This document shows positions 1-64,000 of a DNA stretch of 64,000 nt, piece after piece. The stretch comes from Acidimicrobiales bacterium. GTDB lineage: Bacteria; Actinomycetota; Acidimicrobiia; Acidimicrobiales; QHCF01. Each line of letters starts with the position of its first letter. The stretch's first letter is position 1. A program made the translations under genes and the position numbers. The notes under the pieces are model-generated. The model saw only the letters and a list, made by a program, of their open reading frames with translations. It was not told where the DNA came from and did not search any database. The stretch covers positions 2,766 to 66,765 of the forward strand of contig JAVKSQ010000008.1 in the NCBI GenBank assembly GCA_039583615.1. The letters run 5' to 3'.

Positions 1-1102
1 CCACGAAGGCAAAGCCGGAGAACAGCACGTTGTTGGCCAGGAAGGCTCCTTGGCGGGAGACCGGCGTGTCGATGCTGCCGTGCCCCCGCAGGCGGTCGCC
101 TCGCCACCCGATGAGCCCGACGCCGGCTGCCACCACCGCGGCAAAGAATCCCAGGATCACGGGGCCGACAGTCCCATTGGAGAAGGCGTGGACGGACTCG
201 AGCACTCCTGAGCGGGTCAGGAAGGTCCCGAGAATGGTGAGGCTGAAGGTGGCCACCAACAGGGACAAGTTCCACACCCGCAACAACCCCCGACGATCCT
301 GGCTCATGGCCGAATGGAGGTAGGCCGTGCCGCAGAGCCAGGGCAGCAGGGAGGCGTTCTCGACCGGGTCCCACGCCCAGAACCCGCCCCAGCCCAGGAC
401 CTGGTACGACCACCACGCCCCCAGGACGATGCCGACCGTGAGGAATCCCCAGGCGAGCAGCGTCCAGCGCCTCGCCTCGGCCGGCCACCTCTCGTCCAGG
501 CGCCCGGTCACCAGCCCGGCGATGGCCAGGGCAAACGGGATGGTGAAGCCGACCATGCCCAGGTAGAGCAGAGGTGGATGGAAGGCCACCAGCGGGTGGT
601 CCTGGAGGAGCGGGTTCGGACCGACGCCGTCGGCCGGCACCCCTCCGGCGACAGCTCGAAACGGGTTGGCCGGCCCCAGCATCAGGCCGAAGAAGAAGGT
701 CGAGACGGCCAAGGTGACCAGAGTCGCCCAGGCCACCAGATGGTCGGTGGCCCGGCGCCGGAAGTGCCAGACCATCAGCGCCAGGTAGCCGGCCAGGATG
801 AGCGCCCAGAGCAAGATGGACCCTTCCAGGGCGGACCACATCCCGGTGATGGTGAACAGGAGGGGCGTCTCGCGGCTGTTGTTCTCGGCCACGAAGCGAA
901 GGGAGAAGTCGTGACTCAACAAGGCGTGCTGCATCGCCCCGGTCGCCACCAGAGCGCCCAGCAGCACCAAGCCGGCGTAGATGCGACCCTGGCGGAGGGC
1001 CTCGGGGCGGCGCCTGCGGAGGCCGACGCCCAGGGTGACCACGCCCGCCAGGGCGGCCACGAAGCCGAGCAGCACGGCGCTGCGTCCCACTGCTCCGTTC
1101 AA
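1..1102 (-). CDS. ccmF: Cytochrome c-type biogenesis protein CcmF (heme lyase); N-terminal ~367 aa, 3' end lies beyond the window edge
   Basis: The minus-strand frame is open from the window edge to TTG 1100-1102, giving a TTGA overlap with the ccmE stop (alternative GTG at 1090). My translation includes ...HDFSLRFVAENNSRETPLLFTITGMWSALEGSILLW... and ...VLGWGGFWAWDPVENASLLPWL..., which is the Trp-rich WGGxWxWDPVEN heme-handling motif, with a polytopic TM pattern. It is absent from the ORF track because no stop lies inside the window. Confidence 0.85.
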   Translation of the reverse strand, partial: MNGAVGRSAVLLGFVAALAGVVTLGVGLRRRRPEALRQGRIYAGLVLLGALVATGAMQHALLSHDFSLRFVAENNSRETPLLFTITGMWSALEGSILLWALILAGYLALMVWHFRRRATDHLVAWATLVTLAVSTFFFGLMLGPANPFRAVAGGVPADGVGPNPLLQDHPLVAFHPPLLYLGMVGFTIPFALAIAGLVTGRLDERWPAEARRWTLLAWGFLTVGIVLGAWWSYQVLGWGGFWAWDPVENASLLPWLCGTAYLHSAMSQDRRGLLRVWNLSLLVATFSLTILGTFLTRSGVLESVHAFSNGTVGPVILGFFAAVVAAGVGLIGWRGDRLRGHGSIDTPVSRQGAFLANNVLFSGFAFV

Positions 1103-1629
1103 CGTGCTGAGCCGTCGGGCGCGGTCACCCGGCCAGGGTGCTTGGCCACGTAGTCGGCTGAGTGCTTGACCATGATCTGGTCGCTCAGATAGTGGTTGCC
1201 CTGGCCATCGAAATGACCGTCGAGCACGACAGGGACGTCGGGCTGGAAGAGCTGGGGGGGTGAGCCCTGGTTGGTGACCGGAACCCGCACCCCCCGACTG
1301 GCAATGACGAAGTCGACGCCGCTCGCAGTCGGCTGGACGCTGCCCGGCACCACCACCCCCTCTATCTGAAAGACGCTGGTGCCCAGCTGGCTCCTGCTGG
1401 CCACCGCCTGGTCGGCGGTCTTGAAGTAGACCAGTGAGCTCCCCAGCCCCTTGACCAGCAGGAAAGCAAGAGCGCCGACGACCACCAGGCCGGCCAGCCA
1501 CAGCCGTCGCCCGCCACCCGCCCGGGGAGCCCGGTGGCGGCCGACCTCGCCGGGCGGCCCGTCGGGAGCAGGAGGAGGTCGTTGCCTGGAGGCTGGCCCA
1601 CCGGCCAGGTCGATCGGCTGGTCGATCAA
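1099..1629 (-). CDS. ccmE: Cytochrome c maturation heme chaperone CcmE
   Basis: 176-aa ORF with one N-terminal TM helix (LWLAGLVVVGALAFLLV) and a beta-rich body. The C-terminal VKHSADYVAKHP matches the CcmE HxxxY heme-binding motif. The TTG start at 1629 overlaps the ccmD stop (TTGA). Confidence 0.85.
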   Translation of the reverse strand: MIDQPIDLAGGPASRQRPPPAPDGPPGEVGRHRAPRAGGGRRLWLAGLVVVGALAFLLVKGLGSSLVYFKTADQAVASRSQLGTSVFQIEGVVVPGSVQPTASGVDFVIASRGVRVPVTNQGSPPQLFQPDVPVVLDGHFDGQGNHYLSDQIMVKHSADYVAKHPGRVTAPDGSAR

Positions 1630-1790
1630 GAGCGTGCCTCGTGGGGCGGGGCCGGTTGGGCTTCCAGATCCCGGGACTGGGCGGAGGGCGGCTCTGAGCG
1701 CAGGGCCCGGCTGCGAAGGGCCACTCGCAGGGAATAGACGGCGAGGATGACGGCGACCACGCTGTAACCAGCCTCCACGTAGCCGCTCAT
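1626..1790 (-). CDS. ccmD: Heme exporter protein CcmD (54 aa, single TM)
   Basis: ATG at 1790 in the frame of ORF 1626..2639 gives MSGYVEAGYSVVAVILAVYSLRVALRSR.... It is small, has a single TM helix, and sits between ccmC and ccmE as in Ccm operons. Confidence 0.6.
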   Translation of the reverse strand: MSGYVEAGYSVVAVILAVYSLRVALRSRALRSEPPSAQSRDLEAQPAPPHEARS

Positions 1791-1824
1791 CGTCGGGCCG
1801 CCACCCGCGCCTCCGCTGGATCGC

Positions 1825-2703
1825 TCACGAGGTGACGGCCTCGGCGGGGGCGGCTGGCGGGCCGGGTGCCTCGGCCCGCCGCTCCGCCAGGGCCAGCTCC
1901 AGGCTCCGGTCGCCAGCCGCCGCCCCGGCGGCTTCGACCCGATAGCGATGGACGAGGAGCCAGGCGTAGAGCAAGGTGAAGGCGCAGAAGCCCAGGAGCA
2001 GGGTCCAGGCCATCGACCCGTGAATGTGGGTCTGGCCCTGGGGATTGAGCACAGTGCCGGTCTGGTGAAGGGTGTTCCACCAGTACACGGACAGGTAGCT
2101 GATGGGTACATCGGCAAAGGCCAGCAGGCCGGCCACCGCCGAGCGGCGGGCCCCGGTGCCGGGATCGGATGGCACTCGGCGCAACGCCAGGTAGCCCAGG
2201 TACAGCACCGCCAGGATCGCAGTGGTGGTGAGCCGGGCGTCCCATGTCCACCACACCCCCCAGGTCGGCCGACCCCAGATCGAGCCCGTGGCCAGGGTAA
2301 GGAGGGAGAAGACAACCCCGATCTCGGCCGACGCCCCGGCCAGGTGGTCCCAGTGAAGGCTCCTGGTGCGGGGCCATAGGTAGGCCAGGCTGGCCAGGGT
2401 GGTGACCCCGAAGGCCAGGTAGGCCACCCAGGCGACCGGAGGATGGATGTATATGAGGCGTACCAGGTCACCCTGGAACACGTCGGGCGGGGTGAGCCAC
2501 AGGCCCAGCCCGGCCGTGGCAGCAAGGCAGGCGCCAGCCGCCACTCCCAGGGCCATGGTCGCCCAGGACCGCCAGGTCCGGCCGCCGGACGAGCCAGGTC
2601 GGCGCCTGGCCGCCGCCGTACCAGGTGACGGATCACCACTCGCCGGTTGCCCGGTCGAGCTCCGGCCGGGCACGGCTCGCCCGGTGACGGCGGCGGTGGT
2701 CAT
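1825..2703 (-). CDS. ccmC: Heme exporter protein CcmC
   Basis: ORF 1825..2769 carries WGRPTWGVWWTWDARLTTT (WGxxWxWD WWD motif), the conserved His context IYIHPPVAW, and about 6 TM helices. I chose ATG 2703 because it overlaps the ccmB stop (ATGA). Confidence 0.9.
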   Translation of the reverse strand: MTTAAVTGRAVPGRSSTGQPASGDPSPGTAAARRRPGSSGGRTWRSWATMALGVAAGACLAATAGLGLWLTPPDVFQGDLVRLIYIHPPVAWVAYLAFGVTTLASLAYLWPRTRSLHWDHLAGASAEIGVVFSLLTLATGSIWGRPTWGVWWTWDARLTTTAILAVLYLGYLALRRVPSDPGTGARRSAVAGLLAFADVPISYLSVYWWNTLHQTGTVLNPQGQTHIHGSMAWTLLLGFCAFTLLYAWLLVHRYRVEAAGAAAGDRSLELALAERRAEAPGPPAAPAEAVTS

Positions 2704-3368
2704 GACTCCTCCAACAGGGCGCCGAAGGTGACCAGGCCCAAGGTGACATAGATCACGGCGAACACGCACAGCATCTCCAGCCAGCGCTCGCCGTCAGAGG
2801 GCACACCGGCCAGCCCGGCCTGCCAGGCCTTGGTGGCAGCCAGCAGGACGGGGGCCACGACCGGCATCAGCAGCAGCGGCAGCAGCGTCTCGCGTACCCG
2901 CAGACCGGCCGCCAGTGCGGCGTAGACGGTGCCGGCCGCGGCCAGGCCGGCGGTGGCAGCCAGGGAGGTGGCCACCAGGAGCAGGGCACCATGCAAGCGG
3001 GCGTCGTAGAGGACCACGGTGGCCCCGGCCAGGATCAGCTCCAGGACGAGCAGCTGGGCAGCCACCGCTCCTGCCTTGCCGAGGAAGATGCCGGCTGGAT
3101 CGAGCCCCGAGAGGCGCAGGCCGTCCCTGGCTGAGTCGGCTGCCTCCAGGGCGAAGCTGCGCTGGACCGCCAGTACCGCCGAGAACAGGACAGCCACCCA
3201 TAACAGGCCGGCCGTCGCCTGCGACAGCACCCGCCTGTCGGGGCCGAGGGCAAAGGCGAAGAGCACCAGGACGAGCACGGCGAAGGGCACCACCTGGTTG
3301 ACAGCCACCCGTGAACGGGCTTCGACCCTCAGGTCCTTGCCCGCCACCAGCAGGGCGTCACGCCACAT
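2700..3368 (-). CDS. ccmB: Heme exporter permease CcmB
   Basis: ORF 2700..3416 is polytopic and hydrophobic, with [20 protein letters not shown]... typical of a CcmB N-terminus, and lies between ccmA and ccmC. The start is either ATG 3368 (preferred) or ATG 3416. Confidence 0.8.
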   Translation of the reverse strand: MWRDALLVAGKDLRVEARSRVAVNQVVPFAVLVLVLFAFALGPDRRVLSQATAGLLWVAVLFSAVLAVQRSFALEAADSARDGLRLSGLDPAGIFLGKAGAVAAQLLVLELILAGATVVLYDARLHGALLLVATSLAATAGLAAAGTVYAALAAGLRVRETLLPLLLMPVVAPVLLAATKAWQAGLAGVPSDGERWLEMLCVFAVIYVTLGLVTFGALLEES

Positions 3369-4110
3369 GGGACCGCCCGGGAGGTGAGCCCGAGACACTG
3401 ACCCGCTCCCGGACAAGATGGCCGAGCGCCGGCCATCCGCCGTCCGCCAGGGCTCGTCCGCCCGGCGGGGCCTGGTCCAAGACCCGCCCGCCGGCCATGC
3501 TCACCCTCCGGTGGGCCAGGACACTGGCCCGAGCCGGCTCGTGAGAGGCCACTACCACCGCGGCGCCGGCCGCAGCCGCCTCCGCCACCATCTGGTCGAG
3601 GACATCTCGTCCGGACTGGTCGAGGCCGGCATGGGGCTCGTCGAGCAACCATAGAGCGGGAGCGCGGGCGGCGAGCACCGACAAGGCCACCCGCCGCCGC
3701 TGGCCCGAGGAGAGGGAACCCACCCTGGTTGAAGCCAGCCGGCCGGCCAGACCCAGTCGGTCAAGGACGGGTGCCACAGCACCGACCGGCACGCGGGCAG
3801 CCCTCAGGGCGAAGGTCAGGTTCTCGATGACGCTCAGGTCGTCGTAGAGGAAGGTAGCGTGACCCAGCATGCCGACGCTGCCCCGAATCGACCGACGGTC
3901 GTTTCGGAGATTGTGGCCGAGCACCTCGGCCTCGCCATCCACCACGGCCAGCAGCCCGGCACAAGCGCGTAGCAAGCTGGTCTTGCCGGCCCCGTTGGAG
4001 CCCTCGACCAGCACCACCTCACCGGACGAGACCTCCAGGTCGACGCCCGAGAGCACCGGGAAGCGCCCGGCCAGGGCGACGGCAGCACGGAAGTGGATGG
4101 CAGGGGCCAT
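3358..4110 (-). CDS. ccmA: Heme exporter ABC ATPase CcmA
   Basis: Walker [13 protein letters not shown] signature LSSGQRRRV and Walker B LWLLDEP. The start is ATG 4110 (MAPAIHF...). The 111 aa upstream of it in track ORF 3358..4443 (SACWVSAC...) are an antisense reading of the tandem repeat. Confidence 0.9.
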
Positions 4111-5368
4111 TTCGTTCGCCGGCCATGCTAGGAGGCCGGAGGACCAGAATTCCAAGCAGGCGGAGACCAAGCAGGCGGAGACCCAGCAGGCGGAGACCCA
4201 GCAGGCGGAGACCGAGCAGGCGCAGACCGAGCAGGCGGAGACCCAGCAGGCGGAGACCCAGCAGGCGGAGACCCAGCAGGCGGAGACCGAGCAGGCGGAG
4301 ACCCAGCAGGCGGAGACCCAGCAGGCGGAGACCGAGCAGGCGGAGACCGAGCAGGCGGAGACCCAGCAGGCGGAGACCGAGCAGGCGGAGACCGAGCAGG
4401 CGAAGCGTCGGGGTCGGCACCGCCGGCGGCGACCGCCGGTCAAAGGGCGCCGGAGGCCCGTCAGCCTGGGGAGGCGGGTGGTGGGCGGCGTGGGGCGGAC
4501 CCTCGTCGGCGCCGGCGTCCTCCTGTTGCTCTTCGTCGCCTACCAGCTGGCGGGGACCAACGTTGCCGAAGCCCACAGCCAGACCGCCCTGCGCCAGGCG
4601 TTCAGCCGCCAGCTCCATGCGCAACCTGCCACCACGGTCCCCGCCCCCGCCAGCACCTTGCCCGCGGCCAGCCCACCGGCGCCCCCCCTGCCCGGCCCGC
4701 CGCCTGCCGAGGGCACTCCGGTGGCCACCATGCACATCCCCAAGATCGGTCTGGACAAGGTGGTGATCCAAGGGGTCGGCACCGACGACCTGCGCCAGGC
4801 ACCAGGCCACTACCCGAGCACCTCCATGCTCGGCCAGCCCGGCAACGCCGCGGTGGCCGGCCATCGCACCACCTACGGGGCGCCCTTCTACCGGCTCGAC
4901 GAGCTGACCCAGGGAGACCCCATCTATGTCAACACCTCCCAGGGCGCCTTCGAGTACGACGTGGCCAAGACCACGATCGTCAACCCCTCCGACGTCTCGG
5001 TGCTCGATCCCACCCCCGGGGCCCAGCTCACCCTGACGACCTGCAACCCCCGTTTCAGTGCCGCCCAGCGCCTGGTGGTGGTAGCCGACCTGGTGAGCCG
5101 GCCGGCCCCCGCCACGGCCCAGGGGGCGCCAGCTACCCGCCGGGCCCCCCCGTCGCTCAGCCTGTCCGGACGGCAGGTCCCGCTGCTGGCGGTGGTGGCC
5201 TGGGGCATCGGGCTGGTCCTGGTGGCCCTGTTGGTGTGGCTGGTGGCCAGGAGCCGCTACACCCGCTGGCGCCGGGCCGTGGCCTACACAGTCGGTGCCC
5301 TGCCGTTCCTCGCCGTGCTCTTCTTCTTCTTCACCGCACTGAGCCCCCTCCTCCCGGCCCAGTACTGA
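4097..5368 (+). CDS. srtE: Class E-type sortase (transpeptidase) with a repeat-containing N-terminus; start uncertain
   Basis: Catalytic contexts: [11 protein letters not shown] (His), LTLTTCNP (TLxTC Cys), AAQRLVVVA (Arg). A TM helix ([16 protein letters not shown]) precedes the catalytic domain, and there are two further hydrophobic helices at the C-terminus. The only in-frame start upstream of the repeat is ATG 4097, which overlaps the ccmA start by 14 nt; the next candidates are GTG 4478/4481/4490. Confidence 0.8.
4154..4408. repeat. 15-bp tandem repeat, about 17 units, consensus (a/c/g)AGCAGGCGGAGACC
   Basis: Read directly: head-to-tail units from 4154. The only variation is in the first base (aag/cag/gag) plus one gcgGag>gcgCag change. 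No stop codons occur in at least 4 reading frames (track ORFs 3869+, 4125+, 3358-, 4019- all read through). Confidence 0.95.
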
Positions 5369-5411
5369 TACCCCCTTGTACGGACGGCCTCCACCGGTCA
5401 CACTGGCGAGC

Positions 5412-5693
5412 ATGATCGCACTCATCATCGTGTGGCTGGTGACCGGCCTCATCGTGGGGGCCCTCGGTCGACTGCTCGTCCCGGGCCCCAATCCTATGGG
5501 CATCCTCGCCACCGCCCTGGTGGGTCTGGGCGGGTCCCTCGTCGGCACGCTCATCGGGCGCTTGATCTTCGGCCCCGGGTACACCGCCGGGATCGTCCTG
5601 TCGGTCCTCGGTGCTGCCCTCCTGGTCTACGCCTTCCAGGGTCGAGGAGGGGGCCGAGCCCGGCGTCTCGGCGCCTGGGGGAGACGCATCTGA
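5412..5693 (+). CDS. GlsB/YeaQ/YmgE family (transglycosylase-associated) small membrane protein
   Basis: MIALIIVWLVTGLIVGALGRLLVPG...GILATALVGLGGSLVG is a Gly-rich three-helix pattern typical of this family. ATG 5412 lies in the frame of ORF 5376..5693. Confidence 0.7.
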   Translation: MIALIIVWLVTGLIVGALGRLLVPGPNPMGILATALVGLGGSLVGTLIGRLIFGPGYTAGIVLSVLGAALLVYAFQGRGGGRARRLGAWGRRI

Positions 5694-5746
5694 GCCCGCC
5701 AGGGCCTGGTTCGCCGGCCCGCTGAGGGACCGGCAGGCAGTGGTGC

Positions 5747-6769
5747 TCAGCCGGGGCAGGTGCGGGCCAGGAACCGCGCCAGAGCCTGGTAGTAGGCCAT
5801 CGGATCGGCCTGGTACTCGCCGCCGTGGCCCGCTCCCGGCACCGGTCGGTAGGTGACCAGGCGCGGCAGGGCGCGGGCGAAGTCGGCGGCCACCGACAGC
5901 GGGACTGCGGTGTCGGCGCCCGCCTGGAACAACAAGATGGGCACGTGCAGGCCGCCGGCATGGGCCACCTGGTCCAGCTCCGAGAAGTCCACCCCGGCCC
6001 GCAGGTGGATAGCCTCCTCCCCGAGGTCGCTGATCATCCAGGCCAGCGGGCCGGGCACTCCCCGGCGACGGGCCCCGTTGGTGAAGACGCCGCCCCAGTC
6101 CAGCACCGGTGAGTCCAGCACGACACCGCAGACCGACCCCGCCGGCGAGTGCCGGACGTCCTGGAGGACCATCTCCGCCCCCATGGACGAGCCCACCAGG
6201 GCTACTCGTCGAGCCCCCCGCCGGCGGGCATAGGCCACGGCGGCGGCCACGTCGTGCCACTCCGTCTGGCCCAGGTGGGTGTGTCCGGGCGGGCTCTCCG
6301 GTGGCGCCCCAGGGTCGCCCCGGTAGCTCACCAGCAGGGCTGGGAACCCCAGCTGGCGCAGCATGGGCAGGAGGTACTCGCCGTCCGCCAGAGTGGCGCC
6401 GTAGCCGTGCACGAACAGCACCCAGGTGGCCCGCCGCCCACCCGCCAGCCAGGCAGGCATCGCCCCCAGGGGGTCAGGGACCGCCTCCCGGGTCACGTCC
6501 GGTGGCGGCTCGGGCAGGCTGGCCGCACCGGTGCGGCCGACGGCCATCGATCCGTTGCGCAGGTCGAGCACCTGGCCCGAGAACCACCAGCCGAACCCGG
6601 CGGCCGCTCCGGCCAGCACGGTGGCCACCACCACCACCAGGACGACCAGTCGACGAGCCAGGTGACTCAGAGGCTGGCCGTCGCCTATCGCTGCTGGTGC
6701 TCGACCAGCTTGATGTCGGACTCCACCATGGCGGCCACCAGCCCGGCGAAGTCGACCTCGCGCTGCCAT
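5747..6769 (-). CDS. Membrane-anchored alpha/beta hydrolase (serine hydrolase)
   Basis: N-terminal TM helix [24 protein letters not shown] motif LFVHGYG, nucleophile elbow GSSMG, and C-terminal GAGHGG. ATG 6769 would overlap the end of gmd by 85 nt, so the true start is uncertain. Confidence 0.75.
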
Positions 6770-7656
6770 CCGAGCACCGCCGCCGCCTTCGAGGCATCAC
6801 CGACCAGCAGGTCGACCTCGGCCGGCCGCCTGAAGCGCTCGTCCACCACCACATGGTCGCGGTAATCCAGCCCGGCGTGGGCGAAGGCCAGCTGGCAGAG
6901 GTCGCGAACCGAATGGGTCTCACCGGTGGCCACCACGTAGTCGCCCGGCTGGTCCTGGCCCAGCATCAGCCACATGGCTCGGACATAGTCGGGGGCGTAG
7001 CCCCAGTCTCGCTGGGCGTCGAGGTTTCCGAGCGCCAGGACCTTCTCCAGGCCGGCTCTGATCCGGGCAGCTCCATAGGTGATCTTGCGGGTGACGAACT
7101 CGAGGCCTCGCCGGGGGCTCTCGTGGTTGAACAGGATCCCCGAGGAGGCGTGCAGGCCGTAGCTCTCCCGGTAGTTGACGGTGATCCAGTGGCCATAGAC
7201 CTTGGCCACCCCATAGGGGCTGCGGGGATAGAACGAGGTGCCCTCCCGCTGGGGGACCTCTTGGACCTTGCCGAACATCTCGCTGGAGCTGGCCTGGTAG
7301 AAGCGGATCTCCGGGTCCACTATGCGGATGGCGTCGAGCATCCGGGTGACCCCCAGGGCGGTCGTCTCGCCAGTGAGCACCGGCTGGCCCCAGGACGTCT
7401 GCACGAACGACTGGGCCGCCAGGTTGTACACCTCCTGCGGGCGCTGGTCCCGCAGCAGGTTGATCATCGACACCTCGTCGAGCAGGTCGCCGGCCACCAG
7501 GGTGATGCGATCCTGGATGTGGGCTATTCGCTCGAAATTGACCGTGCTGCTACGGCGGATCATGCCCACCACCTCGTAGCCCTGCCGGAGGAGGAACTCG
7601 GCCAGGTAGGAGCCGTCCTGGCCGGTGATGCCGGTGATCAATACTCGCTGGGCCAT
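6685..7656 (-). CDS. gmd: GDP-mannose 4,6-dehydratase
   Basis: [23 protein letters not shown] (GxxGxxG Rossmann), ...YNLAAQSFV..., SSSEMFG, YGVAKVY (YxxxK), NHESPRRG. Start at ATG 7656 in ORF 6685..7881. Confidence 0.95.
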
Positions 7657-7852
7657 CGCCACGACGGTAGCGCCCTGGCATCCCGACCGCCGCCGTCGTG
7701 TCCTTTCGCCTCGGTGGCGCCGGCTGGTCAACCTGGTGACCCGGGGGCCCCGGCGGCCGCGCCCCGCTGGGGCGGTGGCGTCCGAGTGGGACGGGGGTGG
7801 CGGATCCCAGTGGGACAATGGCGCGGTGGTCGGGAGAGACAGGGGCGAAGAC

Positions 7853-8965
7853 GTGGTGAGGGCCAAGGCAGCGGTCCTCACCCAGGTCGGCCGGGCGCTG
7901 GAGATCCGAGGTGACGTGGCGGTGGCGGCCCCCCGGGCCGGCGAGGTCAGGGTCCGTATCTGCGCCTCGGGGGTATGTCACTCCGACCTGTCCATGCAAA
8001 ACGGCACCCTCTTGGCGGCCACCCCCATGGTGCTCGGGCACGAAGGGGCTGGGGTGATCGAGCAGGTCGGCCCCGACGCCGGCGACCTCGCCCCGGGCGA
8101 CCACGTGGTCGTATCCTGGGTAGCTCAGTGCGGCCAGTGCTTCTGGTGCTCCAGGGGCCAGCCCCAGCTCTGCGAGGTGGCCAGGGCGTCGATGGCCACC
8201 GGAGGCCTGCTGGACGGCACCACCCGGATGAGCTCGGGCGGGAGGGCACTGCACCAGATGGCCGGAGCCGGCACCTTCTCCGAGGTGACCGTCGTCCCGG
8301 CCATCGGGGTGGTGAGGATCCCGGAGGACCTCGACCTGCGGCTGGCTGCTCTGATCGGCTGCGCCGTGCTGACCGGCGTCGGGGCGGCCACCAACACGGC
8401 CGACATCGCCGACGGCGACACGGTGGCCGTGCTGGGCTGCGGCGGGGTGGGCCTCAACGTCATCCAGGGGGCCTGCCTGGCCGGGGCGAGAGAGGTCATC
8501 GCCATCGACGTGAACGACTCCAAGCTGGGGCTGGCCGCCCAGTTCGGGGCCAGCGCCACCGTGAACGCCAGGGAGGGCGACCCGGTGAGCGCGGTGATGT
8601 CCATGACCGCCGAGCGGGGGGCCGACGTGGTCTTCGAGGTCATCGGCCTCCAGGCCACCATCGACCAGACCCTGGCCATGACCCGGCGGGGGGGCCAGGC
8701 CATCCTGGTCGGCGTGCCGGCCATGGACGCCATGGTCAACCTGCCGGCGTTCTTGGGGGTGGTCCTGTCGGAGAAGACGATCCGGGGCTGCTGGTACGGC
8801 TCCTCGGACGTCCGGCGCGACGTGCCCCGCCTGATCGGGCTCTACCGCTCCGGCCGGCTCAAGCTGGAGGAGCTGGTGTCCCGCACCATCGGCTTGGAGG
8901 ATGTGAACCGCGCCTTTGCCGCCATGGCGGCGGGCGAGGTGGCCCGCTCGGTCATCGTGCACTGA
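7853..8965 (+). CDS. Zn-dependent alcohol dehydrogenase (class III / mycothiol-dependent formaldehyde dehydrogenase-like)
   Basis: [19 protein letters not shown], a structural-Zn Cys cluster ([15 protein letters not shown]) and the NAD fold VLGCGGVGL. The start is GTG 7853 (VVRAKAAVL...), in the frame of ORF 7625..8965. Confidence 0.85.
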
Positions 8966-8970
8966 CTCGA

Positions 8971-10002
8971 TCAGCCGGGTCGGACCTCGACGACCGTGCG
9001 CAGGGCGACGGCGCTCTCACCCCCCACCAGGTAGCCCACCCCTCCAGCCGCCGCCGCTCCGGGCATGGAGACCGCCTCGGGGAGCGAGCCGGCCGGCGCC
9101 ACCCGCGCCGTGGCCGGGTCGAGGCGCCACATGGCCGGGCTGGCATGGCCCCCGACCAGGCCCCCGACCACCAGCAGGGTCCCGTCCACCACCAGGGCGG
9201 CGGCGTGGCTCAGGGCGACGGGCAGCGTCCCGGCCACCGTCGCCTGGCCGGTGCGGGGGTCGATCCGCTGGATGTAGGTGGTGGCAGGGCTGGTGTCCGT
9301 CCCGCCCGGGCCCACCCCCCCCAGGACCCACACGTAGGGCCCGAGGGCGGCGGCCGCCGCATAGCGCACCGGGTGGGGCAGGCGGGCCACGGTCCGGAAG
9401 GTCGACCCGTCCCTGGTGGCCAGCACCGCCGGGTCGTTGGTGGCGCCGTCGAAGCCCCCCACCACGTAGGCGACCCCACCGGCGCTGGCCACCGAGAGGT
9501 CGGCCCGGGGCCGGGGGAGGTGGCCGACCACCACGGCGGCGGGGCGACCCGCAGAGAAGGCCTGCACCGCGTCGTGGACCGTGGTGGCACCGCCTCCCAG
9601 GACCAGCAGCCGCCCGCCGAGGGCCGCCCCGCCGGCATCGTGGGAGGCCTGGGGCAGCTGGCCCACCTGGCTGACCCTTCCGGTGGCCGGGTCGATCTGG
9701 AATATGCCCGAGGACGAGGTGTCCCCGGCGGTCAGCCCGCCGAGGACCACCAGGTCGGGCCCGTCAGCCAGGACCACCGGGCGGGACACCGGGGCCGGCA
9801 GCTGCCAGGGGGCCAGCGTGGCGCGGAACGAGGCCGGCGGGCCGGCCCTGAGCGCTCCCCCGTTGGCCGCCGTGGTCCTGCCCGGCCGCCCGGCGGTGGT
9901 GGGCCCAGAGCGGCAGGCGCCGGCCACCAGGGCGAGGGCGAGCGCCAGGGCCAGGCCAGCCGCCATGGCGGGTCTTCCCGGGGCGGGGGATCTCATGGTC
10001 AT
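8971..10002 (-). CDS. Secreted or lipoprotein-like Kelch-repeat beta-propeller protein
   Basis: Signal peptide MTMRSPAPGRPAMAAGLALALALALVAGAC, followed by repeated ...VLGG / VVGG...G... blades (LVVLGGL, LLVLGGG, AYVVGGF, VWVLGGV, LLVVGGL, GYLVGGE). ATG 10002 overlaps the upstream stop (ATGA). Confidence 0.7.
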   Translation of the reverse strand: MTMRSPAPGRPAMAAGLALALALALVAGACRSGPTTAGRPGRTTAANGGALRAGPPASFRATLAPWQLPAPVSRPVVLADGPDLVVLGGLTAGDTSSSGIFQIDPATGRVSQVGQLPQASHDAGGAALGGRLLVLGGGATTVHDAVQAFSAGRPAAVVVGHLPRPRADLSVASAGGVAYVVGGFDGATNDPAVLATRDGSTFRTVARLPHPVRYAAAAALGPYVWVLGGVGPGGTDTSPATTYIQRIDPRTGQATVAGTLPVALSHAAALVVDGTLLVVGGLVGGHASPAMWRLDPATARVAPAGSLPEAVSMPGAAAAGGVGYLVGGESAVALRTVVEVRPG

Positions 10003-11081
10003 GGCCGCGGGCCGCCGGCGTAGATGGTGCCGTCGGGGGACTCGACCACCGCGATCGGGGTGAGGCCGACCGTCGCCGGCCCAGCCAGCAACGCCCCGGT
10101 GCGACCGTCGAAGCGGGAGCCGTGGCAGGGGCACACGAACTCGGAGGCACCCGGGACGTAGCCCACCCGGCAGCGAGCGTGCGGGCAGATGGCGTCGAAG
10201 GCGACCAGCCGGCCGGCGCTCGGCTGGACGACGTAGGCAGGGTCGCCGGTGGCCGGGTCGGTGAAGCCCAGGGCCTGCCCGGGCGGCACCGCCCCGACGC
10301 GCCCGATGGGCCGGCCGGCGCCCGGAGCCGTCGCCTGGCCTCCCGGTCCAGTCGTCGCCGGCCCTCCGGCCCCGGCCATGGGGGGGCCGGTGGAGCTGCT
10401 CGGGGCCCGGGTCCTCGCCCCCGGTGGCCGGCCGGACCTGCCGGCGATCCACTCTGCCAGCCCGCCGGCCAGCAGCGCCACTGCCCCGATCAAGGCGATG
10501 GGCCGGGCCCGCTGGAGGACCTCCCGCCTCCCGATCAGGGCGGGGTCGCGGCCATGGTCGGCATGGCGACCATGGCCGGGCCGGGCGAGGCGTCGCCATG
10601 GCACGTCGAGCGACCAGGCACCGCCGGTGCCAACCAGGGCAAGGGGTGTCCAGGCGAACAGGAACACGATGTCCGATCCCAGGTAGTAGGGGCTGTCGCG
10701 GAAGCTGACGGTGAGGAACAGGGCGGCGGAGATGGCCATTCCCCCGACGGCGGCCAACCGGGGTGCCAGCCCGAGAAGGGTGGCGGCGCCCACCGCCAGC
10801 TGCCCCAGGGCCAGCACCACGCCGATCAGCACCGGGAAGTGGGCGACCACGTCCAGCAGCGGTCGGATGGGGCTGCCGGCGGCGGCGGCGTGCAGCTGGG
10901 CCTGGATCGAGCCTGGGTAGGAGGGCCTGAAGAACCGGGGATCGGCCAGCTTCTGCCCGCCGGCGAAGGCGAAGGTGACGCCCAGGAACAGCCGGAGGGG
11001 CACCAGCCCCCAGCCCGTCGTGCTGGCGGGCGACGGGCCCGGCGGGGGCGCCGGCTCCCTGGGGGCCCGGCGGTCGCTCAA
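9999..11081 (-). CDS. DoxX/DoxD-like membrane domain fused to a C-terminal Rieske [2Fe-2S] domain
   Basis: The N-terminal half has about 4 TM helices (LRLFLGVTFAFAGGQKL...). It is followed by GRREVLQRARPIALIGAVALLAGG, a Pro/Gly linker, and the Rieske ligands CPHARC...CPCHGS. TTG 11081 overlaps the upstream stop (TTGA); ORF 9999..11234 allows earlier starts. Confidence 0.75.
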   Translation of the reverse strand: MSDRRAPREPAPPPGPSPASTTGWGLVPLRLFLGVTFAFAGGQKLADPRFFRPSYPGSIQAQLHAAAAGSPIRPLLDVVAHFPVLIGVVLALGQLAVGAATLLGLAPRLAAVGGMAISAALFLTVSFRDSPYYLGSDIVFLFAWTPLALVGTGGAWSLDVPWRRLARPGHGRHADHGRDPALIGRREVLQRARPIALIGAVALLAGGLAEWIAGRSGRPPGARTRAPSSSTGPPMAGAGGPATTGPGGQATAPGAGRPIGRVGAVPPGQALGFTDPATGDPAYVVQPSAGRLVAFDAICPHARCRVGYVPGASEFVCPCHGSRFDGRTGALLAGPATVGLTPIAVVESPDGTIYAGGPRP

Positions 11082-12340
11082 CGAAGTATGCCGGTGTGGC
11101 CCAGGGAGTAGCGGCCCGGCTGGGGCCAGACGCACAGCCCGTGCGGGCCGTCGCCTACCGGGATGCGGGCCAGCAGCTTCCCGGTCGTGGTGGCGATGGC
11201 GTAGACCTCGGAGTTGTAGCGGCCCGACAGCCACAGCACCTTGCCGTCGACCGAGATGTTGCCCATGTCCGGGCTCCCGCCGCCCGGCAGACGCCAGGTG
11301 GCCGTCACCTGCCGGCTGGCCAGGTCGACCACCGAGACCGCCCCCTCGTCGCGGTCCGAGACGTACAGCTGCTTGGAGTCACGGCTCACGTACAGGCCGT
11401 GGGCGCCCTTGCCGGTGTGGATGAAACCGACCACCTTCATGGTGGCGCCGTCCACCTCCCACACGCCGTTCTTGCGCATGTCGGCCACGTAGAAGATCTT
11501 CCCGCCAGGCGACAGCTTCACGTCCTGAGGCATGGACGGGCCGGACAGGGAGAGAGCTCCCACCACCGACTGGTTGGCCACGTCCACCTTGACCAGGGTG
11601 GAATCGAACTCGCAGCTGGCCAGGAGGTACCTGCCGTGGGCGGAGAAGTCCATGTGGTCCACTCCCGAGCACGGGACCGGCAGCGAGTGAACCAGGGCCA
11701 TGGTGTGAGGGTCGCGGAAGTCCAGCCGCTTGCGCTCCTCGGCCACCACTATGGCGTAGCGGCCGTCGGGCGTGAAGTACATGTTGTAGGGATCGTCGAC
11801 CGCCACCGGCTGGCCCGGAGACCCGGTCCGGGGATCGATCGGGGTGAGGCTGTTGCCCTTGTCGTTGGTCACCCAGAGGGTCTTGAGGTCCCACGACGGC
11901 ACCACGTGCTGGGGGAGCGCCCCCACCGGGAAGCGCCGGACCACCCGGTAGGTGGCGGGGTCTATCTCGTCGACCGTGTTGCTCAGGCCATTGGGCACGT
12001 AGACGAGCGGCCGGTCGCCCCTGACCGCCGGGCTCAGGTCGCCCGGCCCGTCGGCCGAGTAGATGTTGGCGGGATCGAGCACCGGCGGCATCCCCGGCAG
12101 GCCAGCGGCGGTGTCGCCCAGTGGGGCCGTGGTGGCCGGTCGACCAGCCGGCCTGGCGGTGTTGGCGGGGGAGGTCGCTGCCGGGCTGGAGCCTCGATTG
12201 GTCACCAGGAGCAACGCCACCAGCAGGGCTGGCACCGAGAGCACCATGGCCCATCGCCGCACCAGGGCGTCGGGGGGTGGCCGGCGAGAGTGGCGGTGGG
12301 CGGAGGCGAGGCGGCTCATGTCCAGACGTCCACGGCTCAT
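11078..12340 (-). CDS. Membrane-anchored YVTN/YncE-type beta-propeller repeat protein
   Basis: TM helix WAMVLSVPALLVALLLV, then repeated blades (LVYVPNGLSNTVDEID, LWVTNDKGNSLTPID, YAIVVAEERKRLDF, FYVADMRKNGVWEVD, LYVSDRDEGAVSVVD, LWLSGRYNSEVYAI). The start is ATG 12340 or ATG 12319; both lie in a 21-bp duplication. Confidence 0.75.
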   Translation of the reverse strand: MSRGRLDMSRLASAHRHSRRPPPDALVRRWAMVLSVPALLVALLLVTNRGSSPAATSPANTARPAGRPATTAPLGDTAAGLPGMPPVLDPANIYSADGPGDLSPAVRGDRPLVYVPNGLSNTVDEIDPATYRVVRRFPVGALPQHVVPSWDLKTLWVTNDKGNSLTPIDPRTGSPGQPVAVDDPYNMYFTPDGRYAIVVAEERKRLDFRDPHTMALVHSLPVPCSGVDHMDFSAHGRYLLASCEFDSTLVKVDVANQSVVGALSLSGPSMPQDVKLSPGGKIFYVADMRKNGVWEVDGATMKVVGFIHTGKGAHGLYVSRDSKQLYVSDRDEGAVSVVDLASRQVTATWRLPGGGSPDMGNISVDGKVLWLSGRYNSEVYAIATTTGKLLARIPVGDGPHGLCVWPQPGRYSLGHTGILR

Positions 12341-12353
12341 GTCCAGACGTCGT
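12312..12353. repeat. 21-bp tandem duplication (2 units), CGGCTCATGTCCAGACGTC core
   Basis: Read directly at 12312-12332 and 12333-12353. On the minus strand it encodes RLDMSRG RLDMSRL, and each unit contributes one candidate ATG. Confidence 0.85.
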
Positions 12354-12596
12354 CTGTTCAAAGACCGAGGTGGAGCCAGCCGTCCGACCGGTCGTGGTCG
12401 GCGCGGCACCGATGGCCCCAGGCGGCGGGGACCTCGCCGGTCTGGGCGTTGACGGCGCGGGGGCACGGGCATTAGAGGGTATCGGCCGACCCGGAGAAGC
12501 GTACCGTTGCGGCCCGGTGGTTCAAAGCGCCCACCAAGGTTGGGGCCCGACCGAGCCGCCCGGCTCACGCCGGCGGGTAAGTACGATCACCAGACG

Positions 12597-12905
12597 ATGT
12601 CGTCAGACGATCGGCCCCGTCCCGGCCGGAGCGGGCGGGCGGAGAGGGTGACCTTTCCCATCCGCCTCTCCCGGCTGGGCCTCGCCTGGGTCATGGTGGG
12701 CATATTCGCGGTCCCTGCCCTCCTGTCGGCCCTGCGGCTGGATCCGGGCCAGGTGGTGGCGGCGGCCATGGTGTGGGTCTTCCTGCCCGCCGCGGTGATG
12801 GTGGTGCGCCATTACCGGGACCGGCGGCCGACCAGGGCGCCGAGGCGCCCCGGTCCGGGCGCCTCGGCCCCGCCCAGACGCCCCCACCTAGACGACCGCG
12901 CCTAG
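12597..12905 (+). CDS. Hypothetical small membrane protein
   Basis: ATG 12597 in ORF 12507..12905 gives two hydrophobic helices (LGLAWVMVGIFAVPALLSAL, AAAMVWVFLPAAVMVV). I recognise no motif. Its 3' end overlaps the ctaF stop by 4 nt (convergent). Confidence 0.35.
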   Translation: MSSDDRPRPGRSGRAERVTFPIRLSRLGLAWVMVGIFAVPALLSALRLDPGQVVAAAMVWVFLPAAVMVVRHYRDRRPTRAPRRPGPGASAPPRRPHLDDRA

Positions 12906-13294
12906 GCGACCCCGCCCCGGCGGCTCTCGACGATGACGCCGACGAAGGCGGTCAGCGCCATGGCCCCGCCCATCACCGCCAACCAGGCTCCGAAGACCCA
13001 GCCCAGTCCCACGCCGGCCAGGCCGATGCCGAGCACGAAGGGCCAGATGCTGGTGTCCGGGAAGGAGCCCACGTTGCCGGCCCCGTCTACCAGCTCGGCG
13101 TCGGGACGGTCCTCGGGCCGGGGGTTCATCCGCCTGGACCACCAGTACAGGTAGCCGCCGATCAGGGACCCGAGGGCGGCGGTGGCCAGCAGCATCAGGC
13201 CGCCGGCGTCCTCGTAGGAGGTGAACCAGTAGAGGGCCAGGACGACGCCGAAGAAGACGGCCACCGCCAGCATCACGTAGCCCTCTATCCTCAT
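12902..13294 (-). CDS. ctaF: Cytochrome c oxidase polypeptide 4 (actinobacterial CtaF)
   Basis: 130 aa with 4 TM helices (MRIEGYVMLAVAVFFGVVLALYWF...), lying immediately downstream of ctaD. This is typical of the actinobacterial aa3 oxidase subunit IV. Confidence 0.8.
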   Translation of the reverse strand: MRIEGYVMLAVAVFFGVVLALYWFTSYEDAGGLMLLATAALGSLIGGYLYWWSRRMNPRPEDRPDAELVDGAGNVGSFPDTSIWPFVLGIGLAGVGLGWVFGAWLAVMGGAMALTAFVGVIVESRRGGVA

Positions 13295-13345
13295 GGCTGA
13301 GCTCCCCGGGAGGTCATAGCCCTGCTGGCCGGTAGCGACGGGATC

Positions 13346-15034
13346 TCATCTGACGGTGACCCCGGTGGGCCCCTCGATGTCCGCCCCCGGCGGGGGCTCG
13401 CCGAAGTTCATGTCCCAGGTCGGCCGCTCCGAGCGTATGGGCGGGATGGAGTGGAAGTTGTGATGGGGGGCGGGCGAGGAGGTGGCCCACTCCAGGGCCT
13501 GGCCGTAGACCCAGGGGTTGTCGCCGGCTGCCACCGGCTTGCGCCAGGAGACCCACAGGTTGACCAGGAAGAACGCGAAGGACAGCCCGATCATGAAGGC
13601 CCCGGCGGTGGAGATCCGGTTGTACAAGGTCCAGCCCAGGTTGGCGGGGTAGGTGGGGACCCGCCGGGGCATGCCCTGCAGGCCCACTATGTACTGGGGG
13701 ATGGTCTGCACCCAGAACCCCCAGAACAACAGCCAGAAGTGCACCCTGCCCAGCTTGTCGCGCAGCATCCGCCCGGTGATCTTGGGGAACCAGTAGTACA
13801 GGCCGCCGAAGCCGGCGAAGATGGCGGTGCCGAAGAGGACCTGGTGGAAGTGGGCCACCACGAAGTAGGTGTCGTGGGTGAAGAAGTCGATGGGCGGCGA
13901 GGCCAGCAGCACCCCGCTCAGACCCCCGGCCAGGAACACCACCAGGAAGCCGACGGCGAACAGCATGGGTGTGGGGAAGGTGAGCTTGCCCCGCCACATG
14001 GTCCCTATCCAGGCGAAGTACTTGATCCCGGTGGGCACCGCGATCAGGAAGGACATGCCGCTGAAGAAGGGCAGCAGGACCACGCCGGTGGTGAACATGT
14101 GATGCGCCCACACCCCCGTCGACAGCCCGGCGATGAGCAGGGTGGCGAAGAACAGGCCCTTGTAGCCGAACACCGGCTTGCGGGAGAAGACAGGCAGGAT
14201 CTCGGTGACGATCCCGAAGTAGGGCAGGGCCAGTATGTAGACCTCCGGATGCCCGAAGAACCAGAAGAGGTGCTGCCACAGCACCGGCACTCCTCCCCCG
14301 GAGACCTCGAAGATGTGGGTGCCGAGGTGGCGGTCGGCGAAGAGCATGATCAGGGCGCTGGTGAGCACCGGGAAGGCGATCAGGATGAGGATGCCGGTGA
14401 CGACCATGTTCCAGGTGAAGATCGGGATGCGGAACATGGTCATGCCCGGGGCGCGCAGGTAGAAGACGGTGGTGATGATGTTGACGCCAGTGAAGATGGC
14501 CGAGAAGCCGGTGAGGACCAGGGCGATGATCCACAGGTCCGCACCTGCCCCCGGAGAGTTGACCGCATTGGACAGCGGTGCGTAGGCCACCCAGCCGAAG
14601 TCCGCCGCTCCCCCGGCGGTGATGAACCCCGAGAGCATGATGAAGCCACCCGCCGCGTAGATCCAGTAGGACAGGGCGTTGAGGCGGGGGAAGGCCATGT
14701 CGGGGGCCCCGACCTGGATGGGCACTATGGCGTTGGCAAAGCCCCCGAAGGCGAAGGGTCCGGCGAAGAGGTACATCATCATGCTGCCGTGCATGGTGAA
14801 CAGCTCGTTGTAGGTCGACTGGCTGAGGAACCCGTTGTCGGGAGAGGTCAGCTGGACCCGGAACAGCAGGGCCATGATCCCGGCCATGAGGAAGAACAGG
14901 ACCGAGGTGATGAGGTAGCTCTTGCCGATCACCTTGTGGTCGGTGCTGGTGAGCCACTTGTAGACGCCCCAGGGCTCCTTGCGCTCCTCGGGAGGATGGT
15001 GGGCGACCGGGGCGCGCTCGTCCAGGATGGTCAT
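13346..15034 (-). CDS. ctaD: Cytochrome c oxidase subunit I
   Basis: Hallmarks [15 protein letters not shown] and VAHFHQVL in a 12-TM protein. ATG 15034 (MTILDERAP...) overlaps the ctaC stop (ATGA). Confidence 0.95.
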
Positions 15035-15792
15035 GTTGGCACCTTTGCCTCTTGGCTGGACAGCCAGCTGTGGAAGTTCGAGGAGCTCATGATGCGTACG
15101 GTGAAGAGCATCTCGGAGTGACGCAGGCCACAGTACTGGGCGCACTTGCCGTCGAACACTCCCTCACGGGTGGGAGTGATGTCGAACCGGTTGTGGATGC
15201 CCGGCTGGGCGTACTCGCTGTAGTCGAAGGCCGGGATGTAGAAGCCGTGGACCACGTCGCGCGACACCAGCGTCACCTGGGTCACCTGGTGGTCGGGCAG
15301 CATCATCTGCGGGTAGCCATGGCCCAGGGTGGGAGGCACCACCGAGGCCAGGACCCTGCCTGACGGGTCGGTGTAGTCGAAGCGCCAGCCCCAGCGGAAC
15401 CCGGTCACGGTGACCCGGGTCTGCGGGTTGTGGACCACCTTGGTCACCTGGTTCTCGGCCAGCACGGTGAAGTAGAAGAGCCCGGCCACGATCAGCACCG
15501 GCACGATGGTGTAGACCGCTTCCCAGGGAAGGTTGTACCGGGTCTGCTTGGGCAGCCCCTCGTCGGCCCTCTTCTTCTTGCGGTAGCGCAGGGCCGCCCA
15601 GAAGATCAGGCCCTCCACGAATATCCCGACCAGCAAGGTAGGGATCATGAAGCCCTGCCAGAGGTGGAACGACTTCTGGCCCTGGGTGGTGGGCGCGTTG
15701 AACGAGCCGAAGGTGGGCAGCTGGCAGGCGGCCAGGCCCAGGGCCACCAACGCCAGCACACCGGCCCGGGCCAGGCCCCGCCGGCAGGCCAT
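15031..15792 (-). CDS. ctaC: Cytochrome c oxidase subunit II (CuA; lipoprotein-type signal; no fused cytochrome c domain)
   Basis: Signal/lipobox LVALGLAAC, two TM helices, CuA site DVVHGFYIP...[12 protein letters not shown], and no CxxCH motif. Start at ATG 15792 in ORF 15031..15930. Confidence 0.9.
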
Positions 15793-15928
15793 CAGCTGGC
15801 GGGCAGGACTCCTGCTCCGGGGCGGCGGGCTCACGGCGCCGAATGTAGCGGGTCGGGCCCGCACAGTAGAAGTCGGCCGGTCGGCGGCCGTGACGCCCTC
15901 GCTCGGGCGGTCGGTCGGCGGGCCTAGC

Positions 15929-16399
15929 ATGGCGCCCGTCGCCGCCGTCGAAGGGAGAGCTGCCGTGGCCGAGGGTGACCCTCAGCTCAGCCGGGCTCGG
16001 CTGGAGGACATCGTCGAGGGCCACTCCGACGCCGAGGTCAACCAGCTGCTGGCCGACATCGGGACCGGAAAGGTGCTGGACCAGGTGTTCGAGGCCATGA
16101 GCGCCTCGCTGCCAGCCGACCGGGCAGGCGGGGAGCCCGCCGTGGTCCAGTGGGACATCAGCGCCCCCGATGCCATCCACACCTACCAGCTGAAGGTGGG
16201 CCAGGAGACGGCCTCGGCCAGCCGGGGGACGCCCGATCAGCCGCGGGTGACCATTGCCCTGGCGCTGGCCGACCTCCTGCGCCTGGCGGCCGGCAAGCTC
16301 GACGGGATGCAGGCCTTCATGGCCGGCAAGCTCAAGCTGTCGGGGGACATGATGTTCGCCCAGTCCCTCCAGGGCTGGTTCCCACCGCAGATCCCCTAG
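15929..16399 (+). CDS. SCP2 (sterol carrier protein 2-like) domain protein
   Basis: The C-terminal ...LLRLAAGKLDGMQAFMAGKLKLSGDMMFAQSL... is the classic SCP2 signature. Start at ATG 15929 in ORF 15647..16399. Confidence 0.75.
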   Translation: MAPVAAVEGRAAVAEGDPQLSRARLEDIVEGHSDAEVNQLLADIGTGKVLDQVFEAMSASLPADRAGGEPAVVQWDISAPDAIHTYQLKVGQETASASRGTPDQPRVTIALALADLLRLAAGKLDGMQAFMAGKLKLSGDMMFAQSLQGWFPPQIP

Positions 16400-16956
16400 C
16401 CACCGCCGCCGGCGCCCCCGCCCCCTGAGCGCAGCCCGCGCTTGGCGAGGTAGGTGCCCAGGCGACGTGCGCCAGCGGCCACTGCCCGCTCGGCCCGGGG
16501 TGCCTGGCGCAGCCCTTCCCGCCGGGCCCGACCGGCCAGGAAGCCGAGGGTCTGGGCAAGGGGGGACCCGGTGGCCGTCTGGGCGCCGGCGGGAGGCCGA
16601 TGCCGGGCTGGGTACCGGGTGAGGGTGGCCATGCGCAGGTACAGCCCGGCGACCGCCTCGGCCGTGACGATGGCCAACGGGTCGAGGTGGCCGGGGACGG
16701 CCAGGGGCGAGGCCGCCAGCCCCACGGCCAGGCCCACGTCGGCGACCTGGTGAGCCCGGGGGCCGAGCAGGCGAAGGGCCCCGATCGGGCCGTCAGTGAG
16801 AAGCCCGACGGCGACCATGGCGCCGGCGCCGGCCAGCAGAGCTGTCTCCATCTGGCCCCTCACGTGCAGCGCCATCTCGGCCAGCGCCAGCCCGACGACG
16901 TACTCGGCGACCTGGTGGAGCCAGAGCGGCACCACCCGACGATGGGCCGATCTCAC
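16396..16956 (-). CDS. Hypothetical polytopic membrane protein, translationally coupled to sdhB
   Basis: GTG 16956 overlaps the sdhB stop (GTGA). It has hydrophobic helices (YVVGLALAEMAL, LLAGAGAMVAVGLL, VADVGLAVGLAASPLAV) and a Gly-rich tail. No recognised motif. Confidence 0.5.
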   Translation of the reverse strand: MRSAHRRVVPLWLHQVAEYVVGLALAEMALHVRGQMETALLAGAGAMVAVGLLTDGPIGALRLLGPRAHQVADVGLAVGLAASPLAVPGHLDPLAIVTAEAVAGLYLRMATLTRYPARHRPPAGAQTATGSPLAQTLGFLAGRARREGLRQAPRAERAVAAGARRLGTYLAKRGLRSGGGGAGGGG

Positions 16957-17819
16957 GGGGCAGGCCCCGGTCCACCGACCGGCGGCCGCCCGCCGGGGCC
17001 CGCATCCTCCCGGGAGGGGGCACGGGGGCCGCGCCGGCGGAGGACCTTTCGTCCCAGCCAGGCGACCGGGTCGAAGTAGGCGTCCACCACCCGCTCCTTC
17101 AGGGGGATGATGGCGTTGTCGGTGATCCTGATGCCCTCCGGGCACACCTCGGTGCAGCACTTGGTGATGTTGCACAGTGACAGGCCCATCTGCTCCGCCA
17201 GCAGCGGGCGGCGGTCTGCGGCGTCGAGCGGGTGCATCTCCAGGTCGGCATAGCGGATGAACAGCCGGGGGCCGGCGAAGTCTGCCTTGTGGTCCTGATG
17301 GTCCCGCAGCACGTGGCACACATCCTGGCAGAGGAAGCACTCGATGCACCGGTGGAACTCCTGGCCCCGCACGATGTCGGCCTGGTACATCCGGTAGGTC
17401 CCGTCCGCCTCCCTCGGCCTGGGGGCCAGCGGCGGCACCCGCCGCGCCATCTCGAAGTTGAACGAGACGTCGGTCACCAGGTCCTTGATGATCGGGAAGG
17501 TCCGCAGGGGAGTGACGGTGATGGCCGAGCCAGGGGGGAACAGGCTCATCCTGGTCATGCACAGCAGGCGTGGCCTACCGTTCACCTCGGCGCTGCACGA
17601 TCCGCACTTGCCGGCCTTGCAGTTCCACCGCACGGCCAGGTCGGGGGCCAGGTCGGCCTGGACACGGTGGATGACGTCGAGGACCACCTCCCCCTCCCCG
17701 GTGGAGACCCGGTAGTCGAGGAGCCGCCCACCGCCGGGATCACCCCGCCACAAGCGCATGGTGACGCACTGCTCCGCAGGGGCAATGGTGCCCGGCGCGC
17801 CCTGCTCGTCGTGGGTCAC
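16953..17819 (-). CDS. sdhB: Succinate dehydrogenase / fumarate reductase iron-sulfur subunit
   Basis: [2Fe-2S] CKAGKCGSCSAEVNG...C, plus 4Fe/3Fe clusters CIECFLCQDVC and CNITKCCTEVCP. GTG 17819 overlaps the sdhA stop (GTGA); an alternative start is ATG 17759. Confidence 0.9.
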   Translation of the reverse strand: MTHDEQGAPGTIAPAEQCVTMRLWRGDPGGGRLLDYRVSTGEGEVVLDVIHRVQADLAPDLAVRWNCKAGKCGSCSAEVNGRPRLLCMTRMSLFPPGSAITVTPLRTFPIIKDLVTDVSFNFEMARRVPPLAPRPREADGTYRMYQADIVRGQEFHRCIECFLCQDVCHVLRDHQDHKADFAGPRLFIRYADLEMHPLDAADRRPLLAEQMGLSLCNITKCCTEVCPEGIRITDNAIIPLKERVVDAYFDPVAWLGRKVLRRRGPRAPSREDAGPGGRPPVGGPGPAP

Positions 17820-19615
17820 CGGCTCTCCTCCAGCAGCTGTCTCAGCTCGGAGGGGACCTCGGGCAACGGCTCCGAGCGGAGCCACAGACCTCCCTCGTGG
17901 CGTCGGACCACCAGATTGACCCTCCCCCAGTCGGGATCGGCCAGCGGGTAGTCGTCTCGGGTATGGCCGCCCCGGCTCTCCCGCCGCTCCAGGGCGGCGG
18001 TGGCCACACATTGCGACACGACAAGGAGCGGGCCCAGGTCCAGGGCCAGGTGCCAACCCGGGTTGTACCGGCGGTTGCCGGCCACTGCCACCTTGGCAGC
18101 TCGCTGGCTCAGGGCGGCGATCTCCTCCAGGGCCCGGCAGAGCTCCTCCCGGGTACGAACGATCCCTACCAGGGCCTGCATGGTCTCCTGGAGGTGGCGA
18201 TGGATGCCGTAGGGCGTCTCCCCCCCTGCTCGCTCGAACGGGGCCAGGGCGGCGCCAGTGGCGGCGCCCACCTGAGCCTGGTCCAGGGCCGGCAGCGTGG
18301 CCAGGCCCGCAGCGTGGGCGGCGGCGGCCAGTCCGGCCCGGCGCCCGAACACCAACAGGTCGCCCAGGGAGTTGCCGCCCAGGCGGTTGGCCCCGTGCAT
18401 CCCGCCGGCGACCTCGCCCGCGGCGTACAGGCCCGGCACGGTCGTGGCTGCCGTGTCGGGGTCCACCCGGACCCCACCCATGACGTAATGGCAGGTGGGG
18501 CCCACCTCCATGGGCCCGGCGGTGATGTCGACGTCGGCCAGCTCCTTGAACTGCTGGTACATGGAGGGCAGGCGGCGACGGATGTAGGCAGCGTCGTGGC
18601 GGGAGGCGATGTCGAGGAAGACCCCGCCGTGAGGGCTGCCCCGGCCCGCCTTGATCTCGCTGTTGATGGCCCGGGCCACCTCGTCGCGGGGCAGCAGGTC
18701 GGGGGTCCGCCGGGCGCCGGCCCGGTCGAGGTACCACCGATCGGCCTCCTCCTCGGTATCGGCGGTCTCGGCGGCCAGGGCCGGGGGGATGTAGTCGAAC
18801 ATGAACCGGCGCCCCTCCCGGTTGAGCAGGACCCCTCCGTCTCCCCGCACCCCCTCGGTCACCAGGATCCCCCGGACCGAGGGCGGCCAGACCATGGCCG
18901 TCGGGTGGAACTGGACGAACTCCATGTCGATCAGCTCGGCCCCCGCCCACAGGGCCAGGGCGTGGCCGTCCCCCGAGTACTCCCAGGAGTTGGAGGTGAC
19001 CCGGTAGGCCCGGCCGATGCCCCCGGTGGCCAGGACCACTGCCTTGGCCCGGAAGGTCACGAACCGGCCGGAGTCCCGCCAGTAGCCCACCGCCCCGGCG
19101 ACGTGGCCGCCGTCGAGCAGCAGGGCCAGGACGGTGCACTCCATGAACACCTCGATGTCAAGGGCGACGGCCCGGTGCTGGAGGGTCCGGATCATCTCCA
19201 GGCCGGTGCGGTCCCCGACGTGGGCCAGGCGGGCGTAGCGGTGCCCGCCGAAGTCGCGCTGGAGGATCCGTCCGTCCGCCGTGCGGTCGAAGAGGGCGCC
19301 CCACTCCTCCAGCTCCTGGACCCGGGCGGGGGCCTCCTGGGCGTGGATCTGGGCCATGCGCCAGTGGTTCACCAGCTTGCCCCCCCGCATGGTGTCCCGG
19401 AAGTGCACCTGCCAGCTGTCCTGCGGGTACACGTTGCCCATGGAGGCGGCGATCCCCCCCTCCGCCATCACCGTGTGGGCCTTGCCCAGCAGGGACTTGC
19501 AGACGATCCCGGTCCGGGCCCCCTCGGTGCGAGCCTCGATGGCGGCCCTCAGGCCAGCTCCGCCAGCCCCCACCACCAGCACGTCCAGGCAGTGGGTCTC
19601 CTGCTCCGGCATCAA
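17816..19615 (-). CDS. sdhA: Succinate dehydrogenase / fumarate reductase flavoprotein subunit
   Basis: 599 aa with FAD fold DVLVVGAGGAGLRAAIE, covalent-FAD His context KSLLGKAHTVMAEGG, FVQFHPT and RESRGGHTRDDYP. Confidence 0.95.
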   Translation of the reverse strand: MMPEQETHCLDVLVVGAGGAGLRAAIEARTEGARTGIVCKSLLGKAHTVMAEGGIAASMGNVYPQDSWQVHFRDTMRGGKLVNHWRMAQIHAQEAPARVQELEEWGALFDRTADGRILQRDFGGHRYARLAHVGDRTGLEMIRTLQHRAVALDIEVFMECTVLALLLDGGHVAGAVGYWRDSGRFVTFRAKAVVLATGGIGRAYRVTSNSWEYSGDGHALALWAGAELIDMEFVQFHPTAMVWPPSVRGILVTEGVRGDGGVLLNREGRRFMFDYIPPALAAETADTEEEADRWYLDRAGARRTPDLLPRDEVARAINSEIKAGRGSPHGGVFLDIASRHDAAYIRRRLPSMYQQFKELADVDITAGPMEVGPTCHYVMGGVRVDPDTAATTVPGLYAAGEVAGGMHGANRLGGNSLGDLLVFGRRAGLAAAAHAAGLATLPALDQAQVGAATGAALAPFERAGGETPYGIHRHLQETMQALVGIVRTREELCRALEEIAALSQRAAKVAVAGNRRYNPGWHLALDLGPLLVVSQCVATAALERRESRGGHTRDDYPLADPDWGRVNLVVRRHEGGLWLRSEPLPEVPSELRQLLEESR

Positions 19616-19625
19616 GATGGGGGCA

Positions 19626-20336
19626 TCAGAACAGGAGGTGCGGATCGGCGAAGGCCCCGGACGCCACCAGGCGCACGTACAGGTCGGCCACGGCCACGAA
19701 GACCAGGCTGACCCAGGCCAGCTGCATGTGGCGGAGGTTGAGAGCCGTCACCCGGCGCCACAGCCAGTAGCGCACCGGTCCCCTCGACAGCGCCCGCAGG
19801 TTGCCGCCGCAGAGGTGCCGGCAGGAGTGGCACGACGCGGTGTACAAGCCCAGCAGGACGGCATTGACCACCAGGATGGCACTTCCCAGGCCGATGCCCC
19901 AGCCGCCGGGGAAGCGAAAGGCCTTGAACGCCTCCCAGCCCAGGATGATAGGCAGGGGCACGGCCAGATAGAAGAAGTAGCGGTGGGCATTTTGCAAGAT
20001 GAGCGGAAAGCGGCTCTCGCCGGTGTAGCGGGCGTGCCGGTCGGGCACCGCGCAGGCGGGCGGCGAGAGCCAGAAGGAGCGATAGTAGGCCTTGCGGTAG
20101 TAGTAGCAGGTGAGCCGGAAGGCCAGTGGGAAGACCACGATCAGGATGGCCGGCGAGAAGGGCCACCAGGAGACCAGGTGCCAGGTGGCGGCCGCCGTGC
20201 CACAGCGGCTGGTGATGCAGGGCGAGTAGAAGGGCGACAGGTAGGGATCGGCGTAGTAGTCCCGGTTGACCAGGGTCGCCCAGGTGCTGTAGGCCACGAA
20301 GGCGGTCAGGACAGCCACCGTTGCCGCCGGTGCCAA
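19626..20336 (-). CDS. sdhC: Putative succinate dehydrogenase membrane anchor (single large cytochrome b-like subunit)
   Basis: 236 aa with about 5 TM helices and several conserved-looking His residues. It sits immediately upstream of sdhA-sdhB, the C-A-B order of type B enzymes. TTG start at 20336; the N-terminus is uncertain. Confidence 0.6.
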   Translation of the reverse strand: MAPAATVAVLTAFVAYSTWATLVNRDYYADPYLSPFYSPCITSRCGTAAATWHLVSWWPFSPAILIVVFPLAFRLTCYYYRKAYYRSFWLSPPACAVPDRHARYTGESRFPLILQNAHRYFFYLAVPLPIILGWEAFKAFRFPGGWGIGLGSAILVVNAVLLGLYTASCHSCRHLCGGNLRALSRGPVRYWLWRRVTALNLRHMQLAWVSLVFVAVADLYVRLVASGAFADPHLLF

Positions 20337-20409
20337 CCACCACCGGCCAGCTCGGCGGGTGGGCGCCTCGGGGCCCGCAGGCCCAGTTCCAGGGGCGGTC
20401 GGGAAGGCG

Positions 20410-20583
20410 TCAGTCGTTGTCAGGAAGGTACTCGTTGTCCTGGTAGTACTCGAAGAGCTGGCTGAGGCCCGTCAGGTCGTAGGTCACCAGCTCGTCGCCT
20501 TCCCAGATGGCCCCCAGCTGCTCGGCGGTCTCCACGTCGTCCAGACCCTGGGGCTCGGCGCCCGTCCACTTGTAGGGGACCAT
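20410..20583 (-). CDS. Small acidic hypothetical protein (57 aa; 74 aa if ATG 20634)
   Basis: MVPYKWTGAEPQGLDDVETAEQLGAIWEGDELVTYDLTGLSQLFEYYQDNEYLPDND. Its composition is not shadow-ORF-like (low Arg/Pro, rich in D/E/Y). It lies upstream of sdhC on the same strand. Confidence 0.5.
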   Translation of the reverse strand: MVPYKWTGAEPQGLDDVETAEQLGAIWEGDELVTYDLTGLSQLFEYYQDNEYLPDND

Positions 20584-20691
20584 CGAGGTCTCCCTCCGGG
20601 CCAGGAGCACCCGCTCCCCCTCGGCTGCGCCCATTGCCTCTCCTCCTTCCTGGCGGCGGTGTCGGTCGGTGGTGAGCGTAGGCTCGATGCC

Positions 20692-22110
20692 ATGAGCTCC
20701 CGACCGGCAACCCTCGGCCAGCTACGCGAGTCGGGATGGGTGTCCGTCCCGGTCAAGGAGGAGGTCAGGGCCAACACCGTGGCCCGCATCGCCTCTGGGC
20801 GGCCCATCGTCGAGGGGATCATCGGGTTCGAGGACACGGTGCTGCCCCAGCTGGAGACCGCCCTGCTGGCGGGACACGACGTGATCTTCCTCGGCGAGCG
20901 GGGCCAGGCCAAGACCAGGCTCATCCGCTCGCTCACCGGGCTGCTCGACGAATGGTTGCCGGTGGTGGCCGGCTCGGAGATCAATGACGACCCCTACCGC
21001 CCTGTCTCACGCCACGGGCGTGACCTGGTGGCCGAGCGGGGCAACGACGCTCCGATCGAGTGGGTGCACCGGGACCATCGCCTCGGGGAGAAGCTGGCCA
21101 CCCCGGACACCTCCATAGCCGACCTGATCGGCGAGGTCGACCCGATCAAGGTGGCCGAGGGCCGGTACCTGGCCGACGAGGCAACCCTGCACTTCGGACT
21201 GGTGCCCCGGAGCAACCGGGGCGTCTTTGCCATCAACGAGCTGCCCGACCTGGCCGAGCGGATCCAGGTCGGCCTGCTCAACGTGCTGGAGGAGCGCGAC
21301 GTCCAGGTACGGGGGTACAAGCTGCGCCTGCCGCTCGACGTCATGCTGGTGGCGTCGGCCAACCCTGAGGACTACACCAACCGGGGACGCATCATCACCC
21401 CGCTCAAGGACCGGTTCGGCTCCCAGATCCGGACCCACTATCCCCTCGACCCGGCCAGCGAGCTGGCCGTGGTCCACCAGGAGGCCCGACCCCTGGATGC
21501 CCTGGGGCTGCGAGTCCAGGTGCCGGCCTTCATGGCCCAGATCGTGGCCGAGATCTCCCAGCTGGCCCGGGTCAGCACCAGCGTCAACCAACGGTCGGGG
21601 GTATCGGTCCGGCTCAGCATCGCCAACTACGAGACGCTGGTGGCCAGTGCCGCTCGCCGCGCCCTTCGCCTGGGAGAGGCCGACGTCGTCCCCCGAGTCA
21701 GTGACCTGGCCGCCCTGGCCGCCTCCACTGCCGGGAAGGTCGAGGTGGAGTCCCTGGAGGGCGCCAGGGACGCCGAGGTGGTGGACAAGCTGCTCAGGAC
21801 GGCCACCCTGGGCGTGTTCCGGGATCGCTGCCCGGCCGAGACCCTCTCCGACGTGGTGCTGGGCTTCGACGAGGGGACGGTGGTCCATACCGGCGACGAC
21901 GTGGCGTCCTCGCACTACGTGCAGGCCCTGAGCCGGATGCCCGCCCTCGAGCGCACGGTGCTCAAGCTGGCCAGCAAGGAGACCGCCGCCAGCGAGACGC
22001 CGGCCGCGGTCGCCAGTGCCCTGGAGCTGGTGCTGGAAGGGCTGCACCTCTGCAAGCGGCTCAACAAGGAAGCCGTCGGCACCCGGTCCACCTACCGGGG
22101 CCGAGGCTGA
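20692..22110 (+). CDS. AAA+ ATPase, ChlI/MoxR-like (family often annotated magnesium chelatase or sigma-54-interacting)
   Basis: Walker A-like FLGERGQAKT, Walker B-like GVFAINELPDL, followed by LLNVLEERDVQVRGYKLRLPLDVMLVASANPEDY. Start at ATG 20692 in ORF 20359..22110. Confidence 0.8.
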   Translation: MSSRPATLGQLRESGWVSVPVKEEVRANTVARIASGRPIVEGIIGFEDTVLPQLETALLAGHDVIFLGERGQAKTRLIRSLTGLLDEWLPVVAGSEINDDPYRPVSRHGRDLVAERGNDAPIEWVHRDHRLGEKLATPDTSIADLIGEVDPIKVAEGRYLADEATLHFGLVPRSNRGVFAINELPDLAERIQVGLLNVLEERDVQVRGYKLRLPLDVMLVASANPEDYTNRGRIITPLKDRFGSQIRTHYPLDPASELAVVHQEARPLDALGLRVQVPAFMAQIVAEISQLARVSTSVNQRSGVSVRLSIANYETLVASAARRALRLGEADVVPRVSDLAALAASTAGKVEVESLEGARDAEVVDKLLRTATLGVFRDRCPAETLSDVVLGFDEGTVVHTGDDVASSHYVQALSRMPALERTVLKLASKETAASETPAAVASALELVLEGLHLCKRLNKEAVGTRSTYRGRG

Positions 22111-22137
22111 TGGCCGAGGGCCGAGGCTGAGACCACC

Positions 22138-24156
22138 TTGGCGCGCCGCTACCGCTACTCCCGCTGGGACGGTACCCAGGTCGGCTTCGAGCTGGGCGCC
22201 GACGACGTCCTGGCCGAGGTCACCGACGACCTGCTCTACCACGGTGACCTGAACGCCGCCCTTCGCCGGCTGGTGCAGTCCGGCTTCGAGGATCGGAACG
22301 GCCAGCACGTCCAGGGGCTGCGAGAGCTGCTGGAGCGTCTGGCCCATCGCCGCCAGGAGGAGCTGGATCGCTACGACCTGGGCGGCGTCTACCAGGACAT
22401 CGCGGCCGAGCTTCGGGCGGTCATGGACCTGGAGCGAGCCGGCTTGGACCGCTTGGCCGAGGAGGCCAGGGCATCGGGTGACGAGCGGCGCCGGGAGATC
22501 ACCGAGGAGGTGGTGGCCGAGCGGCGCCACCAGCTGGACATGGTGCCCCCTGACCTGGCCGGCCAGGTGTCCTCCCTGCAGGGCTACGAGTTCACCTCCT
22601 CGGAGGCGAGGGAACGCTTCGACCAGCTGCTGGACAAGCTGCGCCAGCAGCTGATGCAGAGCTACTTCGACCAGATGGCCGGGGCCATGCAGGCCACCAC
22701 TGCCGAGCAGCTGGAGCGGACCAGGGAGATGCTCGACGCGCTCAACCGGATGATCGAGCAGCGGGAGGCCGGGGAGCCGGTGGACCAGTCGTTCGCCGAC
22801 TTCATGGCCCGCTTTGGCGACCTGTTCCCGGGCCGCCCGGGCAGCCTGGACGAGCTGCTCGAGCAGATGGCCCGCCAGATGGCAGCCATGGCGGCGATGC
22901 TCAACTCGATGACCCCCGCCCAGCGGGCTCAGCTCCAGGGCCTGGCCAGCCAGCTTCTCGAGGACCTGGACCTGGCCTGGCAGGTCGACCGCCTGGCCGC
23001 CAACCTGCAGGCGGCGTTCCCCGGGGCCGGGTGGGACCAGCGCTACTCGTTCAGCGGCCTGGACCCCCTGTCGCTGCCCGAGGCGACGGGTCTCATGGGC
23101 CGCCTGGGCGACCTGGACCAACTGGAGAACCTCCTGCGATCGACGTCCAGCCCCGGCGCCCTGGCCGACGTGGACCTGGAGGCGGCGCGGGAGCTGGTCG
23201 GCGAGGAGGGGGCTCGATCACTCGAGCGCCTGGCCGAGCTGGCCCGGCTCCTGGAGGAGGCCGGCCTGGTTGCCCAGCGGGAGGGACGCCTGGAGCTGAC
23301 CCCGGCCGGGCTGCGCAGGATCGGGCGCAACGCACTGTCCGAGCTGTTCTCGAAGCTGGCCAAGGATCGCCTGGGGAGCCACCCCATGGACCGGGAGGGG
23401 GCCGGGGTGGAGCGGGCCCATACCACCAAGCCCTACGAGCTGGGTGACCCGTTCGACCTCAACATCGAGCGCACCCTGCGCAACGCCCTGCAGCGCGCCG
23501 GTGGGGGTACCCCGGTGAGCCTCACACCGGCCGACTTCGAGGTCGAGCGGTCGGAGAGCCTCACCCGCTCCTCGACCGTCCTGGCGATCGACCTGTCGCT
23601 GTCGATGCCCATGAGGGACAACTTCCTGGCCGCCAAGAAGGTGGCCATGGCCCTGCAGGCCCTCATCTCCAGCCAGTTTCCCCGGGACTACCTGGGGATC
23701 GTCGGGTTCAGCGAGGTGGCCAGGGAGCTAAAGCCCCACCAGCTGCCCGAGGTCTCCTGGGACTTCGTCTACGGGACCAACATGCACCACGCCCTCCTGC
23801 TCAGCCGCCGCCTGCTGGCCCGCCAGTCGGGCACCAAGCAGATCATCATGATCACCGACGGTGAGCCCACCGCCCATGTCATGCCCGACGGCGAGGTCTT
23901 CTTCAATTACCCTCCCGTGCGCCAGACGGTGGATGCCACCCTCACCGAGGTGGTCAGGGCGACTCGGGAGGGAATCCGGATCAACACCTTCATGCTCGAC
24001 GCCACCAGCTACCTGCGCGACTTCGTGGAGAGACTGACCCGCCTCAACCGGGGCCGGGCCTTCTTCACCACCCCCGAGACGCTGGGTGACTACGTCCTGG
24101 TCGACTTCATCGAGGCCAAGCGGTCCAGGGCCCGCCCCGGGCGGGCCGGCGGGTAG
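22138..24156 (+). CDS. von Willebrand factor A (vWA) domain protein, partner of the upstream AAA+ ATPase
   Basis: 672 aa with a long helical or coiled N-terminal part. The C-terminal vWA fold has the MIDAS context VLAIDLSLSM ... IIMITDGEPT. TTG start at 22138, 28 nt after the AAA+ stop. Confidence 0.75.
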   Translation: MARRYRYSRWDGTQVGFELGADDVLAEVTDDLLYHGDLNAALRRLVQSGFEDRNGQHVQGLRELLERLAHRRQEELDRYDLGGVYQDIAAELRAVMDLERAGLDRLAEEARASGDERRREITEEVVAERRHQLDMVPPDLAGQVSSLQGYEFTSSEARERFDQLLDKLRQQLMQSYFDQMAGAMQATTAEQLERTREMLDALNRMIEQREAGEPVDQSFADFMARFGDLFPGRPGSLDELLEQMARQMAAMAAMLNSMTPAQRAQLQGLASQLLEDLDLAWQVDRLAANLQAAFPGAGWDQRYSFSGLDPLSLPEATGLMGRLGDLDQLENLLRSTSSPGALADVDLEAARELVGEEGARSLERLAELARLLEEAGLVAQREGRLELTPAGLRRIGRNALSELFSKLAKDRLGSHPMDREGAGVERAHTTKPYELGDPFDLNIERTLRNALQRAGGGTPVSLTPADFEVERSESLTRSSTVLAIDLSLSMPMRDNFLAAKKVAMALQALISSQFPRDYLGIVGFSEVARELKPHQLPEVSWDFVYGTNMHHALLLSRRLLARQSGTKQIIMITDGEPTAHVMPDGEVFFNYPPVRQTVDATLTEVVRATREGIRINTFMLDATSYLRDFVERLTRLNRGRAFFTTPETLGDYVLVDFIEAKRSRARPGRAGG

Positions 24157-24227
24157 GGCCCGCCCCGCCGCCGGCCATCCCCTGGCCCGCCGTGGAGCGG
24201 GCCGGCTTGGAGGGCGAAGGACCGCGC

Positions 24228-24288
24228 TTGCATCTCGTGCCGGGGAGGAGGATGATGACAGGAGTGTAGTTACACGCCTGTAGACTAC
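24228..24288 (+). promoter_or_regulatory. Candidate whiB promoter/operator: TTGCAT-N17-GATGAT, then an AT-richer island with GTGTA-gt-TACAC and GTAG-a-CTAC inverted repeats
   Basis: Read directly: ...gcTTGCATctcgtgccggggaggagGATGATgacaggaGTGTAgtTACACgcctGTAGaCTACtt..., 30-90 nt upstream of whiB ATG 24320. TAGACT (24281-86) also fits TANNNT. Confidence 0.3.
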
Positions 24289-24319
24289 TTGAACCTTGGG
24301 CCACGAGAGAGGTCGCCAC

Positions 24320-24610
24320 ATGGAGGCACTGGCCGAGCTGTTCCGGGGCGAGCTGGACCGCAGCTGGCAGATCCGGGCCAACTGCATGGGGGTCGACCCC
24401 GAGCTGTTCTACCCGGAGCGAGGATCGTCGACCCGGGAGGCCAAGGAGGTGTGCCGGGGTTGCGTGGTGCGCCAGGAGTGCCTGGACTATGCCATCGACA
24501 ACGGGGAGAGGTTCGGCGTGTGGGGCGGCATGAGCGAGCGGGAGCGGCGGGGAGTGCGCCGGGCACGGGCTCGGCTTCCCCATGGGCTGGCCGCCGCCCC
24601 CGCGTCCTAG
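24320..24610 (+). CDS. whiB: WhiB-family redox-sensing transcription factor
   Basis: Four Cys in the WhiB arrangement (RANC...EVCRGCVVRQEC), a GVWGGMSERERR turn/AT-hook-like tail, and RBS gagagg 8 nt before ATG 24320. Confidence 0.85.
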   Translation: MEALAELFRGELDRSWQIRANCMGVDPELFYPERGSSTREAKEVCRGCVVRQECLDYAIDNGERFGVWGGMSERERRGVRRARARLPHGLAAAPAS

Positions 24611-24675
24611 CAACCCGGCGCGGTCCGACTCGTTCGGCGCCCTGATCCGGTGCGGTCTTGCGCATCCTTGCCGGC

Positions 24676-26070
24676 TCAGCTGGCCCGGCTCACCGAGCTC
24701 ATGTTGAACCCGTCAATGCGCAGGGGCGGCATCGCCATGCGCGGGAGCTCCTGCTGGAACTCCCGCGGGAGGGTCGGAGAGGTCGTCCCGGCCTGGGCTA
24801 TACGGCCAAGGAGGTCGAGCGGGCTCTCGTTGAACCGGAAGTTGTTCACCGCTCCCACCACCTCGCCCCCTTCCACCAGGAACACGCCGTCCCGGGTGAG
24901 GCCGGTGAGCAGCAGGGTCTGCGGGTCCACCTGGCGGATGTACCACAGGCAGGTCAGGAGCAGACCTCGTCCGGTGGAGGCGATCATCGACTCCAGGTCC
25001 GCCTGGGCGCCGCCCACCTCCAGCACCAGGTTGTCGACCGGCGGGCTCAGGGCCAGGTCGGTAAGCCTGGCCGTGTGCCGGGTGGTGATGAGCGACGTCA
25101 GGACGCCGTCCCTCACCCAGTCGGTCGGCCCCACGGGAAGGCAGTTGTCGAAGACGCTGGCGTACTCGCTTGACGACGAGGTGGCGACGAACGGCATGCA
25201 GCCGATCGGAGCCTCACCGGGATGGCTGCGCAGGGTCACCGGCAGCTCGGCGACCTGCTCCCCCAACCTGGTACGGCCGCCCGGCCTGGACAGGGCAGTA
25301 CGGCCCTCGACCGCGGCGCGGCCCGACATCGACCAGTAGAGGTAGGCCATCAGGTCGGCCGCCGCCGCCGGCGGCAGCAGCGTCTCGTAGCGCCCGGCTG
25401 GCTGATCGAGGCGGCGAAGGGTCCAACCCAGCCGGCGGGCCGCCTGGCCGGCGACCCCAGCCACGTCGACGCCGGCGAGGTGCGGGGCGCCCTGGCCGGC
25501 CCAAGCCGAGACGGCCCCGTCACGGCTGCGGGCGGTCAGGTCCAGCGAGCCGGTGGGCTGGACGTGGCGGCGCCGAGCCCCGGCCGAGGTGGCGGCATGG
25601 ATGGTGCGCAGCTCCTGGCGGGCGAAGCCGTACAGCTGGTAGCCGGCGGAGCGTGCCGCGTCGAAGGCCGCCCCCAAGCCGTCCACCAGGCCACCCAGGG
25701 CGGCCACGCCAGTCCGCTCGGGGGGCTCATCGAAGTCGGGATCGGCGCCCTCGGCCACCAGGGGGCCGGCGTCCTCCGCCCTCGGGTTCCCGGCCGCCGC
25801 CGCCCTGGCCGTCGCCGCCAGCTGGGCCGCCCCTTGGCCGTCGCCCACCGCGCTGGACGACACCACGCCCAGCGACTCGCCGTCCACCGCCGCCACGGTC
25901 AGGGACCGGGAGAGCTCGGAGCCATTGGTGGTGAGGGTGGTGTTGGCAAACCTGAGGTTGACCGCCGACGTCTGCTCGACGATGACCACCCCGCCATCCG
26001 GGCCCAGACCGTGCAGGGCTGCGTCGATCAGCTGCGCCGGCGCCGCCACTGCCGGGCCACCCCTGCTCAC
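24676..26070 (-). CDS. pmbA: PmbA/TldE-family protein (TldD partner)
   Basis: GTG 26070 overlaps the tldD stop (GTGA). The C-terminal ...GLLLTCLWYIRQVDPQTLLLTGLTRDGVFLVEGGEV...PPLRIDGFNMSS is typical of the TldD/PmbA fold and lacks the HExxxH motif. Confidence 0.8.
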   Translation of the reverse strand: MSRGGPAVAAPAQLIDAALHGLGPDGGVVIVEQTSAVNLRFANTTLTTNGSELSRSLTVAAVDGESLGVVSSSAVGDGQGAAQLAATARAAAAGNPRAEDAGPLVAEGADPDFDEPPERTGVAALGGLVDGLGAAFDAARSAGYQLYGFARQELRTIHAATSAGARRRHVQPTGSLDLTARSRDGAVSAWAGQGAPHLAGVDVAGVAGQAARRLGWTLRRLDQPAGRYETLLPPAAAADLMAYLYWSMSGRAAVEGRTALSRPGGRTRLGEQVAELPVTLRSHPGEAPIGCMPFVATSSSSEYASVFDNCLPVGPTDWVRDGVLTSLITTRHTARLTDLALSPPVDNLVLEVGGAQADLESMIASTGRGLLLTCLWYIRQVDPQTLLLTGLTRDGVFLVEGGEVVGAVNNFRFNESPLDLLGRIAQAGTTSPTLPREFQQELPRMAMPPLRIDGFNMSSVSRAS

Positions 26071-27572
26071 CGGCCGCCCTCCTCGAGGGTGTTGAGGACC
26101 GTCACGTTGGTGAACAGGGCGGAGGGGCAGCCATGGCTGACCGCTGCCACCTGGCCCGGCTGGGCCTTGCCACAGTTGAAGGCCCCGCCCAGCACCCATG
26201 TCCGCGGCCCGCCCAGCCGGGCCAGGCTCCCCCAGAAGTCGGTGGTGGTTGACTGGTAGGCGACGTCGCGGAGCTGGCCGGCCAACCGACCGGCGCGGAT
26301 GGCGTAGAAGCGCTGGCCGGTGAACTGGAAGTTGTACCGCTGCATGTCGATGGACCAGCTCTTGTCGCCGACCACGTAGATGCCGCGGTCCACCCCGGAG
26401 ACCAGGTCCTCGGTGGTAGCCCCGTCCCCGCCGTAGGCCAGCGAGACGTTGGCCATCCGCTGGAGGGGGACATGGCGGGCCGAGTCGGCAAAGGCGCATC
26501 CGTTGGACCGGCCCAGGCCGACCAGGCGGGCCATCCGCCGGTCGAGCTGGTAGCCCACCAGGGTCCCATCCCGGACCAGGTCCCAGGCCTGGCCCCGCAC
26601 GCCCTCGTCGTCCCAGCCCACGCTGGCCAGGCCGTGCTCCACCGTCCGGTCGGCCGAGACATTCATGAGATCGGACCCGTAGCGGAGGCGGCCCAGCTGG
26701 TCGGGCGTGGCGAAGGAGGTCCCCGCGTAACTGGCCTCGTAGCCCAGGGCCCGGTCCAGCTCGGTGGCATGGCCGACCGACTCGTGGATGGTCAACCACA
26801 GGTTCGAGGGGTCGATGACCAGGTCGTAGCGGCCGGGCCTCACCGAGGGAGCTCTCATCTTCTCGGCCAGCAGGGCCGGGAGCTGGTCCAGGCCGGTCTC
26901 CCAGTCCCAGCCGGTGCCGGTCAGGTACTCGTAGCCCCGGCCTGCCGGCGGCGCCAGGGTGCGCATGGAGTCGAACCGGCCGGCCTGGGCATCGACGCCC
27001 ACCGCAGTGAGGCACGGCTGAACCCGTACCCGCTGCTGGGTCGTGGTGGTCCCGGCTGTGTCGGCGTAGAACTTGTTCTCCCGGGCCTGGAGCAGGGAGG
27101 CGTCGACGTGGTCCACCTCATCGCTGGCCAGCAGCTGGCGTGACCACCCGGCCAGGCGCTCCACCTTGTCCCGGTCGGGCACCTCGAACGGGTCCACGTC
27201 GTAGGAGCTGACCCAGGTGAGGTCCCGGTAGACCGGCTCGGGAGCCAGCTCGACTGGCTCGTGGTTGAGCCGGCGAACCGCCCTGGCCATCGCCACCGCC
27301 TCGCCGGCCAGGCCGGCAGCGCTCCCGGCGTCGAGATCGACCCCGGCGGCGAAGCCCCAGGTGGCGTCGGCCACCACCCGCACCGCCAAGCCCAAGTCGT
27401 CGTCGTCCGACAGGGACTCCAACTCACCGTCGCGCACGGCGATGTCCTGGGTGCGGATGCGCTCTATGCGGACGTCGGCGTGCTCGGCGCCGGCCCGGCG
27501 GGCCGTCTCCAGGGCGGCGTCGGCCAGACGACGAAGGGGAAGGTCCACGAACTCCGGGTCGATCTCTCGCAT
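26067..27572 (-). CDS. tldD: TldD metalloprotease
   Basis: 501 aa with HESVGHATELD (HExxxH), ...GRSNGCAFADSA... and a C-terminal GGAFNCGKAQPGQ...VSHGCP. Confidence 0.9.
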   Translation of the reverse strand: MREIDPEFVDLPLRRLADAALETARRAGAEHADVRIERIRTQDIAVRDGELESLSDDDDLGLAVRVVADATWGFAAGVDLDAGSAAGLAGEAVAMARAVRRLNHEPVELAPEPVYRDLTWVSSYDVDPFEVPDRDKVERLAGWSRQLLASDEVDHVDASLLQARENKFYADTAGTTTTQQRVRVQPCLTAVGVDAQAGRFDSMRTLAPPAGRGYEYLTGTGWDWETGLDQLPALLAEKMRAPSVRPGRYDLVIDPSNLWLTIHESVGHATELDRALGYEASYAGTSFATPDQLGRLRYGSDLMNVSADRTVEHGLASVGWDDEGVRGQAWDLVRDGTLVGYQLDRRMARLVGLGRSNGCAFADSARHVPLQRMANVSLAYGGDGATTEDLVSGVDRGIYVVGDKSWSIDMQRYNFQFTGQRFYAIRAGRLAGQLRDVAYQSTTTDFWGSLARLGGPRTWVLGGAFNCGKAQPGQVAAVSHGCPSALFTNVTVLNTLEEGGR

Positions 27573-27624
27573 GACCCCGACGGTAGTCAGGGGACCACTG
27601 CCGTGGACGGCGCGGGTCCGGGGC

Positions 27625-28728
27625 TCAGGCCGAGAGGCGGCTGCGGGCGGCCGAGGCCTCCCAGCGTTGCTCGACGCGCCCGAAGTGCCAGATGGAGACG
27701 GCGACGATCCAGGTCACCACGAAGAGGCCGACGATGACGAAGCCGGCCCGGTTGATGTCGAAGTTGCCGGCGAAGTCCCAGACGCCTCCGGAGAGGTCGA
27801 GCTGGCTCTGCAGCACCGAGAGCAGCTCGATGGTGCCGATGACCAGGGCTACCGCCACCGACAGGCCGGTGATGGTGATGTTGTAATAGACCTTGCGGAC
27901 CGGCTTGGAGAAGGCCCAGCCGTAGGCAAAGCTCATGAAGCCGCCGTCCAGGGTGTCGAACATGGACATCCCGGCGGCGAAGATCAGCGGCAGGGAGATG
28001 ATTGCATAGAACGGCAACCCGCCGGACGCGGCGGTACCGGCCAGGGCCAGCAGAGCCACCTCGGTGGCGGTGTCGAACCCGAGGCCGAAGAGGAAGCCGA
28101 TCGGGTAAATCTGCCAGGGGTGCTTGATGGCCCGGGCCAACGGCCCGAAGAAGCGGAACATCAGCCCCCGGCTGTTCAGCTGCTTCTCGAGCTCCTCGTT
28201 GTCGTACCTGCCCCTGCGCAGCTCCCGGAAGATCTTGACGATGCCGACGAGGATGACCAGGTTCAGCAGGGCGATGAGGTACAAGAAGCTGCCCGACACC
28301 AGGGTCCCGAACAGCCCGCCGAAGTTGTGCAGGGTCGAATGGTCGCTCTTCACCTGGCCGATCACGCTCTTGGCGAAGAAGGCGATGGCCATGGCCAGGC
28401 AGAGCACCACCGTCGAGTGGCCCAGGGAGAAGAAGAAGCCGACGCTCATGGGACGCTTGGCGCGGCCGTCCTGCATGAACTTGCGGGTGGTGTTGTCGAT
28501 GGCCGAGATGTGGTCGGCGTCGAAGGCATGGCGCATGCCGAAGGTGTAGGCCAGCACTCCGGTGCCCAGGCCCAGGGCCTTGTTGCCACCCTGGGAGACG
28601 AAGAAACCCAGAGCCCCCCAGCCGAGCAGGTGGATCAGTACCACGCCGGCGGTCAGACCACCGGCCTGACGCCACTCGGCCGGGCTCAGTCTCCCGGCCA
28701 TGCTGGTGCCAACTGCGGCGGTTGCCAT
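27625..28728 (-). CDS. NiCoT (HoxN/HupN/NixA family) nickel/cobalt transporter
   Basis: Signature GMRHAFDADHISAIDNTTRK and FFFSLGHSTVV, with 8 TM helices. I prefer ATG 28728, with RBS GGAAGGGAG 9 nt upstream; the track start at 28737 is TTG. Confidence 0.9.
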   Translation of the reverse strand: MATAAVGTSMAGRLSPAEWRQAGGLTAGVVLIHLLGWGALGFFVSQGGNKALGLGTGVLAYTFGMRHAFDADHISAIDNTTRKFMQDGRAKRPMSVGFFFSLGHSTVVLCLAMAIAFFAKSVIGQVKSDHSTLHNFGGLFGTLVSGSFLYLIALLNLVILVGIVKIFRELRRGRYDNEELEKQLNSRGLMFRFFGPLARAIKHPWQIYPIGFLFGLGFDTATEVALLALAGTAASGGLPFYAIISLPLIFAAGMSMFDTLDGGFMSFAYGWAFSKPVRKVYYNITITGLSVAVALVIGTIELLSVLQSQLDLSGGVWDFAGNFDINRAGFVIVGLFVVTWIVAVSIWHFGRVEQRWEASAARSRLSA

Positions 28729-28938
28729 GGGCGGCAACTCCCTTCCACGGTTGCCCGGCGGCGCCGAGCCGCTCTCAGCCGCATCCTAGTAGTTCCTGCG
28801 AGCTGTTCGCAACTCAGGGGGCTGGAGCGGAGCAGTCCCGGCTGGGCGCCGGAGCAGTGCCGCCCTGCCCCCCATTACTGTGTCCGGGTGGACCGGCCAA
28901 GCTCTGCCGCCGCCCGTTCGCCGTCCCCCTCGCTCGGT

Positions 28939-30228
28939 GTGACCGAGGTCCACCGCTTCGTGGAGGAGGAGTGCTTCTCCGGCGGCGGTGACGGCCGGGT
29001 GGGTGCCGAGCTGGAATGGTTGACCTTCCCGGCGGGAGACCGCCGGTCCCGGGTGGACCTGTCCACCCTGGACGCCTTGGCCGCGGAGGTGGCGAGCCTG
29101 CCGGCAGGCGGCAACCTGACCTTCGAGCCAGGCGGCCAGGTGGAGCTGAGCAGCCAGCCCGATACCGACCTCTCCTCTCTCAACCGCGCCGTGGCTGGCG
29201 ACGCCTTGGTGCTGCGCGGCGGGCTCGACCGACTGGGCGTGGAAGCCTCGGCGATCGGCTTGGACCCGATCCGACCGGACACCCGCGTCCTGGACGGCTC
29301 CCGCTACGTGGCCATGCAGGCCTACTTCGATGCCGAGGGCCCGGCCGGCCGTTCCATGATGTGCGGGACTGCCTCGATCCAGGTCAACCTGGACGTGGGC
29401 CAGCCGTCGGCCCGGGCCGGGCGGTGGTCCCTGGCGCATGCGGTCGGTCCGGTCCTGGCTGCCGCCTTCGCCAACTCTCCCTTCGTGGCCGGCTGCCCGT
29501 CAGGTCTGAGGTCCACCCGGCTGGCCCGGTGCCTGACCATGGACCCGACTCGCACCGCCGCGGTGGCCCACGGCCCCCGGTCCGGGTCGACCTGGCACCA
29601 GCCGGCGGCCGCCTGGGCTGACTACGCCCTGAACGCCCGGGTCATGATGGTACGCCGGGACGACGGGCGCCTCCGGCAACCCGACTTCGAGCCGGTGCTG
29701 GAGCCGCTCACCTTCTCCGAGTGGATGACCCGCCCGGATGGCGGGCCGGTGTCAGCGGCCACCGGACGGCCTCTGGGCTTTCCTGGCCTGGACGACCTGG
29801 CCTACCACCTGACCACCCTCTTCCCTCCGGTGCGCCCCAAGGGCTGGCTGGAGCTGCGCATGATCGACGCCCTGCCGGACCCGTGGTGGCGGGTGGCGGT
29901 GGCGGTGCCCGCCGTCCTGCTGAACGACCCCGAGGCAGCCGAGGCGGCAACCATGGCCACCTCGCCCACTGCCGGTCTGTGGGAGGAGGCGGCTCGCTGT
30001 GGCCTGGCCCATCCACTGTTGGCGTCGGCCGCCCAGGCGTGCTTCGGTGCCGCGCTCGCCGGGCTGGACCGGGCAGGTACCGACACCGACACCATGGACG
30101 CCTGCGTCGCCTTCGACGACCGCTTCGTGGCGCGAGGTCGATGCCCGGCCGACGAGCTGGTGCAGGCATGGGCCCGTGAGGGACGTCTCCTGCCGGTGCC
30201 GGCCGGCCGAGAGCCGTCATGGGCCTGA
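28939..30228 (+). CDS. egtA: Glutamate-cysteine ligase EgtA (ergothioneine pathway)
   Basis: ...GRVGAELEWLTF...TFEPGGQVELSS...SMMCGTASIQVNLD... (GCS2/EgtA-like), immediately upstream of egtB-C-D. Start GTG 28939 is a guess; an alternative is GTG around 28884. The first 1.6 kb of ORF 27265..30228 is antisense to tldD and the NiCoT gene. Confidence 0.75.
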   Translation: MTEVHRFVEEECFSGGGDGRVGAELEWLTFPAGDRRSRVDLSTLDALAAEVASLPAGGNLTFEPGGQVELSSQPDTDLSSLNRAVAGDALVLRGGLDRLGVEASAIGLDPIRPDTRVLDGSRYVAMQAYFDAEGPAGRSMMCGTASIQVNLDVGQPSARAGRWSLAHAVGPVLAAAFANSPFVAGCPSGLRSTRLARCLTMDPTRTAAVAHGPRSGSTWHQPAAAWADYALNARVMMVRRDDGRLRQPDFEPVLEPLTFSEWMTRPDGGPVSAATGRPLGFPGLDDLAYHLTTLFPPVRPKGWLELRMIDALPDPWWRVAVAVPAVLLNDPEAAEAATMATSPTAGLWEEAARCGLAHPLLASAAQACFGAALAGLDRAGTDTDTMDACVAFDDRFVARGRCPADELVQAWAREGRLLPVPAGREPSWA

Positions 30229-31691
30229 GCGCCGGGCTGCCCGGGGTCAGCCGGGCCCACCCCGAGTCGCTCGATCTGGCCGAGACGGTGGCGGCCGAGC
30301 TGGAGGCGGCGCGGCGGCGCTCGCTGGAGCTGCTCGATCCCTGCGACGATGCCACCCTGGTCGGCCAGCACTCCCCGCTGATGTCCCCGCTCGTGTGGGA
30401 CCTGGCCCACGTGGGCAACTACGAGGACCTCTGGCTGCTTCGAGCCCTCGGCGCCCAGGGAGTCGATCCATCGCTGGACGACACCTACGACGCCTTTCGC
30501 CATCCCCGTTCGGACCGGCGGGCGCTGGCCCTGATGGGCCCGGCGGCAGCCCGGTCCTACATCGCCAGCGTCCGGGGCCGGGTGCTCGACCAGCTCTCCG
30601 GGACCGATCTGGACCCCGGGCGACCGGCCGGTGACCTGCTGGCCGACGCCTTCGTCTACGGCATGGTCGTCCAGCACGAGCACCAGCACGACGAGACCAT
30701 GCTGGCCGCCCTCCAGCTGTTGGAGGGCTCCCGCCCACTCCTTGGACGCAGTGCCCCCGAAGAGCGCGCCGCAGGGTCCAAAGAACGCCGCCAGCCGCCA
30801 GGCGGCCACCAGGCCAGCCCCCCGGCCCGGCACGGCGAGGTGCGGGTGGACGGGGAGGTGCGGGTGGACGGGGAGGTGCGGGTGGACGGGGAGGTGCGGG
30901 TGGACGGCGAGGTGCGGGTGGACGGCGGGGCCTTCACGATGGGGACCAGCTGGCATCCGTGGGCGTACGACAACGAGCGCCCAGCCCACCAGGTGGAGCT
31001 GCGACCGTACTGGATCGACACCTATCCGGTGACCAACCGGGGCTGGCTGGAGTTCGTGGAGGCGGGGGGCTACCAGCAGGCCCGCTGGTGGAGCGCCGAG
31101 GGCTGGTCGTGGCGGCAGGAGGCGGCCCTTGAGCACCCCCAGCTCTGGCGGAGGGAAGGGGCCTCGTCCTGGTCGCGGCGCTGGTTCGCCCGGCAGGAGG
31201 ACCTGCCCCTCGACCAGCCGGCCGTCCACGTCTGCTGGCACGAGGCGGATGCCTATGCCCGCTGGCGAGGCAAGCGCCTGCCGACGGAGGCCGAGTGGGA
31301 GAAGGCGGCCACCTGGGACCCCGCCTCTGGGGCCAAGCGGCGCTGGCCGTGGGGGGAGGCCGAGCCGACGCCGGACCTGGCCAACCTGGGCCAGCGCCAG
31401 TGGCAGCCGGCACCCGTCGGATCCTGTCCGCAAGGGGCCAGCGCCTATGGCGCCCAGCAGATGGTCGGCGACGTGTGGGAGTGGACCGCCTCGGACTTCG
31501 GGCCCTACCCGGGCTTCGCCTCGTTCCCCTACCGGCAGTACTCGGAGGTCTTCTTCGGCTCGCAGCACAAGGTGCTCAGGGGTGGCTCGTGGGCCACCTG
31601 GCCCGTGGCCGCCCGGCCGACCTTCCGCAACTGGGACTACCCGGTCCGCCGCCAGATCTTCGCCGGCCTGCGCTGTGCCAGGGACGCCTGA
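30219..31691 (+). CDS. egtB: Hercynine oxygenase / sulfoxide synthase EgtB (DinB-like + FGE-sulfatase-like domains)
   Basis: DinB-type His motifs (WDLAHVGNYEDLW, VVQHEHQHDETM) and an FGE-like domain (GGAFTMGT...YWIDTYPVTN...RLPTEAEWEKAA...VWEWTASDF...VLRGGSWAT). It contains an internal 5 x 18-bp repeat. Confidence 0.9.
   Translation: MGLSAGLPGVSRAHPESLDLAETVAAELEAARRRSLELLDPCDDATLVGQHSPLMSPLVWDLAHVGNYEDLWLLRALGAQGVDPSLDDTYDAFRHPRSDRRALALMGPAAARSYIASVRGRVLDQLSGTDLDPGRPAGDLLADAFVYGMVVQHEHQHDETMLAALQLLEGSRPLLGRSAPEERAAGSKERRQPPGGHQASPPARHGEVRVDGEVRVDGEVRVDGEVRVDGEVRVDGGAFTMGTSWHPWAYDNERPAHQVELRPYWIDTYPVTNRGWLEFVEAGGYQQARWWSAEGWSWRQEAALEHPQLWRREGASSWSRRWFARQEDLPLDQPAVHVCWHEADAYARWRGKRLPTEAEWEKAATWDPASGAKRRWPWGEAEPTPDLANLGQRQWQPAPVGSCPQGASAYGAQQMVGDVWEWTASDFGPYPGFASFPYRQYSEVFFGSQHKVLRGGSWATWPVAARPTFRNWDYPVRRQIFAGLRCARDA
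30834..30923 (+). repeat. 18-bp tandem repeat x5 inside egtB (GG[C/G]GAGGTGCGGGTGGAC = GEVRVD)
   Basis: Read directly and in frame with egtB. The outer units use GGC and the three inner units GGG, a synonymous difference. Confidence 0.95.
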
Positions 31692-31695
31692 GGCC

Positions 31696-32484
31696 ATGTG
31701 CCGTCACCTGACGCGGCTCGGCCCGCCGGTCACCCTCCAGTGGCTGCTGCTGGACCCGCCGCACAGCCTTCTCCGCCAGTCGTGGGCCCCCCGCCACCAG
31801 GACGTGGGGCGTATCAACGCCGACGGCTTCGGGGTGGGATGGTACGACCGGGCCCGGCGAGGCGAGCCTGCCCGCTACCGCACCAGCCGGCCGATGTGGG
31901 CCGACCGGTCGTTCGCCAGCCTGGCCGGGCTGGTGGCCTCGGGGGCGGTGATGGCCTCGGTGAGGGCCGCCACTCCCCCGTCGCCGGTGGAGGAGGCCGG
32001 CAACGCTCCCTTCACCGCCGGCCACTGGCTGTTCTCCCACAACGGCACCGTCCACGGCTTCCACGAGCCGTCCACCGGCCTGCGGGTCAAGCTGACGCGC
32101 CTGGTCTCCGAGCGCCGGGCCGGAGGGTTGGAAGGATGCAGCGACTCGGAGGTCCTCTTCGCCCTCGTCCTGGACCGCCTGGACGAGGGAGCCTGCCTGG
32201 GTGACGCGCTGGCCGACGTGACGGCCGTGGTGCTCGGGCTCACCAGCGCCAGGCTCAACCTGATGGTCTCGGACGGCCAGGGCCTGGCCGCCACCGCGTG
32301 GGGCAGCTCGCTGTACACCTTGGAGGGGACCGGCCTGGCCACCGGCGGCGTGCTGGTCAGCTCCGAGCCGTGCGACGACGAGCCCGGCTGGGAGCCGGTA
32401 GCCGACGGGTCGCTGGTGGTGGCCAGCTACCCTCAGGGCTTGCACCTCGAGGTCACGCCGCTGTTCCCCGGCGGTCGCCGGTAG
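31696..32484 (+). CDS. egtC: Amidohydrolase EgtC (class II glutamine amidotransferase fold)
   Basis: The protein starts MCRHL... (Cys2 nucleophile), with ...NADGFGVGWY... and ...FSHNGTV.... Start at ATG 31696 in ORF 31129..32484. Confidence 0.85.
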   Translation: MCRHLTRLGPPVTLQWLLLDPPHSLLRQSWAPRHQDVGRINADGFGVGWYDRARRGEPARYRTSRPMWADRSFASLAGLVASGAVMASVRAATPPSPVEEAGNAPFTAGHWLFSHNGTVHGFHEPSTGLRVKLTRLVSERRAGGLEGCSDSEVLFALVLDRLDEGACLGDALADVTAVVLGLTSARLNLMVSDGQGLAATAWGSSLYTLEGTGLATGGVLVSSEPCDDEPGWEPVADGSLVVASYPQGLHLEVTPLFPGGRR

Positions 32485-32488
32485 CCTG

Positions 32489-33466
32489 GTGCGGGATGCG
32501 CCAGCTCTCAGGGTGGACGTCCACCTCCAGCCCGGCCAGGTCGAGGCCGCCCTGCTGGCCGACGTCGGCTCGGGCCTGAGGGCCGATCCCAAGCGCCTCT
32601 CGCCCCGGTGGCTCTACGACGACCGGGGCTCGGAGCTCTTCGACGCCATCACCCGGCTGCCCGAGTACTACCCGACTCGACGGGAGCGAGAGATACTCGT
32701 GTGCCGAGCCGGCGAGGTGGCCGACCTCACCAGTGCCGACACGCTGGTGGAGCTGGGCTCGGGCACCTCGGAGAAGACCCGACTGCTGCTCGACGCCCTG
32801 GATCGAGCTGGCCGCCTGCGCCGGTTCGTGCCCCTGGACGTGAGCGAGGCGACCCTGCGGGCGGCCAGCTCGGCCGTCGCCGACGCCTACCCGGCCGTGA
32901 CTGTGCACGCGGTGGTGGGGGACTTCACAACCCATCTCGGGCGCCTGCCGGTGGGTGGGCGGCGCCTGGTGGCCTTCCTGGGGGGCACGATCGGCAACCT
33001 GGCGCCGGCCGAGCGTGCCTGCCTCCTGGCCGACCTGGCTGCCAGCCTGGCTTCGGGCGACGCCCTGCTCCTCGGGACCGACCTGGTGAAGGACCCCGCC
33101 CGACTGGTGGCTGCCTACGACGACTCGGCTGGGGTCACCGCCGAGTTCAACCGCAACCTGCTCCACCGGCTCAACCGGGAGATCGGGGCCAACTTCGTGC
33201 CCGAGCGATTCGAGCACCTCGCCCGCTGGGATCCGCAGCGACAGTGGATGGAGATGTGGCTGAGGTCCAACGGCACCCAGTCGGTCGCCCTGCCCAGGCT
33301 GGCGATGGAGATCGAGCTCCGTGACGAGGAGGAGCTTCGTACCGAGATCAGCGCCAAATTTCGCAAGGAAGCTGTCCGAGCCGAGCTGGAGGCGGCTGGA
33401 CTGGACCTGGCCCGGTGGTGGACCGACGCCGCCGGCGACTACGCCTTGTCCCTGTCCTTCGCCTGA
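32489..33466 (+). CDS. egtD: L-histidine N-alpha-methyltransferase EgtD
   Basis: ...LSPRWLYDDRGSELFDAITRLPEYYPTRREREIL...LVELGSGTSEKTRLLL...FLGGTIGN... (EgtD/Methyltransf_33 pattern). GTG start at 32489. Confidence 0.9.
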   Translation: MRDAPALRVDVHLQPGQVEAALLADVGSGLRADPKRLSPRWLYDDRGSELFDAITRLPEYYPTRREREILVCRAGEVADLTSADTLVELGSGTSEKTRLLLDALDRAGRLRRFVPLDVSEATLRAASSAVADAYPAVTVHAVVGDFTTHLGRLPVGGRRLVAFLGGTIGNLAPAERACLLADLAASLASGDALLLGTDLVKDPARLVAAYDDSAGVTAEFNRNLLHRLNREIGANFVPERFEHLARWDPQRQWMEMWLRSNGTQSVALPRLAMEIELRDEEELRTEISAKFRKEAVRAELEAAGLDLARWWTDAAGDYALSLSFA

Positions 33467-33487
33467 GACCCCGGCCACCCCTCAGGC
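33461..33487. terminator. Hairpin between convergent egtD and the helicase gene (7-bp stem GCCTGAG/CTCAGGC, 13-nt loop) that embeds both stop codons
   Basis: Read directly: the egtD TGA (33464-66) lies in the left arm and the helicase stop (tca 33482-84) in the right arm. There is no U-tract, so the terminator call is weak. Confidence 0.3.
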
Positions 33488-34699
33488 GGCGTCCTCGCCC
33501 GGTCTCCACTGGGCCAGGGCGCCGAGGCGCTCGTCGTTGGAGAAGACCTCGACGATCGGCAGGCGCAACCCGATCCGGCGCTGGATGCGCTCCACCTCCA
33601 GGATCTGGTCCCACAGGGCGAGAGTCACCACCACGCCCGCCTCCCCGGCTCGGGCCGTCCGCCCGGAGCGGTGCAGGTAGGCCTTGTGGTCCTCGGGCGG
33701 GTCGAAGTGGACGACCACGTCCACGGCGTCTATGTCCAAGCCGCGGGCAGCCACGTCGGTGGCCACCAGGGCCGGCAGCCGGCCCTCGGAGAACTGGCGC
33801 AGGGCTGCCTCCCGGGCCCCCTGACGGAGATCCCCGTGGATGGCCGACGCCTTGAGCCCCTCCCGGCGCAGCTGGTCCACCAGCCGGTCAGCCCCCCGCT
33901 TGGTCCGAACGAACACCAGCGTCTTGGCGCTTCCCCGGCAGATGGCCGCCGCCACCTTGGGCTTGTCCAGCTGGTGCACCGCCAAGAAACGGTGCTCCAT
34001 CTCCTCCACCGTCACCTGCTTGGACTGGACCTGGTGGTGGACCGGGTCGCTCAGGTAGCGCTTCACCAGATGGTCCACCGCCCCGTCCAGGGTGGCGGAG
34101 AACAACAGGGTCTGATGAGGGCGCTCCAGGCGCCGCAGCACCCACTCGACCTGGGGCATGAAGCCCATGTCGGCCATCCGGTCGGCCTCGTCGAGCACCA
34201 GCACCTCCACATCGGCCACCGAGAGCTCCCGCCGGTTGCCAAGGTCGATGAGCCGGCCCGGGGTGGCTATGACCACCTCAGCCCCCCGGCGCAGCCCCCT
34301 CACCTGGCGCTCCATGTCGGCCCCGCCGTAGACGGCTGCGACCCGCAACCCCACCGCCTGGGCCAGGGGGGCCAGCACGTTGCGTACCTGCCCGGCCAGC
34401 TCCCGGGTGGGCACCAGGACCAGAGCCCGGGGACGGCCTGCCCGACCCTTGCCGGGGGACTCGACCTGGCCCTTGGCCGTGCGCTGCAGCAGCGGCAGGC
34501 CAAAGGCAAGGGTCTTTCCCGAGCCGGTCTGGGCTCGGCCGCACACGTCCCTGCCGGCCAGGGCGTCGGCAACGGTGAGGGCCTGGATGGGGAACGGCTC
34601 GGCGATCCCCTGGGCGGCCAGGATGGCAGCCAGGGGAGGGGCCACCCCCAGGGCATCGAAGGTGGGCGCCACTGCAGGGGCGTCGAGGGTGGTCGGCAT
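33482..34699 (-). CDS. DEAD-box ATP-dependent RNA helicase
   Basis: Q motif PFPIQ, motif I AQTGSGKT, motif II VLDEADRM (DEAD), motif III SAT, and HRSGRTARAG. Confidence 0.9.
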   Translation of the reverse strand: MPTTLDAPAVAPTFDALGVAPPLAAILAAQGIAEPFPIQALTVADALAGRDVCGRAQTGSGKTLAFGLPLLQRTAKGQVESPGKGRAGRPRALVLVPTRELAGQVRNVLAPLAQAVGLRVAAVYGGADMERQVRGLRRGAEVVIATPGRLIDLGNRRELSVADVEVLVLDEADRMADMGFMPQVEWVLRRLERPHQTLLFSATLDGAVDHLVKRYLSDPVHHQVQSKQVTVEEMEHRFLAVHQLDKPKVAAAICRGSAKTLVFVRTKRGADRLVDQLRREGLKASAIHGDLRQGAREAALRQFSEGRLPALVATDVAARGLDIDAVDVVVHFDPPEDHKAYLHRSGRTARAGEAGVVVTLALWDQILEVERIQRRIGLRLPIVEVFSNDERLGALAQWRPGEDAA

Positions 34700-34862
34700 G
34701 CGGGTTATCTCTCTCCTGTTCGACTGGTGAGCTCGCCACGGGCCCGCCTCGGGCGCTCCGCAGGAGGTGACCGACAGGAGTGATTGAGGAAGACCCCGGT
34801 GGCCGGGCCGATTACCCGGCGACCACCCGCCAGCATAGCGCTGCGCCTGGCATCCTGGGAAA

Positions 34863-36089
34863 ATGCCGCATCAGCACCGCCGGGGAGCCCGGCGGTGGCT
34901 GGCCCTCGGCCTCGGCTGCCTGATGGCCGGCTCGGCGGCGAGCTCGGGGGCGGCTCCCCACCCGGCCGGTCCTCCCGCCGCCGGGCGGGGGGCGGCTAGG
35001 CCGGCGGCCAGCCACCGCTGGCGCCAGGCGTCCAGGGCCACGGCGGGTCCGACCTCGCCCGGCAGCACCCGGCCGTCGCCGCCCACCTGCCTCGAGCTGG
35101 GCCTTGACCAACTGGTCGGCCAGCGGTTCGTCTTCTCCTTCCGTGGCACCGTCCCCCCCAGCGACCTGGTGCGGCGCATCGAGCTGGGAGAGGCAGCCGG
35201 AGTGATCCTGTTCAGCTCCAACTTCACGTCGGCGGCCGGCCTGAGGGGGCTCACCCGGCTGCTCCAGGCCCTTCCCCGGCCGGCGGCGCTGCGCTCCCCC
35301 CTGCTCGTCATGACCGACCAGGAGGGCGGGGAGGTCGCCCGCCTACCGGGGGCCCCGCTGCCATCGGCGTCCGAGACAGGCAAGCACGCCAGCCGCCCAG
35401 AGGCCCGTCGGCTGGGAGAGGACGCTGGCTCGGTCCTGGCCCGTGAGGGGGTGAACATGGACCTGGCCCCGGTCCTCGACGTGGCCCGCCCCGGCAGCTT
35501 CCTCGCCCGACAGCAACGGACCTACGGGACGAGCGCCCAAGCGGTGCGCCGGCTGGGAGGAGCCTTCGCCGCCGGCCTGGCCCGGGCCGGGATCATCGCC
35601 ACAGCCAAGCACTTCCCGGGCCTCGGCTCAGCCACCATCAGCACCGACGACGCGCCGGTGCGGGTCAGCTTGGCGCGTACGGCCCTGAGGGGGGTGGACG
35701 AGGCGCCCTTCGCCGCCGCCATCTCTGCCGGAGCCCCAGCGGTGATGCTCTCCACCGCCGTCTACCCGGCGCTGGACGACCGCCCGGCTGCCCTGTCGCC
35801 GGTGGTGGCCACCGGTGAGCTGCGCCGTCACCTCGGCTTCCGAGGAGTGTCGATCACCGACGATCTCGACGCTCCGGCCCTGGCCGCCTACGGGTCACCA
35901 GGGCAAAGGGCGCTCCTCGGCGCCCTGGCGGGCACGGACCTCCTGTTGTTCGCCGGCAGCTACGAATCGGGTGCCCAGGCGGAGGACTCCCTGGTGGAGC
36001 TGGCCAGGGCGGGGGACCTGCCGGCTGGCGGGCTGTGTCGCAGCGCCCAGCGGGTGCTCAGCCTCCGATCGGGCATAGGCGTTCGGTGA
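34863..36089 (+). CDS. Secreted glycoside hydrolase family 3 (beta-N-acetylhexosaminidase-like, N-terminal domain only)
   Basis: Signal-like N-terminus, then ...LLVMTDQEGGEVARL..., GVNMDLAPVLDV and ATAKHFPGLGSA (GH3 KH(F/I)PG motif). Confidence 0.8.
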   Translation: MPHQHRRGARRWLALGLGCLMAGSAASSGAAPHPAGPPAAGRGAARPAASHRWRQASRATAGPTSPGSTRPSPPTCLELGLDQLVGQRFVFSFRGTVPPSDLVRRIELGEAAGVILFSSNFTSAAGLRGLTRLLQALPRPAALRSPLLVMTDQEGGEVARLPGAPLPSASETGKHASRPEARRLGEDAGSVLAREGVNMDLAPVLDVARPGSFLARQQRTYGTSAQAVRRLGGAFAAGLARAGIIATAKHFPGLGSATISTDDAPVRVSLARTALRGVDEAPFAAAISAGAPAVMLSTAVYPALDDRPAALSPVVATGELRRHLGFRGVSITDDLDAPALAAYGSPGQRALLGALAGTDLLLFAGSYESGAQAEDSLVELARAGDLPAGGLCRSAQRVLSLRSGIGVR

Positions 36090-36106
36090 CCTGGCTGGGC
36101 CTGGGC

Positions 36107-36439
36107 TCAGCCCAGGCTGGCGGCCATGGCCGTATCCGGCAGGCCATCGGCCTCCGCCAGCCCGTGGCGGATCTCCCGCAGGACCTCAGCCACCTCTTGG
36201 GAGGAGAACAGCTCCCGCTGGAGCGTGAGGGCGATCCACGAGCCCACGACCTCGGCGATGGGCTGGTCGCTCAACCAGCCGTAGAGGACGAAGAGCATCC
36301 GCTGCACCGACGCCGGTGAGAACACCGGCTGGGCCTCGGTGGCAGCCAACCAAGCCTCGATGAACTCGGCCGGGGGCAGAGCCTCGACGTCGGCGGCACT
36401 CGAGTCGACTCCGGTAGAAAGTGCTCTCTTTGCGCTCAT
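36107..36439 (-). CDS. Hypothetical protein (110 aa)
   Basis: The ORF has protein-like composition (MSAKRALSTGVDSS...FVLYGWLSDQPIAEVVGSWIALTLQRELFSSQEV...). No recognised motif. Confidence 0.4.
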   Translation of the reverse strand: MSAKRALSTGVDSSAADVEALPPAEFIEAWLAATEAQPVFSPASVQRMLFVLYGWLSDQPIAEVVGSWIALTLQRELFSSQEVAEVLREIRHGLAEADGLPDTAMAASLG

Positions 36440-36572
36440 GTCTGGTGCAACACCATCCGGGACCCAGATCGTCCCTGCCGCTTGCCCCGGTCCACCGCCT
36501 GGACGCGGCGCCTGGCCACGCCGTCACACAACCCCAACATGGTTGGCGTGGAAAGGGCCACCGCTGGGAACG

Positions 36573-36974
36573 ATGCTGGGCATGTCCGACATCGCCGAGG
36601 ACGCCGCCGGGGACGCCGACATCGGCGTGGGCCGGCTACCGGCCGACGCCCTGGTCATCGAGTCGTGCCACAGCATCTGGCTGTTCGACCGGCCGGGCAA
36701 GCGCTTTCGCCGGATCCTCAAGGGTCTGGACCTGGGCTCGGCCATGGCCCGGACGGCCTGGCGGCCATACTGGGAGCTGCGGGCCGACCCGGCGTGGGAG
36801 TCCTTCGTCGTGGTGCTCAATCCGGATGGCAGCCGCCTGGCGCGGGCTTGGCGCCATCGGGAGGACTGCCCGCACTGCGGGCAGCCCACGACCGGGCTGT
36901 CCCTCGACCACCGGGGCGCGGCGGTGGACCACAACCTTGGCGGCAACTGGTACCAACCGGGATGGCCAGGGTGA
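36573..36974 (+). CDS. Hypothetical protein (133 aa)
   Basis: ATG 36573 in ORF 36339..36974 gives ...VIESCHSIWLFDRPGKRFRRILKG...WRHREDCPHCGQP... (a possible small CxxC/His site). No family recognised. Confidence 0.4.
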   Translation: MLGMSDIAEDAAGDADIGVGRLPADALVIESCHSIWLFDRPGKRFRRILKGLDLGSAMARTAWRPYWELRADPAWESFVVVLNPDGSRLARAWRHREDCPHCGQPTTGLSLDHRGAAVDHNLGGNWYQPGWPG

Positions 36975-37081
36975 TGCCGACGCCGGGATGATGCCGCGCC
37001 GGGATATCCTGGTGGAGTGAGTGTGGCCACCGTGAGCGTAGGCCGCTCGGAGAGCTGGGCCGGGCCCGACCTGGAGGGACC

Positions 37082-38299
37082 ATGACCGCCGGGTCCTTCC
37101 CCCCCCGGAGCGCCCTCGTCGTCGCCGTGGCCCTGGTAGTGGCTGCCGGCCTGGCTGCCGGGGGGACAATGTTGGCTGTCGCCCATGCCTCCTCCGGGCA
37201 CTCAGGACCGGGCGGCTCGGCCGGGCCGCCCCCCGACCCACCCCTCCAGCTGGTGAGCACCCCGGCCGACGGGGCCACCGGCTTTCCCCTCGACGGAGCC
37301 GTCTCGGTGGCCCTGGCCAATGGCAGCGACCAGTTGCGGTCCCTGGCCGTCACCGGCCCCACCGGCCAGCCCGTCCCTGGCGGACTGGTCCCGGGCGGCA
37401 GCTGGGCCAGCGCCCCCGGCACCATCCTGGCTCCCGGCACCACCTACCAGATCACCGCCGAGGGCCTGGCTCCCAACGGCCACCTGCTCCACGGCCACTC
37501 CTCGTTCACCACCCTTACCCCTCTGGGCACCCTGGCACCAACCATCAATGTGGGAGACGGTCAGACGGTTGGCGTCGGCATGCCTATCGTGATCCGCTTC
37601 GCCCACTCGGTGACCGACCGGGCGGCCGTGCAGAGCCGTCTCGCAGTGACCATGTCGATACCGGTGACCGGGGCGTGGCACTGGTTCAGCTCCAGGGAGG
37701 TCCATTATCGGCCGCAGACCTACTGGCCCAGTGGAGAGCAGGTCACCATGGTGGCCCAGCTGCTGGGAGTGGACGCCGGCGGCGACGTATGGGGGCTGTC
37801 CAACCACTCCGTGCACTTCAGCGTAGGTGACGCCCACGTCAGCACGGTCGACACGGCCGGCCACGCCATGACCGTCACCGACAACGGCCACGTGGTGCGC
37901 ACCGTACCCGTAAGCGCCGGGCGGACCAACCTGCCCACCATGAACGGAGTCCACATCGCCCTGGCCAAGTCCCAGGACGTGCTCATGGACTCGGCCACCG
38001 TAGGCATCCCCCGGGACTCGCCGGACGGCTACTACGAGCACGTGTACTGGGACGTCGCCATCACCACAGGAGGGGAGTACGTCCACGCCGCGCCGTGGTC
38101 AGTGGGCAGCCAGGGCCGGTCCAACGTGTCACACGGATGCGTCAACCTGAGCCCGTCCGATGCGACATGGTTCTACGGCTTCTCCCAACTGGGCGACGTC
38201 ATCCAGGTCACAGGGTCCCCCCGCCCCCCCAGCGGCGATCCTGGCACGGCTGACTGGAACATGCCCTGGGACCAGTGGGTGGCCGGTAGCGCCACCTGA
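37082..38299 (+). CDS. L,D-transpeptidase (YkuD domain) with N-terminal Ig-like domains
   Basis: Signal/TM ALVVAVALVVAAGLAAGG and the catalytic YkuD motif SHGCVNLSPSDATWFY. Confidence 0.85.
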   Translation: MTAGSFPPRSALVVAVALVVAAGLAAGGTMLAVAHASSGHSGPGGSAGPPPDPPLQLVSTPADGATGFPLDGAVSVALANGSDQLRSLAVTGPTGQPVPGGLVPGGSWASAPGTILAPGTTYQITAEGLAPNGHLLHGHSSFTTLTPLGTLAPTINVGDGQTVGVGMPIVIRFAHSVTDRAAVQSRLAVTMSIPVTGAWHWFSSREVHYRPQTYWPSGEQVTMVAQLLGVDAGGDVWGLSNHSVHFSVGDAHVSTVDTAGHAMTVTDNGHVVRTVPVSAGRTNLPTMNGVHIALAKSQDVLMDSATVGIPRDSPDGYYEHVYWDVAITTGGEYVHAAPWSVGSQGRSNVSHGCVNLSPSDATWFYGFSQLGDVIQVTGSPRPPSGDPGTADWNMPWDQWVAGSAT

Positions 38300-38439
38300 G
38301 CCGCCGGGCGCCGGGACGTCCCGACCGCTTGTCGCAGTAGACCACCCGGCCCCGCCACCCCCGGCCGGCGGCGCCAGCCCGCACCCCCGGCCGACGGCGG
38401 CCGCCGCGCTGGGTAGAGGGCCCGGCGGTACGCTCGACC

Positions 38440-39588
38440 ATGGACAGTGCGCCCCGACGGCGCCAGTGGAGGCGCCTGTGGCCGGCCGTCCGCTTTGCCG
38501 CCGGCCTGGCCCTGGCCGGCGTGGCTGTCTACGTGGTGGCCGGGCGGCGGGGAGAGCTGTCCGGGGCCGCCTCTGTCCTCGGCCATCTGCAGGCCGGGTG
38601 GGTGGCGGTGGCGGTGGCGGCCGAGGCGGCCTCCATCGTGGCCTTCGCCGCCCTGCAGAAGGCCCTCCTCTCCGGCGGCCGGCTCGACATCGGCCTGGGG
38701 CCCCTGACCGGGATCACGCTCGCCGGCAACTCCATCAACAACTCCCTGCCGGGGGGACCGGCCTTCGCCAGCCTGTTCGCCTACCGCCAGTACCGCCGGC
38801 GAGGAGCCGACGAGGCGCTGGCCGGATGGACCATCGTGGCCACCGGCGTCTGCGCCGCCCTCAGCCTGGCTGGCCTGACGGTGATCGGCCTGCTGGCGGC
38901 AGGGAACAAGGCGTCCCGCCTCAACCTGACAGACGTCACCCTGGCTGTCCTGGGGGGCAGCTTGGTGCTGGCCTTCGCCGTGTGGCGGACGCATCGCCTG
39001 GCTGCCGTGACCGGCTGGGCAGCCCGCCTGGTCGAGCGATCGGCTCACCTCGGGGGCCGGCGAGCCAATTCCAGGTCACGCCAGGGCGAGGCAGGCAACG
39101 CCGGGGCTGCCGGCGTCGGGGCGGCCGTGGTGGCCCGGGTGACCCGTCGGCTCCAGGAGGTGCGCCCCAACCGGCGCCAGGTGGCCGCCGCCCTCGGTTG
39201 GTCCCTCGCCAACTGGGCCTGTGACTGCTCCTGCCTGGTGGCGGCCTTCGTCGCAGTGGGCTCAGCGGTGCCCTGGCGCGGGCTGCTGCTCGCCTACGGG
39301 GCCGGCCAGCTGGCGGCCAACCTGCCGATAACCCCGGGTGGCCTCGGGGTGGTGGAAGGCAGCCTCACCATCGCCTTGGTGGCCTACGGGGGAGGCCAGG
39401 CATCCACGGTGGCAGCCGTGCTCATCTACCGCATCATCAGCTTCTGGGCCTCCCTGCCGGTGGGTTGGATCAGCTGGGCGGTGCTGGTGGCGGAGGCCAG
39501 GGCGCGGTCGGGGGGCGAGAGGAGTGGCGGCCGGGGTGGGCCCGACGGGCGAGGCGGAGCCTCTCGGGCCCAGGCGGTGGCGGCGTGA
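38440..39588 (+). CDS. Flippase-like / lysylphosphatidylglycerol-synthase TM-domain family membrane protein (UPF0104-like)
   Basis: About 8 TM helices, with ...GQLAANLPITPGGLGVVEGSL... typical of this family. Confidence 0.6.
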   Translation: MDSAPRRRQWRRLWPAVRFAAGLALAGVAVYVVAGRRGELSGAASVLGHLQAGWVAVAVAAEAASIVAFAALQKALLSGGRLDIGLGPLTGITLAGNSINNSLPGGPAFASLFAYRQYRRRGADEALAGWTIVATGVCAALSLAGLTVIGLLAAGNKASRLNLTDVTLAVLGGSLVLAFAVWRTHRLAAVTGWAARLVERSAHLGGRRANSRSRQGEAGNAGAAGVGAAVVARVTRRLQEVRPNRRQVAAALGWSLANWACDCSCLVAAFVAVGSAVPWRGLLLAYGAGQLAANLPITPGGLGVVEGSLTIALVAYGGGQASTVAAVLIYRIISFWASLPVGWISWAVLVAEARARSGGERSGGRGGPDGRGGASRAQAVAA

Positions 39589-40100
39589 GGGCCGGCGGAG
39601 GGCGGCCGGGCCCTGCCGGGGGAGGACGGCCGGGCCCTGCCGGGGGACGGCGGCCGGGCCCTGCCGGGGGAGGGCCAGCCGGGGCGCCCCGGAGGCGCCC
39701 GCTGGTCAAGGCATTGGCCGGCGGGCTGGCTCTGGCCGGGGTGGCCGGCGGGTGCACGTCGGCTCACAACTCCCTCGGCACCGGCTCCAGCCCGTGCTTC
39801 TCGGCGCTGCCGGCAGCCGAGACAGACGTCCACCACCAGGGCACGCTGCTCGGCATCCGGCGCCTGCCGGTGGCCAAGCTGGGTCACCGCCTGGCTCAGC
39901 GGGTGGGCCCGGTGACGCCTGGCGAGCTGGTGTGCGTGGCTGCCTTCCGGGACCGCTACCAGCCCGGCTCGGTGGACCACCAGGTGCGCCCGGTCGCCGG
40001 GCCCTACGCCACCGTGGTGGTGACCAGCCGGGGCAGTCGCCAGACGGTGGTGGCGGCGTTCGTCTCCCACCGGCTGCCCCTGCGATTTCGCCACCTGTGA
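39585..40100 (+). CDS. Hypothetical lipoprotein with a repeat-containing pre-signal region
   Basis: GTG 39585 overlaps the upstream stop (GTGA). RRRPLVKALAGGLALAGVAGGC is a lipobox-like signal. No motif recognised in the mature part. Confidence 0.5.
   Translation: MRAGGGRPGPAGGGRPGPAGGRRPGPAGGGPAGAPRRRPLVKALAGGLALAGVAGGCTSAHNSLGTGSSPCFSALPAAETDVHHQGTLLGIRRLPVAKLGHRLAQRVGPVTPGELVCVAAFRDRYQPGSVDHQVRPVAGPYATVVVTSRGSRQTVVAAFVSHRLPLRFRHL
39597..39668 (+). repeat. 24-bp tandem repeat x3 (GGA-GGN/CGG-CGGCCGGGCCCTGCCGGG = GGRPGPAG)
   Basis: Read directly; CCCT recurs at 39611, 39635 and 39659. It is in frame with the lipoprotein ORF. Confidence 0.9.
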
Positions 40101-40172
40101 GCCGGATGGGTGATGTTTGCCAACCGGGTTAGAGTTAGACGTACAGATCCACTAGCAGAGGGGGGGCCCGAA

Positions 40173-41468
40173 GTGGTGGCACTTGTTCGAGGCGCGCCGG
40201 GAGCCCGCAGGGCACTGGCGGCTCTGGCCGGCTTGGCCCTGGTGGCCTCAGCCTGTGGAGGTGGGACCAAGTCGTCCAGCTCGACGACCACGTCGTCGGG
40301 GACCTCGGCCAGCGCCAAGCAGACCATCGAGTTCGCCGAGTCGGGGCTGGGCACCGAGGGCCAGGCCACCCAGGCGGCGATCAACGCCTTCGAGGCAGCC
40401 AACCCCAACATCACAGTCAAGATCCTGGTGCTGTCGCCCAACTCGACGACCTACCTCCAACAGCTCCAGCAGAGCTTCATCGCCGGGTCCGCCACCCCCG
40501 ACGTGGTCGAGACCGACGTGACCTACCCGGCCAAGTTCGCCCAGGCGGGATGGATCATGCCCCTCGCCCAGTTCAAGCCCGACCTCAGCCAGTTCTTCAA
40601 GACCGGGGTGGACGCCGCCACCTACAAGTCCAAGACCTACGCCATACCGTGGTTCGACAACCCCGAGGGCCTCTTCTACCGGACCGACCTGGTCCCGAGT
40701 CCTCCGACCTCGCCCGACCAGGTGGTCTCCGACGCCAAGGCGGCCCTGGCCAAGGACCCGTCCCTCAAGGAGGGGCTGGCCTTCGAGGGGGCCAAGTACG
40801 AGGGGGCGGTCACCGCCTTCCTCACCGTCGAGGGAGGCTTTGGCGGCAAGCTGAACCCGTCCGACCTCGACACGTCCGCCAACCAGAAGGCACTGGCGTT
40901 CCTCCACGACGCCGTCTACACCGACCACATCGCCCCCCAGGCGGTGACCGGATGGCAGGAGGGCCAGGTGCAGCAGGAGTTCACCTCCGGCCACGCCGCC
41001 TTCGCCATCAACTACCCCTTCGTGTTCCCCCTGGCCGAGGCGGCCGGTTCCCCCGCCAACGGCCATACCGGCTTCATCCCCTTCCCCTCGACCACCGGCA
41101 CGCCCGGGTCGGCCCTGGGCGGCGAGATGCTGGCCATCAACGCCAAGAGCCAGCACTCGGCGGCGGCCTACAAGCTGATCCAGTACCTCACCAGCTCCCC
41201 GGTGGAGGTCACCCGGGCCGAGGCAACCGGTGACCCGCCGTCGCTGCCGAGCGCCTACACGCCCGCGCTCTACGCCAAGGCCCCGTACTTCCAGTCGGTC
41301 AACACCCTCAACAAGTACGCCGCCCCCCGGCCGGTGAGCCCGCAGTACCTGCAGATCTCGAGCGACCTCCAGGACATGTTGTCCTCGGTCCTCTCCAACC
41401 TGACGCCAGCCAGCCAGGCCCTGTCGGCGGCCGCCTCCCAGGTCAAGTCCCTGGCCGGCAGCGGCTGA
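40173..41468 (+). CDS. ABC transporter sugar-binding lipoprotein (solute-binding protein family 1)
   Basis: GTG 40173 gives MVALVRGAPGARRALAALAGLALVASAC (signal plus lipobox), with RBS agagggggg upstream. The body is typical of carbohydrate SBPs (...YAIPWFDNPEGLFYR...). The track start at 40110 includes a lower-GC leader. Confidence 0.85.
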   Translation: MVALVRGAPGARRALAALAGLALVASACGGGTKSSSSTTTSSGTSASAKQTIEFAESGLGTEGQATQAAINAFEAANPNITVKILVLSPNSTTYLQQLQQSFIAGSATPDVVETDVTYPAKFAQAGWIMPLAQFKPDLSQFFKTGVDAATYKSKTYAIPWFDNPEGLFYRTDLVPSPPTSPDQVVSDAKAALAKDPSLKEGLAFEGAKYEGAVTAFLTVEGGFGGKLNPSDLDTSANQKALAFLHDAVYTDHIAPQAVTGWQEGQVQQEFTSGHAAFAINYPFVFPLAEAAGSPANGHTGFIPFPSTTGTPGSALGGEMLAINAKSQHSAAAYKLIQYLTSSPVEVTRAEATGDPPSLPSAYTPALYAKAPYFQSVNTLNKYAAPRPVSPQYLQISSDLQDMLSSVLSNLTPASQALSAAASQVKSLAGSG

Positions 41469-41516
41469 GACCTGGCGGCTCCGCCGGGCACGAGCAGGGC
41501 CGGCCCACCCCAAGAC

Positions 41517-42476
41517 ATGACCGAGGCGGGAGCCGCCGGGGCGGTGACCGCCCCCGCCCGCTGGCTTCGGCCAGCCCGGCGATCGGGCGCCGCCGATGCC
41601 GGCCACCGGGCCGAGCGGCGCCTGGGCTGGGCCATGGTCGCCCCCACGGTGATCCTCCTCGCCCTCATCACCGCGTTCCCGCTCGTGTACAACCTGTGGA
41701 ACTCGTTCCACCACGTGAACCTGGCCAACGCCGCCCAGGCGCAGTCGTTCGCCGGGACCAGCAACTACCGGGCCCTGGTCACCACCCCGGGCTTCGTGGG
41801 GGCCCTCACCCGTACGGTCGGCTTCACCGCCGTCACCATCGTGGTGGACACGGTGGTCGGCCTGGGTCTGGCCCTCATGCTCAACCGGGCCTTCCCCGGG
41901 CGAGGGGTGCTACGGGCAGCCATCCTCGTCCCCTGGGCGGTGCCGACGGTGGTGTCGGCCTCCCTGTGGAAGACCATGTTCGACCCGCGGGCCGGGTTCG
42001 TGGACTACCTGCTCAACGCCGCCCACCTGCCGGGGGCCCACGTCACCTGGCTGGCCGGCCAGTGGACGTCCTGGGCGGCCATCGTGACCGCCGACGCCTG
42101 GAAGAACATCCCCTTCGTGGCCATCATCCTGCTGGCCGGCCTCCAGGTGATCCCCCGGGACATCTACGAGGCGGCCCGCATCGACGGGGCCAGCACCTGG
42201 CAGGCCTTCCGGAGGCTGACCCTGCCGCTGCTCAAGCCGGCCCTGCTGGTGGCCCTCATATTCCGGACCCTCCAGGCCTTCCTGGTCTTCGACGTCATCT
42301 ACATCATGACCGGCGGGGGTCCGGGCAGCACCACCGAGACGCTCTCCTACCTCAACTGGCACGCCTTCCTGGTCGACACCGACTTCGGCTACGGCGGGGC
42401 GGTCTCGGTGAGCCTGGTGGTCATATCGCTGGTGATCGCCGGGCTCTACGTCCGCCTGCTGAGGCCGGCCACGTGA
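41517..42476 (+). CDS. Sugar ABC transporter permease (MalF/UgpA-like)
   Basis: 6 TM helices and the EAA loop ...YEAARIDGASTWQAFRRLTLPLLKPAL.... Confidence 0.85.
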   Translation: MTEAGAAGAVTAPARWLRPARRSGAADAGHRAERRLGWAMVAPTVILLALITAFPLVYNLWNSFHHVNLANAAQAQSFAGTSNYRALVTTPGFVGALTRTVGFTAVTIVVDTVVGLGLALMLNRAFPGRGVLRAAILVPWAVPTVVSASLWKTMFDPRAGFVDYLLNAAHLPGAHVTWLAGQWTSWAAIVTADAWKNIPFVAIILLAGLQVIPRDIYEAARIDGASTWQAFRRLTLPLLKPALLVALIFRTLQAFLVFDVIYIMTGGGPGSTTETLSYLNWHAFLVDTDFGYGGAVSVSLVVISLVIAGLYVRLLRPAT

Positions 42477-42489
42477 TGGGGCCGGGCAG

Positions 42490-43416
42490 GTGAGCGGGGC
42501 CGGGGCCGTCCCGGCGGCGGTGGCCGAGGAGGTGGGCGGGGCGCCTGGCGCGGGGGGCACCGCCCGGGCTCGGGCCCGGCGCCGGCTCGACTGGCGACAG
42601 CTGGCCTTCTACCTGGGCGTCCTGATCGTCCTGGCGGTGGCCCTCTTCCCCTTCTACTGGATCCTGCGGACGTCGCTGGAGTCCTCAGCCGAGGTGGCAC
42701 AGGGCGTGGGTGGCCCCAACGGCCTGCTGCCGCCCCACCTCAGCTTGTCCGCCTATGTCGACGACTTCACCCAGCAGCACTTCCTGGGGCCGTTGGTCAA
42801 CAGCGCCATCGTCTCGCTGGCCGCCACGGTGGTGTCTGTCATCTTCGGCTCGCTGGCCGGCTACGCCCTGGCCCGCCTGCCGGTACGAGGATCGGGCCCG
42901 ATCCTCGGCTTCATCCTGCTGGCCGGATTCTTCCCCGTCCTGGCCATGGTCGGGCCCTTGTTCCTCCTCTACCGCAAGCTGGGCTTCCTCGACTCGATCT
43001 ACCCGCTGATCCTCACCTACCTGGTGTACACCCTTCCGCTGGCCACCTGGCTGCTCAAGAACTTCTTCGCCCAGATCCCCAAGGAGCTGGAGGAGGCGGC
43101 GCTGGTGGACGGGGCCACCCGGCTCCAGGCGCTGTGGAGGATCGTCGTCCCCGTGGCGGTGCCCGGGGTGTTCACGGCGGCCATCCTGTCCTTCATCCTG
43201 GCCTGGAACGACTTCGCCTTCGCCGTCTCATTCCTGCAGACACCGAGCAAGTTCACCGCCCCGGTGTCCATCGTCAACTTCGGCCAGAGCGCGTTCCAGG
43301 TCTTCTACAACCGCATCGACGCGGCGGTGGTCATCATCACCATCCCCATTGCCCTGCTGGTCCTGGCGGCCCAGCGCCGGATCGTCTCGGGCCTGACGGC
43401 CGGGGCCCTCAAGTAA
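42490..43416 (+). CDS. Sugar ABC transporter permease (MalG/UgpE-like)
   Basis: EAA loop ...LEEAALVDGATRLQALWRIVVPVAVPG..., 6 TM helices, GTG start. Confidence 0.85.
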   Translation: MSGAGAVPAAVAEEVGGAPGAGGTARARARRRLDWRQLAFYLGVLIVLAVALFPFYWILRTSLESSAEVAQGVGGPNGLLPPHLSLSAYVDDFTQQHFLGPLVNSAIVSLAATVVSVIFGSLAGYALARLPVRGSGPILGFILLAGFFPVLAMVGPLFLLYRKLGFLDSIYPLILTYLVYTLPLATWLLKNFFAQIPKELEEAALVDGATRLQALWRIVVPVAVPGVFTAAILSFILAWNDFAFAVSFLQTPSKFTAPVSIVNFGQSAFQVFYNRIDAAVVIITIPIALLVLAAQRRIVSGLTAGALK

Positions 43417-43431
43417 GCAGAACGGAGAGCC

Positions 43432-44634
43432 ATGGCCACGGTCAGCATGGAGCAGGTGTCCAAGGTCTACCCCAACGGCACCCGGGCGGTGTCCGGGCTG
43501 ACGCTGGACATCGCCGAGGGCGAGTTCATGGTCCTGGTGGGCCCGTCGGGCTGTGGCAAGACCACTGCTCTGCGGATGGTGGCCGGCCTGGAGGACATCT
43601 CCTCGGGGACCATCCGGGTCGGGGACAAGGTGGTCAACGACCTGTCCCCCAAGGACCGCGACATCGCCATGGTCTTCCAGAATTACGCTCTCTACCCCCA
43701 CATGACGGTGGCCGAGAACATCGCCTTCGCCCTGACCCTGCGCAAGATGGCCAAGGAGGACGTCAGGGCCAAGGTGGACGAGGCAGCCCGCATCCTGGGC
43801 CTGACCGAGTACCTGGCCAGCAAGCCTGGACAGCTCTCGGGAGGCCAGCGCCAGCGGGTGGCCATGGGCCGAGCCATCGTGCGAGAGCCAGCTGCCTTCT
43901 TGATGGACGAGCCGCTGTCCAACCTCGACGCCAAGCTGCGGGTCCAGATGCGGGCCGAGATCTCCCGTGTCCAGCGACGCCTCGGGGTGGCCACCTTGTA
44001 CGTCACCCACGACCAGACCGAGGCCATGACCATGGGTGACAGGGTGGCGGTGCTGAGAGCCGGCATCCTGCACCAGTGCGACCCGCCCCAGGTCCTCTAC
44101 GACCGGCCGGACAACCTCTTCGTGGCCGCCTTCATCGGCTCACCTTCGATGAACCTGTACGAAGCGGTGCTGTCGCCCGACGCCACGTCGGTACGCATCG
44201 GGAGCCAGGCCCTCCGCCTGCCGGCCCACCTGCAGGCGCCGTCCCCCGAGCTGGCGGCCAGGCGGGACGGCAAGGTGGTGGTGGGCGTCCGGCCCGAGGA
44301 GCTGTCCGACGCCGCCCTCGGCGGACCGGTGGAGGACGGCAAGTCCCTGGTGGGAGCGGTAGAGCTGGTGGAGGCGCTCGGGTCCGAGAAGCTGGTCCAC
44401 TTCACCCTCGACGCCACCCGGGTCCAGGAGGAGGGGGCCACCTTCGCCGGGGCCGCCGACGCCGAAGGCCTGAGCCAGGGCGACCTGGCCGGGTCGGGCA
44501 TGGCCCTGGGAGTGGCCAGGGTGGATCCCCGCAGCGCCATCCGACCGGGACGGCAGGCCAGCTTCGTGGTGGACATCGACAAGCTCCACCTGTTCGACCC
44601 TGACACCGGCAACGCGATACGGCCCCCGAGGTGA
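43432..44634 (+). CDS. Sugar ABC transporter ATP-binding protein (MalK/UgpC/MsiK-like)
   Basis: Walker A GPSGCGKTT, signature LSGGQRQRV, Walker B FLMDEPLSNLD, and a C-terminal TOBE/MalK regulatory-like domain. Confidence 0.9.
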   Translation: MATVSMEQVSKVYPNGTRAVSGLTLDIAEGEFMVLVGPSGCGKTTALRMVAGLEDISSGTIRVGDKVVNDLSPKDRDIAMVFQNYALYPHMTVAENIAFALTLRKMAKEDVRAKVDEAARILGLTEYLASKPGQLSGGQRQRVAMGRAIVREPAAFLMDEPLSNLDAKLRVQMRAEISRVQRRLGVATLYVTHDQTEAMTMGDRVAVLRAGILHQCDPPQVLYDRPDNLFVAAFIGSPSMNLYEAVLSPDATSVRIGSQALRLPAHLQAPSPELAARRDGKVVVGVRPEELSDAALGGPVEDGKSLVGAVELVEALGSEKLVHFTLDATRVQEEGATFAGAADAEGLSQGDLAGSGMALGVARVDPRSAIRPGRQASFVVDIDKLHLFDPDTGNAIRPPR

Positions 44635-44642
44635 GGGGGGGG

Positions 44643-46499
<1,857 letters not shown>

Positions 46500-46512
46500 G
46501 AGATCCTTCTCG

Positions 46513-46546
46513 AAAAAAAGGGGGGGTGCGGTACAGCCCGTACCGC
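46513..46546 (-). terminator. Stem-loop GCGGTAC-n5-GTACCGC followed (minus strand) by C7 T7, between the ctaG-like stop and the typA start
   Basis: Read directly: on the plus strand, A7 (46513-19), a G run, then stem 46528-34 / 46540-46. On the minus strand the hairpin lies 33 nt after stop 46580, and the T7 run ends 13 nt before the typA ATG. The stem-to-U-tract spacing is atypical. Confidence 0.4.
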
Positions 46547-46579
46547 CCGCCTGCAGTCTACCGGCGAGGGCCAGAGCGG

Positions 46580-47488
46580 CTACGAGGCGTCGGTGCGCCG
46601 GGGCCGACGCTCCAGGCGGCGCAGCTCGGCCTCGACGTCGTCCCAGGTGAGCGGGTCAGGATCCAGGCCGGCCTCTTCCGCCTCGTGGGCCTTGACCAGG
46701 ATGGCGCCCGCCGTTCCCCACAGGATGGCGATGCCGAGGATCTTGGCCATCACCCCCGCCAGCTGCTGGTCGGCCACTGGCGACAGGCCGACCGCCGCCG
46801 CCCGGGAGAAGGCCCGGTAGAGGGGATGGTTGGCGAAGATGAATATCAAGGCCGGAAAGTTGGGCAGCAGGGACTGGACGAACAGGTAGGCGATGCGCCC
46901 CACGGTCGTCAGGTGGCGCGGTCCGGGGACCAGCCTCAGGACGGGCAGCCACATGACCACCCCGGCGGTCCCCAGCCAGAGAAGGACTCCGGCGGTGACC
47001 CAGCCCGATGCCGCCTCGGCGTCCACCACCGGTGGGAGCAGTGCTCCCACCGCCGTGGCGGTGAACACCAGGGAGGCGACCACTGGGTGGGCCAACCGGC
47101 GCAGGAGGGCGTCGACCGGCGGTGGCTGGGTGGCCAGGGCCACCAGCCAGCGAGGCAGTCCCAGCAGCAGGAGGGCGGGGACCACCAACAGCACCAGGAT
47201 CTGCTGGCCCAGATGGGCCAGCAGCAGCCAGCGGTGGGCCAGGTCGGCCAGGGGCCAGGTGACGGCGACGGCCAGGGCCACCACGCCGGCGCCGAAGCAG
47301 GCCAGCTCGGCCCGGCTGGCTCGTTGCCAGAGGCGGCGGTGGATCGGCCCCTGCTCCCCGGCTCCCGTCCCGGGCGGGCCCAGTCTCCACAGGACGAGCA
47401 GGTAGCCCCCCGCCACCGCCACCACCACTACCCATCCACCGATGTCGGGCTTCCAGTCCCACGGCGAGCCAACGGCGAGCAGGTCCAC
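46580..47488 (-). CDS. ctaG: Cytochrome c oxidase assembly factor, CtaG (caa3-type) family membrane protein
   Basis: About 7 TM helices, with ...[30 protein letters not shown]... and ...[18 protein letters not shown]..., matching my recollection of the Caa3_CtaG family. Confidence 0.6.
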
Positions 47489-47536
47489 GGCTGGCCCTCA
47501 TCCCTCCGGCGGTCCGGCCGGTCTACGCTCGCCACG

Positions 47537-49588
47537 ATGGAGAGGCTGGACCGTGTGGAGCGGCTCACCAACCTGGTGCTGGTCCTGCTGGACACCCGCC
47601 GGCCGCTCACCCTGGTGGAGATCGCCGGGCAGGTGGCCGGCTACCCGAGCGGCCGTCAGGCTGCCCGCCAGGCGTTCGAACGGGACAAGCGGGTGCTTCG
47701 CGAGGAGGGGATCCCCATCTCGATGGAGAGCCGGCCGGGCGAGGAGGCGGTCGGCTACCGCATCCGAGCCGAGGACTACTACCTGCCCGACCTTCACCTC
47801 AGTCCTGAGGAGCAGTTTGCCCTCAACCTGGCCGTGGCCGGCGTCCACCTTGACGATGCTAGTGGCCGGGCTGCGCTGGTGAAGCTCGGATCGACCGAGC
47901 GCGACCCGGCTCCGGCGATGGCCACCCTGCCGTCACTGCCGCAGCTGGGCGTGCTCCACCGGGCCATGCAGGAGCAGTGCCTGGTCGCCTTCTCCTACCC
48001 TGGTCCGCAGGGGCCCAGGCCGAGGGAGGTCGAGCCGTACGGTCTGTTGTTCCGCCAGGGCTTCTGGTACCTGGTGGGCCGCGACCGGGAGCGGTCGGCC
48101 CTGCGGACCTTCCGGGTGGACCGCATGGAGAGCGCTCCGAGCGTGGGGTCACCGGCCGCCTTCGTTCCCCCTGCCGAGTTCGATCCCTCTACCGCCCTGG
48201 GCAAGCCGTGGCGGCTGGGCGGAGGCGAGGCGGTGGCCGCCACGGTGTCGATCGACCCCTTGCTCGCCCACCAGGTGACGGCCGAGCTGGGGCAGTCGGC
48301 CGTGCGGGACCAGTTGGCCGACGGCTCGGTGGTGGTCGAGCTGCAGGTTACCAACGAGGGGGCCTTCCGGTCGTGGGTGCTCGGCCTGCTCGACCACGCG
48401 GTGGTGCTCGAACCCCCCGAGCTGCGCAAGTCGATGATCACCTGGCTGGAGGCAGTGGCTTCCGGGCCTTCACCGGCTTCCGGGCCTTCGCCGGCTTCCG
48501 GGCCTTCACCGGCTTCCGGGCCTTCACCGGCTTCCGGGCCTTCGCCGGCTGGGGACGGCCGTCGGGCGAGCATCCCCGCCAGGCAGACGCAGACCCGCCC
48601 GGGCGGCGGCGAGGAGGCCCGGGCGGGGGCGAGCGGGCCGGCCGGGACCGGCCGGCGTCCGGACGCCGCCGAGCGCCTGCGCTGCCTGCTGGCCGTCCTG
48701 CCCTGGCTGGCCAGCCGGGGCGGGGCACCGATCGCCGAGGTGGCCGAGCGCTTCGGTCTTCCCGAGAGGGAGGTGGTGGCCCTGCTGGAGCTGGCCGCCT
48801 GCTGCGGCCTTCCCCCCTACTCCCCCGACCAGCTGATCGAGCTGATCGTCTCCGACGACTGGGTGACCGCCAATCTCGGACCCCACCTGTCGAGGCCCCA
48901 GCGCCTCAGCGCCACCGAGGGCTTCACCCTGGCCGCCTCCGCCCGGGCCATCCTGGCCGTGCCGGGATCGGATCCGAACGGAGCCCTCTCCCGCGCCCTG
49001 ACCAAGCTGGAGGCAGTGCTGGGCGAGCACCTGGCGGTGGCGGTCGACCTGGACGAGCCCCCGCTGCTGGCCACCGTGCGCCAGGCCATGGCGGCTGGCG
49101 AGGCCCTCGAGCTGGAGTACTACTCGGCATCGCGTGACGAGTTGACCACCCGTCGGGTCGATCCCTGGGCGACGTTCACCGAGGGGGGTCACTGGTACCT
49201 CGACGGCTGGTGCCACCTGGCTGGGGGCATGCGCCACTTCCGCGTGGACAGGGCCCGGGCCGCCCGGCTGGCCGGTCCCCCATCGGCGACCATCCCGCCA
49301 GGGGAAGGGCCGGGCGAGCCGCCTCGGCTGTTCGCCCCGGGGCCGGGGGCAACCCTCGCCCGCCTGGCCATCCCCGCTTCGGCCCGCTGGGTGGTCGAGA
49401 CCTACCCGACCGAGGACGTGAGGGAGGGCGCCGACGGCCGCTTGGAGGTGACCCTGGCGGTGGGGGGGACGGCCTGGCTGGAGCGCCTGTTGCTCCGCCT
49501 GGGGCCGGCGGCCGAGGTCCTGGAGCCGGGTGACCTTGCCGACCTCGCCCGCCGGGCGGCGGGCCGGCTCCTGGCCCGCTACCGGTGA
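47537..49588 (+). CDS. pafBC: Fused PafB-PafC-like regulator (two HTH-WYL-WCX modules in one polypeptide)
   Basis: Module 1: MERLDRVERLTNLVLVLL... (wHTH) ... EPYGLLFRQGFWYLVGRD (WYL). A linker with 5x SGPSPA follows. Module 2: AERLRCLLAVLPWLASRGG... (wHTH) ... DPWATFTEGGHWYLDGWC (WYL). Start at ATG 47537; the upstream part of ORF 46526..49588 is antisense to ctaG. Confidence 0.75.
   Translation: MERLDRVERLTNLVLVLLDTRRPLTLVEIAGQVAGYPSGRQAARQAFERDKRVLREEGIPISMESRPGEEAVGYRIRAEDYYLPDLHLSPEEQFALNLAVAGVHLDDASGRAALVKLGSTERDPAPAMATLPSLPQLGVLHRAMQEQCLVAFSYPGPQGPRPREVEPYGLLFRQGFWYLVGRDRERSALRTFRVDRMESAPSVGSPAAFVPPAEFDPSTALGKPWRLGGGEAVAATVSIDPLLAHQVTAELGQSAVRDQLADGSVVVELQVTNEGAFRSWVLGLLDHAVVLEPPELRKSMITWLEAVASGPSPASGPSPASGPSPASGPSPASGPSPAGDGRRASIPARQTQTRPGGGEEARAGASGPAGTGRRPDAAERLRCLLAVLPWLASRGGAPIAEVAERFGLPEREVVALLELAACCGLPPYSPDQLIELIVSDDWVTANLGPHLSRPQRLSATEGFTLAASARAILAVPGSDPNGALSRALTKLEAVLGEHLAVAVDLDEPPLLATVRQAMAAGEALELEYYSASRDELTTRRVDPWATFTEGGHWYLDGWCHLAGGMRHFRVDRARAARLAGPPSATIPPGEGPGEPPRLFAPGPGATLARLAIPASARWVVETYPTEDVREGADGRLEVTLAVGGTAWLERLLLRLGPAAEVLEPGDLADLARRAAGRLLARYR
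48461..48550 (+). repeat. 18-bp tandem repeat x5 in the PafBC inter-module linker (TCCGGGCCTTC[A/G]CCGGCT = SGPSPA)
   Basis: Read directly and in frame. The units differ only at a synonymous Ser codon (TCA/TCG). Confidence 0.95.
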
Positions 49589-49643
49589 GCCGGCCGGGCC
49601 CGGCCCGACGGGGCTGGCCCAGCCGCTCCGGGGGGCGGACCAG

Positions 49644-49672
49644 GCGACAAGACGGGTGAAGCGACCTACACT
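49644..49672 (+). promoter_or_regulatory. Candidate housekeeping-type promoter: GCGACA-N17-TACACT
   Basis: Read directly. The -10 element fits TANNNT. It is followed by RBS AAGGAGG (49682-88) and ATG 49695. Confidence 0.4.
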
Positions 49673-49694
49673 GGGTGCACCAAGGAGGTTCGAG

Positions 49695-51224
49695 ATGCCT
49701 CAGAACCGACATGGAGGCGACCGGAGCAACGCCAGCCCGGTCAGTGACGAGGCGCTGGTCGAGCAGACCAGAGCCGGCTGCCTCGATACCTTCGAGAAGC
49801 TGTACCAGCGGCATGCGCCGGTCGCCTGGCGTACCGCTCTGGCCATCACCGGCAACGTCCACGATGCCGCCGACGCGGTGGCCGAGGCCTTTGCGCGGGT
49901 GCTGCGAGCGGTCCCGGCCGGTCAGCTGGACGATGCCGCCCGCTTTCGCCCTTACCTGCTGACCGCCACCCGCAACTCGGCCCTCGACATCCTGCGGCGG
50001 GGCGCACGCGTCAGGCCCACTGACGACATGGTCACCCTGGACCGGCCGATGACCACCAACGGGCCCTCGGAGCACCTCGAGGCCAGTGCCGACGCGTCGA
50101 TGGTGGCCGCCGCTTTCGCCGCCCTGCCCGAGCGTTGGCGTACCGTGCTGTGGCTGACCGAGGTCGAGGGGGTGGCGCCCGGCGATGCCGCCAGCGTCCT
50201 TCACACCTCGCCCAACGCCGTCGCCCAACTGGGCGTCCGGGCGCGGGCCGGGCTGCGCCAGCAATTCCTGCAGGCCCACCTGCGCTCCGATGCGGCTCAG
50301 GGCTGCCGGTCCACGGTCAAGGTCCTGGGGCCCTACGCGACCGGGAGCCTGTCGGCCAAGGCGATGGCCAGGGTGGACGGCCATCTGGCCGACTGCCCGG
50401 CCTGCGTGGCCCGGTTGGACGAGCTCAACGAGCTGTGCTCCAGCCTGCGTCGGGTGGCGGTGCCGGGCGTCCCCGCCACCCTCGGGGCCTGGGTGGCGGC
50501 CCGTTCCAGGGCGGCCGGGCACTTGGCCGTCGGCGCCTCTCGCCACGGTGCCCTGGCGACGCTGCCGGCCATCACGGCCAAGCCGCTGGTCGGGGCGGCG
50601 CTGGGGATCATCGGGGTGGGCATCATCGGGGCATCGGTGATGGGCCAGTCCTTTGCCCCCCTGCCCCAACCGGCCCATCCGTCGGTCGACCTGGGTGGCG
50701 CGCCACCCAGCCATGTGCGCCACATAGGGCGGCTGGGCTCGCCCACCGCCCTTCCTCCCAGCGCCTCCACCGGGGCAGCCGACTCACCGACCGGCCCGGC
50801 GCCGGCGCCAGCCACCACGCTGGCATCGGTTGCGCCCGGCCCAGGGACGACGCCGGGCTCGGCCGGCTCGGTGGCCATCGGGACGCCGGCCGCCGTGGTC
50901 CGCTCGGCCTCTCCTGGGGCCGCAGCAACCGGGCAGGCCGGCACCTCGCCGGGCCCGCCGGCGTCGGTGGCCACTGATCCGAGTCAGCCTCCCGCCGCAC
51001 CGGCCGCATCGTCCACCCCGACGCCACTGGTGCAGGTGTCGGCCAACCTGGCGGTGTCCGCCCTCCCGGTCAGTGCCTCGGTGGGCCTGGGCCCGGGTTC
51101 GTGCACCGGCGCGCAGGTGGGCTCCATCCAGGTCGGATGCAGCCAACCGGCGTCCGCCCAGCCCTCGGTCAAGCTGAGTGGCTCGCTGGTCAGCCTGCCG
51201 TCAACCCTCGGCCTGGTGCACTAG
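49695..51224 (+). CDS. ECF sigma factor fused to a zf-HC2 anti-sigma-like domain, a TM helix and a Pro/Ala/Ser-rich extracytoplasmic tail
   Basis: Sigma region 2 (FEKLYQRHAPVAWRTALAITGNVHDAADAVAEAF) and region 4 (LPERWRTVLWLTEVEGVAPGDAASVLHTSPNAVAQLGVRAR). Then C-x24-HLADCPAC (HxxxCxxC), the TM helix LVGAALGIIGVGIIGASVM, and about 170 aa of low-complexity PAST-rich tail. Confidence 0.8.
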   Translation: MPQNRHGGDRSNASPVSDEALVEQTRAGCLDTFEKLYQRHAPVAWRTALAITGNVHDAADAVAEAFARVLRAVPAGQLDDAARFRPYLLTATRNSALDILRRGARVRPTDDMVTLDRPMTTNGPSEHLEASADASMVAAAFAALPERWRTVLWLTEVEGVAPGDAASVLHTSPNAVAQLGVRARAGLRQQFLQAHLRSDAAQGCRSTVKVLGPYATGSLSAKAMARVDGHLADCPACVARLDELNELCSSLRRVAVPGVPATLGAWVAARSRAAGHLAVGASRHGALATLPAITAKPLVGAALGIIGVGIIGASVMGQSFAPLPQPAHPSVDLGGAPPSHVRHIGRLGSPTALPPSASTGAADSPTGPAPAPATTLASVAPGPGTTPGSAGSVAIGTPAAVVRSASPGAAATGQAGTSPGPPASVATDPSQPPAAPAASSTPTPLVQVSANLAVSALPVSASVGLGPGSCTGAQVGSIQVGCSQPASAQPSVKLSGSLVSLPSTLGLVH

Positions 51225-51228
51225 CGCC

Positions 51229-51285
51229 GGCTGTACCAGCGCCGGCACAGGTACAGCCCCGAGACCAGGTGCAGCCTCGAGCTGC
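51229..51285. terminator. Two hairpins between the convergent sigma-fusion gene and cspA (GGCTGTAC-n14-GTACAGCC; GCAGC-ctcga-GCTGC)
   Basis: Read directly: perfect 8-bp and 5-bp stems. There are no clear U-tracts (GC-rich genome). Confidence 0.4.
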
Positions 51286-51311
51286 GGCCCTTGCGAGCCC
51301 AGCCAGGGAAG

Positions 51312-51512
51312 TCAGGCGGGACGAACGCTGGCCGCCTGGAGGCCCTTGGGGCCCTCCTGGACCTCGAACTCCACCTGCTGGCCCTCTTCCAGGCTGCGGT
51401 AGCCGTTCATCTGGATGGCGGAGAAATGGACGAACACGTCCGCCCCCTCAGCCTGGGAGATGAACCCATAGCCCTTCTCCGCGTTGAACCACTTGACAGT
51501 ACCAATCGCCAC
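51312..51512 (-). CDS. cspA: Cold-shock protein (CspA family)
   Basis: GTG 51512 with RBS GAAGGGGA gives [33 protein letters not shown]... (RNP1 KGYGFI, RNP2 VFVHF); 66 aa. An untranslated region of about 130 nt lies upstream. Confidence 0.9.
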
Positions 51513-51643
51513 GGCGGCAATCCCCTTCTGATCTGAACCAACTGACTCTCGTGACAACTTCGACCGAGGGAGCACTGCCGTGCGCCCTCGGGCCGAAACG
51601 CTAGCAGGGGCGGTCACGCCGTGCCGCTGCCTGCGACTGCCCC

Positions 51644-53032
51644 TCAGGCCTGCCGGCGCCGCCTCACCCGGGTCCCGTCGGGCCCGTCCTCCAGGGACCA
51701 GCCGCGGCCCGCCAGCTCGGCCCGCAGGGCGTCGGCGCCGGCGTAGTCCCCCCGGCGCCGGGCCTCCTCCCGGCGGGCCACCAGGTCGGCGCTGGCCGGG
51801 TCGAGCTCCTGGGCCGGCTGGCCGAGGGCGAGACCCAGGGCGCCAGCCAGGCCCGCGGCAGTGGCCGCCAGTCGCCGGCCCTCCCCCGCGTCGCCGGCGT
51901 CGGCCGCCCCGTTGGCCCTCCTGGCCAGGTCGAAGACCACCCGGAGGGCGGCCGGCGTGTCCATGTCGGCGTCCATGGCCGATCGAAACTGGGCGATCTC
52001 GGCGTCGAGATCCGCGCCCACCCTCACGGGCGCCCTCGCCGGGTCGGGCGCGGCCAGCCCGAAGCGCCGGCCCAGGCTGTCCAGACGGGCCAGTGCCTCC
52101 TCGGCCTGGGCCATGGTGCGGGGCGTGACCTCCATCGGAGAGCGGTAGTGGGACTGGAGGGTGAGCAGGCGGTAGGCCCGACCGTCGTGACGGGCCAGCA
52201 GGTCGGTGAGGGAGGTGAAGTTCCCGAGGGACTTGGACATCTTCTGGCCGGCCATCTCGACGAAGGCGTGATGCATCCAGTGGCGGGCGAAGCGCCTGCC
52301 GAGGGCCACCGCCTGGGCGCGCTCGTTCTCGTGGTGCGGGAACTTGAGGTCCAGCCCGCCGGCGTGGAGGTCGAAGTCCTCCCCCAGCAGGTCGAGCGCC
52401 ATGGCTACGCACTCCGTGTGCCAGCCGGGCCGGCCGGAGCCCCACGGCGACGCCCAGGCCGGCTCGCCCGGCTTGGCCGGCTTCCAGAGGGCGAAGTCCG
52501 CCGGTGAGCGCTTCCCGGCTCCGAGCTCCACCCGCTCGCCGGCTCGCAGGCTGGACAAGGGCTGGCCGGCCAGCAGGCCGTAGCCCTCGACCGCCTCGAC
52601 GGCCAGGTAGACCCCGTCGGCGGTTGGATAGGCCGCGCCCCGCTCGACCAGCTCGGCGACCAGGGTGACCATGGCCTCGAGGTACTCGGTGGCCCGAGGA
52701 GACCGGGTGGGCCGCAAGGCGCCCAGGGCGTCGGTGGCCTGCCACCACACCGCCTCGTAGTGGTCGGCGAGCTCCCCGGGTGGTCGTCCCTCCTCCCGGG
52801 CCCTGGCAATGATCTTGTCGTCGATGTCGGTGACGTTGGAGACGTGGTGGACCTCGACCCCTGACCACTCCAGGTAGCGGCGGAGCACGTCGTAGACCAG
52901 CACGGCCCGGCCATGGCCCAGGTGGGGGACGTCGTAGACCGTCGGTCCGCACACGTAGATCGACAGCTTGCCGCCCTCCCGGGGGACCACCTCGGTGACC
53001 TGGCCCAGGGCAGTGTCATGCAGCCTCAGCAC
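51644..53032 (-). CDS. cysS: Cysteine--tRNA ligase
   Basis: HIGH-type motif PHLGHGR, KMSKS present, and WHTECVAM (Zn/Cys site). GTG 53032 gives [10 protein letters not shown]...; 462 aa including a C-terminal helical domain. Confidence 0.85.
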
Positions 53033-53052
53033 CCAGCTACGGTAACGCCATC
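53033..53052. promoter_or_regulatory. 20-bp divergent cysS/valS spacer with a TACGGTA element that reads TANNNT on both strands
   Basis: Read directly: plus strand TACGGT at 53038-43 (9 nt before valS GTG 53053); minus strand TACCGT at 53044-39 (6 nt before cysS GTG 53032). Confidence 0.3.
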
Positions 53053-55647
53053 GTGACACCGAGCACCTCGGAGAGGCGGAGCATCCCCGGCAAGCCCTCA
53101 CTGGAGGGGATCGAGGAACGCTGGGCGGCCCGCTGGGAGGCAGACGGTGTCTACCGCTTCGACCGCAGCCGGTCGAGAGCCGAGATCTTCTCCATCGACA
53201 CCCCGCCGCCCACCGTGAGCGGCTCCTTGCACATCGGTCACGTCTTCTCCTACACCCACACCGACACGGTGGCCCGGTACCGCCGGATGCGAGGTGCCGA
53301 GGTCTTCTATCCCATGGGCTGGGACGACAACGGCCTGCCCACCGAACGACGGGTGCAGATGCACTACGGCGTGCGCTGCGACCCCACCGCCGTCCACCAG
53401 CCTGGCTTCGTCCCCCCCGAGACGCCCGGTCGCCAAGCGGTCGCCGTCTCCAGACCGACCTTCGTGGACCTGTGCCGCCAGCTCTCGGCCGAGGACGAGC
53501 TCGCCTTCGAGGAGCTGTGGCGCCAGCTCGGCCTCTCGGTGGACTGGAGCCTCGCCTACACCACCATCGGGGCGAGAGCCAGGCGGGCCGCCCAACGGGC
53601 GTTCCTGCGTGAGCTGGGGCGCGGACAGGCGTACCGGGCCGAGGCGCCCACCCTGTGGGACGTCGATTTCGCCACGGCCGTGGCTCAGGCCGAGCTGGAA
53701 GAGCGCCAGCGCCCGGGGGCCTATCACCGGCTGCGCTTCGGGCTGGGCGACGGAGACGGCCAGGGGGTCGAGATCGAGACCACCCGGCCCGAGCTGCTGG
53801 CCGCCTGCGTGGCCCTGGTAGCCCATCCCGAGGACGACCGCTACCGGCCGCTGCTGGACAGGCAGGCGATCACCCCCCTCTTCGGCGTCCGGGTGCCGAT
53901 CCTGGCCCACGAGCTGGTCGACCCCGAGAAGGGGGCGGGGATGGCCATGGTCTGCACGTTCGGCGACGTGACCGACGTGACCTGGTGGCGTGAGCTGGGC
54001 CTGCCGGTGAGAGCGGTGATCGGTCGAGACGGGCGGCTCGGCCCCGTGGCCTGGGGCAGTCCCGGCTGGGAGTGCGACGACCCGGCGCGGGCCCAGGCAG
54101 CCTACGACCAGGTGGTGGGGATGCGGGTCGAGGCGGCCCGGCGCCACCTGGTCGGACAGCTGGCGGCGTCCGGTGCCCTGGTCGGAGAGCCCCGTCCGGT
54201 GACCCACGCCGTCAAGTTCTACGAGAAGGGGGAGCACCCTCTGGAGATAGTCTCCAGCCGCCAGTGGTTCATCCGGGTGGCCGACCTCCGAGAGGAGCTG
54301 CTGGCCCGGGGCAAGGAGCTGCGCTGGCACCCGCCGGCCATGCAGACCCGCTACGAGGCATGGGTCCAGGGCCTGACCGGGGACTGGAACATCAGCCGGC
54401 AACGATGGTTCGGCGTCCCCTTCCCGGTGTGGTACCCGGTCGATGCCGACGGAGAGGTCGATGCCGCCCATCCCCTGCTGGCCGACGAGGAGCTTCTGCC
54501 GGTCGACCCGTCCACCGACAGCCCGCCCGGCTACCAGGAGGACCAACGGGGCCGGCCGGGGGGCTTCGTCGGCGACGACGACGTGATGGACACCTGGGCC
54601 ACGTCGTCGCTCACCCCCCAGATCGCCGGGGGATGGGAGGACGATCCCGACCTGTTCGCCCGGGTCTTTCCCATGGACCTGCGGCCCCAGGCCCAGGACA
54701 TCATCCGGACGTGGCTGTTCACCACCGTGGTGCGCTCGGAGATGGAGCACGCCAAGCTGCCGTGGTCGGATGCGGCCATCTCCGGCTGGGTCCTGGACCC
54801 GGACCGCAAGAAGATGGGGAAGTCGAAGGGCAACGCCCTCACCCCCCTCGACCTGCTGCGCCAGCACGGCACCGATGCGGTGCGGTATTGGGCGGCCAGC
54901 GGTCGACCGGGGACCGACACAGCCGTCGACGAGGGTCAGATGAAGGTGGGCCGCCGCCTGGCCATCAAGGTCCTGAACGCCTCCCGCTTCGTGTTGTCGC
55001 TGCCCGGCCAGCCGGGAGCCGACCCTGGCTCCTTGGAGCCGGGCTGTATCCAGCCGCTGGACGCAGCCATGCTGACCAGGCTGGCCGGCGTGGTGCAGGA
55101 GGCCACCGGTGCCTTCGAGGACTACGACTACGCGCGCGCCCTGGAAAGGACCGAGGCCTTCTTCTGGGCCTTCTGCGACGACTACCTGGAGCTGGTCAAG
55201 GGCCGTGCCTACGGCGGCCCCGAGCTGCCAGAGGCCACCGGGGCCAGGGCCGCCCTCACGCTGGCCCTGTCCGTCCTGGCGCGACTGTTCGCCCCGTTCC
55301 TCGTCTTCGCCACCGAGGAGGTCTGGTCGTGGTGGCAGGATGGCTCGGTTCACCGGGCCGCCTGGCCGGAGGTGGCCGAGCTGCGATCGGTTGCCGGCCA
55401 GGACGCCGACCCGGCTGTGATGGACGTGGCCACTGCCGTCCTGAGCCAGATCCGGCGGGTCAAGTCCGAGTCCAACCGGTCGCCGCGCTGGCCGGTGACC
55501 AGGCTGGTGGTCACCGACACGCCCCAGCGCCTGGCGGCCCTGGCGCGGGCCGAGCCCGACCTGCGAGAGGCGGGCAAGATCGGCGAATTGTCCACCGCGG
55601 CCGGGGAGGGCATGGCGGTCCAGGTCGTCCTGGCCCAGCAGGAATGA
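53053..55647 (+). CDS. valS: Valine--tRNA ligase
   Basis: 864 aa with HIGH region PPPTVSGSLHIGH, KMSKS as KMGKSKGN, a CP1 editing-domain-sized insert, and an actinobacterial-type N-terminus (...EERWAARWEADGVYRF). Confidence 0.9.
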   Translation: MTPSTSERRSIPGKPSLEGIEERWAARWEADGVYRFDRSRSRAEIFSIDTPPPTVSGSLHIGHVFSYTHTDTVARYRRMRGAEVFYPMGWDDNGLPTERRVQMHYGVRCDPTAVHQPGFVPPETPGRQAVAVSRPTFVDLCRQLSAEDELAFEELWRQLGLSVDWSLAYTTIGARARRAAQRAFLRELGRGQAYRAEAPTLWDVDFATAVAQAELEERQRPGAYHRLRFGLGDGDGQGVEIETTRPELLAACVALVAHPEDDRYRPLLDRQAITPLFGVRVPILAHELVDPEKGAGMAMVCTFGDVTDVTWWRELGLPVRAVIGRDGRLGPVAWGSPGWECDDPARAQAAYDQVVGMRVEAARRHLVGQLAASGALVGEPRPVTHAVKFYEKGEHPLEIVSSRQWFIRVADLREELLARGKELRWHPPAMQTRYEAWVQGLTGDWNISRQRWFGVPFPVWYPVDADGEVDAAHPLLADEELLPVDPSTDSPPGYQEDQRGRPGGFVGDDDVMDTWATSSLTPQIAGGWEDDPDLFARVFPMDLRPQAQDIIRTWLFTTVVRSEMEHAKLPWSDAAISGWVLDPDRKKMGKSKGNALTPLDLLRQHGTDAVRYWAASGRPGTDTAVDEGQMKVGRRLAIKVLNASRFVLSLPGQPGADPGSLEPGCIQPLDAAMLTRLAGVVQEATGAFEDYDYARALERTEAFFWAFCDDYLELVKGRAYGGPELPEATGARAALTLALSVLARLFAPFLVFATEEVWSWWQDGSVHRAAWPEVAELRSVAGQDADPAVMDVATAVLSQIRRVKSESNRSPRWPVTRLVVTDTPQRLAALARAEPDLREAGKIGELSTAAGEGMAVQVVLAQQE

Positions 55648-56393
55648 GGAAGCCCATGGTGCTCGGGGAGGGTGCCCCCATCGTCATCCTCCACGGCTTC
55701 GGGCTGGCCCCCCGAACCTACCGCCGCACCGCCGAGCTGCTGGCGGCCCGGTCGCTGGTGGTGGTGCCGCCCCTGTTCGGACTGGGCCGGCACTGGAGCT
55801 ACGAGCGGGCGGTCGACTCCCTGGTGGCCATGGTGGACGATCTCGGCCTCGAGCGGGTGACCCTGATCGGGCACTCCTTCGGCGGCGGCCTGGAGCTGGG
55901 CCTGGCCGCCCGGCATCCCGACCGGGTGGTCGAGATGGTCTTCGTCGACACCCTGGGGCTGTCCCGGGAATGGACGCTGGCCGAGGAGGCCGTGCACCCC
56001 GTCCACCTCCTGCGGCTGGCCACGCCCCGGGCCACCATCGACTTCACCTGGACCGTCGTCACCCATCCGGCGGAGATGGCCCGGGCCGCCTGGTGGGGCT
56101 TCACCAGCGACCGGGGCGCGGAGGTGGCCACCGTAGCGGCCGCCGGCCTGCCCTGCCATGTGCTGTGGGCGGGCCGGGACACATTGCTGTCCCGCCGGGA
56201 TGGCCAGGACTTCGCCGAGGAGCTGGGGGCCTCCTTCACGGTGGTGCGGAGCTTTCGAGGGCCCATCGACCACGATTGGATGTACCGCCACCCTGTCCTG
56301 TTCGTCAGCCAGCTGGACCGGGTTGGCCTGGCCGCCCTGAGCAGAGCCCCGCAGCCCACGGCAGGGGGGCGCAGCCAACCGGGCAGTGGCTAG
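55644..56393 (+). CDS. Alpha/beta hydrolase
   Basis: ATG 55644 overlaps the valS stop (ATGA). HG motif ILHGFG, nucleophile elbow GHSFGG, and a C-terminal ...DHDWM... His. Confidence 0.75.
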   Translation: MRKPMVLGEGAPIVILHGFGLAPRTYRRTAELLAARSLVVVPPLFGLGRHWSYERAVDSLVAMVDDLGLERVTLIGHSFGGGLELGLAARHPDRVVEMVFVDTLGLSREWTLAEEAVHPVHLLRLATPRATIDFTWTVVTHPAEMARAAWWGFTSDRGAEVATVAAAGLPCHVLWAGRDTLLSRRDGQDFAEELGASFTVVRSFRGPIDHDWMYRHPVLFVSQLDRVGLAALSRAPQPTAGGRSQPGSG

Positions 56394-56442
56394 GCGGCCG
56401 ACGCGGCACTGCCCCGGACGGTCCCAGTCCGGCTGGGGTACC

Positions 56443-56510
56443 GGCGGGCCGGGTCGACCGGCTGGCGGGCCGGGTCGACCGGCTGGCGGGCCGGGTCGAC
56501 CGGCTGGCAG
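56443..56510 (+). repeat. 21-bp tandem repeat x3 (GGCGGGCCGGGTCGACCGGCT), each unit containing the palindrome GGTCGACC, upstream of amt
   Basis: Read directly. The palindromes lie at 56452-59, 56473-80 and 56494-501. No ATG/GTG/TTG occurs in the amt frame between the hydrolase stop and GTG 56570, so the array is untranslated. Confidence 0.9.
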
Positions 56511-56569
56511 GCCTGGCGGCCCGGCCCCTAGCCTCGTCGCCCGATGGGCGCGCCGGGGCCAGCCAACCA

Positions 56570-57817
56570 GTGAGCGCCGGCGACACCGCCTGGGTCCTGG
56601 TGTGCGCCGCCCTGGTGCTGTTCATGACCCCTGGCCTGGCCCTGTTCTACGGCGGGATGGTGCGCACCAAGAACGTGCTGGCCATCATCATGCAGTGCTT
56701 CTCCACCATGGGGGTGGTGAGCGTCCTGTGGGTGGTGATCGGCTTCAGCCTGGCCTTCGGCCATGACGCATGGGGCGGCCTGATCGGAGGCGTGGGCCTG
56801 GCCGGGCTGCGCCACCTGAGCCAGGGAGTCCCCGGCTACCACCTGACCATCCCGCCCCTTGCCTTCATGGCCTTCCAGATGATGTTCGCCATCATCACCC
56901 CGGCGCTGATCAGCGGAGCCGTCGCCGATCGGCTGAGGTTCTCGTCGTTCGCGGTGTTCATCGGCCTCTGGCTGCTGGTGGTCTACGCACCTATTGCCCA
57001 CTGGGCGTTCAGCCCCTCGGGCTGGCTGGTCCACCGGGGGGCGCTGGACTTCGCCGGCGGGACGGTGGTGGAGATCAACTCCGGGTTCTCCTCTCTGGCC
57101 GCGGTGATGGTGGTCGGACGCCGCCGGGGGTGGCCGACCGACGCCATGACTCCCCACTCCCTGCCGTTCACTCTCCTCGGTGCCGGGATCCTGTGGTTCG
57201 GTTGGTTCGGCTTCAACGCCGGGTCGGCCCTGGCGGCCAACGGCGTGGCCGGCCAAGCTCTGGTCAACACCCAGCTGGCGGCGGCCACCGGCCTGCTGGG
57301 ATGGATCGCCGCCGAGCGGATGAAGGGCGGACGGGCGACGACCCTGGGGGCCGCCTCGGGAGCGGTCACCGGCATGGTGGCCATCACCCCCTGCGCCGGG
57401 TACGTCGGCGCCCTGCCGGCGCTGCTGATCGGCTTTGCCGCCGGCGTGGTGTGCCTGTGGGCGGTAGCGGCCAAGTTCCGCCTCCGCTACGACGACTCGC
57501 TCGACGTGGTCGCCGTGCACGGAGTGGGCGGGATCGTGGGCACGCTGCTGCTGGGGGTGTTCGCGGCCAGGGGGATCGACCTCGCCGGCTCGAACGGGCT
57601 GCTATCGGGAGGGGGCCTGCACCTGCTGGGCAACCAGGCCCTGGCAGTAGGCGCAACCATTGGCTACGCCTTCGCGGCCACCTGGGTGGTAGCCAAGGCG
57701 GTGGATGCCGTGCTGGGCCTGCGAGTCACTCTGGACGAGGAGATCGAGGGTCTGGACACCACCCAGCATGCCGAGACTGCGTACTCGGGGGGCGCCCTGG
57801 GCCGACTGGGCCAGTGA
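56570..57817 (+). CDS. amt: Ammonium transporter (Amt family)
   Basis: GTG 56570 gives VSAGDTAWVLVCAALVLFMTPGLALFYGGMVR..., with ...DFAGGTVVEINSG... and ...VHGVGGIVGTLLLG... (twin-His region); 11 TM helices. Confidence 0.9.
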   Translation: MSAGDTAWVLVCAALVLFMTPGLALFYGGMVRTKNVLAIIMQCFSTMGVVSVLWVVIGFSLAFGHDAWGGLIGGVGLAGLRHLSQGVPGYHLTIPPLAFMAFQMMFAIITPALISGAVADRLRFSSFAVFIGLWLLVVYAPIAHWAFSPSGWLVHRGALDFAGGTVVEINSGFSSLAAVMVVGRRRGWPTDAMTPHSLPFTLLGAGILWFGWFGFNAGSALAANGVAGQALVNTQLAAATGLLGWIAAERMKGGRATTLGAASGAVTGMVAITPCAGYVGALPALLIGFAAGVVCLWAVAAKFRLRYDDSLDVVAVHGVGGIVGTLLLGVFAARGIDLAGSNGLLSGGGLHLLGNQALAVGATIGYAFAATWVVAKAVDAVLGLRVTLDEEIEGLDTTQHAETAYSGGALGRLGQ

Positions 57818-57853
57818 CATGGGAGGGAATCGGGCCGACAGCCGTGAGCTCAG

Positions 57854-58078
57854 CTACACACTGCCGGGACGGGGATGGGGCCGCTTGTGCTCCTGGTCGG
57901 CCTTTCCTCGGGGGAGATCCTCGATGCGCTCGGCGTGGCTCTCAACGTGCTGGAGATGCCGGCGCTGGTTGGACGCACCGGTGGTCACTCCTTCCCCGCT
58001 TGGTTGCCGGCCTTGCTCCCGGGCATCTGCGGCCCGGCGTCGGCGCTCGCGGTTGTCGCCTTCCATCTGCTTCTTCAT
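57854..58078 (-). CDS. Possible small basic hydrophilic protein (74 aa)
   Basis: ATG 58078 in ORF 57854..58111 gives MKKQMEGDNRERRRRAADAREQGRQPSGEG.... It lies in a locally lower-GC stretch. The RBS is weak and I recognise no family. Confidence 0.25.
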   Translation of the reverse strand: MKKQMEGDNRERRRRAADAREQGRQPSGEGVTTGASNQRRHLQHVESHAERIEDLPRGKADQEHKRPHPRPGSV

Positions 58079-58237
58079 GCAAGTACCGTTCCCAACCGCC
58101 GGAATTGCCAATCAGGGTCTCGCTGCGGGTCACCCAGGCTCGACCGCCCGGCGCGCTCGCTATCTGCCGGCGGCTACCGCGGGAGTGACCGCGGGGCTGC
58201 GGTCGGGCTCAGGTCGCCTGCGGAGCGTCGACCCCGG

Positions 58238-58465
58238 TCAACTAACCGTGGTTCCAGCGTCAGCCTGGCGAGCGCACGAGGCGCAGCAAAACATTCGGCC
58301 CGCCGCTTCGGCGCCGTGGCCCAGCACCCGGCATCCGCAGTGCTCACAGATCGGTGCTAGGCGGTGAGCGGCGCATTCGAAGCTGTCGAAGACGTGACGC
58401 TCGCCGGCCATTATGACCTCGAAGGTCTTGTCGTAGTCGTTGCCGCACACCTCGCATCTGGACAT
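58238..58465 (-). CDS. Small Cys-rich (9 Cys, 4 His in 75 aa) putative metal-binding protein
   Basis: ATG 58465 with RBS AAGGAAGG gives MSRCEVCGNDYDKTFEVIMAGERHVFDSFECAAHRLAPICEHCGCRVLGHGAEAAGRMFCCASCARQ.... CxxC, CxHCGC and CCxxC clusters. Confidence 0.7.
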   Translation of the reverse strand: MSRCEVCGNDYDKTFEVIMAGERHVFDSFECAAHRLAPICEHCGCRVLGHGAEAAGRMFCCASCARQADAGTTVS

Positions 58466-58779
58466 ATCCCGACCTTCCTTTCCGGACGGTTGATCGTCCC
58501 CTGTTTGCCGCCGCGGAGACTGCTGGTGGCCTCGCCGCGGACCACGCCCAGGGCTGCTCGGACCAGCCCCTCTTGGCGGTCCTCCTGCGCCTCGGTCACG
58601 CCTGGTATGTACCCCGAACGCTGCGCCGGGCACCGCAGTCTGGCTCGGCCCGCTCCGCCGGGACCCCCAGCACCAACACGGCGGACGGTTGGGCCGGCTC
58701 GGCTGGCAACACCCTCTCCGGGACCAGCGGAGGCGTCGACTCGCTGCTCAACAGCGGAGGCCCGCCCTCGGCGGCTCGC

Positions 58780-59409
58780 TCAGGCGTCGGTGAGCGGCCC
58801 CGGGTAGGCCGCTTCGGCCTGGGCGCTCAGTCTACCCGCCCGGTGGCGGACGACGACGATGGCGCCGACAATGACGGCCACCGCGCTGATCCCGAGACCG
58901 ACGTCGACCGGTCCCGAGACCTTGTTGATGGCGTTGCCGGCGGCGTAGGACGAGAAGCTGTAGATGGCCGCCCACACGATGCCGCCGGTGGCGTTGTAGG
59001 GCAGGAAGCGCCGCCAGTGCATGCGGTTGGTACCGGCCAGGAAAGCGGCATAGGTCCTCAGGACGGACACGAACCGGCCGAGGAAGACAACCTTCGCTCC
59101 GTGACGGTCGAAGATGTAGCGACCGACCTTGATCCTGGTCTCGTCAACTCGCACGTAGTGCCCGTAGCGGCGCAGGAGCCGGTAACCGCCCTTGTCCCCG
59201 ATCCAGAAACCGATGTTGTCCCCGATGATGGCGGCGGCGGCGGCGACGGCAAAGACCAGCCAGATGGACAGCTTGTGGGTACTGCCGGCATAGGTGCCGG
59301 CGGCGATCAGGATGGTCTCCCCGGGCAAGGGGATGCCGAGGCTCTCGGCCGCCACCAAGGCGAACACCGCGGCGTAGCCGTACGTGGTTAGCAGGTGGGT
59401 GACGTTCAT
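58780..59409 (-). CDS. dedA: DedA family membrane protein
   Basis: ATG 59409 gives ...AVFALVAAESLGIPLPGETILIAAG...GDNIGFWIGDKGGY...FLGRFVSVLRTYAAFLAG... (SNARE-associated/DedA signature). Confidence 0.85.
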   Translation of the reverse strand: MNVTHLLTTYGYAAVFALVAAESLGIPLPGETILIAAGTYAGSTHKLSIWLVFAVAAAAAIIGDNIGFWIGDKGGYRLLRRYGHYVRVDETRIKVGRYIFDRHGAKVVFLGRFVSVLRTYAAFLAGTNRMHWRRFLPYNATGGIVWAAIYSFSSYAAGNAINKVSGPVDVGLGISAVAVIVGAIVVVRHRAGRLSAQAEAAYPGPLTDA

Positions 59410-59526
59410 AGGGGCGTCCCTGGCTGGCACCCGACGCCGGGCGGAAGCGCCGGAAGACCTGGGCGAACTCGCAGCCGATCGCCCCGCCACGATCGCCGCA
59501 CCGGGCGGGCAGCGAGCCTCTCCAGC

Positions 59527-60213
59527 CTACATCGCCTCCTTCACGCCTCGGCGAATCAGCCAGACATTGGTGGGATAGGCGGTGGCGAAGCCGATCATCA
59601 TGCCGATCTGCATGAGGAACCAGTAGACCGGCGAATCCGGGCGGAGGTGAGGGTTGGGGAACAAGACGAAGACCACCAGGGCCATCCACCCGAACAGCCC
59701 TATCTCGAAGCTGGTGAGCGACAAGATATCGGCCTTGGCCGCCTCCCACATTCCGTCCTTCAGATTGAGGCCTCGCATGGGTGCGATGGCGAAGTACTGG
59801 AACACGATGCCGATCGACACCGCGGCAAGGTAGTCCCCGATGTACTCCGGGACCAGCGCCAAGCCTGCCACGGTGGCGCCGATGCCGAACACGGCGAACT
59901 CCGCTATGACGTCTCCCAGCGTGCAGCCCGCCCCGCAGTGGCTGACACCAACGGCCACCACCGTCCAGAACGGGCGCCTCGGCTGCTCGCCGTGCTCCGC
60001 CTCCCAGCGGCTGGCCTTGGCTCGGCCCCACGCCCCGTAGGCGACAGTGGCGACCGGGCCGAAGTACAAGGCGGTGATCGGCCACACCGCTTCCATGACC
60101 CGCATGGGCTGGCGGTAGCCGTGAACGTAGATGTCATAGACGATCTCCGCCGCGCTGGCGAAGGCGAGGGCGAGGGCGGCCCAGGACAGATCAGTCAGCC
60201 AGGTCGGCGGCAT
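59527..60213 (-). CDS. DUF4396-like integral membrane protein with a CGAGC motif
   Basis: ATG 60213 with RBS GGAAAGGA. About 6 TM helices, VGVSHCGAGCTLGD, and a C-terminal ...GFATAYPTNVWLIRRGVKEAM, as I recall for DUF4396. Confidence 0.65.
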   Translation of the reverse strand: MPPTWLTDLSWAALALAFASAAEIVYDIYVHGYRQPMRVMEAVWPITALYFGPVATVAYGAWGRAKASRWEAEHGEQPRRPFWTVVAVGVSHCGAGCTLGDVIAEFAVFGIGATVAGLALVPEYIGDYLAAVSIGIVFQYFAIAPMRGLNLKDGMWEAAKADILSLTSFEIGLFGWMALVVFVLFPNPHLRPDSPVYWFLMQIGMMIGFATAYPTNVWLIRRGVKEAM

Positions 60214-60311
60214 GTCCGTGATCCTTTCCTCGTCGTCGGCCTCGCCGTCGAGGTCGGCCTCCAGGCCCCGGCGCAGCCTACGATGCTCCCCGTTGCTCAG
60301 CGCAGAGCGGG

Positions 60312-60365
60312 AACCCTGTCGATGGCGTGCACATTCCGCGGAATCAACCGGGTCGCAAGGGGGTT
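60312..60365. promoter_or_regulatory. Back-to-back SigR/SigH-type ECF promoters: AAC-N18-ATTCCGCGGAAT-N18-GTT
   Basis: Read directly. Plus strand: GGAAT 60340-44, 18 nt, GTT 60363-65, then 8 nt to GTG 60374. Minus strand: GGAAT (complement of 60333-37), 18 nt, GTT (complement of 60312-14). The central 12 bp (60333-44) are a perfect palindrome. Confidence 0.6.
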
Positions 60366-60373
60366 TCACACAC

Positions 60374-60934
60374 GTGCCCGACCCGGCTGAGCAGCAGCTC
60401 CGAGAGGACGCGTTCGCCCGCTACGTGCTGCCGGAGCTGGAGGTGCTTGCCGGGGTGGCGTTCTCGCTGACCGGCAACGGCGCTGACGCCGAAGACCTCG
60501 TCCAAGAGACGCTTATCTGCGCCTACCGGGCGATCGAGCGCTTCGACGGCGCCCACCCCCGGGCGTGGCTGTTCACCATCATGCGCAACGCCGAGGCAAA
60601 GCGGCACCGCCGCCGCCGCCCGCAGCTGCTGCGCGACCCCGACCAGGCCCAGCGCCTCGAGAGGGCCGACCCCCGCCGCGCCGTCGACTCGCCCGAGGAG
60701 GTGGTGGTCGGCGCCGAGTTCGACGCCGTGGTGACCCAGTGCCTCGGCGCCCTCCCCGAACGGCACCGCCAGGTGATCGGGCTCGTCGACATCGACGGGC
60801 TCTCCTACGCCGAGGCGGCGGAGATCCTCGGGGTGCCGGTCGGCACCGTCATGAGCCGCCTGCACCGCGCCCGGACCCGCATCCGCCAGCGGCTCAGCGC
60901 GGCAGGCGTCGCCCCGAGACGGAGCATGCGATGA
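60374..60934 (+). CDS. ECF sigma factor (SigR/SigH-like by promoter and partner)
   Basis: Region 2 DAEDLVQETLICAYRAIERFDGAHPRAWLFTIMRNA and region 4 LPERHRQVIGLVDIDGLSYAEAAEILGVPVGTVMSRLHRAR. GTG 60374 lies in the frame of ORF 60212..60934. Confidence 0.85.
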   Translation: MPDPAEQQLREDAFARYVLPELEVLAGVAFSLTGNGADAEDLVQETLICAYRAIERFDGAHPRAWLFTIMRNAEAKRHRRRRPQLLRDPDQAQRLERADPRRAVDSPEEVVVGAEFDAVVTQCLGALPERHRQVIGLVDIDGLSYAEAAEILGVPVGTVMSRLHRARTRIRQRLSAAGVAPRRSMR

Positions 60935-61218
60935 ACCCGTTGAGCCTGGCGGCCAGCCGCCTCCACTGCTTGCACAACATGCGCCTCCTGCAGACCTACC
61001 TGGACGGTGCCCTCGACGAGATGCCGGCCCGACGTGTCGCCGAGCATCTCGAGGAGTGCCGTCGCTGCGGTCTCGAGGCGGAGATCTACCGGGAGATCAA
61101 GGCGTCGATTCACGAGCGGGACTGCACCGTCGACCCTGGCGCCGTCGAACGGCTCCGCCGATTCGGTGAGGCCCTCGCTCGCGACGGCGAGCCGGCCCCG
61201 GGCGGAGCGGGTGCGTGA
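60931..61218 (+). CDS. Cytoplasmic zinc-binding anti-sigma factor (ZAS, RsrA/RshA-like)
   Basis: ATG 60931 overlaps the sigma stop (ATGA). 95 aa with no TM helix. C13...H39-x3-C43-x2-C46 (AEHLEECRRC) has the same spacing as RsrA C11/H37/C41/C44. Confidence 0.8.
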   Translation: MNPLSLAASRLHCLHNMRLLQTYLDGALDEMPARRVAEHLEECRRCGLEAEIYREIKASIHERDCTVDPGAVERLRRFGEALARDGEPAPGGAGA

Positions 61219-61249
61219 GGCGAGCAGTCACCCAGGCAAGGGCGCGGCG

Positions 61250-62719
61250 GTGGTGACGCAGTCGCCGGCAACCGCCGAGGGCGGCCGAGGGGCGCTCGGC
61301 GCCGGCCGCGGGGCGGAACCCGCCTGGGACCTGGCGGTCGTCGGCGGCGGAGCGGGAGGAATCGCAGCCGCTCGTGCCGGCGTGCGCCGGGGCCGTCGCA
61401 CCGTACTGGTCCAGGACGGCCGCGTCGGCGGCGAGTGCACCTTCACCGGATGCGTGCCGTCCAAGACGCTGATCGAGGCGGCGGGCCAGGGCTTGTCCTT
61501 CGCCCAGGCGGCCAGCAGGATGCAGGCGGTAATCGAGACGATCGCCGCAACCGAGAGCTCCGACGCCCTGTCGAAGGAAGGCATCGAGGTCGTGACCGGC
61601 CGAGCCCGCTTCGTCGGTCCGACCGCCCTGGAGGTCGACGGGCGCATCCTGGCAGCCAGACGGGTCGTCATCGCCACCGGCTCCAGCCCCATGGTCCCGC
61701 CGGTTCCGGGACTTCCCGACGCCGAGTTCCTCACCAACGAGTCGGTCTTCGGTCTCACCGAGCTGCCCCAGTCGATCGCCGTGCTGGGTGGCGGGGCGAT
61801 CGGCTGCGAGCTCGCCCAGGTCTTCCGGCGCTTCGGCGCCCAGGTGCACATCATCGAGGGCGAGCAGCGGCTGCTCGTGAAGGAGGAGGCCGAGACGGGC
61901 GCGTTAGTGGCGAAGGTCTTGTCCGCAGAGGGCATCGACCTGCACCTGGGTGCATTGGCCAGCCGGGTCGAGCCCTCGCCGCCGGGGGAAGCGGTCAGGA
62001 TCGCGCTGTCCGATGGCTCCGAGGTGCGGGCGGCCGCCCTGCTGGTGGCGGTCGGACGGACACCGACGACGACTGGTCTGGATCCCGAGGCGGGAGGGGT
62101 CGAGCTCGACGACCGGGGGTTCGTGCGCACGGACCGGTTCCTGCACACCAGCGCCCCGGGCGTCTACGCGGTGGGTGACGTGACCGGCCGGCTGCTGTTC
62201 ACCCACGCCGCCGACGAGATGGGCCAGCTGGCGGTGCGAAATGCCTTCCGGCACCTCGGGCGCCGTCGGTTCGACCCGTCAGCGGTCCCGTGGGTGACCT
62301 TCTGCGACCCCGAGGTTGCTCGTGTCGGCCTCACCGAGCACCAGGGGGCGGCCCACCACGGGAGGGTCGCGGTGCTGCCGATGTCGGCGGTCGACCGGGC
62401 GGTGACCGCCGGGCGGACCGAGGGGTTCGTGAAGCTGATCGCCGGGCCCCGCCCGCTGCTCCGCTCCGCCGGCGGCGGCCAGCTGCTCGGGGCGACCATC
62501 GTCGCTCCCCGGGCAGGCGAGATGATCCACGAGGTCGTACTGGCCATGCGCACGGGCATGTTCACCGGCCGGCTCGCCCAGGCGGTGCACGCCTACCCCA
62601 CCTGGTCGACCGCCGTGCGCCAGGCGGCCGCGCAGTTCTTCGTGGAGGTCGACGGTCGTCGGGCCCGCCCGGCCCGGCCGGCCGCCTCGGCCGCCACGGG
62701 CGAGCCTGGCCCGTGCTGA
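61250..62719 (+). CDS. FAD-dependent pyridine nucleotide-disulfide oxidoreductase (class I; lipoamide dehydrogenase / MerA-core-like; substrate unknown)
   Basis: FAD fold DLAVVGGGAGGIAAA, redox-active disulfide GGECTFTGCVPSK, NAD fold IAVLGGGAIGCELA, and the dimerisation-domain motif VHAYPTWS. There is no N-terminal HMA domain and no C-terminal Cys pair; the protein ends ...GEPGPC. Start GTG 61250 or 61253. Confidence 0.85.
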   Translation: MVTQSPATAEGGRGALGAGRGAEPAWDLAVVGGGAGGIAAARAGVRRGRRTVLVQDGRVGGECTFTGCVPSKTLIEAAGQGLSFAQAASRMQAVIETIAATESSDALSKEGIEVVTGRARFVGPTALEVDGRILAARRVVIATGSSPMVPPVPGLPDAEFLTNESVFGLTELPQSIAVLGGGAIGCELAQVFRRFGAQVHIIEGEQRLLVKEEAETGALVAKVLSAEGIDLHLGALASRVEPSPPGEAVRIALSDGSEVRAAALLVAVGRTPTTTGLDPEAGGVELDDRGFVRTDRFLHTSAPGVYAVGDVTGRLLFTHAADEMGQLAVRNAFRHLGRRRFDPSAVPWVTFCDPEVARVGLTEHQGAAHHGRVAVLPMSAVDRAVTAGRTEGFVKLIAGPRPLLRSAGGGQLLGATIVAPRAGEMIHEVVLAMRTGMFTGRLAQAVHAYPTWSTAVRQAAAQFFVEVDGRRARPARPAASAATGEPGPC

Positions 62720-64000
62720 GGGGAGACGGGCGGACCCCGAGGAAGGCCATCCGGGAAGAGGAACATGCGTTGGCCAGGCCGCTCACCCAGACCGAGGTCG
62801 GTGCCCGTCTCGACCGGCTCAGGTGGACCCGCTTGCACACCACCATCCTCGTCGCCCTGGGCGCCGGCTGGCTGTTCGACTCGTTCGAGGTGCAGATGTT
62901 CTCCAACGCGGTCGGGCCGCTCGGCAACCACTTCGGCGCCACCGTCTTCGAGCGCGACGCCATCCTGGCGGTATGGCTGGGGGGCATCTTGTTCGGCGCC
63001 CTGGTCGGCGGGGGCCTGTCCGACCGGTTCGGCCGGCGGCGCCTGTTCGTGGCTACCTTGCTGTGGTACGCGGGGTTCACGGTGCTGACCGGGCTGAGCC
63101 CGGACCTCGGCGCGGTCTATGCCCTGCGGTTCCTGGCCGCCCTCGGGGTGGGGGCCGAATACGCCATCGTCAACGCGGCGATCGCCGAGCTGATCCCCGC
63201 CCGGGTACGGGGCAGGGCCAACGCGCTGATAATGAACTTCTGGCCGGCCGGCGCCATCCTCGCTGCCCTGCTCGCCTACGTCGTCCTCGACACGTTGGCC
63301 GTCGGTGACGCCGCCTCGTGGCGGTATCTGTTCGTATTCGGCGGACTGGTGGCGCTGGTGGTGCTGGTCTTCCGCCGCCGGATCCCCGAGTCGCCCCGCT
63401 GGCTGGCCGCCCGGGGACGCCATGGTGAGGCCGAGCAGATCCTGGCCGCCCTCGAGGCGTGTCCCGGTCACCCCCCGACGTCTCGCCTTTCAGCCATCGA
63501 GGCCAGCACTCCCAGGCTGCGCCAAGGGCTGAGCGAGCTGGTTCGCCGCTACCCGGGACGCCTCGCCCTGGGGGCGTTGCTGGACCTGGCCGAAGCCTTC
63601 GGCTACTACGGCATCTTCGCCCTGCTCTCCGTGGTGGTGCTGCACCAGGTCCACATCTCGGATCGGGCCATCCCGTTCTTCTACATCGTCGGCAACGCCG
63701 GCGGCCTACTGGGCGGCCTGGTGATGACGAGCGTCTTCGACCGGGTCGGGCACCGCCTGACCGTCGGCGTCACCTATCTGGCCGCAGCCGGCGGAATCGG
63801 CCTCTTGGTCCTGGCCACTGCATCGGGAAGCGCGCTGTGGGTGACGCTGGCCTTCGTCGCTGCCAGCGGGGCGGGCACTGCAGCCTGGACCTCCGCCTAC
63901 CCGACGTTCACCGAGATCTTCCCCACGCACCTGCGCGGAGTCGGCGTGGGGACCTCGGTGGCGGTAGGCCGGGTGGGGGCCGTAGTGGGCACCCTCGCCC
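62713..64000 (+). CDS. MFS transporter (partial; continues past the window end)
   Basis: The frame is open from GTG 62713 (GTGCTGA overlap with the reductase stop; alternative TTG 62770) to the window end. My translation includes ...RLDRLRWTRLHTTILVALGAGWLFDSFEV..., LSDRFGRRRLF, PESPRWL and 10 or more TM helices. It is absent from the track because there is no stop in the window. Confidence 0.8.
   Translation, partial: MLRGDGRTPRKAIREEEHALARPLTQTEVGARLDRLRWTRLHTTILVALGAGWLFDSFEVQMFSNAVGPLGNHFGATVFERDAILAVWLGGILFGALVGGGLSDRFGRRRLFVATLLWYAGFTVLTGLSPDLGAVYALRFLAALGVGAEYAIVNAAIAELIPARVRGRANALIMNFWPAGAILAALLAYVVLDTLAVGDAASWRYLFVFGGLVALVVLVFRRRIPESPRWLAARGRHGEAEQILAALEACPGHPPTSRLSAIEASTPRLRQGLSELVRRYPGRLALGALLDLAEAFGYYGIFALLSVVVLHQVHISDRAIPFFYIVGNAGGLLGGLVMTSVFDRVGHRLTVGVTYLAAAGGIGLLVLATASGSALWVTLAFVAASGAGTAAWTSAYPTFTEIFPTHLRGVGVGTSVAVGRVGAVVGTLA

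Follow-up and report, generated by a model that had tools for sequence, protein, structure and literature searches.

The 15-bp tandem array that lies between the divergent ccmA and sortase genes in the 64-kb stretch of DNA analysed here (the window) is best explained, with moderate confidence on our part, as a lineage-specific in-frame expansion inside the translated cytoplasmic tail of a class E sortase whose start has been relocated to ATG 3869. Under this explanation, a small Acidimicrobiales clade would have lost the sortase promoter and start codon that in its ancestors stood immediately ahead of the membrane helix, and transcription and translation would now begin at TAGCGT-N8-ATG, inside ccmA on its antisense strand. 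From there the sortase frame would cross the ccmA start, the ccmA promoter, the array and an Arg-rich patch before reaching the membrane helix. Expansion of the 15-bp unit in this genome would have given rise to an acidic helix of ~83 residues, which may serve as a spacer or as a partner for the basic patch or other proteins. The array, its fit to the sortase frame, the promoter and start motifs and the conserved composition of the tail are seen directly in the sequences; the transcription start, the translation start and the function of the acidic helix are all inferred, the two starts from motifs and comparison. An earlier note on this DNA had offered two options for the array, a coding tail and a spacer between divergent promoters; the first is the better supported, the second probably does not hold, and the start that had been assigned to the tail, ATG 4097, is probably wrong.

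Table 1. Coordinates of the features discussed in the text (positions are those of the window)
Feature	Position	Strand	Basis or remark
ccmA (heme exporter ATPase)	3358..4110	-	TIGR01189, 140.1 bits vs cut-off 131.6
TAGCGT, candidate sortase -10	3855..3860	+	inside ccmA, antisense strand
Longest sortase reading frame (499 aa)	3869..5368	+	inferred leaderless/short-leader start; ~200-aa cytoplasmic extension
ATG of public annotation (423-aa product)	4097..4099	+	probably internal Met
ccmA promoter -10, TAGCAT	4125..4130	-	14 nt upstream of ccmA ATG
ccmA promoter -35-like TTGGAA	4150..4155	-	includes first two bases of array unit 1
16 full 15-bp units	4154..4393	+	(A/C/G)AGCAGGCGGAGACC, encodes (K/Q/E)QAET
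Degenerate 17th unit	4394..4408	+	GAGCAGGCGAAGCGT, EQAKR; merges into ancestral flank
Arg-rich patch next to membrane (25 residues, net +14)	4403..4477	+	composition, pN/pS
GGGGAGG, then GTG GTG (4478, 4481)	4467..4483	+	window-specific candidate internal ribosome-binding site and start
N-terminal membrane helix (signal anchor)	4499..4558	+	class E profile start; AF2 helix from residue 124
Sortase catalytic domain	4730..5095	+	Pfam PF04203, E = 4.6e-36
Two C-terminal membrane helices	5183..5350	+	AF2 helices 363-386, 390-418; conserved in this sortase family

Both flanking genes were assigned by profile and by context. The sortase scored 181.5 bits against the class E model (NF033747, class_E_sortase, NCBIfam; cut-off 160), while the class D, C, F and A sortase models all stayed below their own cut-offs. 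The features looked for in a class E sortase, namely the catalytic His, Cys and Arg together with an N-terminal membrane anchor, were all found: His256, Cys316 (within TLxTC) and Arg325, in the numbering of the 423-aa product, are invariant in 26 sequences, as are G133, G140, F146 and Y149 of the membrane-helix region. The C-terminus is conserved as LFFFFxxxSPLLPA, and the nearest solved structures are 5GO5 and 5CUW (SrtE1). Membership of ccmA was judged by the equivalog score and a ccmC-ccmB-ccmA operon; the score exceeds the cut-off, and CcmB and a cytochrome c assembly protein adjoin on the same strand. The ccmA start codon lies at 4110..4108. Position 13 of the TIGR01189 profile falls at CcmA residue 17, and the tblastn alignments of CcmA to all relatives start at residue 1. 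An N-terminal extension of ccmA through the array (frame VSAC[W/S/L], ORF 3358-4443) was considered and rejected, as the CcmA proteins of relatives start with MA(P/A)A(I/V)HF, the CcmA profile begins at the usual start and the codon score of the extension is about 0.

The array itself is real. Tandem Repeats Finder (TRF) reported a repeat at 4155-4402 with a period of 15, 16.5 copies, 95% matches, 0 indels and a score of 433. The 14-mer AGCAGGCGGAGACC occurs 16 times head to tail, 15 of them exact and one with a single mismatch; the rest of the 64 kb holds one further match, with two mismatches, which is at chance level, and none of 100 shuffled controls reached 17 matches. The 17 head-to-tail copies previously described at 4154-4408 thus amount to 16 full units, ending at 4393, and a degenerate 17th, GAGCAGGCGAAGCGT, which agrees with the array unit at 11 of 15 positions. 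Relatives read AAG at the site of this last unit, with the basic region directly after it. Position 1 of the unit varies (A in two, C in eight and G in seven units), and the sole other change between units is a G>C at position 10 of unit 5; the (K/Q/E)QAET reading in the sortase frame stands as first described, with all unit differences non-synonymous (K/Q/E, E>Q). The + strand of the 16 full units is devoid of T, and the only T in 4154-4408 is the final base of the degenerate unit. Consequently all six frames, and not merely the "at least four" counted before, are free of stops across the array, so that a stop-free array is uninformative about coding and the open frame was discarded as coding evidence.

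Outside this genome the array was not encountered. A tandem-repeat scan of 83 related loci found no comparable array upstream of the sortase. Our searches returned no second sequence of this species, and its nearest relatives, 67-72% identical, have no array. The conserved block, used to scan metagenomes, retrieved nothing but the L082 lineage, again with no array, and an exact look-up of the 423-aa product found no other contigs carrying the sequence. In one related locus (L034) the corresponding gap is non-coding and holds a 14-bp repeat of 4.4 copies with a TGA in each unit, a contrast that speaks for a coding array in the window. Another (L065) has a 510-nt gap with an acidic, Pro-rich open frame, in which no recognisable -10 was found.

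As the array is known from one genome and a single source contig, its copy number could be an assembly estimate. The further proposal of an assembly artefact in the metagenome-assembled contig, affecting the copy number or the whole array, would draw on this single source and on a 255-bp near-perfect repeat that exceeds typical short reads; we regard it as very unlikely, since the irregular order of A, C and G variants and the lone G>C unit resemble real sequence and not a collapsed or looped graph path, and since the contig is normal on both flanks.

Codon use singles out the sortase frame within the array. Codon log-odds there were +0.74 to +0.86 bit per codon, compared with 0.58 for the sortase core, and the other five frames gave +0.41, -0.08, -1.10, -1.19 and -2.03 bit per codon. 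One of these, an SRRRP frame (ORF 4125-4766), was rejected at -1.19 bit per codon and with rare AGG/AGA codons. The non-repeat parts of the tail are neutral to negative in the sortase frame (-0.03 and -0.41 bit per codon) and also use rare AGG/AGA codons. In translation, the array would contribute ~83 residues of (K/Q/E)QAET with a net charge of -20, a stretch predicted as one long helix directly before the +14 basic patch. The unit length of 15 bp, a multiple of 3, and its position in frame with ORF 3869-5368 are as would be expected of a variable-number coding repeat.

Measured without the array, from the ccmA-start boundary to the RR motif, the tail spans 40, 40, 40 and 38 codons in four lineages, across which only two indels were found, each of 3 nt. 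In the sortase frame its pN/pS was 0.59-0.85; the other two frames gave 1.4-3.4 and 0.67-1.34. Between close pairs the differences are few: L096 and L001 differ at two tail positions, both synonymous, and L082 and L083 at two, both non-synonymous. The basic stretch before the transmembrane helix, to which attention had already been drawn, held up in all four lineages, with 8-13 Arg/Lys and zero Asp/Glu at a nucleotide identity of 54-75% and a pN/pS of 0.58-0.93 in the sortase frame; on this composition and conservation, it is a real, selected feature. A conserved 12-residue block of the tail was set aside as coding evidence, since its conservation is that of the ccmA promoter and not of the sortase protein. 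A search of protein databases with the tail only gave zero matches, and an Rfam search of 3800-4800 gave no known RNA family.

In order to place the start of this frame, the window was compared with related loci. Each of the 13 outgroup loci that carry ccmA in divergent orientation has a single + strand TANNNT with an in-frame start behind it; the sortase ATG/GTG comes 6-11 nt after the hexamer and precedes the core by 4-12 codons, or by 56 in L002. The six clade sequences all lack a hexamer of this ancestral type in the ccmA-sortase gap, and the ancestral start-codon position now reads GTC, ACC, ACC or ATC. Between a point 400 nt into ccmA and the sortase core, TAGCGT is the only + strand TANNNT in the window. 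It is identical in 6/6 clade sequences, and the outgroups have no hexamer at this position. ATG 3869 follows 8 nt after it, within the 6-11 nt of the outgroups, and lies 242 nt deep in ccmA. In all six sequences this ATG is in frame, with no stop before the core; the whole TAGCGT-N8-ATG element lies 250 nt inside ccmA in every clade sequence, a conservation that is partly enforced by ccmA's own codons. Such elements are scarce elsewhere. Only five antisense TANNNT hexamers occur in gene interiors over 27 kb (0.18 per kb, vs 2.8 per kb expected), and TAGCGT alone is followed by a start codon. A -10-then-start motif was present at 1 of 696 internal start-like codons, compared with about 9 of 32 ORF 5' ends. 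Taking the start codon that follows a -10 hexamer settles 19 of the 20 loci; a generic sigma-70 and terminator scan found nothing. On these motifs and comparisons, the sortase most likely starts at ATG 3869 after TAGCGT. In the ~2% diverged L001 and L096, no in-frame ATG, GTG or TTG occurs from the ccmA boundary to the middle of the membrane helix, and, to judge from this lack of any other usable start, the tail is translated in that lineage.

The public record places the start at ATG 4097 instead (P0001, 423 aa), the start that the earlier note had also taken for its coding option, correctly giving its overlap with the ccmA start as 14 nt. A coding array translated from this codon and not from ATG 3869 would fit the finding that every clade member has an ATG no more than 12 nt away from the start of ccmA, and NCBI annotates the L001 lineage likewise (345 aa). 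The site is unconserved, however: of the two sites, the -12 one alone occurs in the window, the CATG one alone in L081 and L082, which read ACG at the position of ATG 4097, and both occur in L001. Such ATGs are by-products of the ccmA Ala-Ile codons, of which ATG 4097 is the antisense, and of the ccmA start codon. Neither a Shine-Dalgarno (SD) sequence nor a -10 hexamer lies upstream of ATG 4097, and the family spacing rule (6-11 nt) points to 3869. We consider translation from ATG 4097 quite unlikely; this codon is probably an internal Met and not the sortase start. Across the family, gene callers give the sortase seven lengths (283, 289, 317, 343, 345, 351 and 423 aa), because they disallow overlapping 5' ends.

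A different objection to a translated array comes from the GTG codons downstream of it, which are present, as noted before, at 4478, 4481 and 4490. If the sortase of this genome were made only from GTG 4478 or 4481 by way of GGGGAGG, the array and everything upstream would be an untranslated leader, the relic of a tail that had become dispensable, free to expand. GGGGAGG at 4467-4473 stands 4 and 7 nt before the two GTGs, whereas GGAGG precedes 15 of 448 internal in-frame start-like codons (a background of 3.3%); an SD-like site is used by about a third of the window genes, equally short N-termini are annotated in the family (P0006, MVSGLGRVLIG; P0020, MGRVLAG), and every unit variant is non-synonymous. 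The motif is specific to the window, being absent in L001, L081 and L082 (L001 reads AGC AGG CGG CTC CTC there). Against a leader free to decay, nothing interrupts the frame between 3869 and the helix, the unit length is divisible by 3 with genome-preferred codons in exactly the sortase frame, and the basic patch shows no decay, some of its differences from L001 being synonymous Arg changes. No promoter-like hexamer lies in 3861-4478, which means that this stretch is transcribed whichever start is used, with a 5'-proximal ATG available. A start at these GTGs would also leave only one Arg before the helix, where most relatives have RR plus R. We hold a sortase made exclusively in this short form to be unlikely.

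The array's relation to the ccmA promoter bears on the remaining proposal, that it has a regulatory and no coding role, as a variable spacer or as a series of binding sites that tune the divergent ccmA and sortase promoters. A TANNNT hexamer was found 10-15 nt upstream of the ccmA ATG in 18 of 18 loci examined; that of L001, TACGAT, is changed only at N positions. In almost every locus a cTTGG(a/t) element is kept about 19 nt ahead of the ccmA -10, and the rare AAT codon at the -35 (7 uses vs 109 of AAC) is kept in all four lineages. The ccmA promoter thus lies between the ccmA start and the array, on the array's ccmA side, and the array is probably not a spacer between two divergent promoters, as had been suggested. 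A regulatory role has in its favour that the array adjoins the ccmA -35 hexamer and that direct repeats in promoter regions can bind regulators. Yet the array is absent from all relatives despite the same promoter layout, the unit has no internal symmetry, its 15-bp period does not correspond to complete helical turns, and the ccmA promoter is complete without it. As the + strand has no T, the array cannot hold a TANNNT -10 on either strand; the TA dinucleotide is also absent between the array and the membrane helix. Regulatory DNA is, in our view, an extremely improbable account of the array.

If the in-frame expansion behind a relocated start is true, the locus would be a compact case of a membrane enzyme gaining a new cytoplasmic domain through start relocation followed by repeat expansion, and a natural analogue of the poorly understood cytoplasmic extension of SrtE1. 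It is possible, although we think it doubtful, that the ~200-residue extension was built almost from scratch in three steps: promoter and start codon shifted 240 nt into ccmA, with the first ~80 residues overprinted on its antisense strand; former intergenic DNA turned into the Arg-rich patch; and the 15-bp unit then expanded, in this genome, into the 83-residue acidic helix. In that case the tail would have converged on the acidic-then-basic extension on which SrtE1 function depends, and the sortase and ccm mRNAs would share ~250 nt in head-to-head orientation, with antagonistic coupling of their expression.

The SrtE1 of Streptomyces coelicolor carries a cytoplasmic extension of 100-200 aa with an acidic and then a basic region, and deletion of residues 15-79 (the acidic part) abolishes function in vivo, while the basic patch is dispensable (Kattke et al. 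2016, PMC5148588). Like SrtE1, the present protein belongs to class E and most likely has a long cytoplasmic segment ahead of its single N-terminal membrane helix, with a tail that is likewise acidic (net -20) and then basic (+14, 25 residues). With regard to length, the tail would comprise 203 codons from ATG 3869, 127 from ATG 4097 and practically none from GTG 4478. In contrast to SrtE1, the acidic part here consists of near-perfect tandem units found in a single genome, the closest relatives having the basic tail only, and the extension is apparently built partly on the ccmA antisense strand. The resemblance is one of architecture; similarity of sequence was not expected, and the tail-only database search returned none.

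The array also resembles the coding minisatellites, or variable-number tandem repeats (VNTRs), of bacterial envelope-associated proteins in having a unit that is a multiple of 3, high unit identity and a location in a low-complexity, probably disordered or helical segment, such that a change in copy number would alter sortase length without switching the gene off. It would depart from typical envelope VNTRs in lying in the cytoplasmic tail of an enzyme and not in a surface-exposed domain.

Leaderless or short-leader genes with a TANNNT -10 just before the start are known from the actinobacterial genera Mycobacterium, Streptomyces and Corynebacterium. The sortase would be similar in having a TANNNT shortly before its start, a motif enriched at the 5' ends of window ORFs, and would differ from known leaderless genes in that the candidate promoter lies inside, and antisense to, its conserved neighbour ccmA. 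As in antisense head-to-head overlapping genes, the inferred sortase frame overlaps 242 nt of ccmA (3869-4110), in a phase that shares third codon positions and is the least constraining for both proteins, so that a selection test on both overlapping frames has no power. The overlapped frame is open in all six clade sequences and equally open in same-phase outgroups, as the "shadow" frame of a high-GC gene usually is, and in this the pair differs from overprinted genes.

The tandem array between the divergent ccmA and sortase genes was confirmed, with the 14-mer AGCAGGCGGAGACC occurring 16 times head to tail and its sole match elsewhere in the 64 kb being a chance hit with two mismatches; 17 matches were reached in none of 100 shuffles. 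The earlier note had counted 17 units; starting at 4154, 16 complete copies stand in register, and a degenerate 17th copy (4394-4408) grades into the flank. Units vary at position 1, which is A, C or G, and otherwise only by one G>C change at position 10, and in the sortase frame all of these differences (K/Q/E and E>Q) are non-synonymous, as that note had stated. Because T is absent from the plus strand throughout the 16 full units, the array is open in all six frames rather than in the "at least four" first reported, and its open frame is therefore uninformative on coding. The order of first bases within 4184-4408 (CCGG / CCCG / CCGG / CGG) may reflect a higher-order period of four units (60 bp), and the array may have grown by duplication of multi-unit blocks. 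Copy number comes from one assembly, and a second sequence of this species was not found in any collection searched. Four further tandem arrays occur in the window, every unit length being a multiple of 3, which suggests that in-frame coding repeats may be common in this genome.

Features at the sortase locus and other tandem arrays of the window
Feature	Position	Strand	Details
Cytochrome c assembly gene, ccmB, ccmA		-	
ccmA start	ATG 4110..4108	-	ccmA matches TIGR01189, 140 bits (cut-off 131.6)
ccmA TANNNT	4130..4125	-	TAGCAT
ccmA cTTGG(a/t) element	4155..4150	-	TTGGAA
15-bp array (TRF)	4155-4402		16.5 copies, 95% matches, no indels
Class E sortase		+	NF033747, 181.5 bits (cut-off 160)
AXA-like motif of sortase	4565-4573	+	A-E-A
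C-terminal helices of sortase	5183-5350	+	two membrane helices
Small membrane protein	5376-5693	+	three helices
Tandem array	30832-30925		18 bp x5.2
Tandem array	39591-39683		24 bp x3.8
Tandem array	48457-48550		18 bp x5.2
Tandem array	56443-56513		21 bp x3.4

The public record gives the sortase 423 residues from ATG 4097. The profile match begins at the membrane helix. The catalytic residues His, Cys and Arg do not vary, and among solved structures 5GO5 and SrtE1 (5CUW) come closest to this sortase. Its relatives are uncultured Acidimicrobiales, and three lineages at 67-72% identity to the window sortase (L001 with L096; L081; L082 and L083 with twelve near-identical contigs) share a gene order in which ccmC-ccmB-ccmA occupy one strand and the sortase diverges from them on the opposite strand. 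For the small membrane protein encoded next after the sortase, Pfam gave no match at E<0.01; L001 and L082 do not conserve it at this position and have an epimerase gene there instead.

Comparison of promoter footprints was the decisive comparison of the analysis. In each of the 18 loci where ccmA is divergent, a minus-strand TANNNT lies 10-15 nt upstream of the ccmA ATG and is itself preceded, in nearly every case, by cTTGG(a/t) at a distance of about 19 nt; the L001 hexamer, TACGAT, changes at N positions only. With this spacing, the ccmA leader would be just a few nucleotides long and would lack a Shine-Dalgarno site. The array had been proposed as a possible spacer inside a shared divergent promoter region; the ccmA promoter is instead placed on the ccmA side of it. 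In the sortase tail, as the stretch ahead of the membrane helix is called here, conservation of a 12-residue block is accounted for by this promoter, down to the keeping of a rare AAT codon (used 7 times versus 109 for AAC).

Each of the 13 outgroup loci carries one single plus-strand TANNNT in the ccmA-sortase gap, followed after 6-11 nt by an in-frame ATG or GTG that lies 4-12 codons ahead of the sortase core (56 in the exceptional L002) and agrees with the family's usual N-terminus, M(S/D/A)(L/V)RR...G.GR. This hexamer is missing from the gap in all six sequences of the clade formed by the window and the three lineages, and the ancestral start position there reads GTC, ACC, ACC or ATC. All six contain TAGCGT-N8-ATG within ccmA, on its antisense strand and 250 nt from its start. 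The ATG is in the sortase frame, which stays open from there as far as the core, 118-120 codons on in the relatives and 203 codons on in the window. Together, this motif and the loss of the outgroup hexamer point to transcription of the clade sortase from within ccmA, with the caveat that conservation of TAGCGT-ATG is partly imposed by the codons of ccmA. Across 27 kb of sampled gene interiors, TANNNT occurs 0.37 times per kb sense and 0.18 antisense, 8-15 times more rarely than the 2.8 per kb expected from base composition, and of the five antisense occurrences, the ccmA one alone has a start codon after it. Within the window, TANNNT stands 5-12 nt upstream of 1 of 696 internal in-frame start-like codons versus about 9 of 32 ORF 5' ends, the latter suggesting that many genes of this genome may be leaderless or short-leader. 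As judged from sequence, the window sortase is most likely translated from ATG 3869, which would give a 499-residue product with a 242-nt antisense overlap with ccmA in which the two frames would share third codon positions; the true start probably lies further upstream than the ATG 4097 assumed by the earlier note and the public annotation. The array alone is of modest novelty, and the apparent clade-specific move of the sortase start into the ccmA antisense strand is the more interesting lead.

The coding reading of the array is favoured, and we consider it reasonably probable. The array is absent from all three related lineages, and the 83 related loci in which the region ahead of the sortase was scanned held nothing comparable; the earlier note had suggested a check for similar low-complexity tails in sortase E orthologues. 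The tail is present in all three in the sortase frame, as (M)...GHARRPE(D/A)(Q/N)NSK, then about 24 Arg-rich residues and the helix. Minus the array, the window tail spans 40 codons between the ccmA-start boundary and the RR motif. L081 and L082 also have 40, and two 3-nt indels account for the 38 codons of L001; the array sits precisely where the conserved AAG meets the basic region. That region keeps 8-13 Arg/Lys and zero acidic residues in all four lineages at a nucleotide identity of only 54-75%. Read in the sortase frame, the tail has a pN/pS of 0.59-0.85; the two alternative frames give 1.4-3.4 and 0.67-1.34, and the core 0.34-0.52. L096 and L001 differ at two sites in the tail, synonymously in both cases. 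In addition, in the sortase frame the five codons of the unit reach +0.74 to +0.86 bit/codon, above the core, with every other frame lower (best +0.41).

Weighing against a coding tail, its non-repeat codons score neutral to negative and include rare AGG and AGA, and the differences between array units, as well as those between the L082 and L083 tails, are non-synonymous. The sortase could be made from GTG 4478 or 4481, as a short isoform or by exclusive use of that start: GGGGAGG (4467-4473) lies 4 and 7 nt ahead of these codons, in the window only, GGAGG precedes merely 3.3% of internal start-like codons, about a third of window genes use a Shine-Dalgarno-like site, and equally short N-termini are annotated for some relatives. 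We regard such internal initiation as unlikely and prefer the translated tail. Translation of the tail in the clade is further supported by L001 and L096, where no in-frame ATG, GTG or TTG lies anywhere from the ccmA boundary to mid-helix; callers that forbid overlap therefore give truncated 283- and 289-residue products beginning inside the helix. Public calls for this one orthologue (P0002-P0004, P0132-P0135) are 283, 289, 317, 343, 345, 351 and 423 residues long, two of them beginning within the membrane helix; the divergence apparently stems from gene callers disallowing overlap of divergent 5' ends.

Elsewhere, the 56-codon tail of L002 (5869-6036) is Pro/Gly/Ser-rich and starts 6 nt after a TACCTT hexamer, and in L065 an acidic, Pro-rich frame of 170 codons (5557-6066), with no recognisable -10, is open and followed by a basic patch; the sortase tail appears to have lengthened independently in these lineages. 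The corresponding gap of L034 is non-coding and holds, between ccmA and the sortase promoter, a 14-bp repeat of 4.4 copies (GAGGCGCTGACCCG, 5949-6008) with TGA in every unit, in contrast to the stop-free 15-bp array of the window; this counts towards a translated tail in the clade.

If translated, the array would amount to 83 extra residues (Q26, E22, A17, T16, K2; net charge -20) directly ahead of the +14 Arg patch. AlphaFold predicts a single helix over residues 17-105 of the 423-residue form at a pLDDT of about 80-93, then a disordered basic linker and the membrane helix; such high confidence on a simple repeat calls for caution. Any copy-number change keeps the frame, so the array is not an on/off switch.

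The AXA-like motif comes immediately after the N-terminal membrane helix, with E158 invariant and AEA the consensus across relatives. Signal peptidase cuts a site of this kind in Actinomyces oris SrtA unless SafA protects it; cleavage here would remove the entire tail and leave the sortase anchored by its C-terminal helices. These two extra helices are found in the whole family, with the conserved end LFFFFxxxSPLLPA, and no FPW motif is visible. A domain resembling SafA is fused at the C-terminus of the Bifidobacterium dentium sortase (PMC9282373). S. coelicolor SrtE1 has a cytoplasmic extension of 100-200 residues, in which deletion of the acidic part (residues 15-79) abolished function and deletion of the basic patch did not (PMC5148588). 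Its acidic-then-basic order parallels the array and Arg patch of the window, and we infer that the array may be tolerated, and possibly of use, as an acidic helical spacer or a module for interaction.

Follow-up and report, generated by a model that had tools for sequence, protein, structure and literature searches.

A predicted SigH/SigR-type sigma factor operon with a zinc anti-sigma factor and an unusual CTFTGC disulfide reductase in an Acidimicrobiales bacterium

The SigR–RsrA pair of Streptomyces coelicolor and the SigH–RshA pairs of Mycobacterium and Corynebacterium (ECF12 type) are encoded by an ECF sigma factor gene followed by the gene of a small cytoplasmic zinc anti-sigma factor. 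The same order is found in the Acidimicrobiales locus described here, which lies near the end of the 64,000-nucleotide stretch that we analysed (hereafter, the window). The likeness extends to a predicted autoregulatory GGAAT-N18-GTT promoter, to thiol-redox genes in the predicted regulon and to the zinc ligands: the C11/H37/C41/C44 of RsrA reappear in the anti-sigma factor, which we call ZAS1, as an identical Cys/His/Cys/Cys arrangement shifted by +2. The locus also departs from those pairs: the scores of both proteins fall far short of the curated cut-offs for SigH_actino and RsrA, the operon has a flavoprotein disulfide reductase gene as its fixed third member and is apparently leaderless, and in relatives of this locus a mirror promoter would drive a second zinc anti-sigma factor (ZAS2). 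The reading that we favour, and hold to be reasonably likely, is that the locus is a member of a distinct and conserved SigH/SigR-type ECF subgroup of Acidimicrobiia-like and other Actinomycetota, and that in this genome ZAS2 was replaced and four genes were lost. This subgroup, previously uncharacterised and widely conserved, would be a relative of the SigR/SigH thiol-stress switch of actinobacteria.

The sigma factor (186 aa; 60374..60934, + strand) carries Sigma70_r2 and r4_2 domains (Pfam). A SigR/RsrA-like switch had been proposed for this locus, and the closest solved structure in the PDB is indeed M. tuberculosis SigH (E=6e-27), although the score against TIGR02947 SigH_actino is 107 bits, under the cut-off of 251.55 (NCBIfam). 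Identity among orthologs is 52–86% (20 aligned sequences) and reaches 89% over short fragments. The sigma stop codon is overlapped by the start of ZAS1 (95 aa; 60931..61218, + strand), an RsrA-like protein with a zf-HC2 domain (Pfam). Its RsrA-type ligand spacing, part of the original prediction, can be read in the translation as Cys13, His39, Cys43 and Cys46. Among 38 ortholog fragments, none that covers the position of the N-terminal Cys lacks this residue, and essentially all contain HxxxCxxC. The match to antisig_RsrA is 31.5 bits, under the 62.5 cut-off (NCBIfam). The redox determinants E39, E40, L45 and E46 described for RsrA in the literature are kept only in part, the first Glu being the only one consistently found in ZAS1 orthologs. 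We infer redox sensing by ZAS1 only from its ligand pattern: by analogy with RsrA and RshA, oxidation, alkylation or soft-metal attack at the zinc site would release the sigma factor.

Two back-to-back predicted promoters were located by pattern search, in agreement with the earlier mention of a mirrored promoter. The promoter of the sigma operon, GGAATcaaccgggtcgcaaggggGTT (−35 GGAAT, N18, −10 GTT; 60340..60365, + strand), and its mirror, GGAATgtgcacgccatcgacaggGTT (60312..60337, − strand), are separated by 2 bp between their −35 elements (ATTCC-GC-GGAAT), and both fit the published SigR/SigH consensus (PMC3489674). The pattern GGAAT-N18/19-GTT occurs three times in the window versus 0.46 expected, and two of these occurrences are the back-to-back pair. 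Since the GTG start codon of the sigma gene lies only 8 nt 3′ of GGAATcaaccgggtcgcaaggggGTT, the mRNA is probably leaderless; in more than 15 loci, sigma orthologs are preceded by this motif at the same 8-nt distance. The ATTCC-NN-GGAAT geometry is kept in loci L003, L005, L006, L007, L064 and L084/85. Because a SigR/SigH-consensus promoter precedes the operon, free sigma factor would amplify its own operon together with the reductase. Sigma factor, ZAS1 and the unusual reductase are thus predicted to form one self-activating core operon of three genes.

The third gene (61250..62719, + strand) encodes a class I pyridine-nucleotide (flavoprotein) disulfide reductase of 489 aa, assigned by Pfam, NCBIfam and PDB comparison. 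It shares fold and domain order with MerA, dihydrolipoamide dehydrogenase, mycothione reductase and RclA; as in these, the FAD domain holds a redox-active CxxxxC disulfide and the dimerisation domain an active-site His. It differs from all of them in its CTFTGC redox centre, invariant in 18 homologs, and in its C-terminal HAYPTWS motif, where the His is present but its partner Glu is absent. The second Rossmann strand ends in a Glu (NADH-type), which suggests NADH rather than NADPH as the cofactor. Unlike MerA, the enzyme has no HMA metal-binding domain (Pfam) and no C-terminal CC pair (alignment of the 18 homologs); these absences and the CTFTGC centre had all been correctly noted before. The single terminal Cys listed with them exists but is not conserved in the homologs, and is therefore incidental. 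Scores fall below every curated family cut-off in NCBIfam: MerA 354 bits versus 454, Lpd 310 versus 409, and the Mtr models 201–224 versus 501–636. The nearest solved structure has ~33% identity, and the best solved relatives are MerA proteins (4ywo, 5x1y). Searches with the patterns G[DE]CTFTGC / [FL]THAADEM, confirmed by tblastn, gave 409 relatives among GTDB species genomes; the family also has members in Micromonospora and Kribbella, where neither the sigma factor nor the promoter accompanies them.

The neighbourhood comparison covered 80 reductase-anchored loci from related genomes. Orthologs of the sigma factor and ZAS1 adjoin or lie near the reductase in 31 of them (operonic in 11, divergent in 10 and within a few kb in another 10), so that the proposed tie between the switch and this uncharacterised reductase recurs. 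Of 79 reductase loci, 48 showed no sigma gene, many of them on short contigs; around one sigma ortholog (L096), no reductase lies within 7 kb. As a negative control, ~70 other ECF sigma factors of 34–46% identity never had the reductase nearby. Reductase genes outside the sigma operon have the same promoter at a fixed −40/−41 position (14 of 68 loci, versus 0.019 expected per 270 nt). In L084, promoters of the SigR type also stand before a mycoredoxin-like gene and before the gene of a second flavoprotein reductase, supporting a predicted thiol-redox regulon. The conserved unit comprises only the sigma factor, ZAS1 and the CTFTGC reductase; the other grouped genes are local rearrangements or bystanders.

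In relatives, the mirror promoter would drive ZAS2, a small zinc anti-sigma factor gene found divergent from the sigma gene in 15–20 loci. ZAS2 (~80 aa) also scores under the RsrA family cut-off. A conserved His stands where ZAS1 has its N-terminal Cys and is followed by HxxxCxxC, giving predicted His-His-Cys-Cys ligands. Rhodobacter sphaeroides ChrR has a His-His-Cys-Cys zinc site, a pattern found in zinc anti-sigma factors unresponsive to thiol oxidants; unlike ChrR, ZAS2 lacks any C-terminal sensor domain, cupin or otherwise. The simplest reading is that ZAS2 would act as a sigma-induced brake, less sensitive to oxidation. A comparable arrangement is the rshA gene of C. glutamicum, which has its own SigH-dependent promoter, for which a quick shutdown of the response was proposed (PMC3489674). 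In both cases an anti-sigma gene would be controlled by the sigma factor that it inhibits, but here the feedback gene is a separate divergent paralog with another zinc-ligand set, and it is lost in the window.

What is left of ZAS2 in this genome would be its first 22 codons, LSNGEHRRLRRGLEADLDGEAD (60235..60300, − strand), identified by similarity and synteny and now the 5′ leader of the DUF4396 gene. The remnant is 68% identical to the N-terminus of the L084 ZAS2 (E=2.6e-5), its position and strand are syntenic with ZAS2 of relatives, and a ZAS2 profile HMM matches the stop-to-stop ORF that holds it (60420-59530, minus strand; E=1.9e-4). The HxxxCxxC part was absent from the window in similarity and profile HMM searches, and a search for the other boundary of the replacement did not find it. 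ZAS2 thus appears to have been cut after 22 codons, with DUF4396 and then DedA occupying its place.

The DUF4396 membrane protein (228 aa; 59527..60213, − strand; PF14342, 138 bits, Pfam) lies downstream of GGAATgtgcacgccatcgacaggGTT on the same strand, as described before. It has an ATG and a ribosome-binding site (GGAAAGGA) of its own, and most of the 120 homologs listed are 228–233 aa long and match only from this internal ATG onward. Its HCGAGC motif, also part of the original prediction, is conserved across 38 homologs (H92, C93, G94, G96 and C97 invariant; A95 at least 90% conserved). Since DUF4396 stands in the place of the truncated ZAS2, it would have been captured by the sigma-dependent promoter, a predicted event confined to this lineage. 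DedA, a VTT-domain membrane protein of 209 aa (58780..59409, − strand; VTT_dom, 70 bits, Pfam), follows 117 nt downstream on the same strand; its NCBIfam matches are under cut-off. It showed no co-conservation with the sigma factor or the reductase in the 80 loci, or with DUF4396 in three sampled contexts. DUF4396 and DedA have the same GC3 as the genes next to them and thus give no compositional sign of recent transfer. The Cys-rich 75-aa protein (58238..58465, − strand), confirmed as an ORF with 9 Cys, lies 314 nt downstream of DedA and has no match in Pfam, NCBIfam or the PDB. Across 35 homologs, neither the 9 Cys nor H42 and H50 vary; the protein is probably metal-binding. Its family has more than 3,400 homolog clusters (65–82% identity) in variable genomic contexts, and the gene is a stand-alone, unrelated neighbour outside the module.

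On the other side, the MFS transporter gene (62770..64000, + strand, 3′ end beyond the window; MFS_1/Sugar_tr, Pfam) had been reported to overlap the reductase stop. A GTG at 62713 does overlap it, but the true start may be the TTG at 62770, which has a ribosome-binding site, GGAAGAGG, and aligns with homolog N-termini. The reductase had also been called an orphan, which does not hold for its relatives: an atypical radical SAM gene comes after it in 24 loci, and a cluster of radical SAM, MTAP-like phosphorylase, TIGR04282, TIGR04283 and MFS genes is kept in at least seven (L007, L013, L030, L051, L084/85 and L176, Ferrimicrobium sp., among them). The TIGR04282 and TIGR04283 matches exceed their NCBIfam cut-offs. 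By NCBIfam naming, such a pathway is of the “arsenosugar biosynthesis” type. The MFS protein in the window is 85% identical to that of the L084 cluster, and the four other genes are absent from the window. We hypothesize that the conserved MFS gene came to lie directly behind the reductase because the four genes between them were lost.

The original prediction took all seven genes as one co-evolved thiol-oxidation or soft-metal response module. The genes are contiguous, sigma-type promoters start both directions, DUF4396 has conserved Cys/Met/His-rich motifs and the 9-Cys protein an invariant Cys/His pattern, and the closest DUF4396 homolog (79% identity) adjoins a MerR-type metal regulator (best match MerR, 132.8 bits versus a 150.85 cut-off). 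However, none of the 80 reductase-anchored loci contains a homolog of DUF4396, DedA or the 9-Cys gene, homologs of these three sit in unrelated, variable contexts, DUF4396 stands where a truncated ancestral gene was, and the 9-Cys gene, set apart from DedA, belongs to a large family of stand-alone genes. This absent co-conservation largely refutes the seven-gene module, which we regard as improbable. We consider very improbable a mercury or soft-metal resistance locus, with the reductase as a divergent MerA and DUF4396 as a metal importer. MerA proteins are the best solved relatives and the second-best NCBIfam match, the closest DUF4396 homolog also adjoins a small CC-containing protein, next to an integrase, and a metal-resistance island has been reported with DUF4396 at its flank (PMC7760498). 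Yet the reductase falls short of the MerA cut-off, lacks the C-terminal Cys pair and an NmerA domain, keeps the His where the second aligned MerA (5x1y) has Tyr, and has an NADH-type Glu where MerA uses NADPH; its family is conserved in relatives, none of which has DUF4396 beside it.

Two other explanations concern the conserved unit itself. The sigma factor could be the sole SigH/SigR ortholog of the lineage, controlling a broad regulon, with the CTFTGC enzyme as a functional equivalent of mycothione reductase, recycling the main low-molecular-weight thiol. SigH as nearest solved structure, the consensus promoter, the L084 promoters at mycoredoxin-like and other flavoprotein reductase genes, and the SigH control of mtr (mycothione reductase) in C. 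glutamicum (PMC3489674) agree with this, but the SigH_actino and Mtr scores are far under their cut-offs and the strand-end Glu suggests NADH, not NADPH. The family’s occurrence in Micromonospora and Kribbella without sigma factor or promoter also argues against this reading, which we find rather unlikely; both genera presumably have canonical SigR and Mtr. Alternatively, the reductase would serve the radical-SAM/MTAP-like/TIGR04282/TIGR04283/MFS pathway, and the switch would sense its metalloid or other thiol-reactive substrate, not general disulfide stress. Besides the recurrent gene order, SigR-type promoters precede the radical SAM gene in L020 and L034 and the MFS gene in L013, and As(III) is thiol-reactive. 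Nevertheless, at 46.6 bits versus a 300 cut-off the radical SAM proteins do not qualify as ArsS, the cluster loci showed neither arsM nor ars genes, and the window keeps sigma factor, ZAS1 and reductase intact without the biosynthetic genes; a pathway-specific switch is, in our view, a low-probability candidate as well.

Finally, all seven genes were found where they had been placed (Pfam), and NCBI gene models on the same contig have equal lengths of 489, 228 and 75 aa for the reductase, DUF4396 and the 9-Cys protein. The egtABCD genes, also noted earlier in the window, lie at about 28.9–33.5 kb.

The sigma factor, its anti-sigma factor and the reductase form a real conserved unit. Our neighbourhood survey of GTDB species genomes, anchored on the reductase signature, gave 409 stretches with a confirmed relative, of which the best 80 (52–71% identity) served as the sample; their hosts are Acidimicrobiia, unclassified Actinomycetes MAGs, Thermoleophilia, Micromonospora and Kribbella. 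Orthologs of the sigma factor (52–89% identity) and of ZAS1, the RsrA-like zinc anti-sigma factor encoded directly after it, adjoin the reductase in 31 of these 80 loci (11 in the same operon, 10 divergent and 10 within a few kb). Of 68 loci where the reductase lies outside the sigma operon, 14 have a SigR-type promoter before it at a fixed leaderless distance (0.019 expected per 270 nt). The reductase was never found near about 70 other ECF sigma genes from metagenomes (34–46% identity); the sigma-anchored metagenome scan returned mostly other ECF groups and only about six true orthologs, mostly on short contigs. This unit is supported jointly by the recurrent linkage, the promoters of detached reductases and the ECF negatives, and the sigma factor is predicted to have the reductase as a core target. 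The original prediction of a SigR-like switch coupled with an unusual reductase thus holds, but its seven-gene module is not supported, since no homologs of DUF4396, DedA or the 75-aa Cys-rich protein (9-Cys protein) occur in those best 80 of 409 reductase-anchored loci. The conserved system consists instead of the sigma-ZAS1-reductase operon, a second small anti-sigma gene (ZAS2) under a mirror promoter, lost here, and a downstream cluster, mostly lost here.

The window is high-G+C, actinobacterial-type DNA, and Pfam and NCBIfam recovered all seven genes that had been listed from 58.2 kb to its end. On the minus strand lie the 9-Cys ORF (58238–58465), DedA (58780–59409, VTT_dom) and DUF4396 (59527–60213, PF14342); on the plus strand, the ECF sigma factor (60374–60934, Sigma70_r2 and Sigma70_r4_2) is followed by the zf-HC2 protein ZAS1 (60931–61218, its start overlapping the sigma stop), the class I pyridine-nucleotide disulfide reductase (61250–62719) and an MFS transporter whose 3′ part falls outside the window. 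NCBI gene models of the same 71-kb contig agree in length for the reductase (489 aa), DUF4396 (228 aa) and the 9-Cys protein (75 aa). The proposed zinc ligands (Cys13, His39, Cys43 and Cys46) are present in the anti-sigma translation, and the egtABCD operon said to lie 27 kb away was located at about 28.9–33.5 kb. With the gene models, these ligands, the reductase GGECTFTGCVPSK and egtABCD all found, the observation itself is confirmed. Rfam, terminator scans and folding of leader and intergenic regions gave no RNA elements or terminators above background.

The sigma factor contains only regions 2 and 4 (Sigma70_r2, 65.6 bits; Sigma70_r4_2, 64.3 bits), and its nearest solved structure is M. 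tuberculosis SigH (E = 6e-27, PDB search). ZAS1 has the HxxxCxxC motif and an N-terminal Cys equivalent to C11 of RsrA; among its orthologs, this Cys occurs in all fragments spanning that position, and essentially all of the 38 fragments have HxxxCxxC. Redox determinants flanking the cysteines of RsrA are E39, E40, L45 and E46 (Jung 2011, PMC3177212). The corresponding stretch of ZAS1 in the window reads H-L-E-E-C-R-R-C-G-L-E; of these determinants the orthologs consistently share only the first Glu, the second being replaced by D, M, L, V, A or T, and their Leu-Glu pair is shifted by one residue. Curated scores are missed by both proteins, at 107 bits against a cut-off of 251.55 for SigH_actino (TIGR02947) and 31.5 against 62.5 for antisig_RsrA (TIGR03988). 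Given the ligand pattern and promoter match on one side and these missed scores on the other, we treat the pair as SigR-RsrA-like and do not file it, on sequence grounds, under the curated SigH/RsrA families. The pair would work like SigR-RsrA: ligand pattern and promoter are observed, and redox release of the sigma factor is inferred. We found no description matching a numbered ECF group for this sigma factor in the main text of the ECF reclassification paper.

The pattern GGAAT-N18/19-GTT, which matches the SigR and SigH promoter consensus (PMC3489674), is present three times in the 64 kb, where 0.46 would be expected. Two of these sites stand back to back inside the 160-bp divergent region, with their −35 elements forming ATTCC-GC-GGAAT: the sigma-operon promoter at 60340–60365 (+) and the mirror promoter at 60312–60337 (−). 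The mirrored promoter that had been proposed between the DUF4396 and sigma genes is therefore present. The site at 60340–60365 fits the GGAAT-N16-19-GTT pattern of autoregulatory SigH/SigR sigma factors and is kept in orthologous loci, so that autoregulation is predicted. Because the sigma GTG start lies only 8 nt past the −10 GTT, the arrangement points to a leaderless sigma-operon transcript. Motif, 8-nt spacing and two-base mirror geometry are repeated before sigma orthologs in many related loci. The third site (GGAAT-N19-GTT, 10717–10742, −) lies 118 nt before a Kelch-repeat gene (542-aa protein, 8971–10599) and is probably a chance match, being consistent with chance expectation. Further promoters of the SigR type are found in relatives before the radical SAM gene of the downstream cluster (loci L020 and L034), before its MFS gene (L013) and, in L084, before a gene for a mycoredoxin-like protein and one for a second flavoprotein reductase. 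At least five related loci (L006, about 9086–9904, −; L001; L002; L007; L020, 15969, +) have such a promoter in front of the gene for a conserved membrane protein of about 270 aa, which is without Pfam family and may be a further regulon member.

The mirror promoter had been read as pointing at DUF4396, which is correct in the window; in relatives, however, it fires ZAS2, a second small zf-HC2 protein of 81–82 aa, divergent from the sigma gene in 15–20 loci. ZAS2 has a conserved N-terminal His at the position of the ZAS1 Cys. A His-His-Cys-Cys pattern, shared by ZAS2 of the relatives, is seen in anti-sigma factors of the ChrR type, a group insensitive to thiol oxidants. On the simplest reading ZAS2 would be a brake induced by the sigma factor, an arrangement comparable to rshA of C. 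glutamicum, which has a SigH-dependent promoter (PMC3489674). In the window, minus-strand positions 60300–60235 code for LSNGEHRRLRRGLEADLDGEAD, which shares 68% identity with the N-terminus of ZAS2 (E = 2.6e-5; profile E = 1.9e-4) and is in frame with DUF4396. The HxxxCxxC part of ZAS2 is absent from the whole window by tblastn and ZAS2 profile HMM; a candidate 3′ remnant at 57.9–58.1 kb gave weak tblastn matches but an HMM E-value of 23, and was rejected. DUF4396 homologs align no further upstream than the internal ATG at 60213, which has its own ribosome-binding site GGAAAGGA; of the 120 homologs listed, most have a length of 228–233 aa. The remnant, the missing HxxxCxxC and this internal start argue that ZAS2 is truncated in the window and that DUF4396 now sits behind a predicted sigma-dependent promoter.

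DUF4396 scores well above the PF14342 gathering score (138.5 bits against 27), and its HCGAGC motif has five invariant positions (H92, C93, G94, G96 and C97), with A95 kept in at least 90%. Homologs with 67–79% identity are spread over unrelated contexts in Nocardioidaceae, Amycolatopsis, Streptomyces, Mycobacterium and even Acidobacteriota. The closest listed one (79%) forms a three-gene unit (L086 2426–3871, L087 6001–7446) with a MerR-family metal regulator (best match MerR, 132.8 bits against a cut-off of 150.85) and a protein of 84 aa that has CPS and GACC motifs and a weak DF-family selenoprotein-like match; the unit adjoins an rve integrase and a BrnT-type toxin-antitoxin pair. DUF4396 may plausibly have a soft-metal role. 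Its AlphaFold model has a pLDDT of 74, below 50 at the Cys motif, and Foldseek against the PDB found no match with E < 0.1 or TM > 0.35. DedA exceeds the VTT_dom gathering score (70.2 bits against 33.9, Pfam) and does not reach the cut-offs of the NCBIfam DedA/UptA equivalogs. DUF4396 and DedA are lineage-specific arrivals. Their lower G+C was considered as a mark of horizontal transfer, but the difference lies in codon positions 1–2, and GC3 is 0.89, as in the neighbours, with no sign of recent transfer. Upstream of the ZAS2 and sigma genes, the Acidimicrobiaceae relatives have four genes (L081 3702–8438), encoding a radical SAM protein with Zn_ribbon_HMPTM, a UbiE-type methyltransferase, a CDP-alcohol phosphatidyltransferase-like protein and an amine-oxidase-like flavoprotein.

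The 9-Cys gene is a bystander. Neither the nine Cys nor two of the His vary in the alignment of its family (more than 3,400 clusters, 65–82% identity, Actinomycetota and Acidobacteriota), whose members are stand-alone genes in variable surroundings. The CEHCGC...FCCxxCA arrangement presumably resembles SmtA. Considered as a bacterial metallothionein of SmtA/BmtA type, the protein matched neither the Pfam model nor a solved structure. The protein has no Pfam family at E ≤ 0.01, and a family-profile PDB search gave nothing better than E = 0.21. Source labels on the listed homologs (P0242–P0360) vary between “Rieske Fe-S protein” and “Prokaryotic metallothionein”, and one homolog has an ArsR/aquaporin/ArsC operon nearby.

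The reductase misses every curated NCBIfam cut-off; it is about 33% identical to MerA (4ywo) and equidistant from MerA and Lpd. A MerA identity is contradicted by its score (TIGR02053, 354 bits against 454.45), by the missing HMA domain and by the missing C-terminal Cys-Cys pair (18 family members); an Lpd identity by 309.6 bits against 408.8 and by the lack of the HxxxxE His-Glu dyad in the dimerisation domain; and a mycothione reductase by 201 bits against 635.65 (TIGR03452) and 223.9 against 501 (NF005884). The C-terminal motif is HAYPTWS[T/L/V/M/A], without Glu, in 18 of 18 sequences, and the CTFTGC centre is invariant across the family. The strand that binds NAD(P) ends in an invariant Glu; in this respect the enzyme would resemble Lpd, which uses NADH. 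Of the traits first ascribed to it, the CTFTGC centre and the lack of an HMA domain and CC pair stand. The terminal Cys of this copy is not conserved among homologs, and a function for it was rejected. Several relatives encode, just downstream, a second atypical flavoprotein reductase with a CPYWGC centre and a C-terminal YAYPTFH (L014 3200–4504, L017 11442–12815, also L050, L054, L061, L066 and L072); it is 37–39% identical to the CTFTGC reductase and misses all curated family cut-offs.

In 24 related loci the reductase is followed by an atypical radical SAM gene. Where contigs are long enough (L007, L013, L030, L051, L084/85 and Ferrimicrobium L176), the full order after the reductase is radical SAM, MTAP-like phosphorylase, TIGR04282, TIGR04283, MFS and an Rv1681-like radical SAM-phosphoesterase fusion. 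The TIGR04282 and TIGR04283 matches, which NCBIfam names “arsenosugar biosynthesis” transferases, are above cut-off; ArsS as the identity of the radical SAM proteins was ruled out (NCBIfam). The MFS transporter of the window is 85% identical to that of this cluster, and the four genes that separate it from the reductase in relatives are absent from the whole window, which argues that the reductase-MFS adjacency is a deletion product. The transporter was correctly described as adjacent and in the same direction, but its start probably is TTG 62770, which does not overlap the reductase stop. It seems rather unlikely to us that the reductase, the radical-SAM/transferase cluster and the MFS transporter form one sigma-controlled pathway making, transporting and re-reducing an S-, Se- or As-containing small molecule, possibly a new low-molecular-weight thiol of Acidimicrobiia-like Actinomycetota. 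In such a pathway ZAS1 and ZAS2 would act as redox sensor and brake, and the window genome would be a scavenger that lost the biosynthesis genes and kept the reductase and transporter to import and reduce the compound.

These data define a conserved predicted regulon for an uncharacterised disulfide-reductase family whose signature is found in at least 409 GTDB species genomes, and suggest that SigR/SigH-type thiol sensing reaches deep-branching, mostly uncultured Actinomycetota. The layout is unusual in having two back-to-back promoters for one sigma factor and two zinc anti-sigma factors with differing ligands. The replacement of the second anti-sigma gene by DUF4396 is a clean example of promoter capture, and a caution that adjacency in one genome is not proof of a functional module. 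Ferrimicrobium sp. (L176) carries the complete version and is a candidate experimental model.

Elsewhere in the window, egtA-egtB-egtC-egtD form a complete ergothioneine operon (28900–33466, +), with EgtB, EgtC and EgtD above curated cut-offs and EgtA at its cut-off (370.2 against 370.8); the window-wide motif search found no SigR-type promoter before it. Five tandem GPSPAS hexapeptides (about 48430–48520, +) lie inside a long ORF (46526–49588) whose sequence suggests a WYL/HTH-type regulator. The 564-aa ORF at 49530–51224 (+) combines Sigma70_r2, Sigma70_r4_2, a zf-HC2 motif (HLADCPAC), a hydrophobic stretch and a Pro/Ser/Ala-rich tail, and is a predicted fusion of an ECF sigma factor to a zinc anti-sigma-like domain, which we take to resemble the actinobacterial ECF52 type.

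Follow-up and report, generated by a model that had tools for sequence, protein, structure and literature searches.

Back-to-back ECF-type promoters beside a SigH-paralogous sigma factor gene, and apparent capture of the leftward promoter by a DUF4396 gene

A 160-bp intergenic region in DNA from an Acidimicrobiales bacterium carries two ECF-type promoters arranged back to back, and relatives of the adjacent sigma factor gene retain both of them. The stretch that we analysed (the window) spans 64,000 nucleotides, and the region occupies positions 60214-60373, between the ATG of a DUF4396 gene (60213-60211, minus strand) and the GTG of an ECF sigma factor gene. We consider it likely that the two promoters form a compact bidirectional unit in which the sigma factor would be autoregulated and the leftward promoter would have been captured by the DUF4396 gene. 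The elements of the promoter pair are as follows.

60312-60316, minus strand: -10 GTT of the divergent promoter, extended GGGTT (AACCC in plus-strand letters; sequence, alignment A1 and matrix); its triplet reads AAC at 60312-60314 in plus-strand letters (direct reading)
60315-60332 and 60345-60362: the 18-nt spacers (direct reading)
60333-60337, minus strand: -35 GGAAT of the divergent promoter (ATTCC in plus-strand letters; sequence, A1 and matrix)
60333-60344: 12-bp palindrome ATTCC-GC-GGAAT (ATTCCGCGGAAT), comprising the two -35 pentamers, 2 bp apart
60340-60344, plus strand: -35 GGAAT of the sigma-operon promoter (an invariant column in the nine-locus alignment A1)
60361-60365, plus strand: -10 GTT of the sigma-operon promoter, extended GGGTT (sequence, A1 and matrix); its triplet, 60363-60365, is followed by 8 nt (60366-60373) and the sigma GTG at 60374

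Read directly, 60312-60365 is AAC-N18-ATTCCGCGGAAT-N18-GTT, with the GTT ending 8 nt 5' of GTG 60374, as an earlier note on this DNA had described. Both half-sites agree exactly with the published SigH/SigR promoter consensus, GGAAT-N18-19-GTT (PMC10012870), as the same note had recognized. On both strands of the 64-kb window there were three matches to GGAAT-N18-GTT, compared to 0.14 ± 0.38 expected from 100 dinucleotide shuffles, none of which (0/100) gave three. The back-to-back pair supplies two of these matches. The third (10717-10742, minus strand) lies within long overlapping open reading frames and is apparently coding, so the earlier claim that the window has no other intergenic copy stands. 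We also scored the window with a weight matrix trained on the relatives' sites alone, leaving the window's sites out. The minus promoter was the top position of the window at 26.3 bits and the plus promoter scored 23.3 bits, while the next-best position on either strand reached 8.7 bits. Searching the window for extra sites by strict pattern, relaxed spacer and matrix returned just two, the 10717-10742 match within coding sequence and one with an N20 spacer at 43207-43234.

To place the pair in context, we compared 171 related sigma loci from genomes and metagenomes, with the metagenome scan giving just four loci of the family. Motif counts covered 41 family loci and 120 SigH-like or other loci. 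The plus promoter was present upstream of the sigma gene in 27 of the 41 family loci, and a strict match was absent in the other 14, the Streptomyces members L003, L006 and L016 among these. A strict back-to-back partner promoter occurred in 12/41 family loci versus 0/120 SigH-like or other loci. Both promoters were kept in ten distinct close relatives, where 1-3 bp separate the -35 pentamers. The sigma factors of these relatives are 73-84% identical to that of the window (measured in nine of the ten), and in three of the ten the plus-side -10 is ATT instead of GTT. The gap is 1-3 bp in the window, L081, L082, L084-L087, L089, L091 and L176, and 5-43 bp in the more distant relatives L001, L002, L005, L008 and L093. 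Four loci carried near-matches of the ATT type: L089 had one on the plus side, L091 had them on both sides, and L001 and L176 each had one on the minus side.

Invariant columns of alignment A1 (nine loci) are mostly the four promoter elements, the start codons and parts of the coding stretch of a leftward gene, ZAS2, whereas the -35/-10 spacers are variable. The half-sites extend to CATTCC/GGAATG in relatives. The family promoter consensus is GGAATG-N15-GGGTTyC, and the motif accompanies the sigma family across several actinobacterial lineages. These comparisons support both half-sites as genuine, conserved promoters of ECF type. Close relatives carry ATTCC-N1-3-GGAAT with GC, CT, GG, TT, GT or AT as the central dinucleotide. 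Because this dinucleotide varies, the perfect 12-bp palindrome is best read as incidental, and the conserved feature as the two -35 elements rather than their perfect symmetry. The shared perfect palindrome emphasized in the earlier note is thus present in the window but not conserved, its centre varying and its gap ranging over 1-3 or 5-43 bp.

Start codons occupy a regular position relative to these promoters. In relatives, the -10 triplet, which is GTT or, in a few, ATT, is followed at 26/26 sites examined by an ATG or GTG at a distance of 7-10 nt (mostly 8), and the two divergent start codons are ~70 bp apart. Since such a codon stands ~8 nt past both -10 triplets, both divergent genes are implied to be leaderless in relatives. 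In the window, this geometry fits the sigma gene (GTT, 8 nt, GTG), but the minus promoter has GCG there instead. We predict a leftward transcription start at ~60303-60305. Rightward transcription would start at or within a few nucleotides of GTG 60374 (predicted at ~60372-60374) and produce a leaderless sigma mRNA. The near-leaderless sigma transcript proposed earlier agrees with both the placement of the plus site and the start-codon rule at all 26 sites. The genes on the rightward side are as follows.

60374-60934, plus strand: ECF sigma factor, 186 aa, SigH paralogue (Pfam Sigma70_r2 and Sigma70_r4_2)
60931-61218, plus strand: ZAS1, anti-sigma factor of the zinc type, 95 aa; the start of its gene overlaps the sigma stop
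61250-62719, plus strand: MerA-like or lipoamide-dehydrogenase-like flavoprotein disulfide oxidoreductase (Pfam Pyr_redox_2 and Pyr_redox_dim)

The sigma factor has sigma-2 and sigma-4 regions only and matches ECF models, as do ECF (group 4) sigma factors (Pfam Sigma70_r2, E = 3.5e-18; Sigma70_r4_2, E = 8e-18; Sigma70_ECF, E = 2.7e-7; TIGR02937, 101 bits with a cut-off of 42.9). Its homologues are 186 aa with full coverage, and its nearest solved structure is M. tuberculosis SigH (5zx2, E = 6e-27). The earlier note had described the promoters as being of SigR/SigH type; the sigma factor itself scored 107 bits against TIGR02947 (SigH_actino), below the cut-off of 251.55. Family relatives L001, L008 and L084 scored similarly (102-118 bits), whereas genuine orthologues L022, L063, L068 and L074 scored 264-363 bits. 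On these scores, the window's sigma factor is a SigH paralogue (~40% identity) belonging to a paralogous ECF family, and no SigR/SigH orthologue.

ZAS1 matches zf-HC2 at 35.4 bits (Pfam) and the RsrA model TIGR03988 at 31.5 bits, below its cut-off of 62.5. Its ligands C13, H39, C43 and C46 have the same spacing as C11/H37/C41/C44 of RsrA (PMC3177212), and the EE preceding the first Cys is present. The MerA-like gene lies 3' of sigma and ZAS1 in many relatives and is probably the third gene of the operon. The rightward mRNA would thus encode sigma, an RsrA-like ZAS1 and probably the flavoprotein disulfide reductase, and this circuit would combine positive autoregulation with co-transcribed negative feedback. 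About half of ECF sigma factors autoregulate (PMC7776599).

Given that the motif and the sigma-4 helix are both common to the family and SigH, one or both promoters could be served by the global SigH of the organism. Family members and SigH orthologues have the same recognition helix, GTVMSRLHR, and the Met-containing helix is identical in 120 of 123 SigH-like loci. The motif itself agrees fully with the SigH/SigR consensus GGAAT-N18-19-GTT, and overlap of ECF regulons is known from C. glutamicum (PMC10012870). We nevertheless regard it as unlikely that both promoters belong to the regulon of a global SigH/SigR orthologue, with the local operon and its divergent neighbour being SigH targets lacking autoregulation. 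The fifth base of the -35 co-varies with the helix of the local sigma: family loci pair GTVMSRLHRAR (SRLHRAR) with GGAAT, while all five SRLSRAR loci (L009, L012, L014, L015 and L018) have GGAAC or GGAAG, although these belong to one subclade and the covariation therefore amounts to effectively a single evolutionary event. The family's leaderless GGGTTyC -10 also differs in its flanks from the G[T/C]GTTg of SigH genes' own promoters, which lie mostly 90-185 nt upstream. Moreover, the motif follows the local sigma through several actinobacterial lineages. Dependence of both promoters on the local sigma thus remains our preferred reading, and its regulon is probably local rather than global.

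On the leftward side, the conserved gene in relatives is ZAS2, a ZAS-type gene of 80-86 aa that is itself leaderless. Its product follows the pattern EHRxLRRxVExYLDGEAD...RRHLxxCWxCSEDAEW, reaches the Pfam zf-HC2 threshold (23-29 bits versus 22.2) and is 38% identical to ZAS1. A look-up seeded with ZAS2 again found it divergent from a sigma gene. In related genomes, the leftward promoter would drive ZAS2, often with a methyltransferase next, and the intergenic region would consist of just the two promoters. Judging by sequence, then, the divergent gene was ancestrally a second anti-sigma paralogue, and two paralogous zinc anti-sigma genes are the norm in the family. The window differs on this side, where we identified the following features.

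60237-60303, minus strand: in-frame ZAS2 remnant, first ~22 codons (ALSNGEHRRLRRGLEADLDGEAD), now 5' leader
60214-60236, minus strand: junction sequence unlike relatives, with a Shine-Dalgarno-like GGAAAGGA 8 nt 5' of the DUF4396 ATG
59527-60213, minus strand: DUF4396 membrane-protein gene, 228 aa, the present leftward cargo (Pfam PF14342, E = 2.6e-40)
59441-59490: 50-nt inverted copy (96% complementary) of a piece internal to the MerA-like gene (61788-61837), lying between DUF4396 and DedA

The ZAS2 remnant has GCG where relatives have a leaderless ATG or GTG. DNA identity between the window and relatives is 0.66 in the remnant and 0.37 past 60237, where relatives are 0.63 identical among themselves. 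An intact HX3CX2C domain is absent from the window's divergent gene, and just the residues preceding it remain. The remnant and the relatives are no less alike than the relatives' intact genes are among themselves, which fits a recent event and suggests that ZAS2 was destroyed recently. The inverted copy at 59441-59490 is probably a rearrangement scar; both it and the junction between the ZAS2 stump and DUF4396 (~60237) are known from a metagenome-type assembly. A rearrangement would have cut ZAS2 past codon ~22 and joined the stump, with GCG at its start position, to DUF4396, which would contribute its own ribosome-binding site and ATG. With a ZAS2 remnant fused to a gene that has its own ribosome-binding site, the leftward promoter appears to have been captured by DUF4396. 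Still intact in sequence, it should yield a transcript with a ~90-nt leader followed by DUF4396. The earlier note had aimed the minus promoter at DUF4396 with a leader of this length; the promoter and the downstream gene are in place, but the conserved cargo is ZAS2 and the leader is its decapitated 5' remnant.

DUF4396 homologues are mostly 228-238 aa, with query coverage of 89-100% (mostly 100%), and therefore ATG 60213 is taken as the real start. We rejected an in-frame 5' extension as part of the protein, as homologues of mostly 228-238 aa begin at the same Met. Elsewhere, DUF4396 adjoins MerR or ZnuA genes and has no GGAAT-N18-GTT upstream. Among the 171 related sigma loci compared, whether genomic or metagenomic, there was none with DUF4396 beside the sigma gene, and DUF4396 is therefore no conserved regulon member. 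The literature offered nothing specific on DUF4396 function. Through capture, the sigma factor's small local regulon would gain a membrane protein associated with metals or thiols, and thiol or metal stress may be the signal for this regulon.

One could instead suppose that the leftward promoter is a functionless relic here, with DUF4396 expressed from elsewhere or outside sigma control. ZAS2 has indeed lost its start codon (GCG) and been truncated, its divergence is that of intact orthologues and hence suggestive of a recent event, and DUF4396 is linked to this sigma family nowhere else. However, the leftward promoter is the best-scoring position of the window (26.3 bits), and DUF4396 has the same orientation with its own Shine-Dalgarno sequence and an ATG that no other canonical start precedes on the predicted transcript. 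All three frames between the predicted leftward start and ATG 60213 are free of ATG, GTG and TTG. The leader contains no terminator-like or sigma-70-like sites and has no Rfam match or stable fold, being less structured than shuffles (z = +1.6), which leaves nothing of these kinds between promoter and gene. We judge the relic improbable and favor read-through from the captured promoter into DUF4396.

With -35 pentamers 2 bp apart, the two promoters might admit only one holoenzyme at a time, as the earlier note proposed, such that sigma autoregulation would compete with leftward expression. The 1-3 bp gap is held in ten distinct close relatives despite diverged spacers, and geometry puts the -35 of each promoter at about -41 to -37 of the other. 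Yet some proteins that occupy -41.5 or -42, such as CAP at class II promoters and lambda cI, bind alongside sigma region 4, and adjacency does not therefore amount to exclusion. Gaps of 5, 6, 10, 17 and 43 bp in more distant relatives, together with a shift in rotational phase of ~70 degrees across the 1-3 bp range, imply that no exact geometry is required, and with a gap this variable the family as a whole does not depend on tight apposition. A tight gap would also be expected of any two leaderless divergent genes with a minimal intergenic region. We found nothing specific in the literature on steric limits for back-to-back promoters, and we consider such competition distinctly unlikely.

More doubtful still is an extension of this idea, in which the ~70-bp unit is a clade-selected, one-polymerase bidirectional switch whose inhibitor arm has here been swapped for the effector DUF4396. 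If true, each initiation would commit scarce holoenzyme either to sigma and ZAS1 or to ZAS2, setting a fixed or noisy activator:inhibitor ratio, and the swap would have turned a homeostatic circuit into one in which autoregulation competes with effector expression. Finally, ATTCCGCGGAAT is a perfect 12-bp inverted repeat whose half-sites extend to CATTCC/GGAATG in relatives, and it might instead be the operator of a dimeric transcription factor. We rejected this reading as extremely improbable because the half-site gap varies (1-3 up to 43 bp, with an unconserved centre), while promoters explain everything, including the GGGTT or GGATT exactly 18-19 nt from each half-site and the start codon that follows.

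The promoter pair of our preferred reading resembles several known systems in part. The thiol-stress systems SigR-RsrA (Streptomyces coelicolor) and SigH-RshA (Mycobacterium, Corynebacterium), which belong to ECF12 and TIGR02947, have the same consensus, GGAAT-N18-19-GTT (PMC10012870). They share with the window the sigma-4 helix GTVMSRLHR; a small, cytoplasmic zinc anti-sigma factor encoded downstream, co-transcribed (a prediction here) and with RsrA-like Cys/His spacing; autoregulation (likewise predicted here); and a disulfide-reductase-type enzyme in the local regulon. Unlike them, the window's sigma reaches 107 bits where the cut-off is 251.55, ZAS1 falls below the RsrA model cut-off, and the family promoter is leaderless with a GGGTTyC -10, in contrast to the more distant G[T/C]GTTg promoters of SigH genes. 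The family is further set apart by its back-to-back partner promoter and second ZAS gene, seen in 0/120 SigH-like loci.

In Rhodobacter sphaeroides, the rpoE-chrR sigma operon is accompanied by a divergent sigma-dependent operon. The same holds for RpoE-ChrR (ECF11) of Stenotrophomonas maltophilia, with the divergent sigma-dependent operon smlt2375-2367 (PMC11832516). As in these systems, the window pairs a sigma/anti-sigma operon with a divergent neighbour predicted to depend on the same ECF sigma, across one intergenic region. In contrast, the window's promoters are maximally close without overlap (-35s 2 bp apart), both genes appear leaderless in relatives, and the ancestral divergent cargo would be a second anti-sigma paralogue and no effector operon. 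Symmetry-driven bidirectional bacterial promoters, described by Warman et al. in 2021, reportedly have shared or overlapping -10 regions and starts ~18 bp apart. There too, sequence symmetry gives divergent transcription (predicted here) from one short element, but the window has two complete promoters back to back, with starts ~70 bp apart and symmetry at the -35. The ECF autoregulatory promoters predicted computationally by Todor et al. 2020 (PMC7776599) and Casas-Pastor et al. 2021 (PMC7826278) resemble this pair in having a bipartite motif over-represented 5' of orthologous ECF genes and divergent neighbours, and in covariation between sigma-4 residues and -35 bases. Our literature search returned nothing specific on the two-ZAS architecture.

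For an uncharacterised ECF family that is paralogous to SigH and comes mostly from uncultured Acidimicrobiales and other Actinomycetota, these results provide a promoter pair validated by comparison, together with predicted transcription starts. The family would normally place two paralogous zinc anti-sigma genes on a minimal, doubly leaderless bidirectional promoter. In the window, a promoter appears to have been captured naturally: the gene for DUF4396, a membrane protein associated with metals or thiols, has taken the place of the second anti-sigma gene behind an ECF promoter. As the locus has the same motif and sigma-4 helix as SigH, it is useful for studying cross-talk between paralogous ECF sigma factors of the same core specificity, and it may serve as a test case for how such paralogues avoid or exploit that cross-talk.

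Direct reading of the 160-bp region between the DUF4396 gene (ATG at 60213, minus strand) and the ECF sigma gene (GTG at 60374) bore out the arrangement described in the earlier note, AAC-N18-ATTCCGCGGAAT-N18-GTT ending 8 nt before the sigma GTG. The features of the locus are listed below.

58238-58465, minus strand: Cys-rich 75-aa ORF (MSRCEVCGNDYDKTFEV...CEHCGC...CCASCARQ), downstream of DedA
58780-59409: DedA/VTT protein, left of DUF4396
59527-60213, minus strand: DUF4396, the leftward neighbor
60312-60314, minus strand: divergent -10 (AAC on the plus strand), by direct reading
60333-60344, no strand: ATTCCGCGGAAT, central palindrome, 18 nt from both AAC and GTT, by direct reading
60363-60365, plus strand: -10 GTT of the sigma promoter, by direct reading
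60374-60934, plus strand: ECF sigma factor (Sigma70_r2, Sigma70_r4_2)
60931-61218, plus strand: ZAS1, a 95-aa zf-HC2 anti-sigma factor overlapping the sigma stop
61250-62719, plus strand: MerA-like or lipoamide-dehydrogenase-like flavoprotein disulfide oxidoreductase

Counting both strands, the window holds three copies of GGAAT-N18-GTT versus 0.14 expected from dinucleotide shuffles, and none of the shuffles had as many. Relaxing the spacer to 16-20 nt added one match (43207-43234). The third exact match (10717-10742, minus strand) lies in a hydrophobic ORF among long overlapping reading frames; it is apparently coding sequence and probably a chance occurrence. A matrix built from 26 sites of relatives, with the window left out, gave 26.3 bits for the minus site and 23.3 bits for the plus site. 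The runner-up among ~128,000 window positions reached 8.7 bits, and the third exact match scored only 8.7 bits. Seen from either promoter, the -35 of the other spans about -41 to -37.

Related sigma loci (L-numbers) were fetched from genomes (80), metagenomes (80), and exact protein look-ups (14). Among 41 family loci, defined as having a sigma at least 44% identical and enough upstream sequence, GGAAN-N17-19-GTT stood directly upstream of sigma in 27, and 12 had a strict back-to-back partner within 30 bp. SigH-like or other loci had an upstream match in 53 of 120 cases and a back-to-back partner in none of the 120. The pair was kept in ten distinct close relatives, including L081, L082, L084-L087, L089, and L091 (sigma 73-84% identical to the window's), as well as L176, which was reached through its leftward gene and is counted here without a sigma identity figure. 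Gaps between the pentamers were 1 bp in L081, 3 bp in L082, and 2 bp in the other seven, with central bases, in that locus order, of G, GGT, CT, GG, CT, TT, GT, AT, and CT. Hence, the perfect 12-bp palindrome emphasized previously is present in the window but is a by-product of its GC center rather than a feature of the pair. Distant relatives had wider gaps (L001 5, L005 6, L008 10, L002 17, and L093 43 bp). GGATT served as the plus-side -10 in L089 and L091 and as the minus-side -10 in L091, L001, and L176. In a nine-locus alignment, invariant columns fell largely on GGGAACCC, ACATTCC, GGAATG, and GGGGTT, on the start codons, and on parts of the leftward coding stretch; the -35/-10 spacers were variable. 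Streptomyces members L003, L006, and L016 lacked GGAAT-N18-GTT upstream of sigma, with GGGGGGTCC near the sigma start in its place in L003 and L006; their autoregulatory promoter may have been altered or lost.

Each of the 26 sites examined in relatives is followed, 7-10 nt (usually exactly 8) past the -10 triplet, by an ATG or GTG that starts sigma or the divergent gene. The window plus site fits this rule (GTT, TCACACAC, GTG), and close homologues of the sigma, likewise 186 aa long, align over its full length, so the sigma mRNA is very probably leaderless. We place its predicted start at 60372-60374, close to the ~60371 proposed earlier for a near-leaderless transcript, with which the spacing agrees.

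The identity of the sigma factor proved different from that first proposed. Against the SigH model TIGR02947 (cut-off 251.55), the window sigma scored 107 bits and its family relatives 102-118 bits. Corynebacterium L063, Nocardia L074, Micromonospora L068, and Thermomonospora L022 scored 264-363 bits at ~40% identity to the window sigma. By this measure the latter are real SigH orthologues, and the window sigma is a SigH paralogue but no SigR/SigH orthologue. Among solved structures, M. tuberculosis SigH (5zx2, E = 6e-27) is the nearest to it, and its sigma-4 recognition helix, GTVMSRLHRAR, is essentially SigH's GTVMSRLHRGR. The Met-containing helix was found in 34/34 family loci scored and 120/123 SigH-like loci. 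In C. glutamicum SigH, the Met at residue 170 was modeled to read -31 and -30 (PMC10012870); it corresponds to residue 167 in L063. A second ECF-type sigma gene (49800-50300, plus strand; Sigma70_r2 and Sigma70_r4_2) is 30% identical to the one studied, and the window motif scan reported no GGAAT-N18-GTT near it.

Given the helix that the local sigma shares with SigH, the same -35 specificity is expected of these two, which explains the motif but also allows cross-talk. Recognition by SigH, instead of or in addition to the local sigma, is therefore a live alternative. We nonetheless consider it likely, if far from assured, that both sites depend on the local sigma. The -35 covaries with the local helix: L009, L012, L014, L015, and L018 combine SRLSRAR with GGAAC or GGAAG and a 19-nt spacer, whereas every SRLHRAR locus with a recognizable motif has GGAAT, although the five loci form one subclade and count as a single event. 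(In these five, the MerA-like gene lies ~290-370 bp past sigma, and tblastn found no ZAS1.) The -10 flanks also differ, being GGGTTyC in the family versus G[T/C]GTTg at true SigH genes' own promoters, which mostly lie 90-185 nt upstream and are hence leadered. Furthermore, about half of ECF sigmas autoregulate (PMC7776599), and divergent neighbors are routinely co-regulated with them (PMC7776599; PMC11832516).

Mutual exclusion of two polymerases, as the earlier note envisaged, is possible but improbable and unsupported: the gap is narrow in close relatives (1-3 bp), but it covers three rotational phases there and 5-43 bp in distant ones, implying that no precise geometry is required. Activators centered at -41.5 or -42 also coexist with sigma region 4. 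Relatives have ~70 bp between the two start codons, all of it taken up by the two promoters. Such a minimal region between two leaderless genes can by itself explain the near-touching -35 elements.

Downstream of sigma, ZAS1 has C13, H39, C43, and C46 at the same spacing as RsrA C11, H37, C41, and C44, and scores below the cut-off of the RsrA model. An EE pair precedes its first motif cysteine and accounts for two of the four residues to which redox sensitivity has been attributed (PMC3177212). As the operon also carries a disulfide-reductase-type flavoprotein, the inducing signal can reasonably be guessed to be thiol or soft-metal stress, though this is no more than a guess.

The leftward promoter of relatives leads to ZAS2, an 80-86-aa protein (EHRxLRRxVExYLDGEAD...RRHLxxCWxCSEDAEWLxLxK...RRPPxLA) that meets the Pfam zf-HC2 threshold (23-29 bits versus 22.2). 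Over 66 residues it shares 38% identity with ZAS1, of which it is a paralogue, and its putative first zinc ligand is a His instead of the first Cys. ZAS2 is a candidate binder of sigma. The family is small and uncharacterized (21 clusters, labeled at most 'zf-HC2 domain-containing protein' or 'anti-sigma factor RsiW'). ZAS2 neighbors sigma divergently in L081-L091, L001, L002, L093, and L176, often with a class I methyltransferase next, and a look-up starting from ZAS2 recovered the same divergent sigma-ZAS1-oxidoreductase arrangement.

DUF4396, by contrast, adjoined sigma in none of 171 related loci, so its proposed role as target of the leftward promoter does not extend to the family. The predicted leftward leader in the window is composed largely of a ZAS2 stump. 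From 60303 on the minus strand, ALSNGEHRRLRRGLEADLDGEAD runs in frame and matches the ZAS2 N-terminus (15/21 residues identical to L086), with GCG at the leaderless start position; similarity ends at ~60237. DNA identity to relatives was 0.66 over 60237-60303 and 0.37 over 60180-60236, a stretch that relatives share at 0.63 with one another. Past the breakpoint come 23 unrelated bases, including GGAAAGGA, and then the DUF4396 ATG. The in-frame stretch was ruled out as part of DUF4396 by its homologues, most of which have 228-238 aa and which cover 89-100% (in most cases 100%) of the query. The DUF4396 ATG is the first canonical start codon met in any frame along the predicted leftward transcript, whose leader showed no terminator-like site, Rfam match, or stable fold.

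A 50-nt inverted repeat (arms 59441-59490 and 61788-61837, 96% complementary) differs between its arms at 2 positions and hence is not an exact repeated k-mer. Its left arm, between the DUF4396 stop and DedA start, corresponds in inverted form to residues ~181-195 (GGGAIGCELAQVFRRF) of the MerA-like gene and is probably a rearrangement scar. Near sigma, L086 has its own DedA gene in opposite orientation, with 68% identity to that of the window. Both features suggest that the locus was rearranged. Promoter capture is the simplest interpretation, in which ZAS2 would have been decapitated and DUF4396 set behind its promoter. The remnant has diverged no more than intact orthologues have, suggesting that the event was recent or the stump is constrained. 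The closest DUF4396 homologues adjoin MerR or ZnuA genes and lack GGAAT-N18-GTT upstream; the one paper found to mention DUF4396 locates it on the border of a metal-resistance island (PMC7760498). The Cys-rich ORF matched nothing in Pfam or NCBIfam and may encode a small metal-binding protein. Separately, a 21-nt tandem repeat (GGCGGGCCGGGTCGACCGGCT, 3.4 copies, 98% match) occupies 56443-56525 within a long, candidate coding ORF (55970-57817); a hydrophobic stretch resembling a membrane protein lies downstream of the repeat.

The promoter pair is real, neatly explained, and of known type: SigR/SigH autoregulation and divergent ECF-dependent promoters are both well known, and this locus would work likewise, although its sigma stands outside the SigR/SigH orthologue family. 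In the literature searched, which did not cover the ECF Hub, we found no description of such a family. Judging from sequence, the family combines a SigH paralogue with two paralogous ZAS proteins and a bidirectional promoter that is minimal and doubly leaderless, and what appears peculiar to the window is DUF4396 in place of ZAS2.
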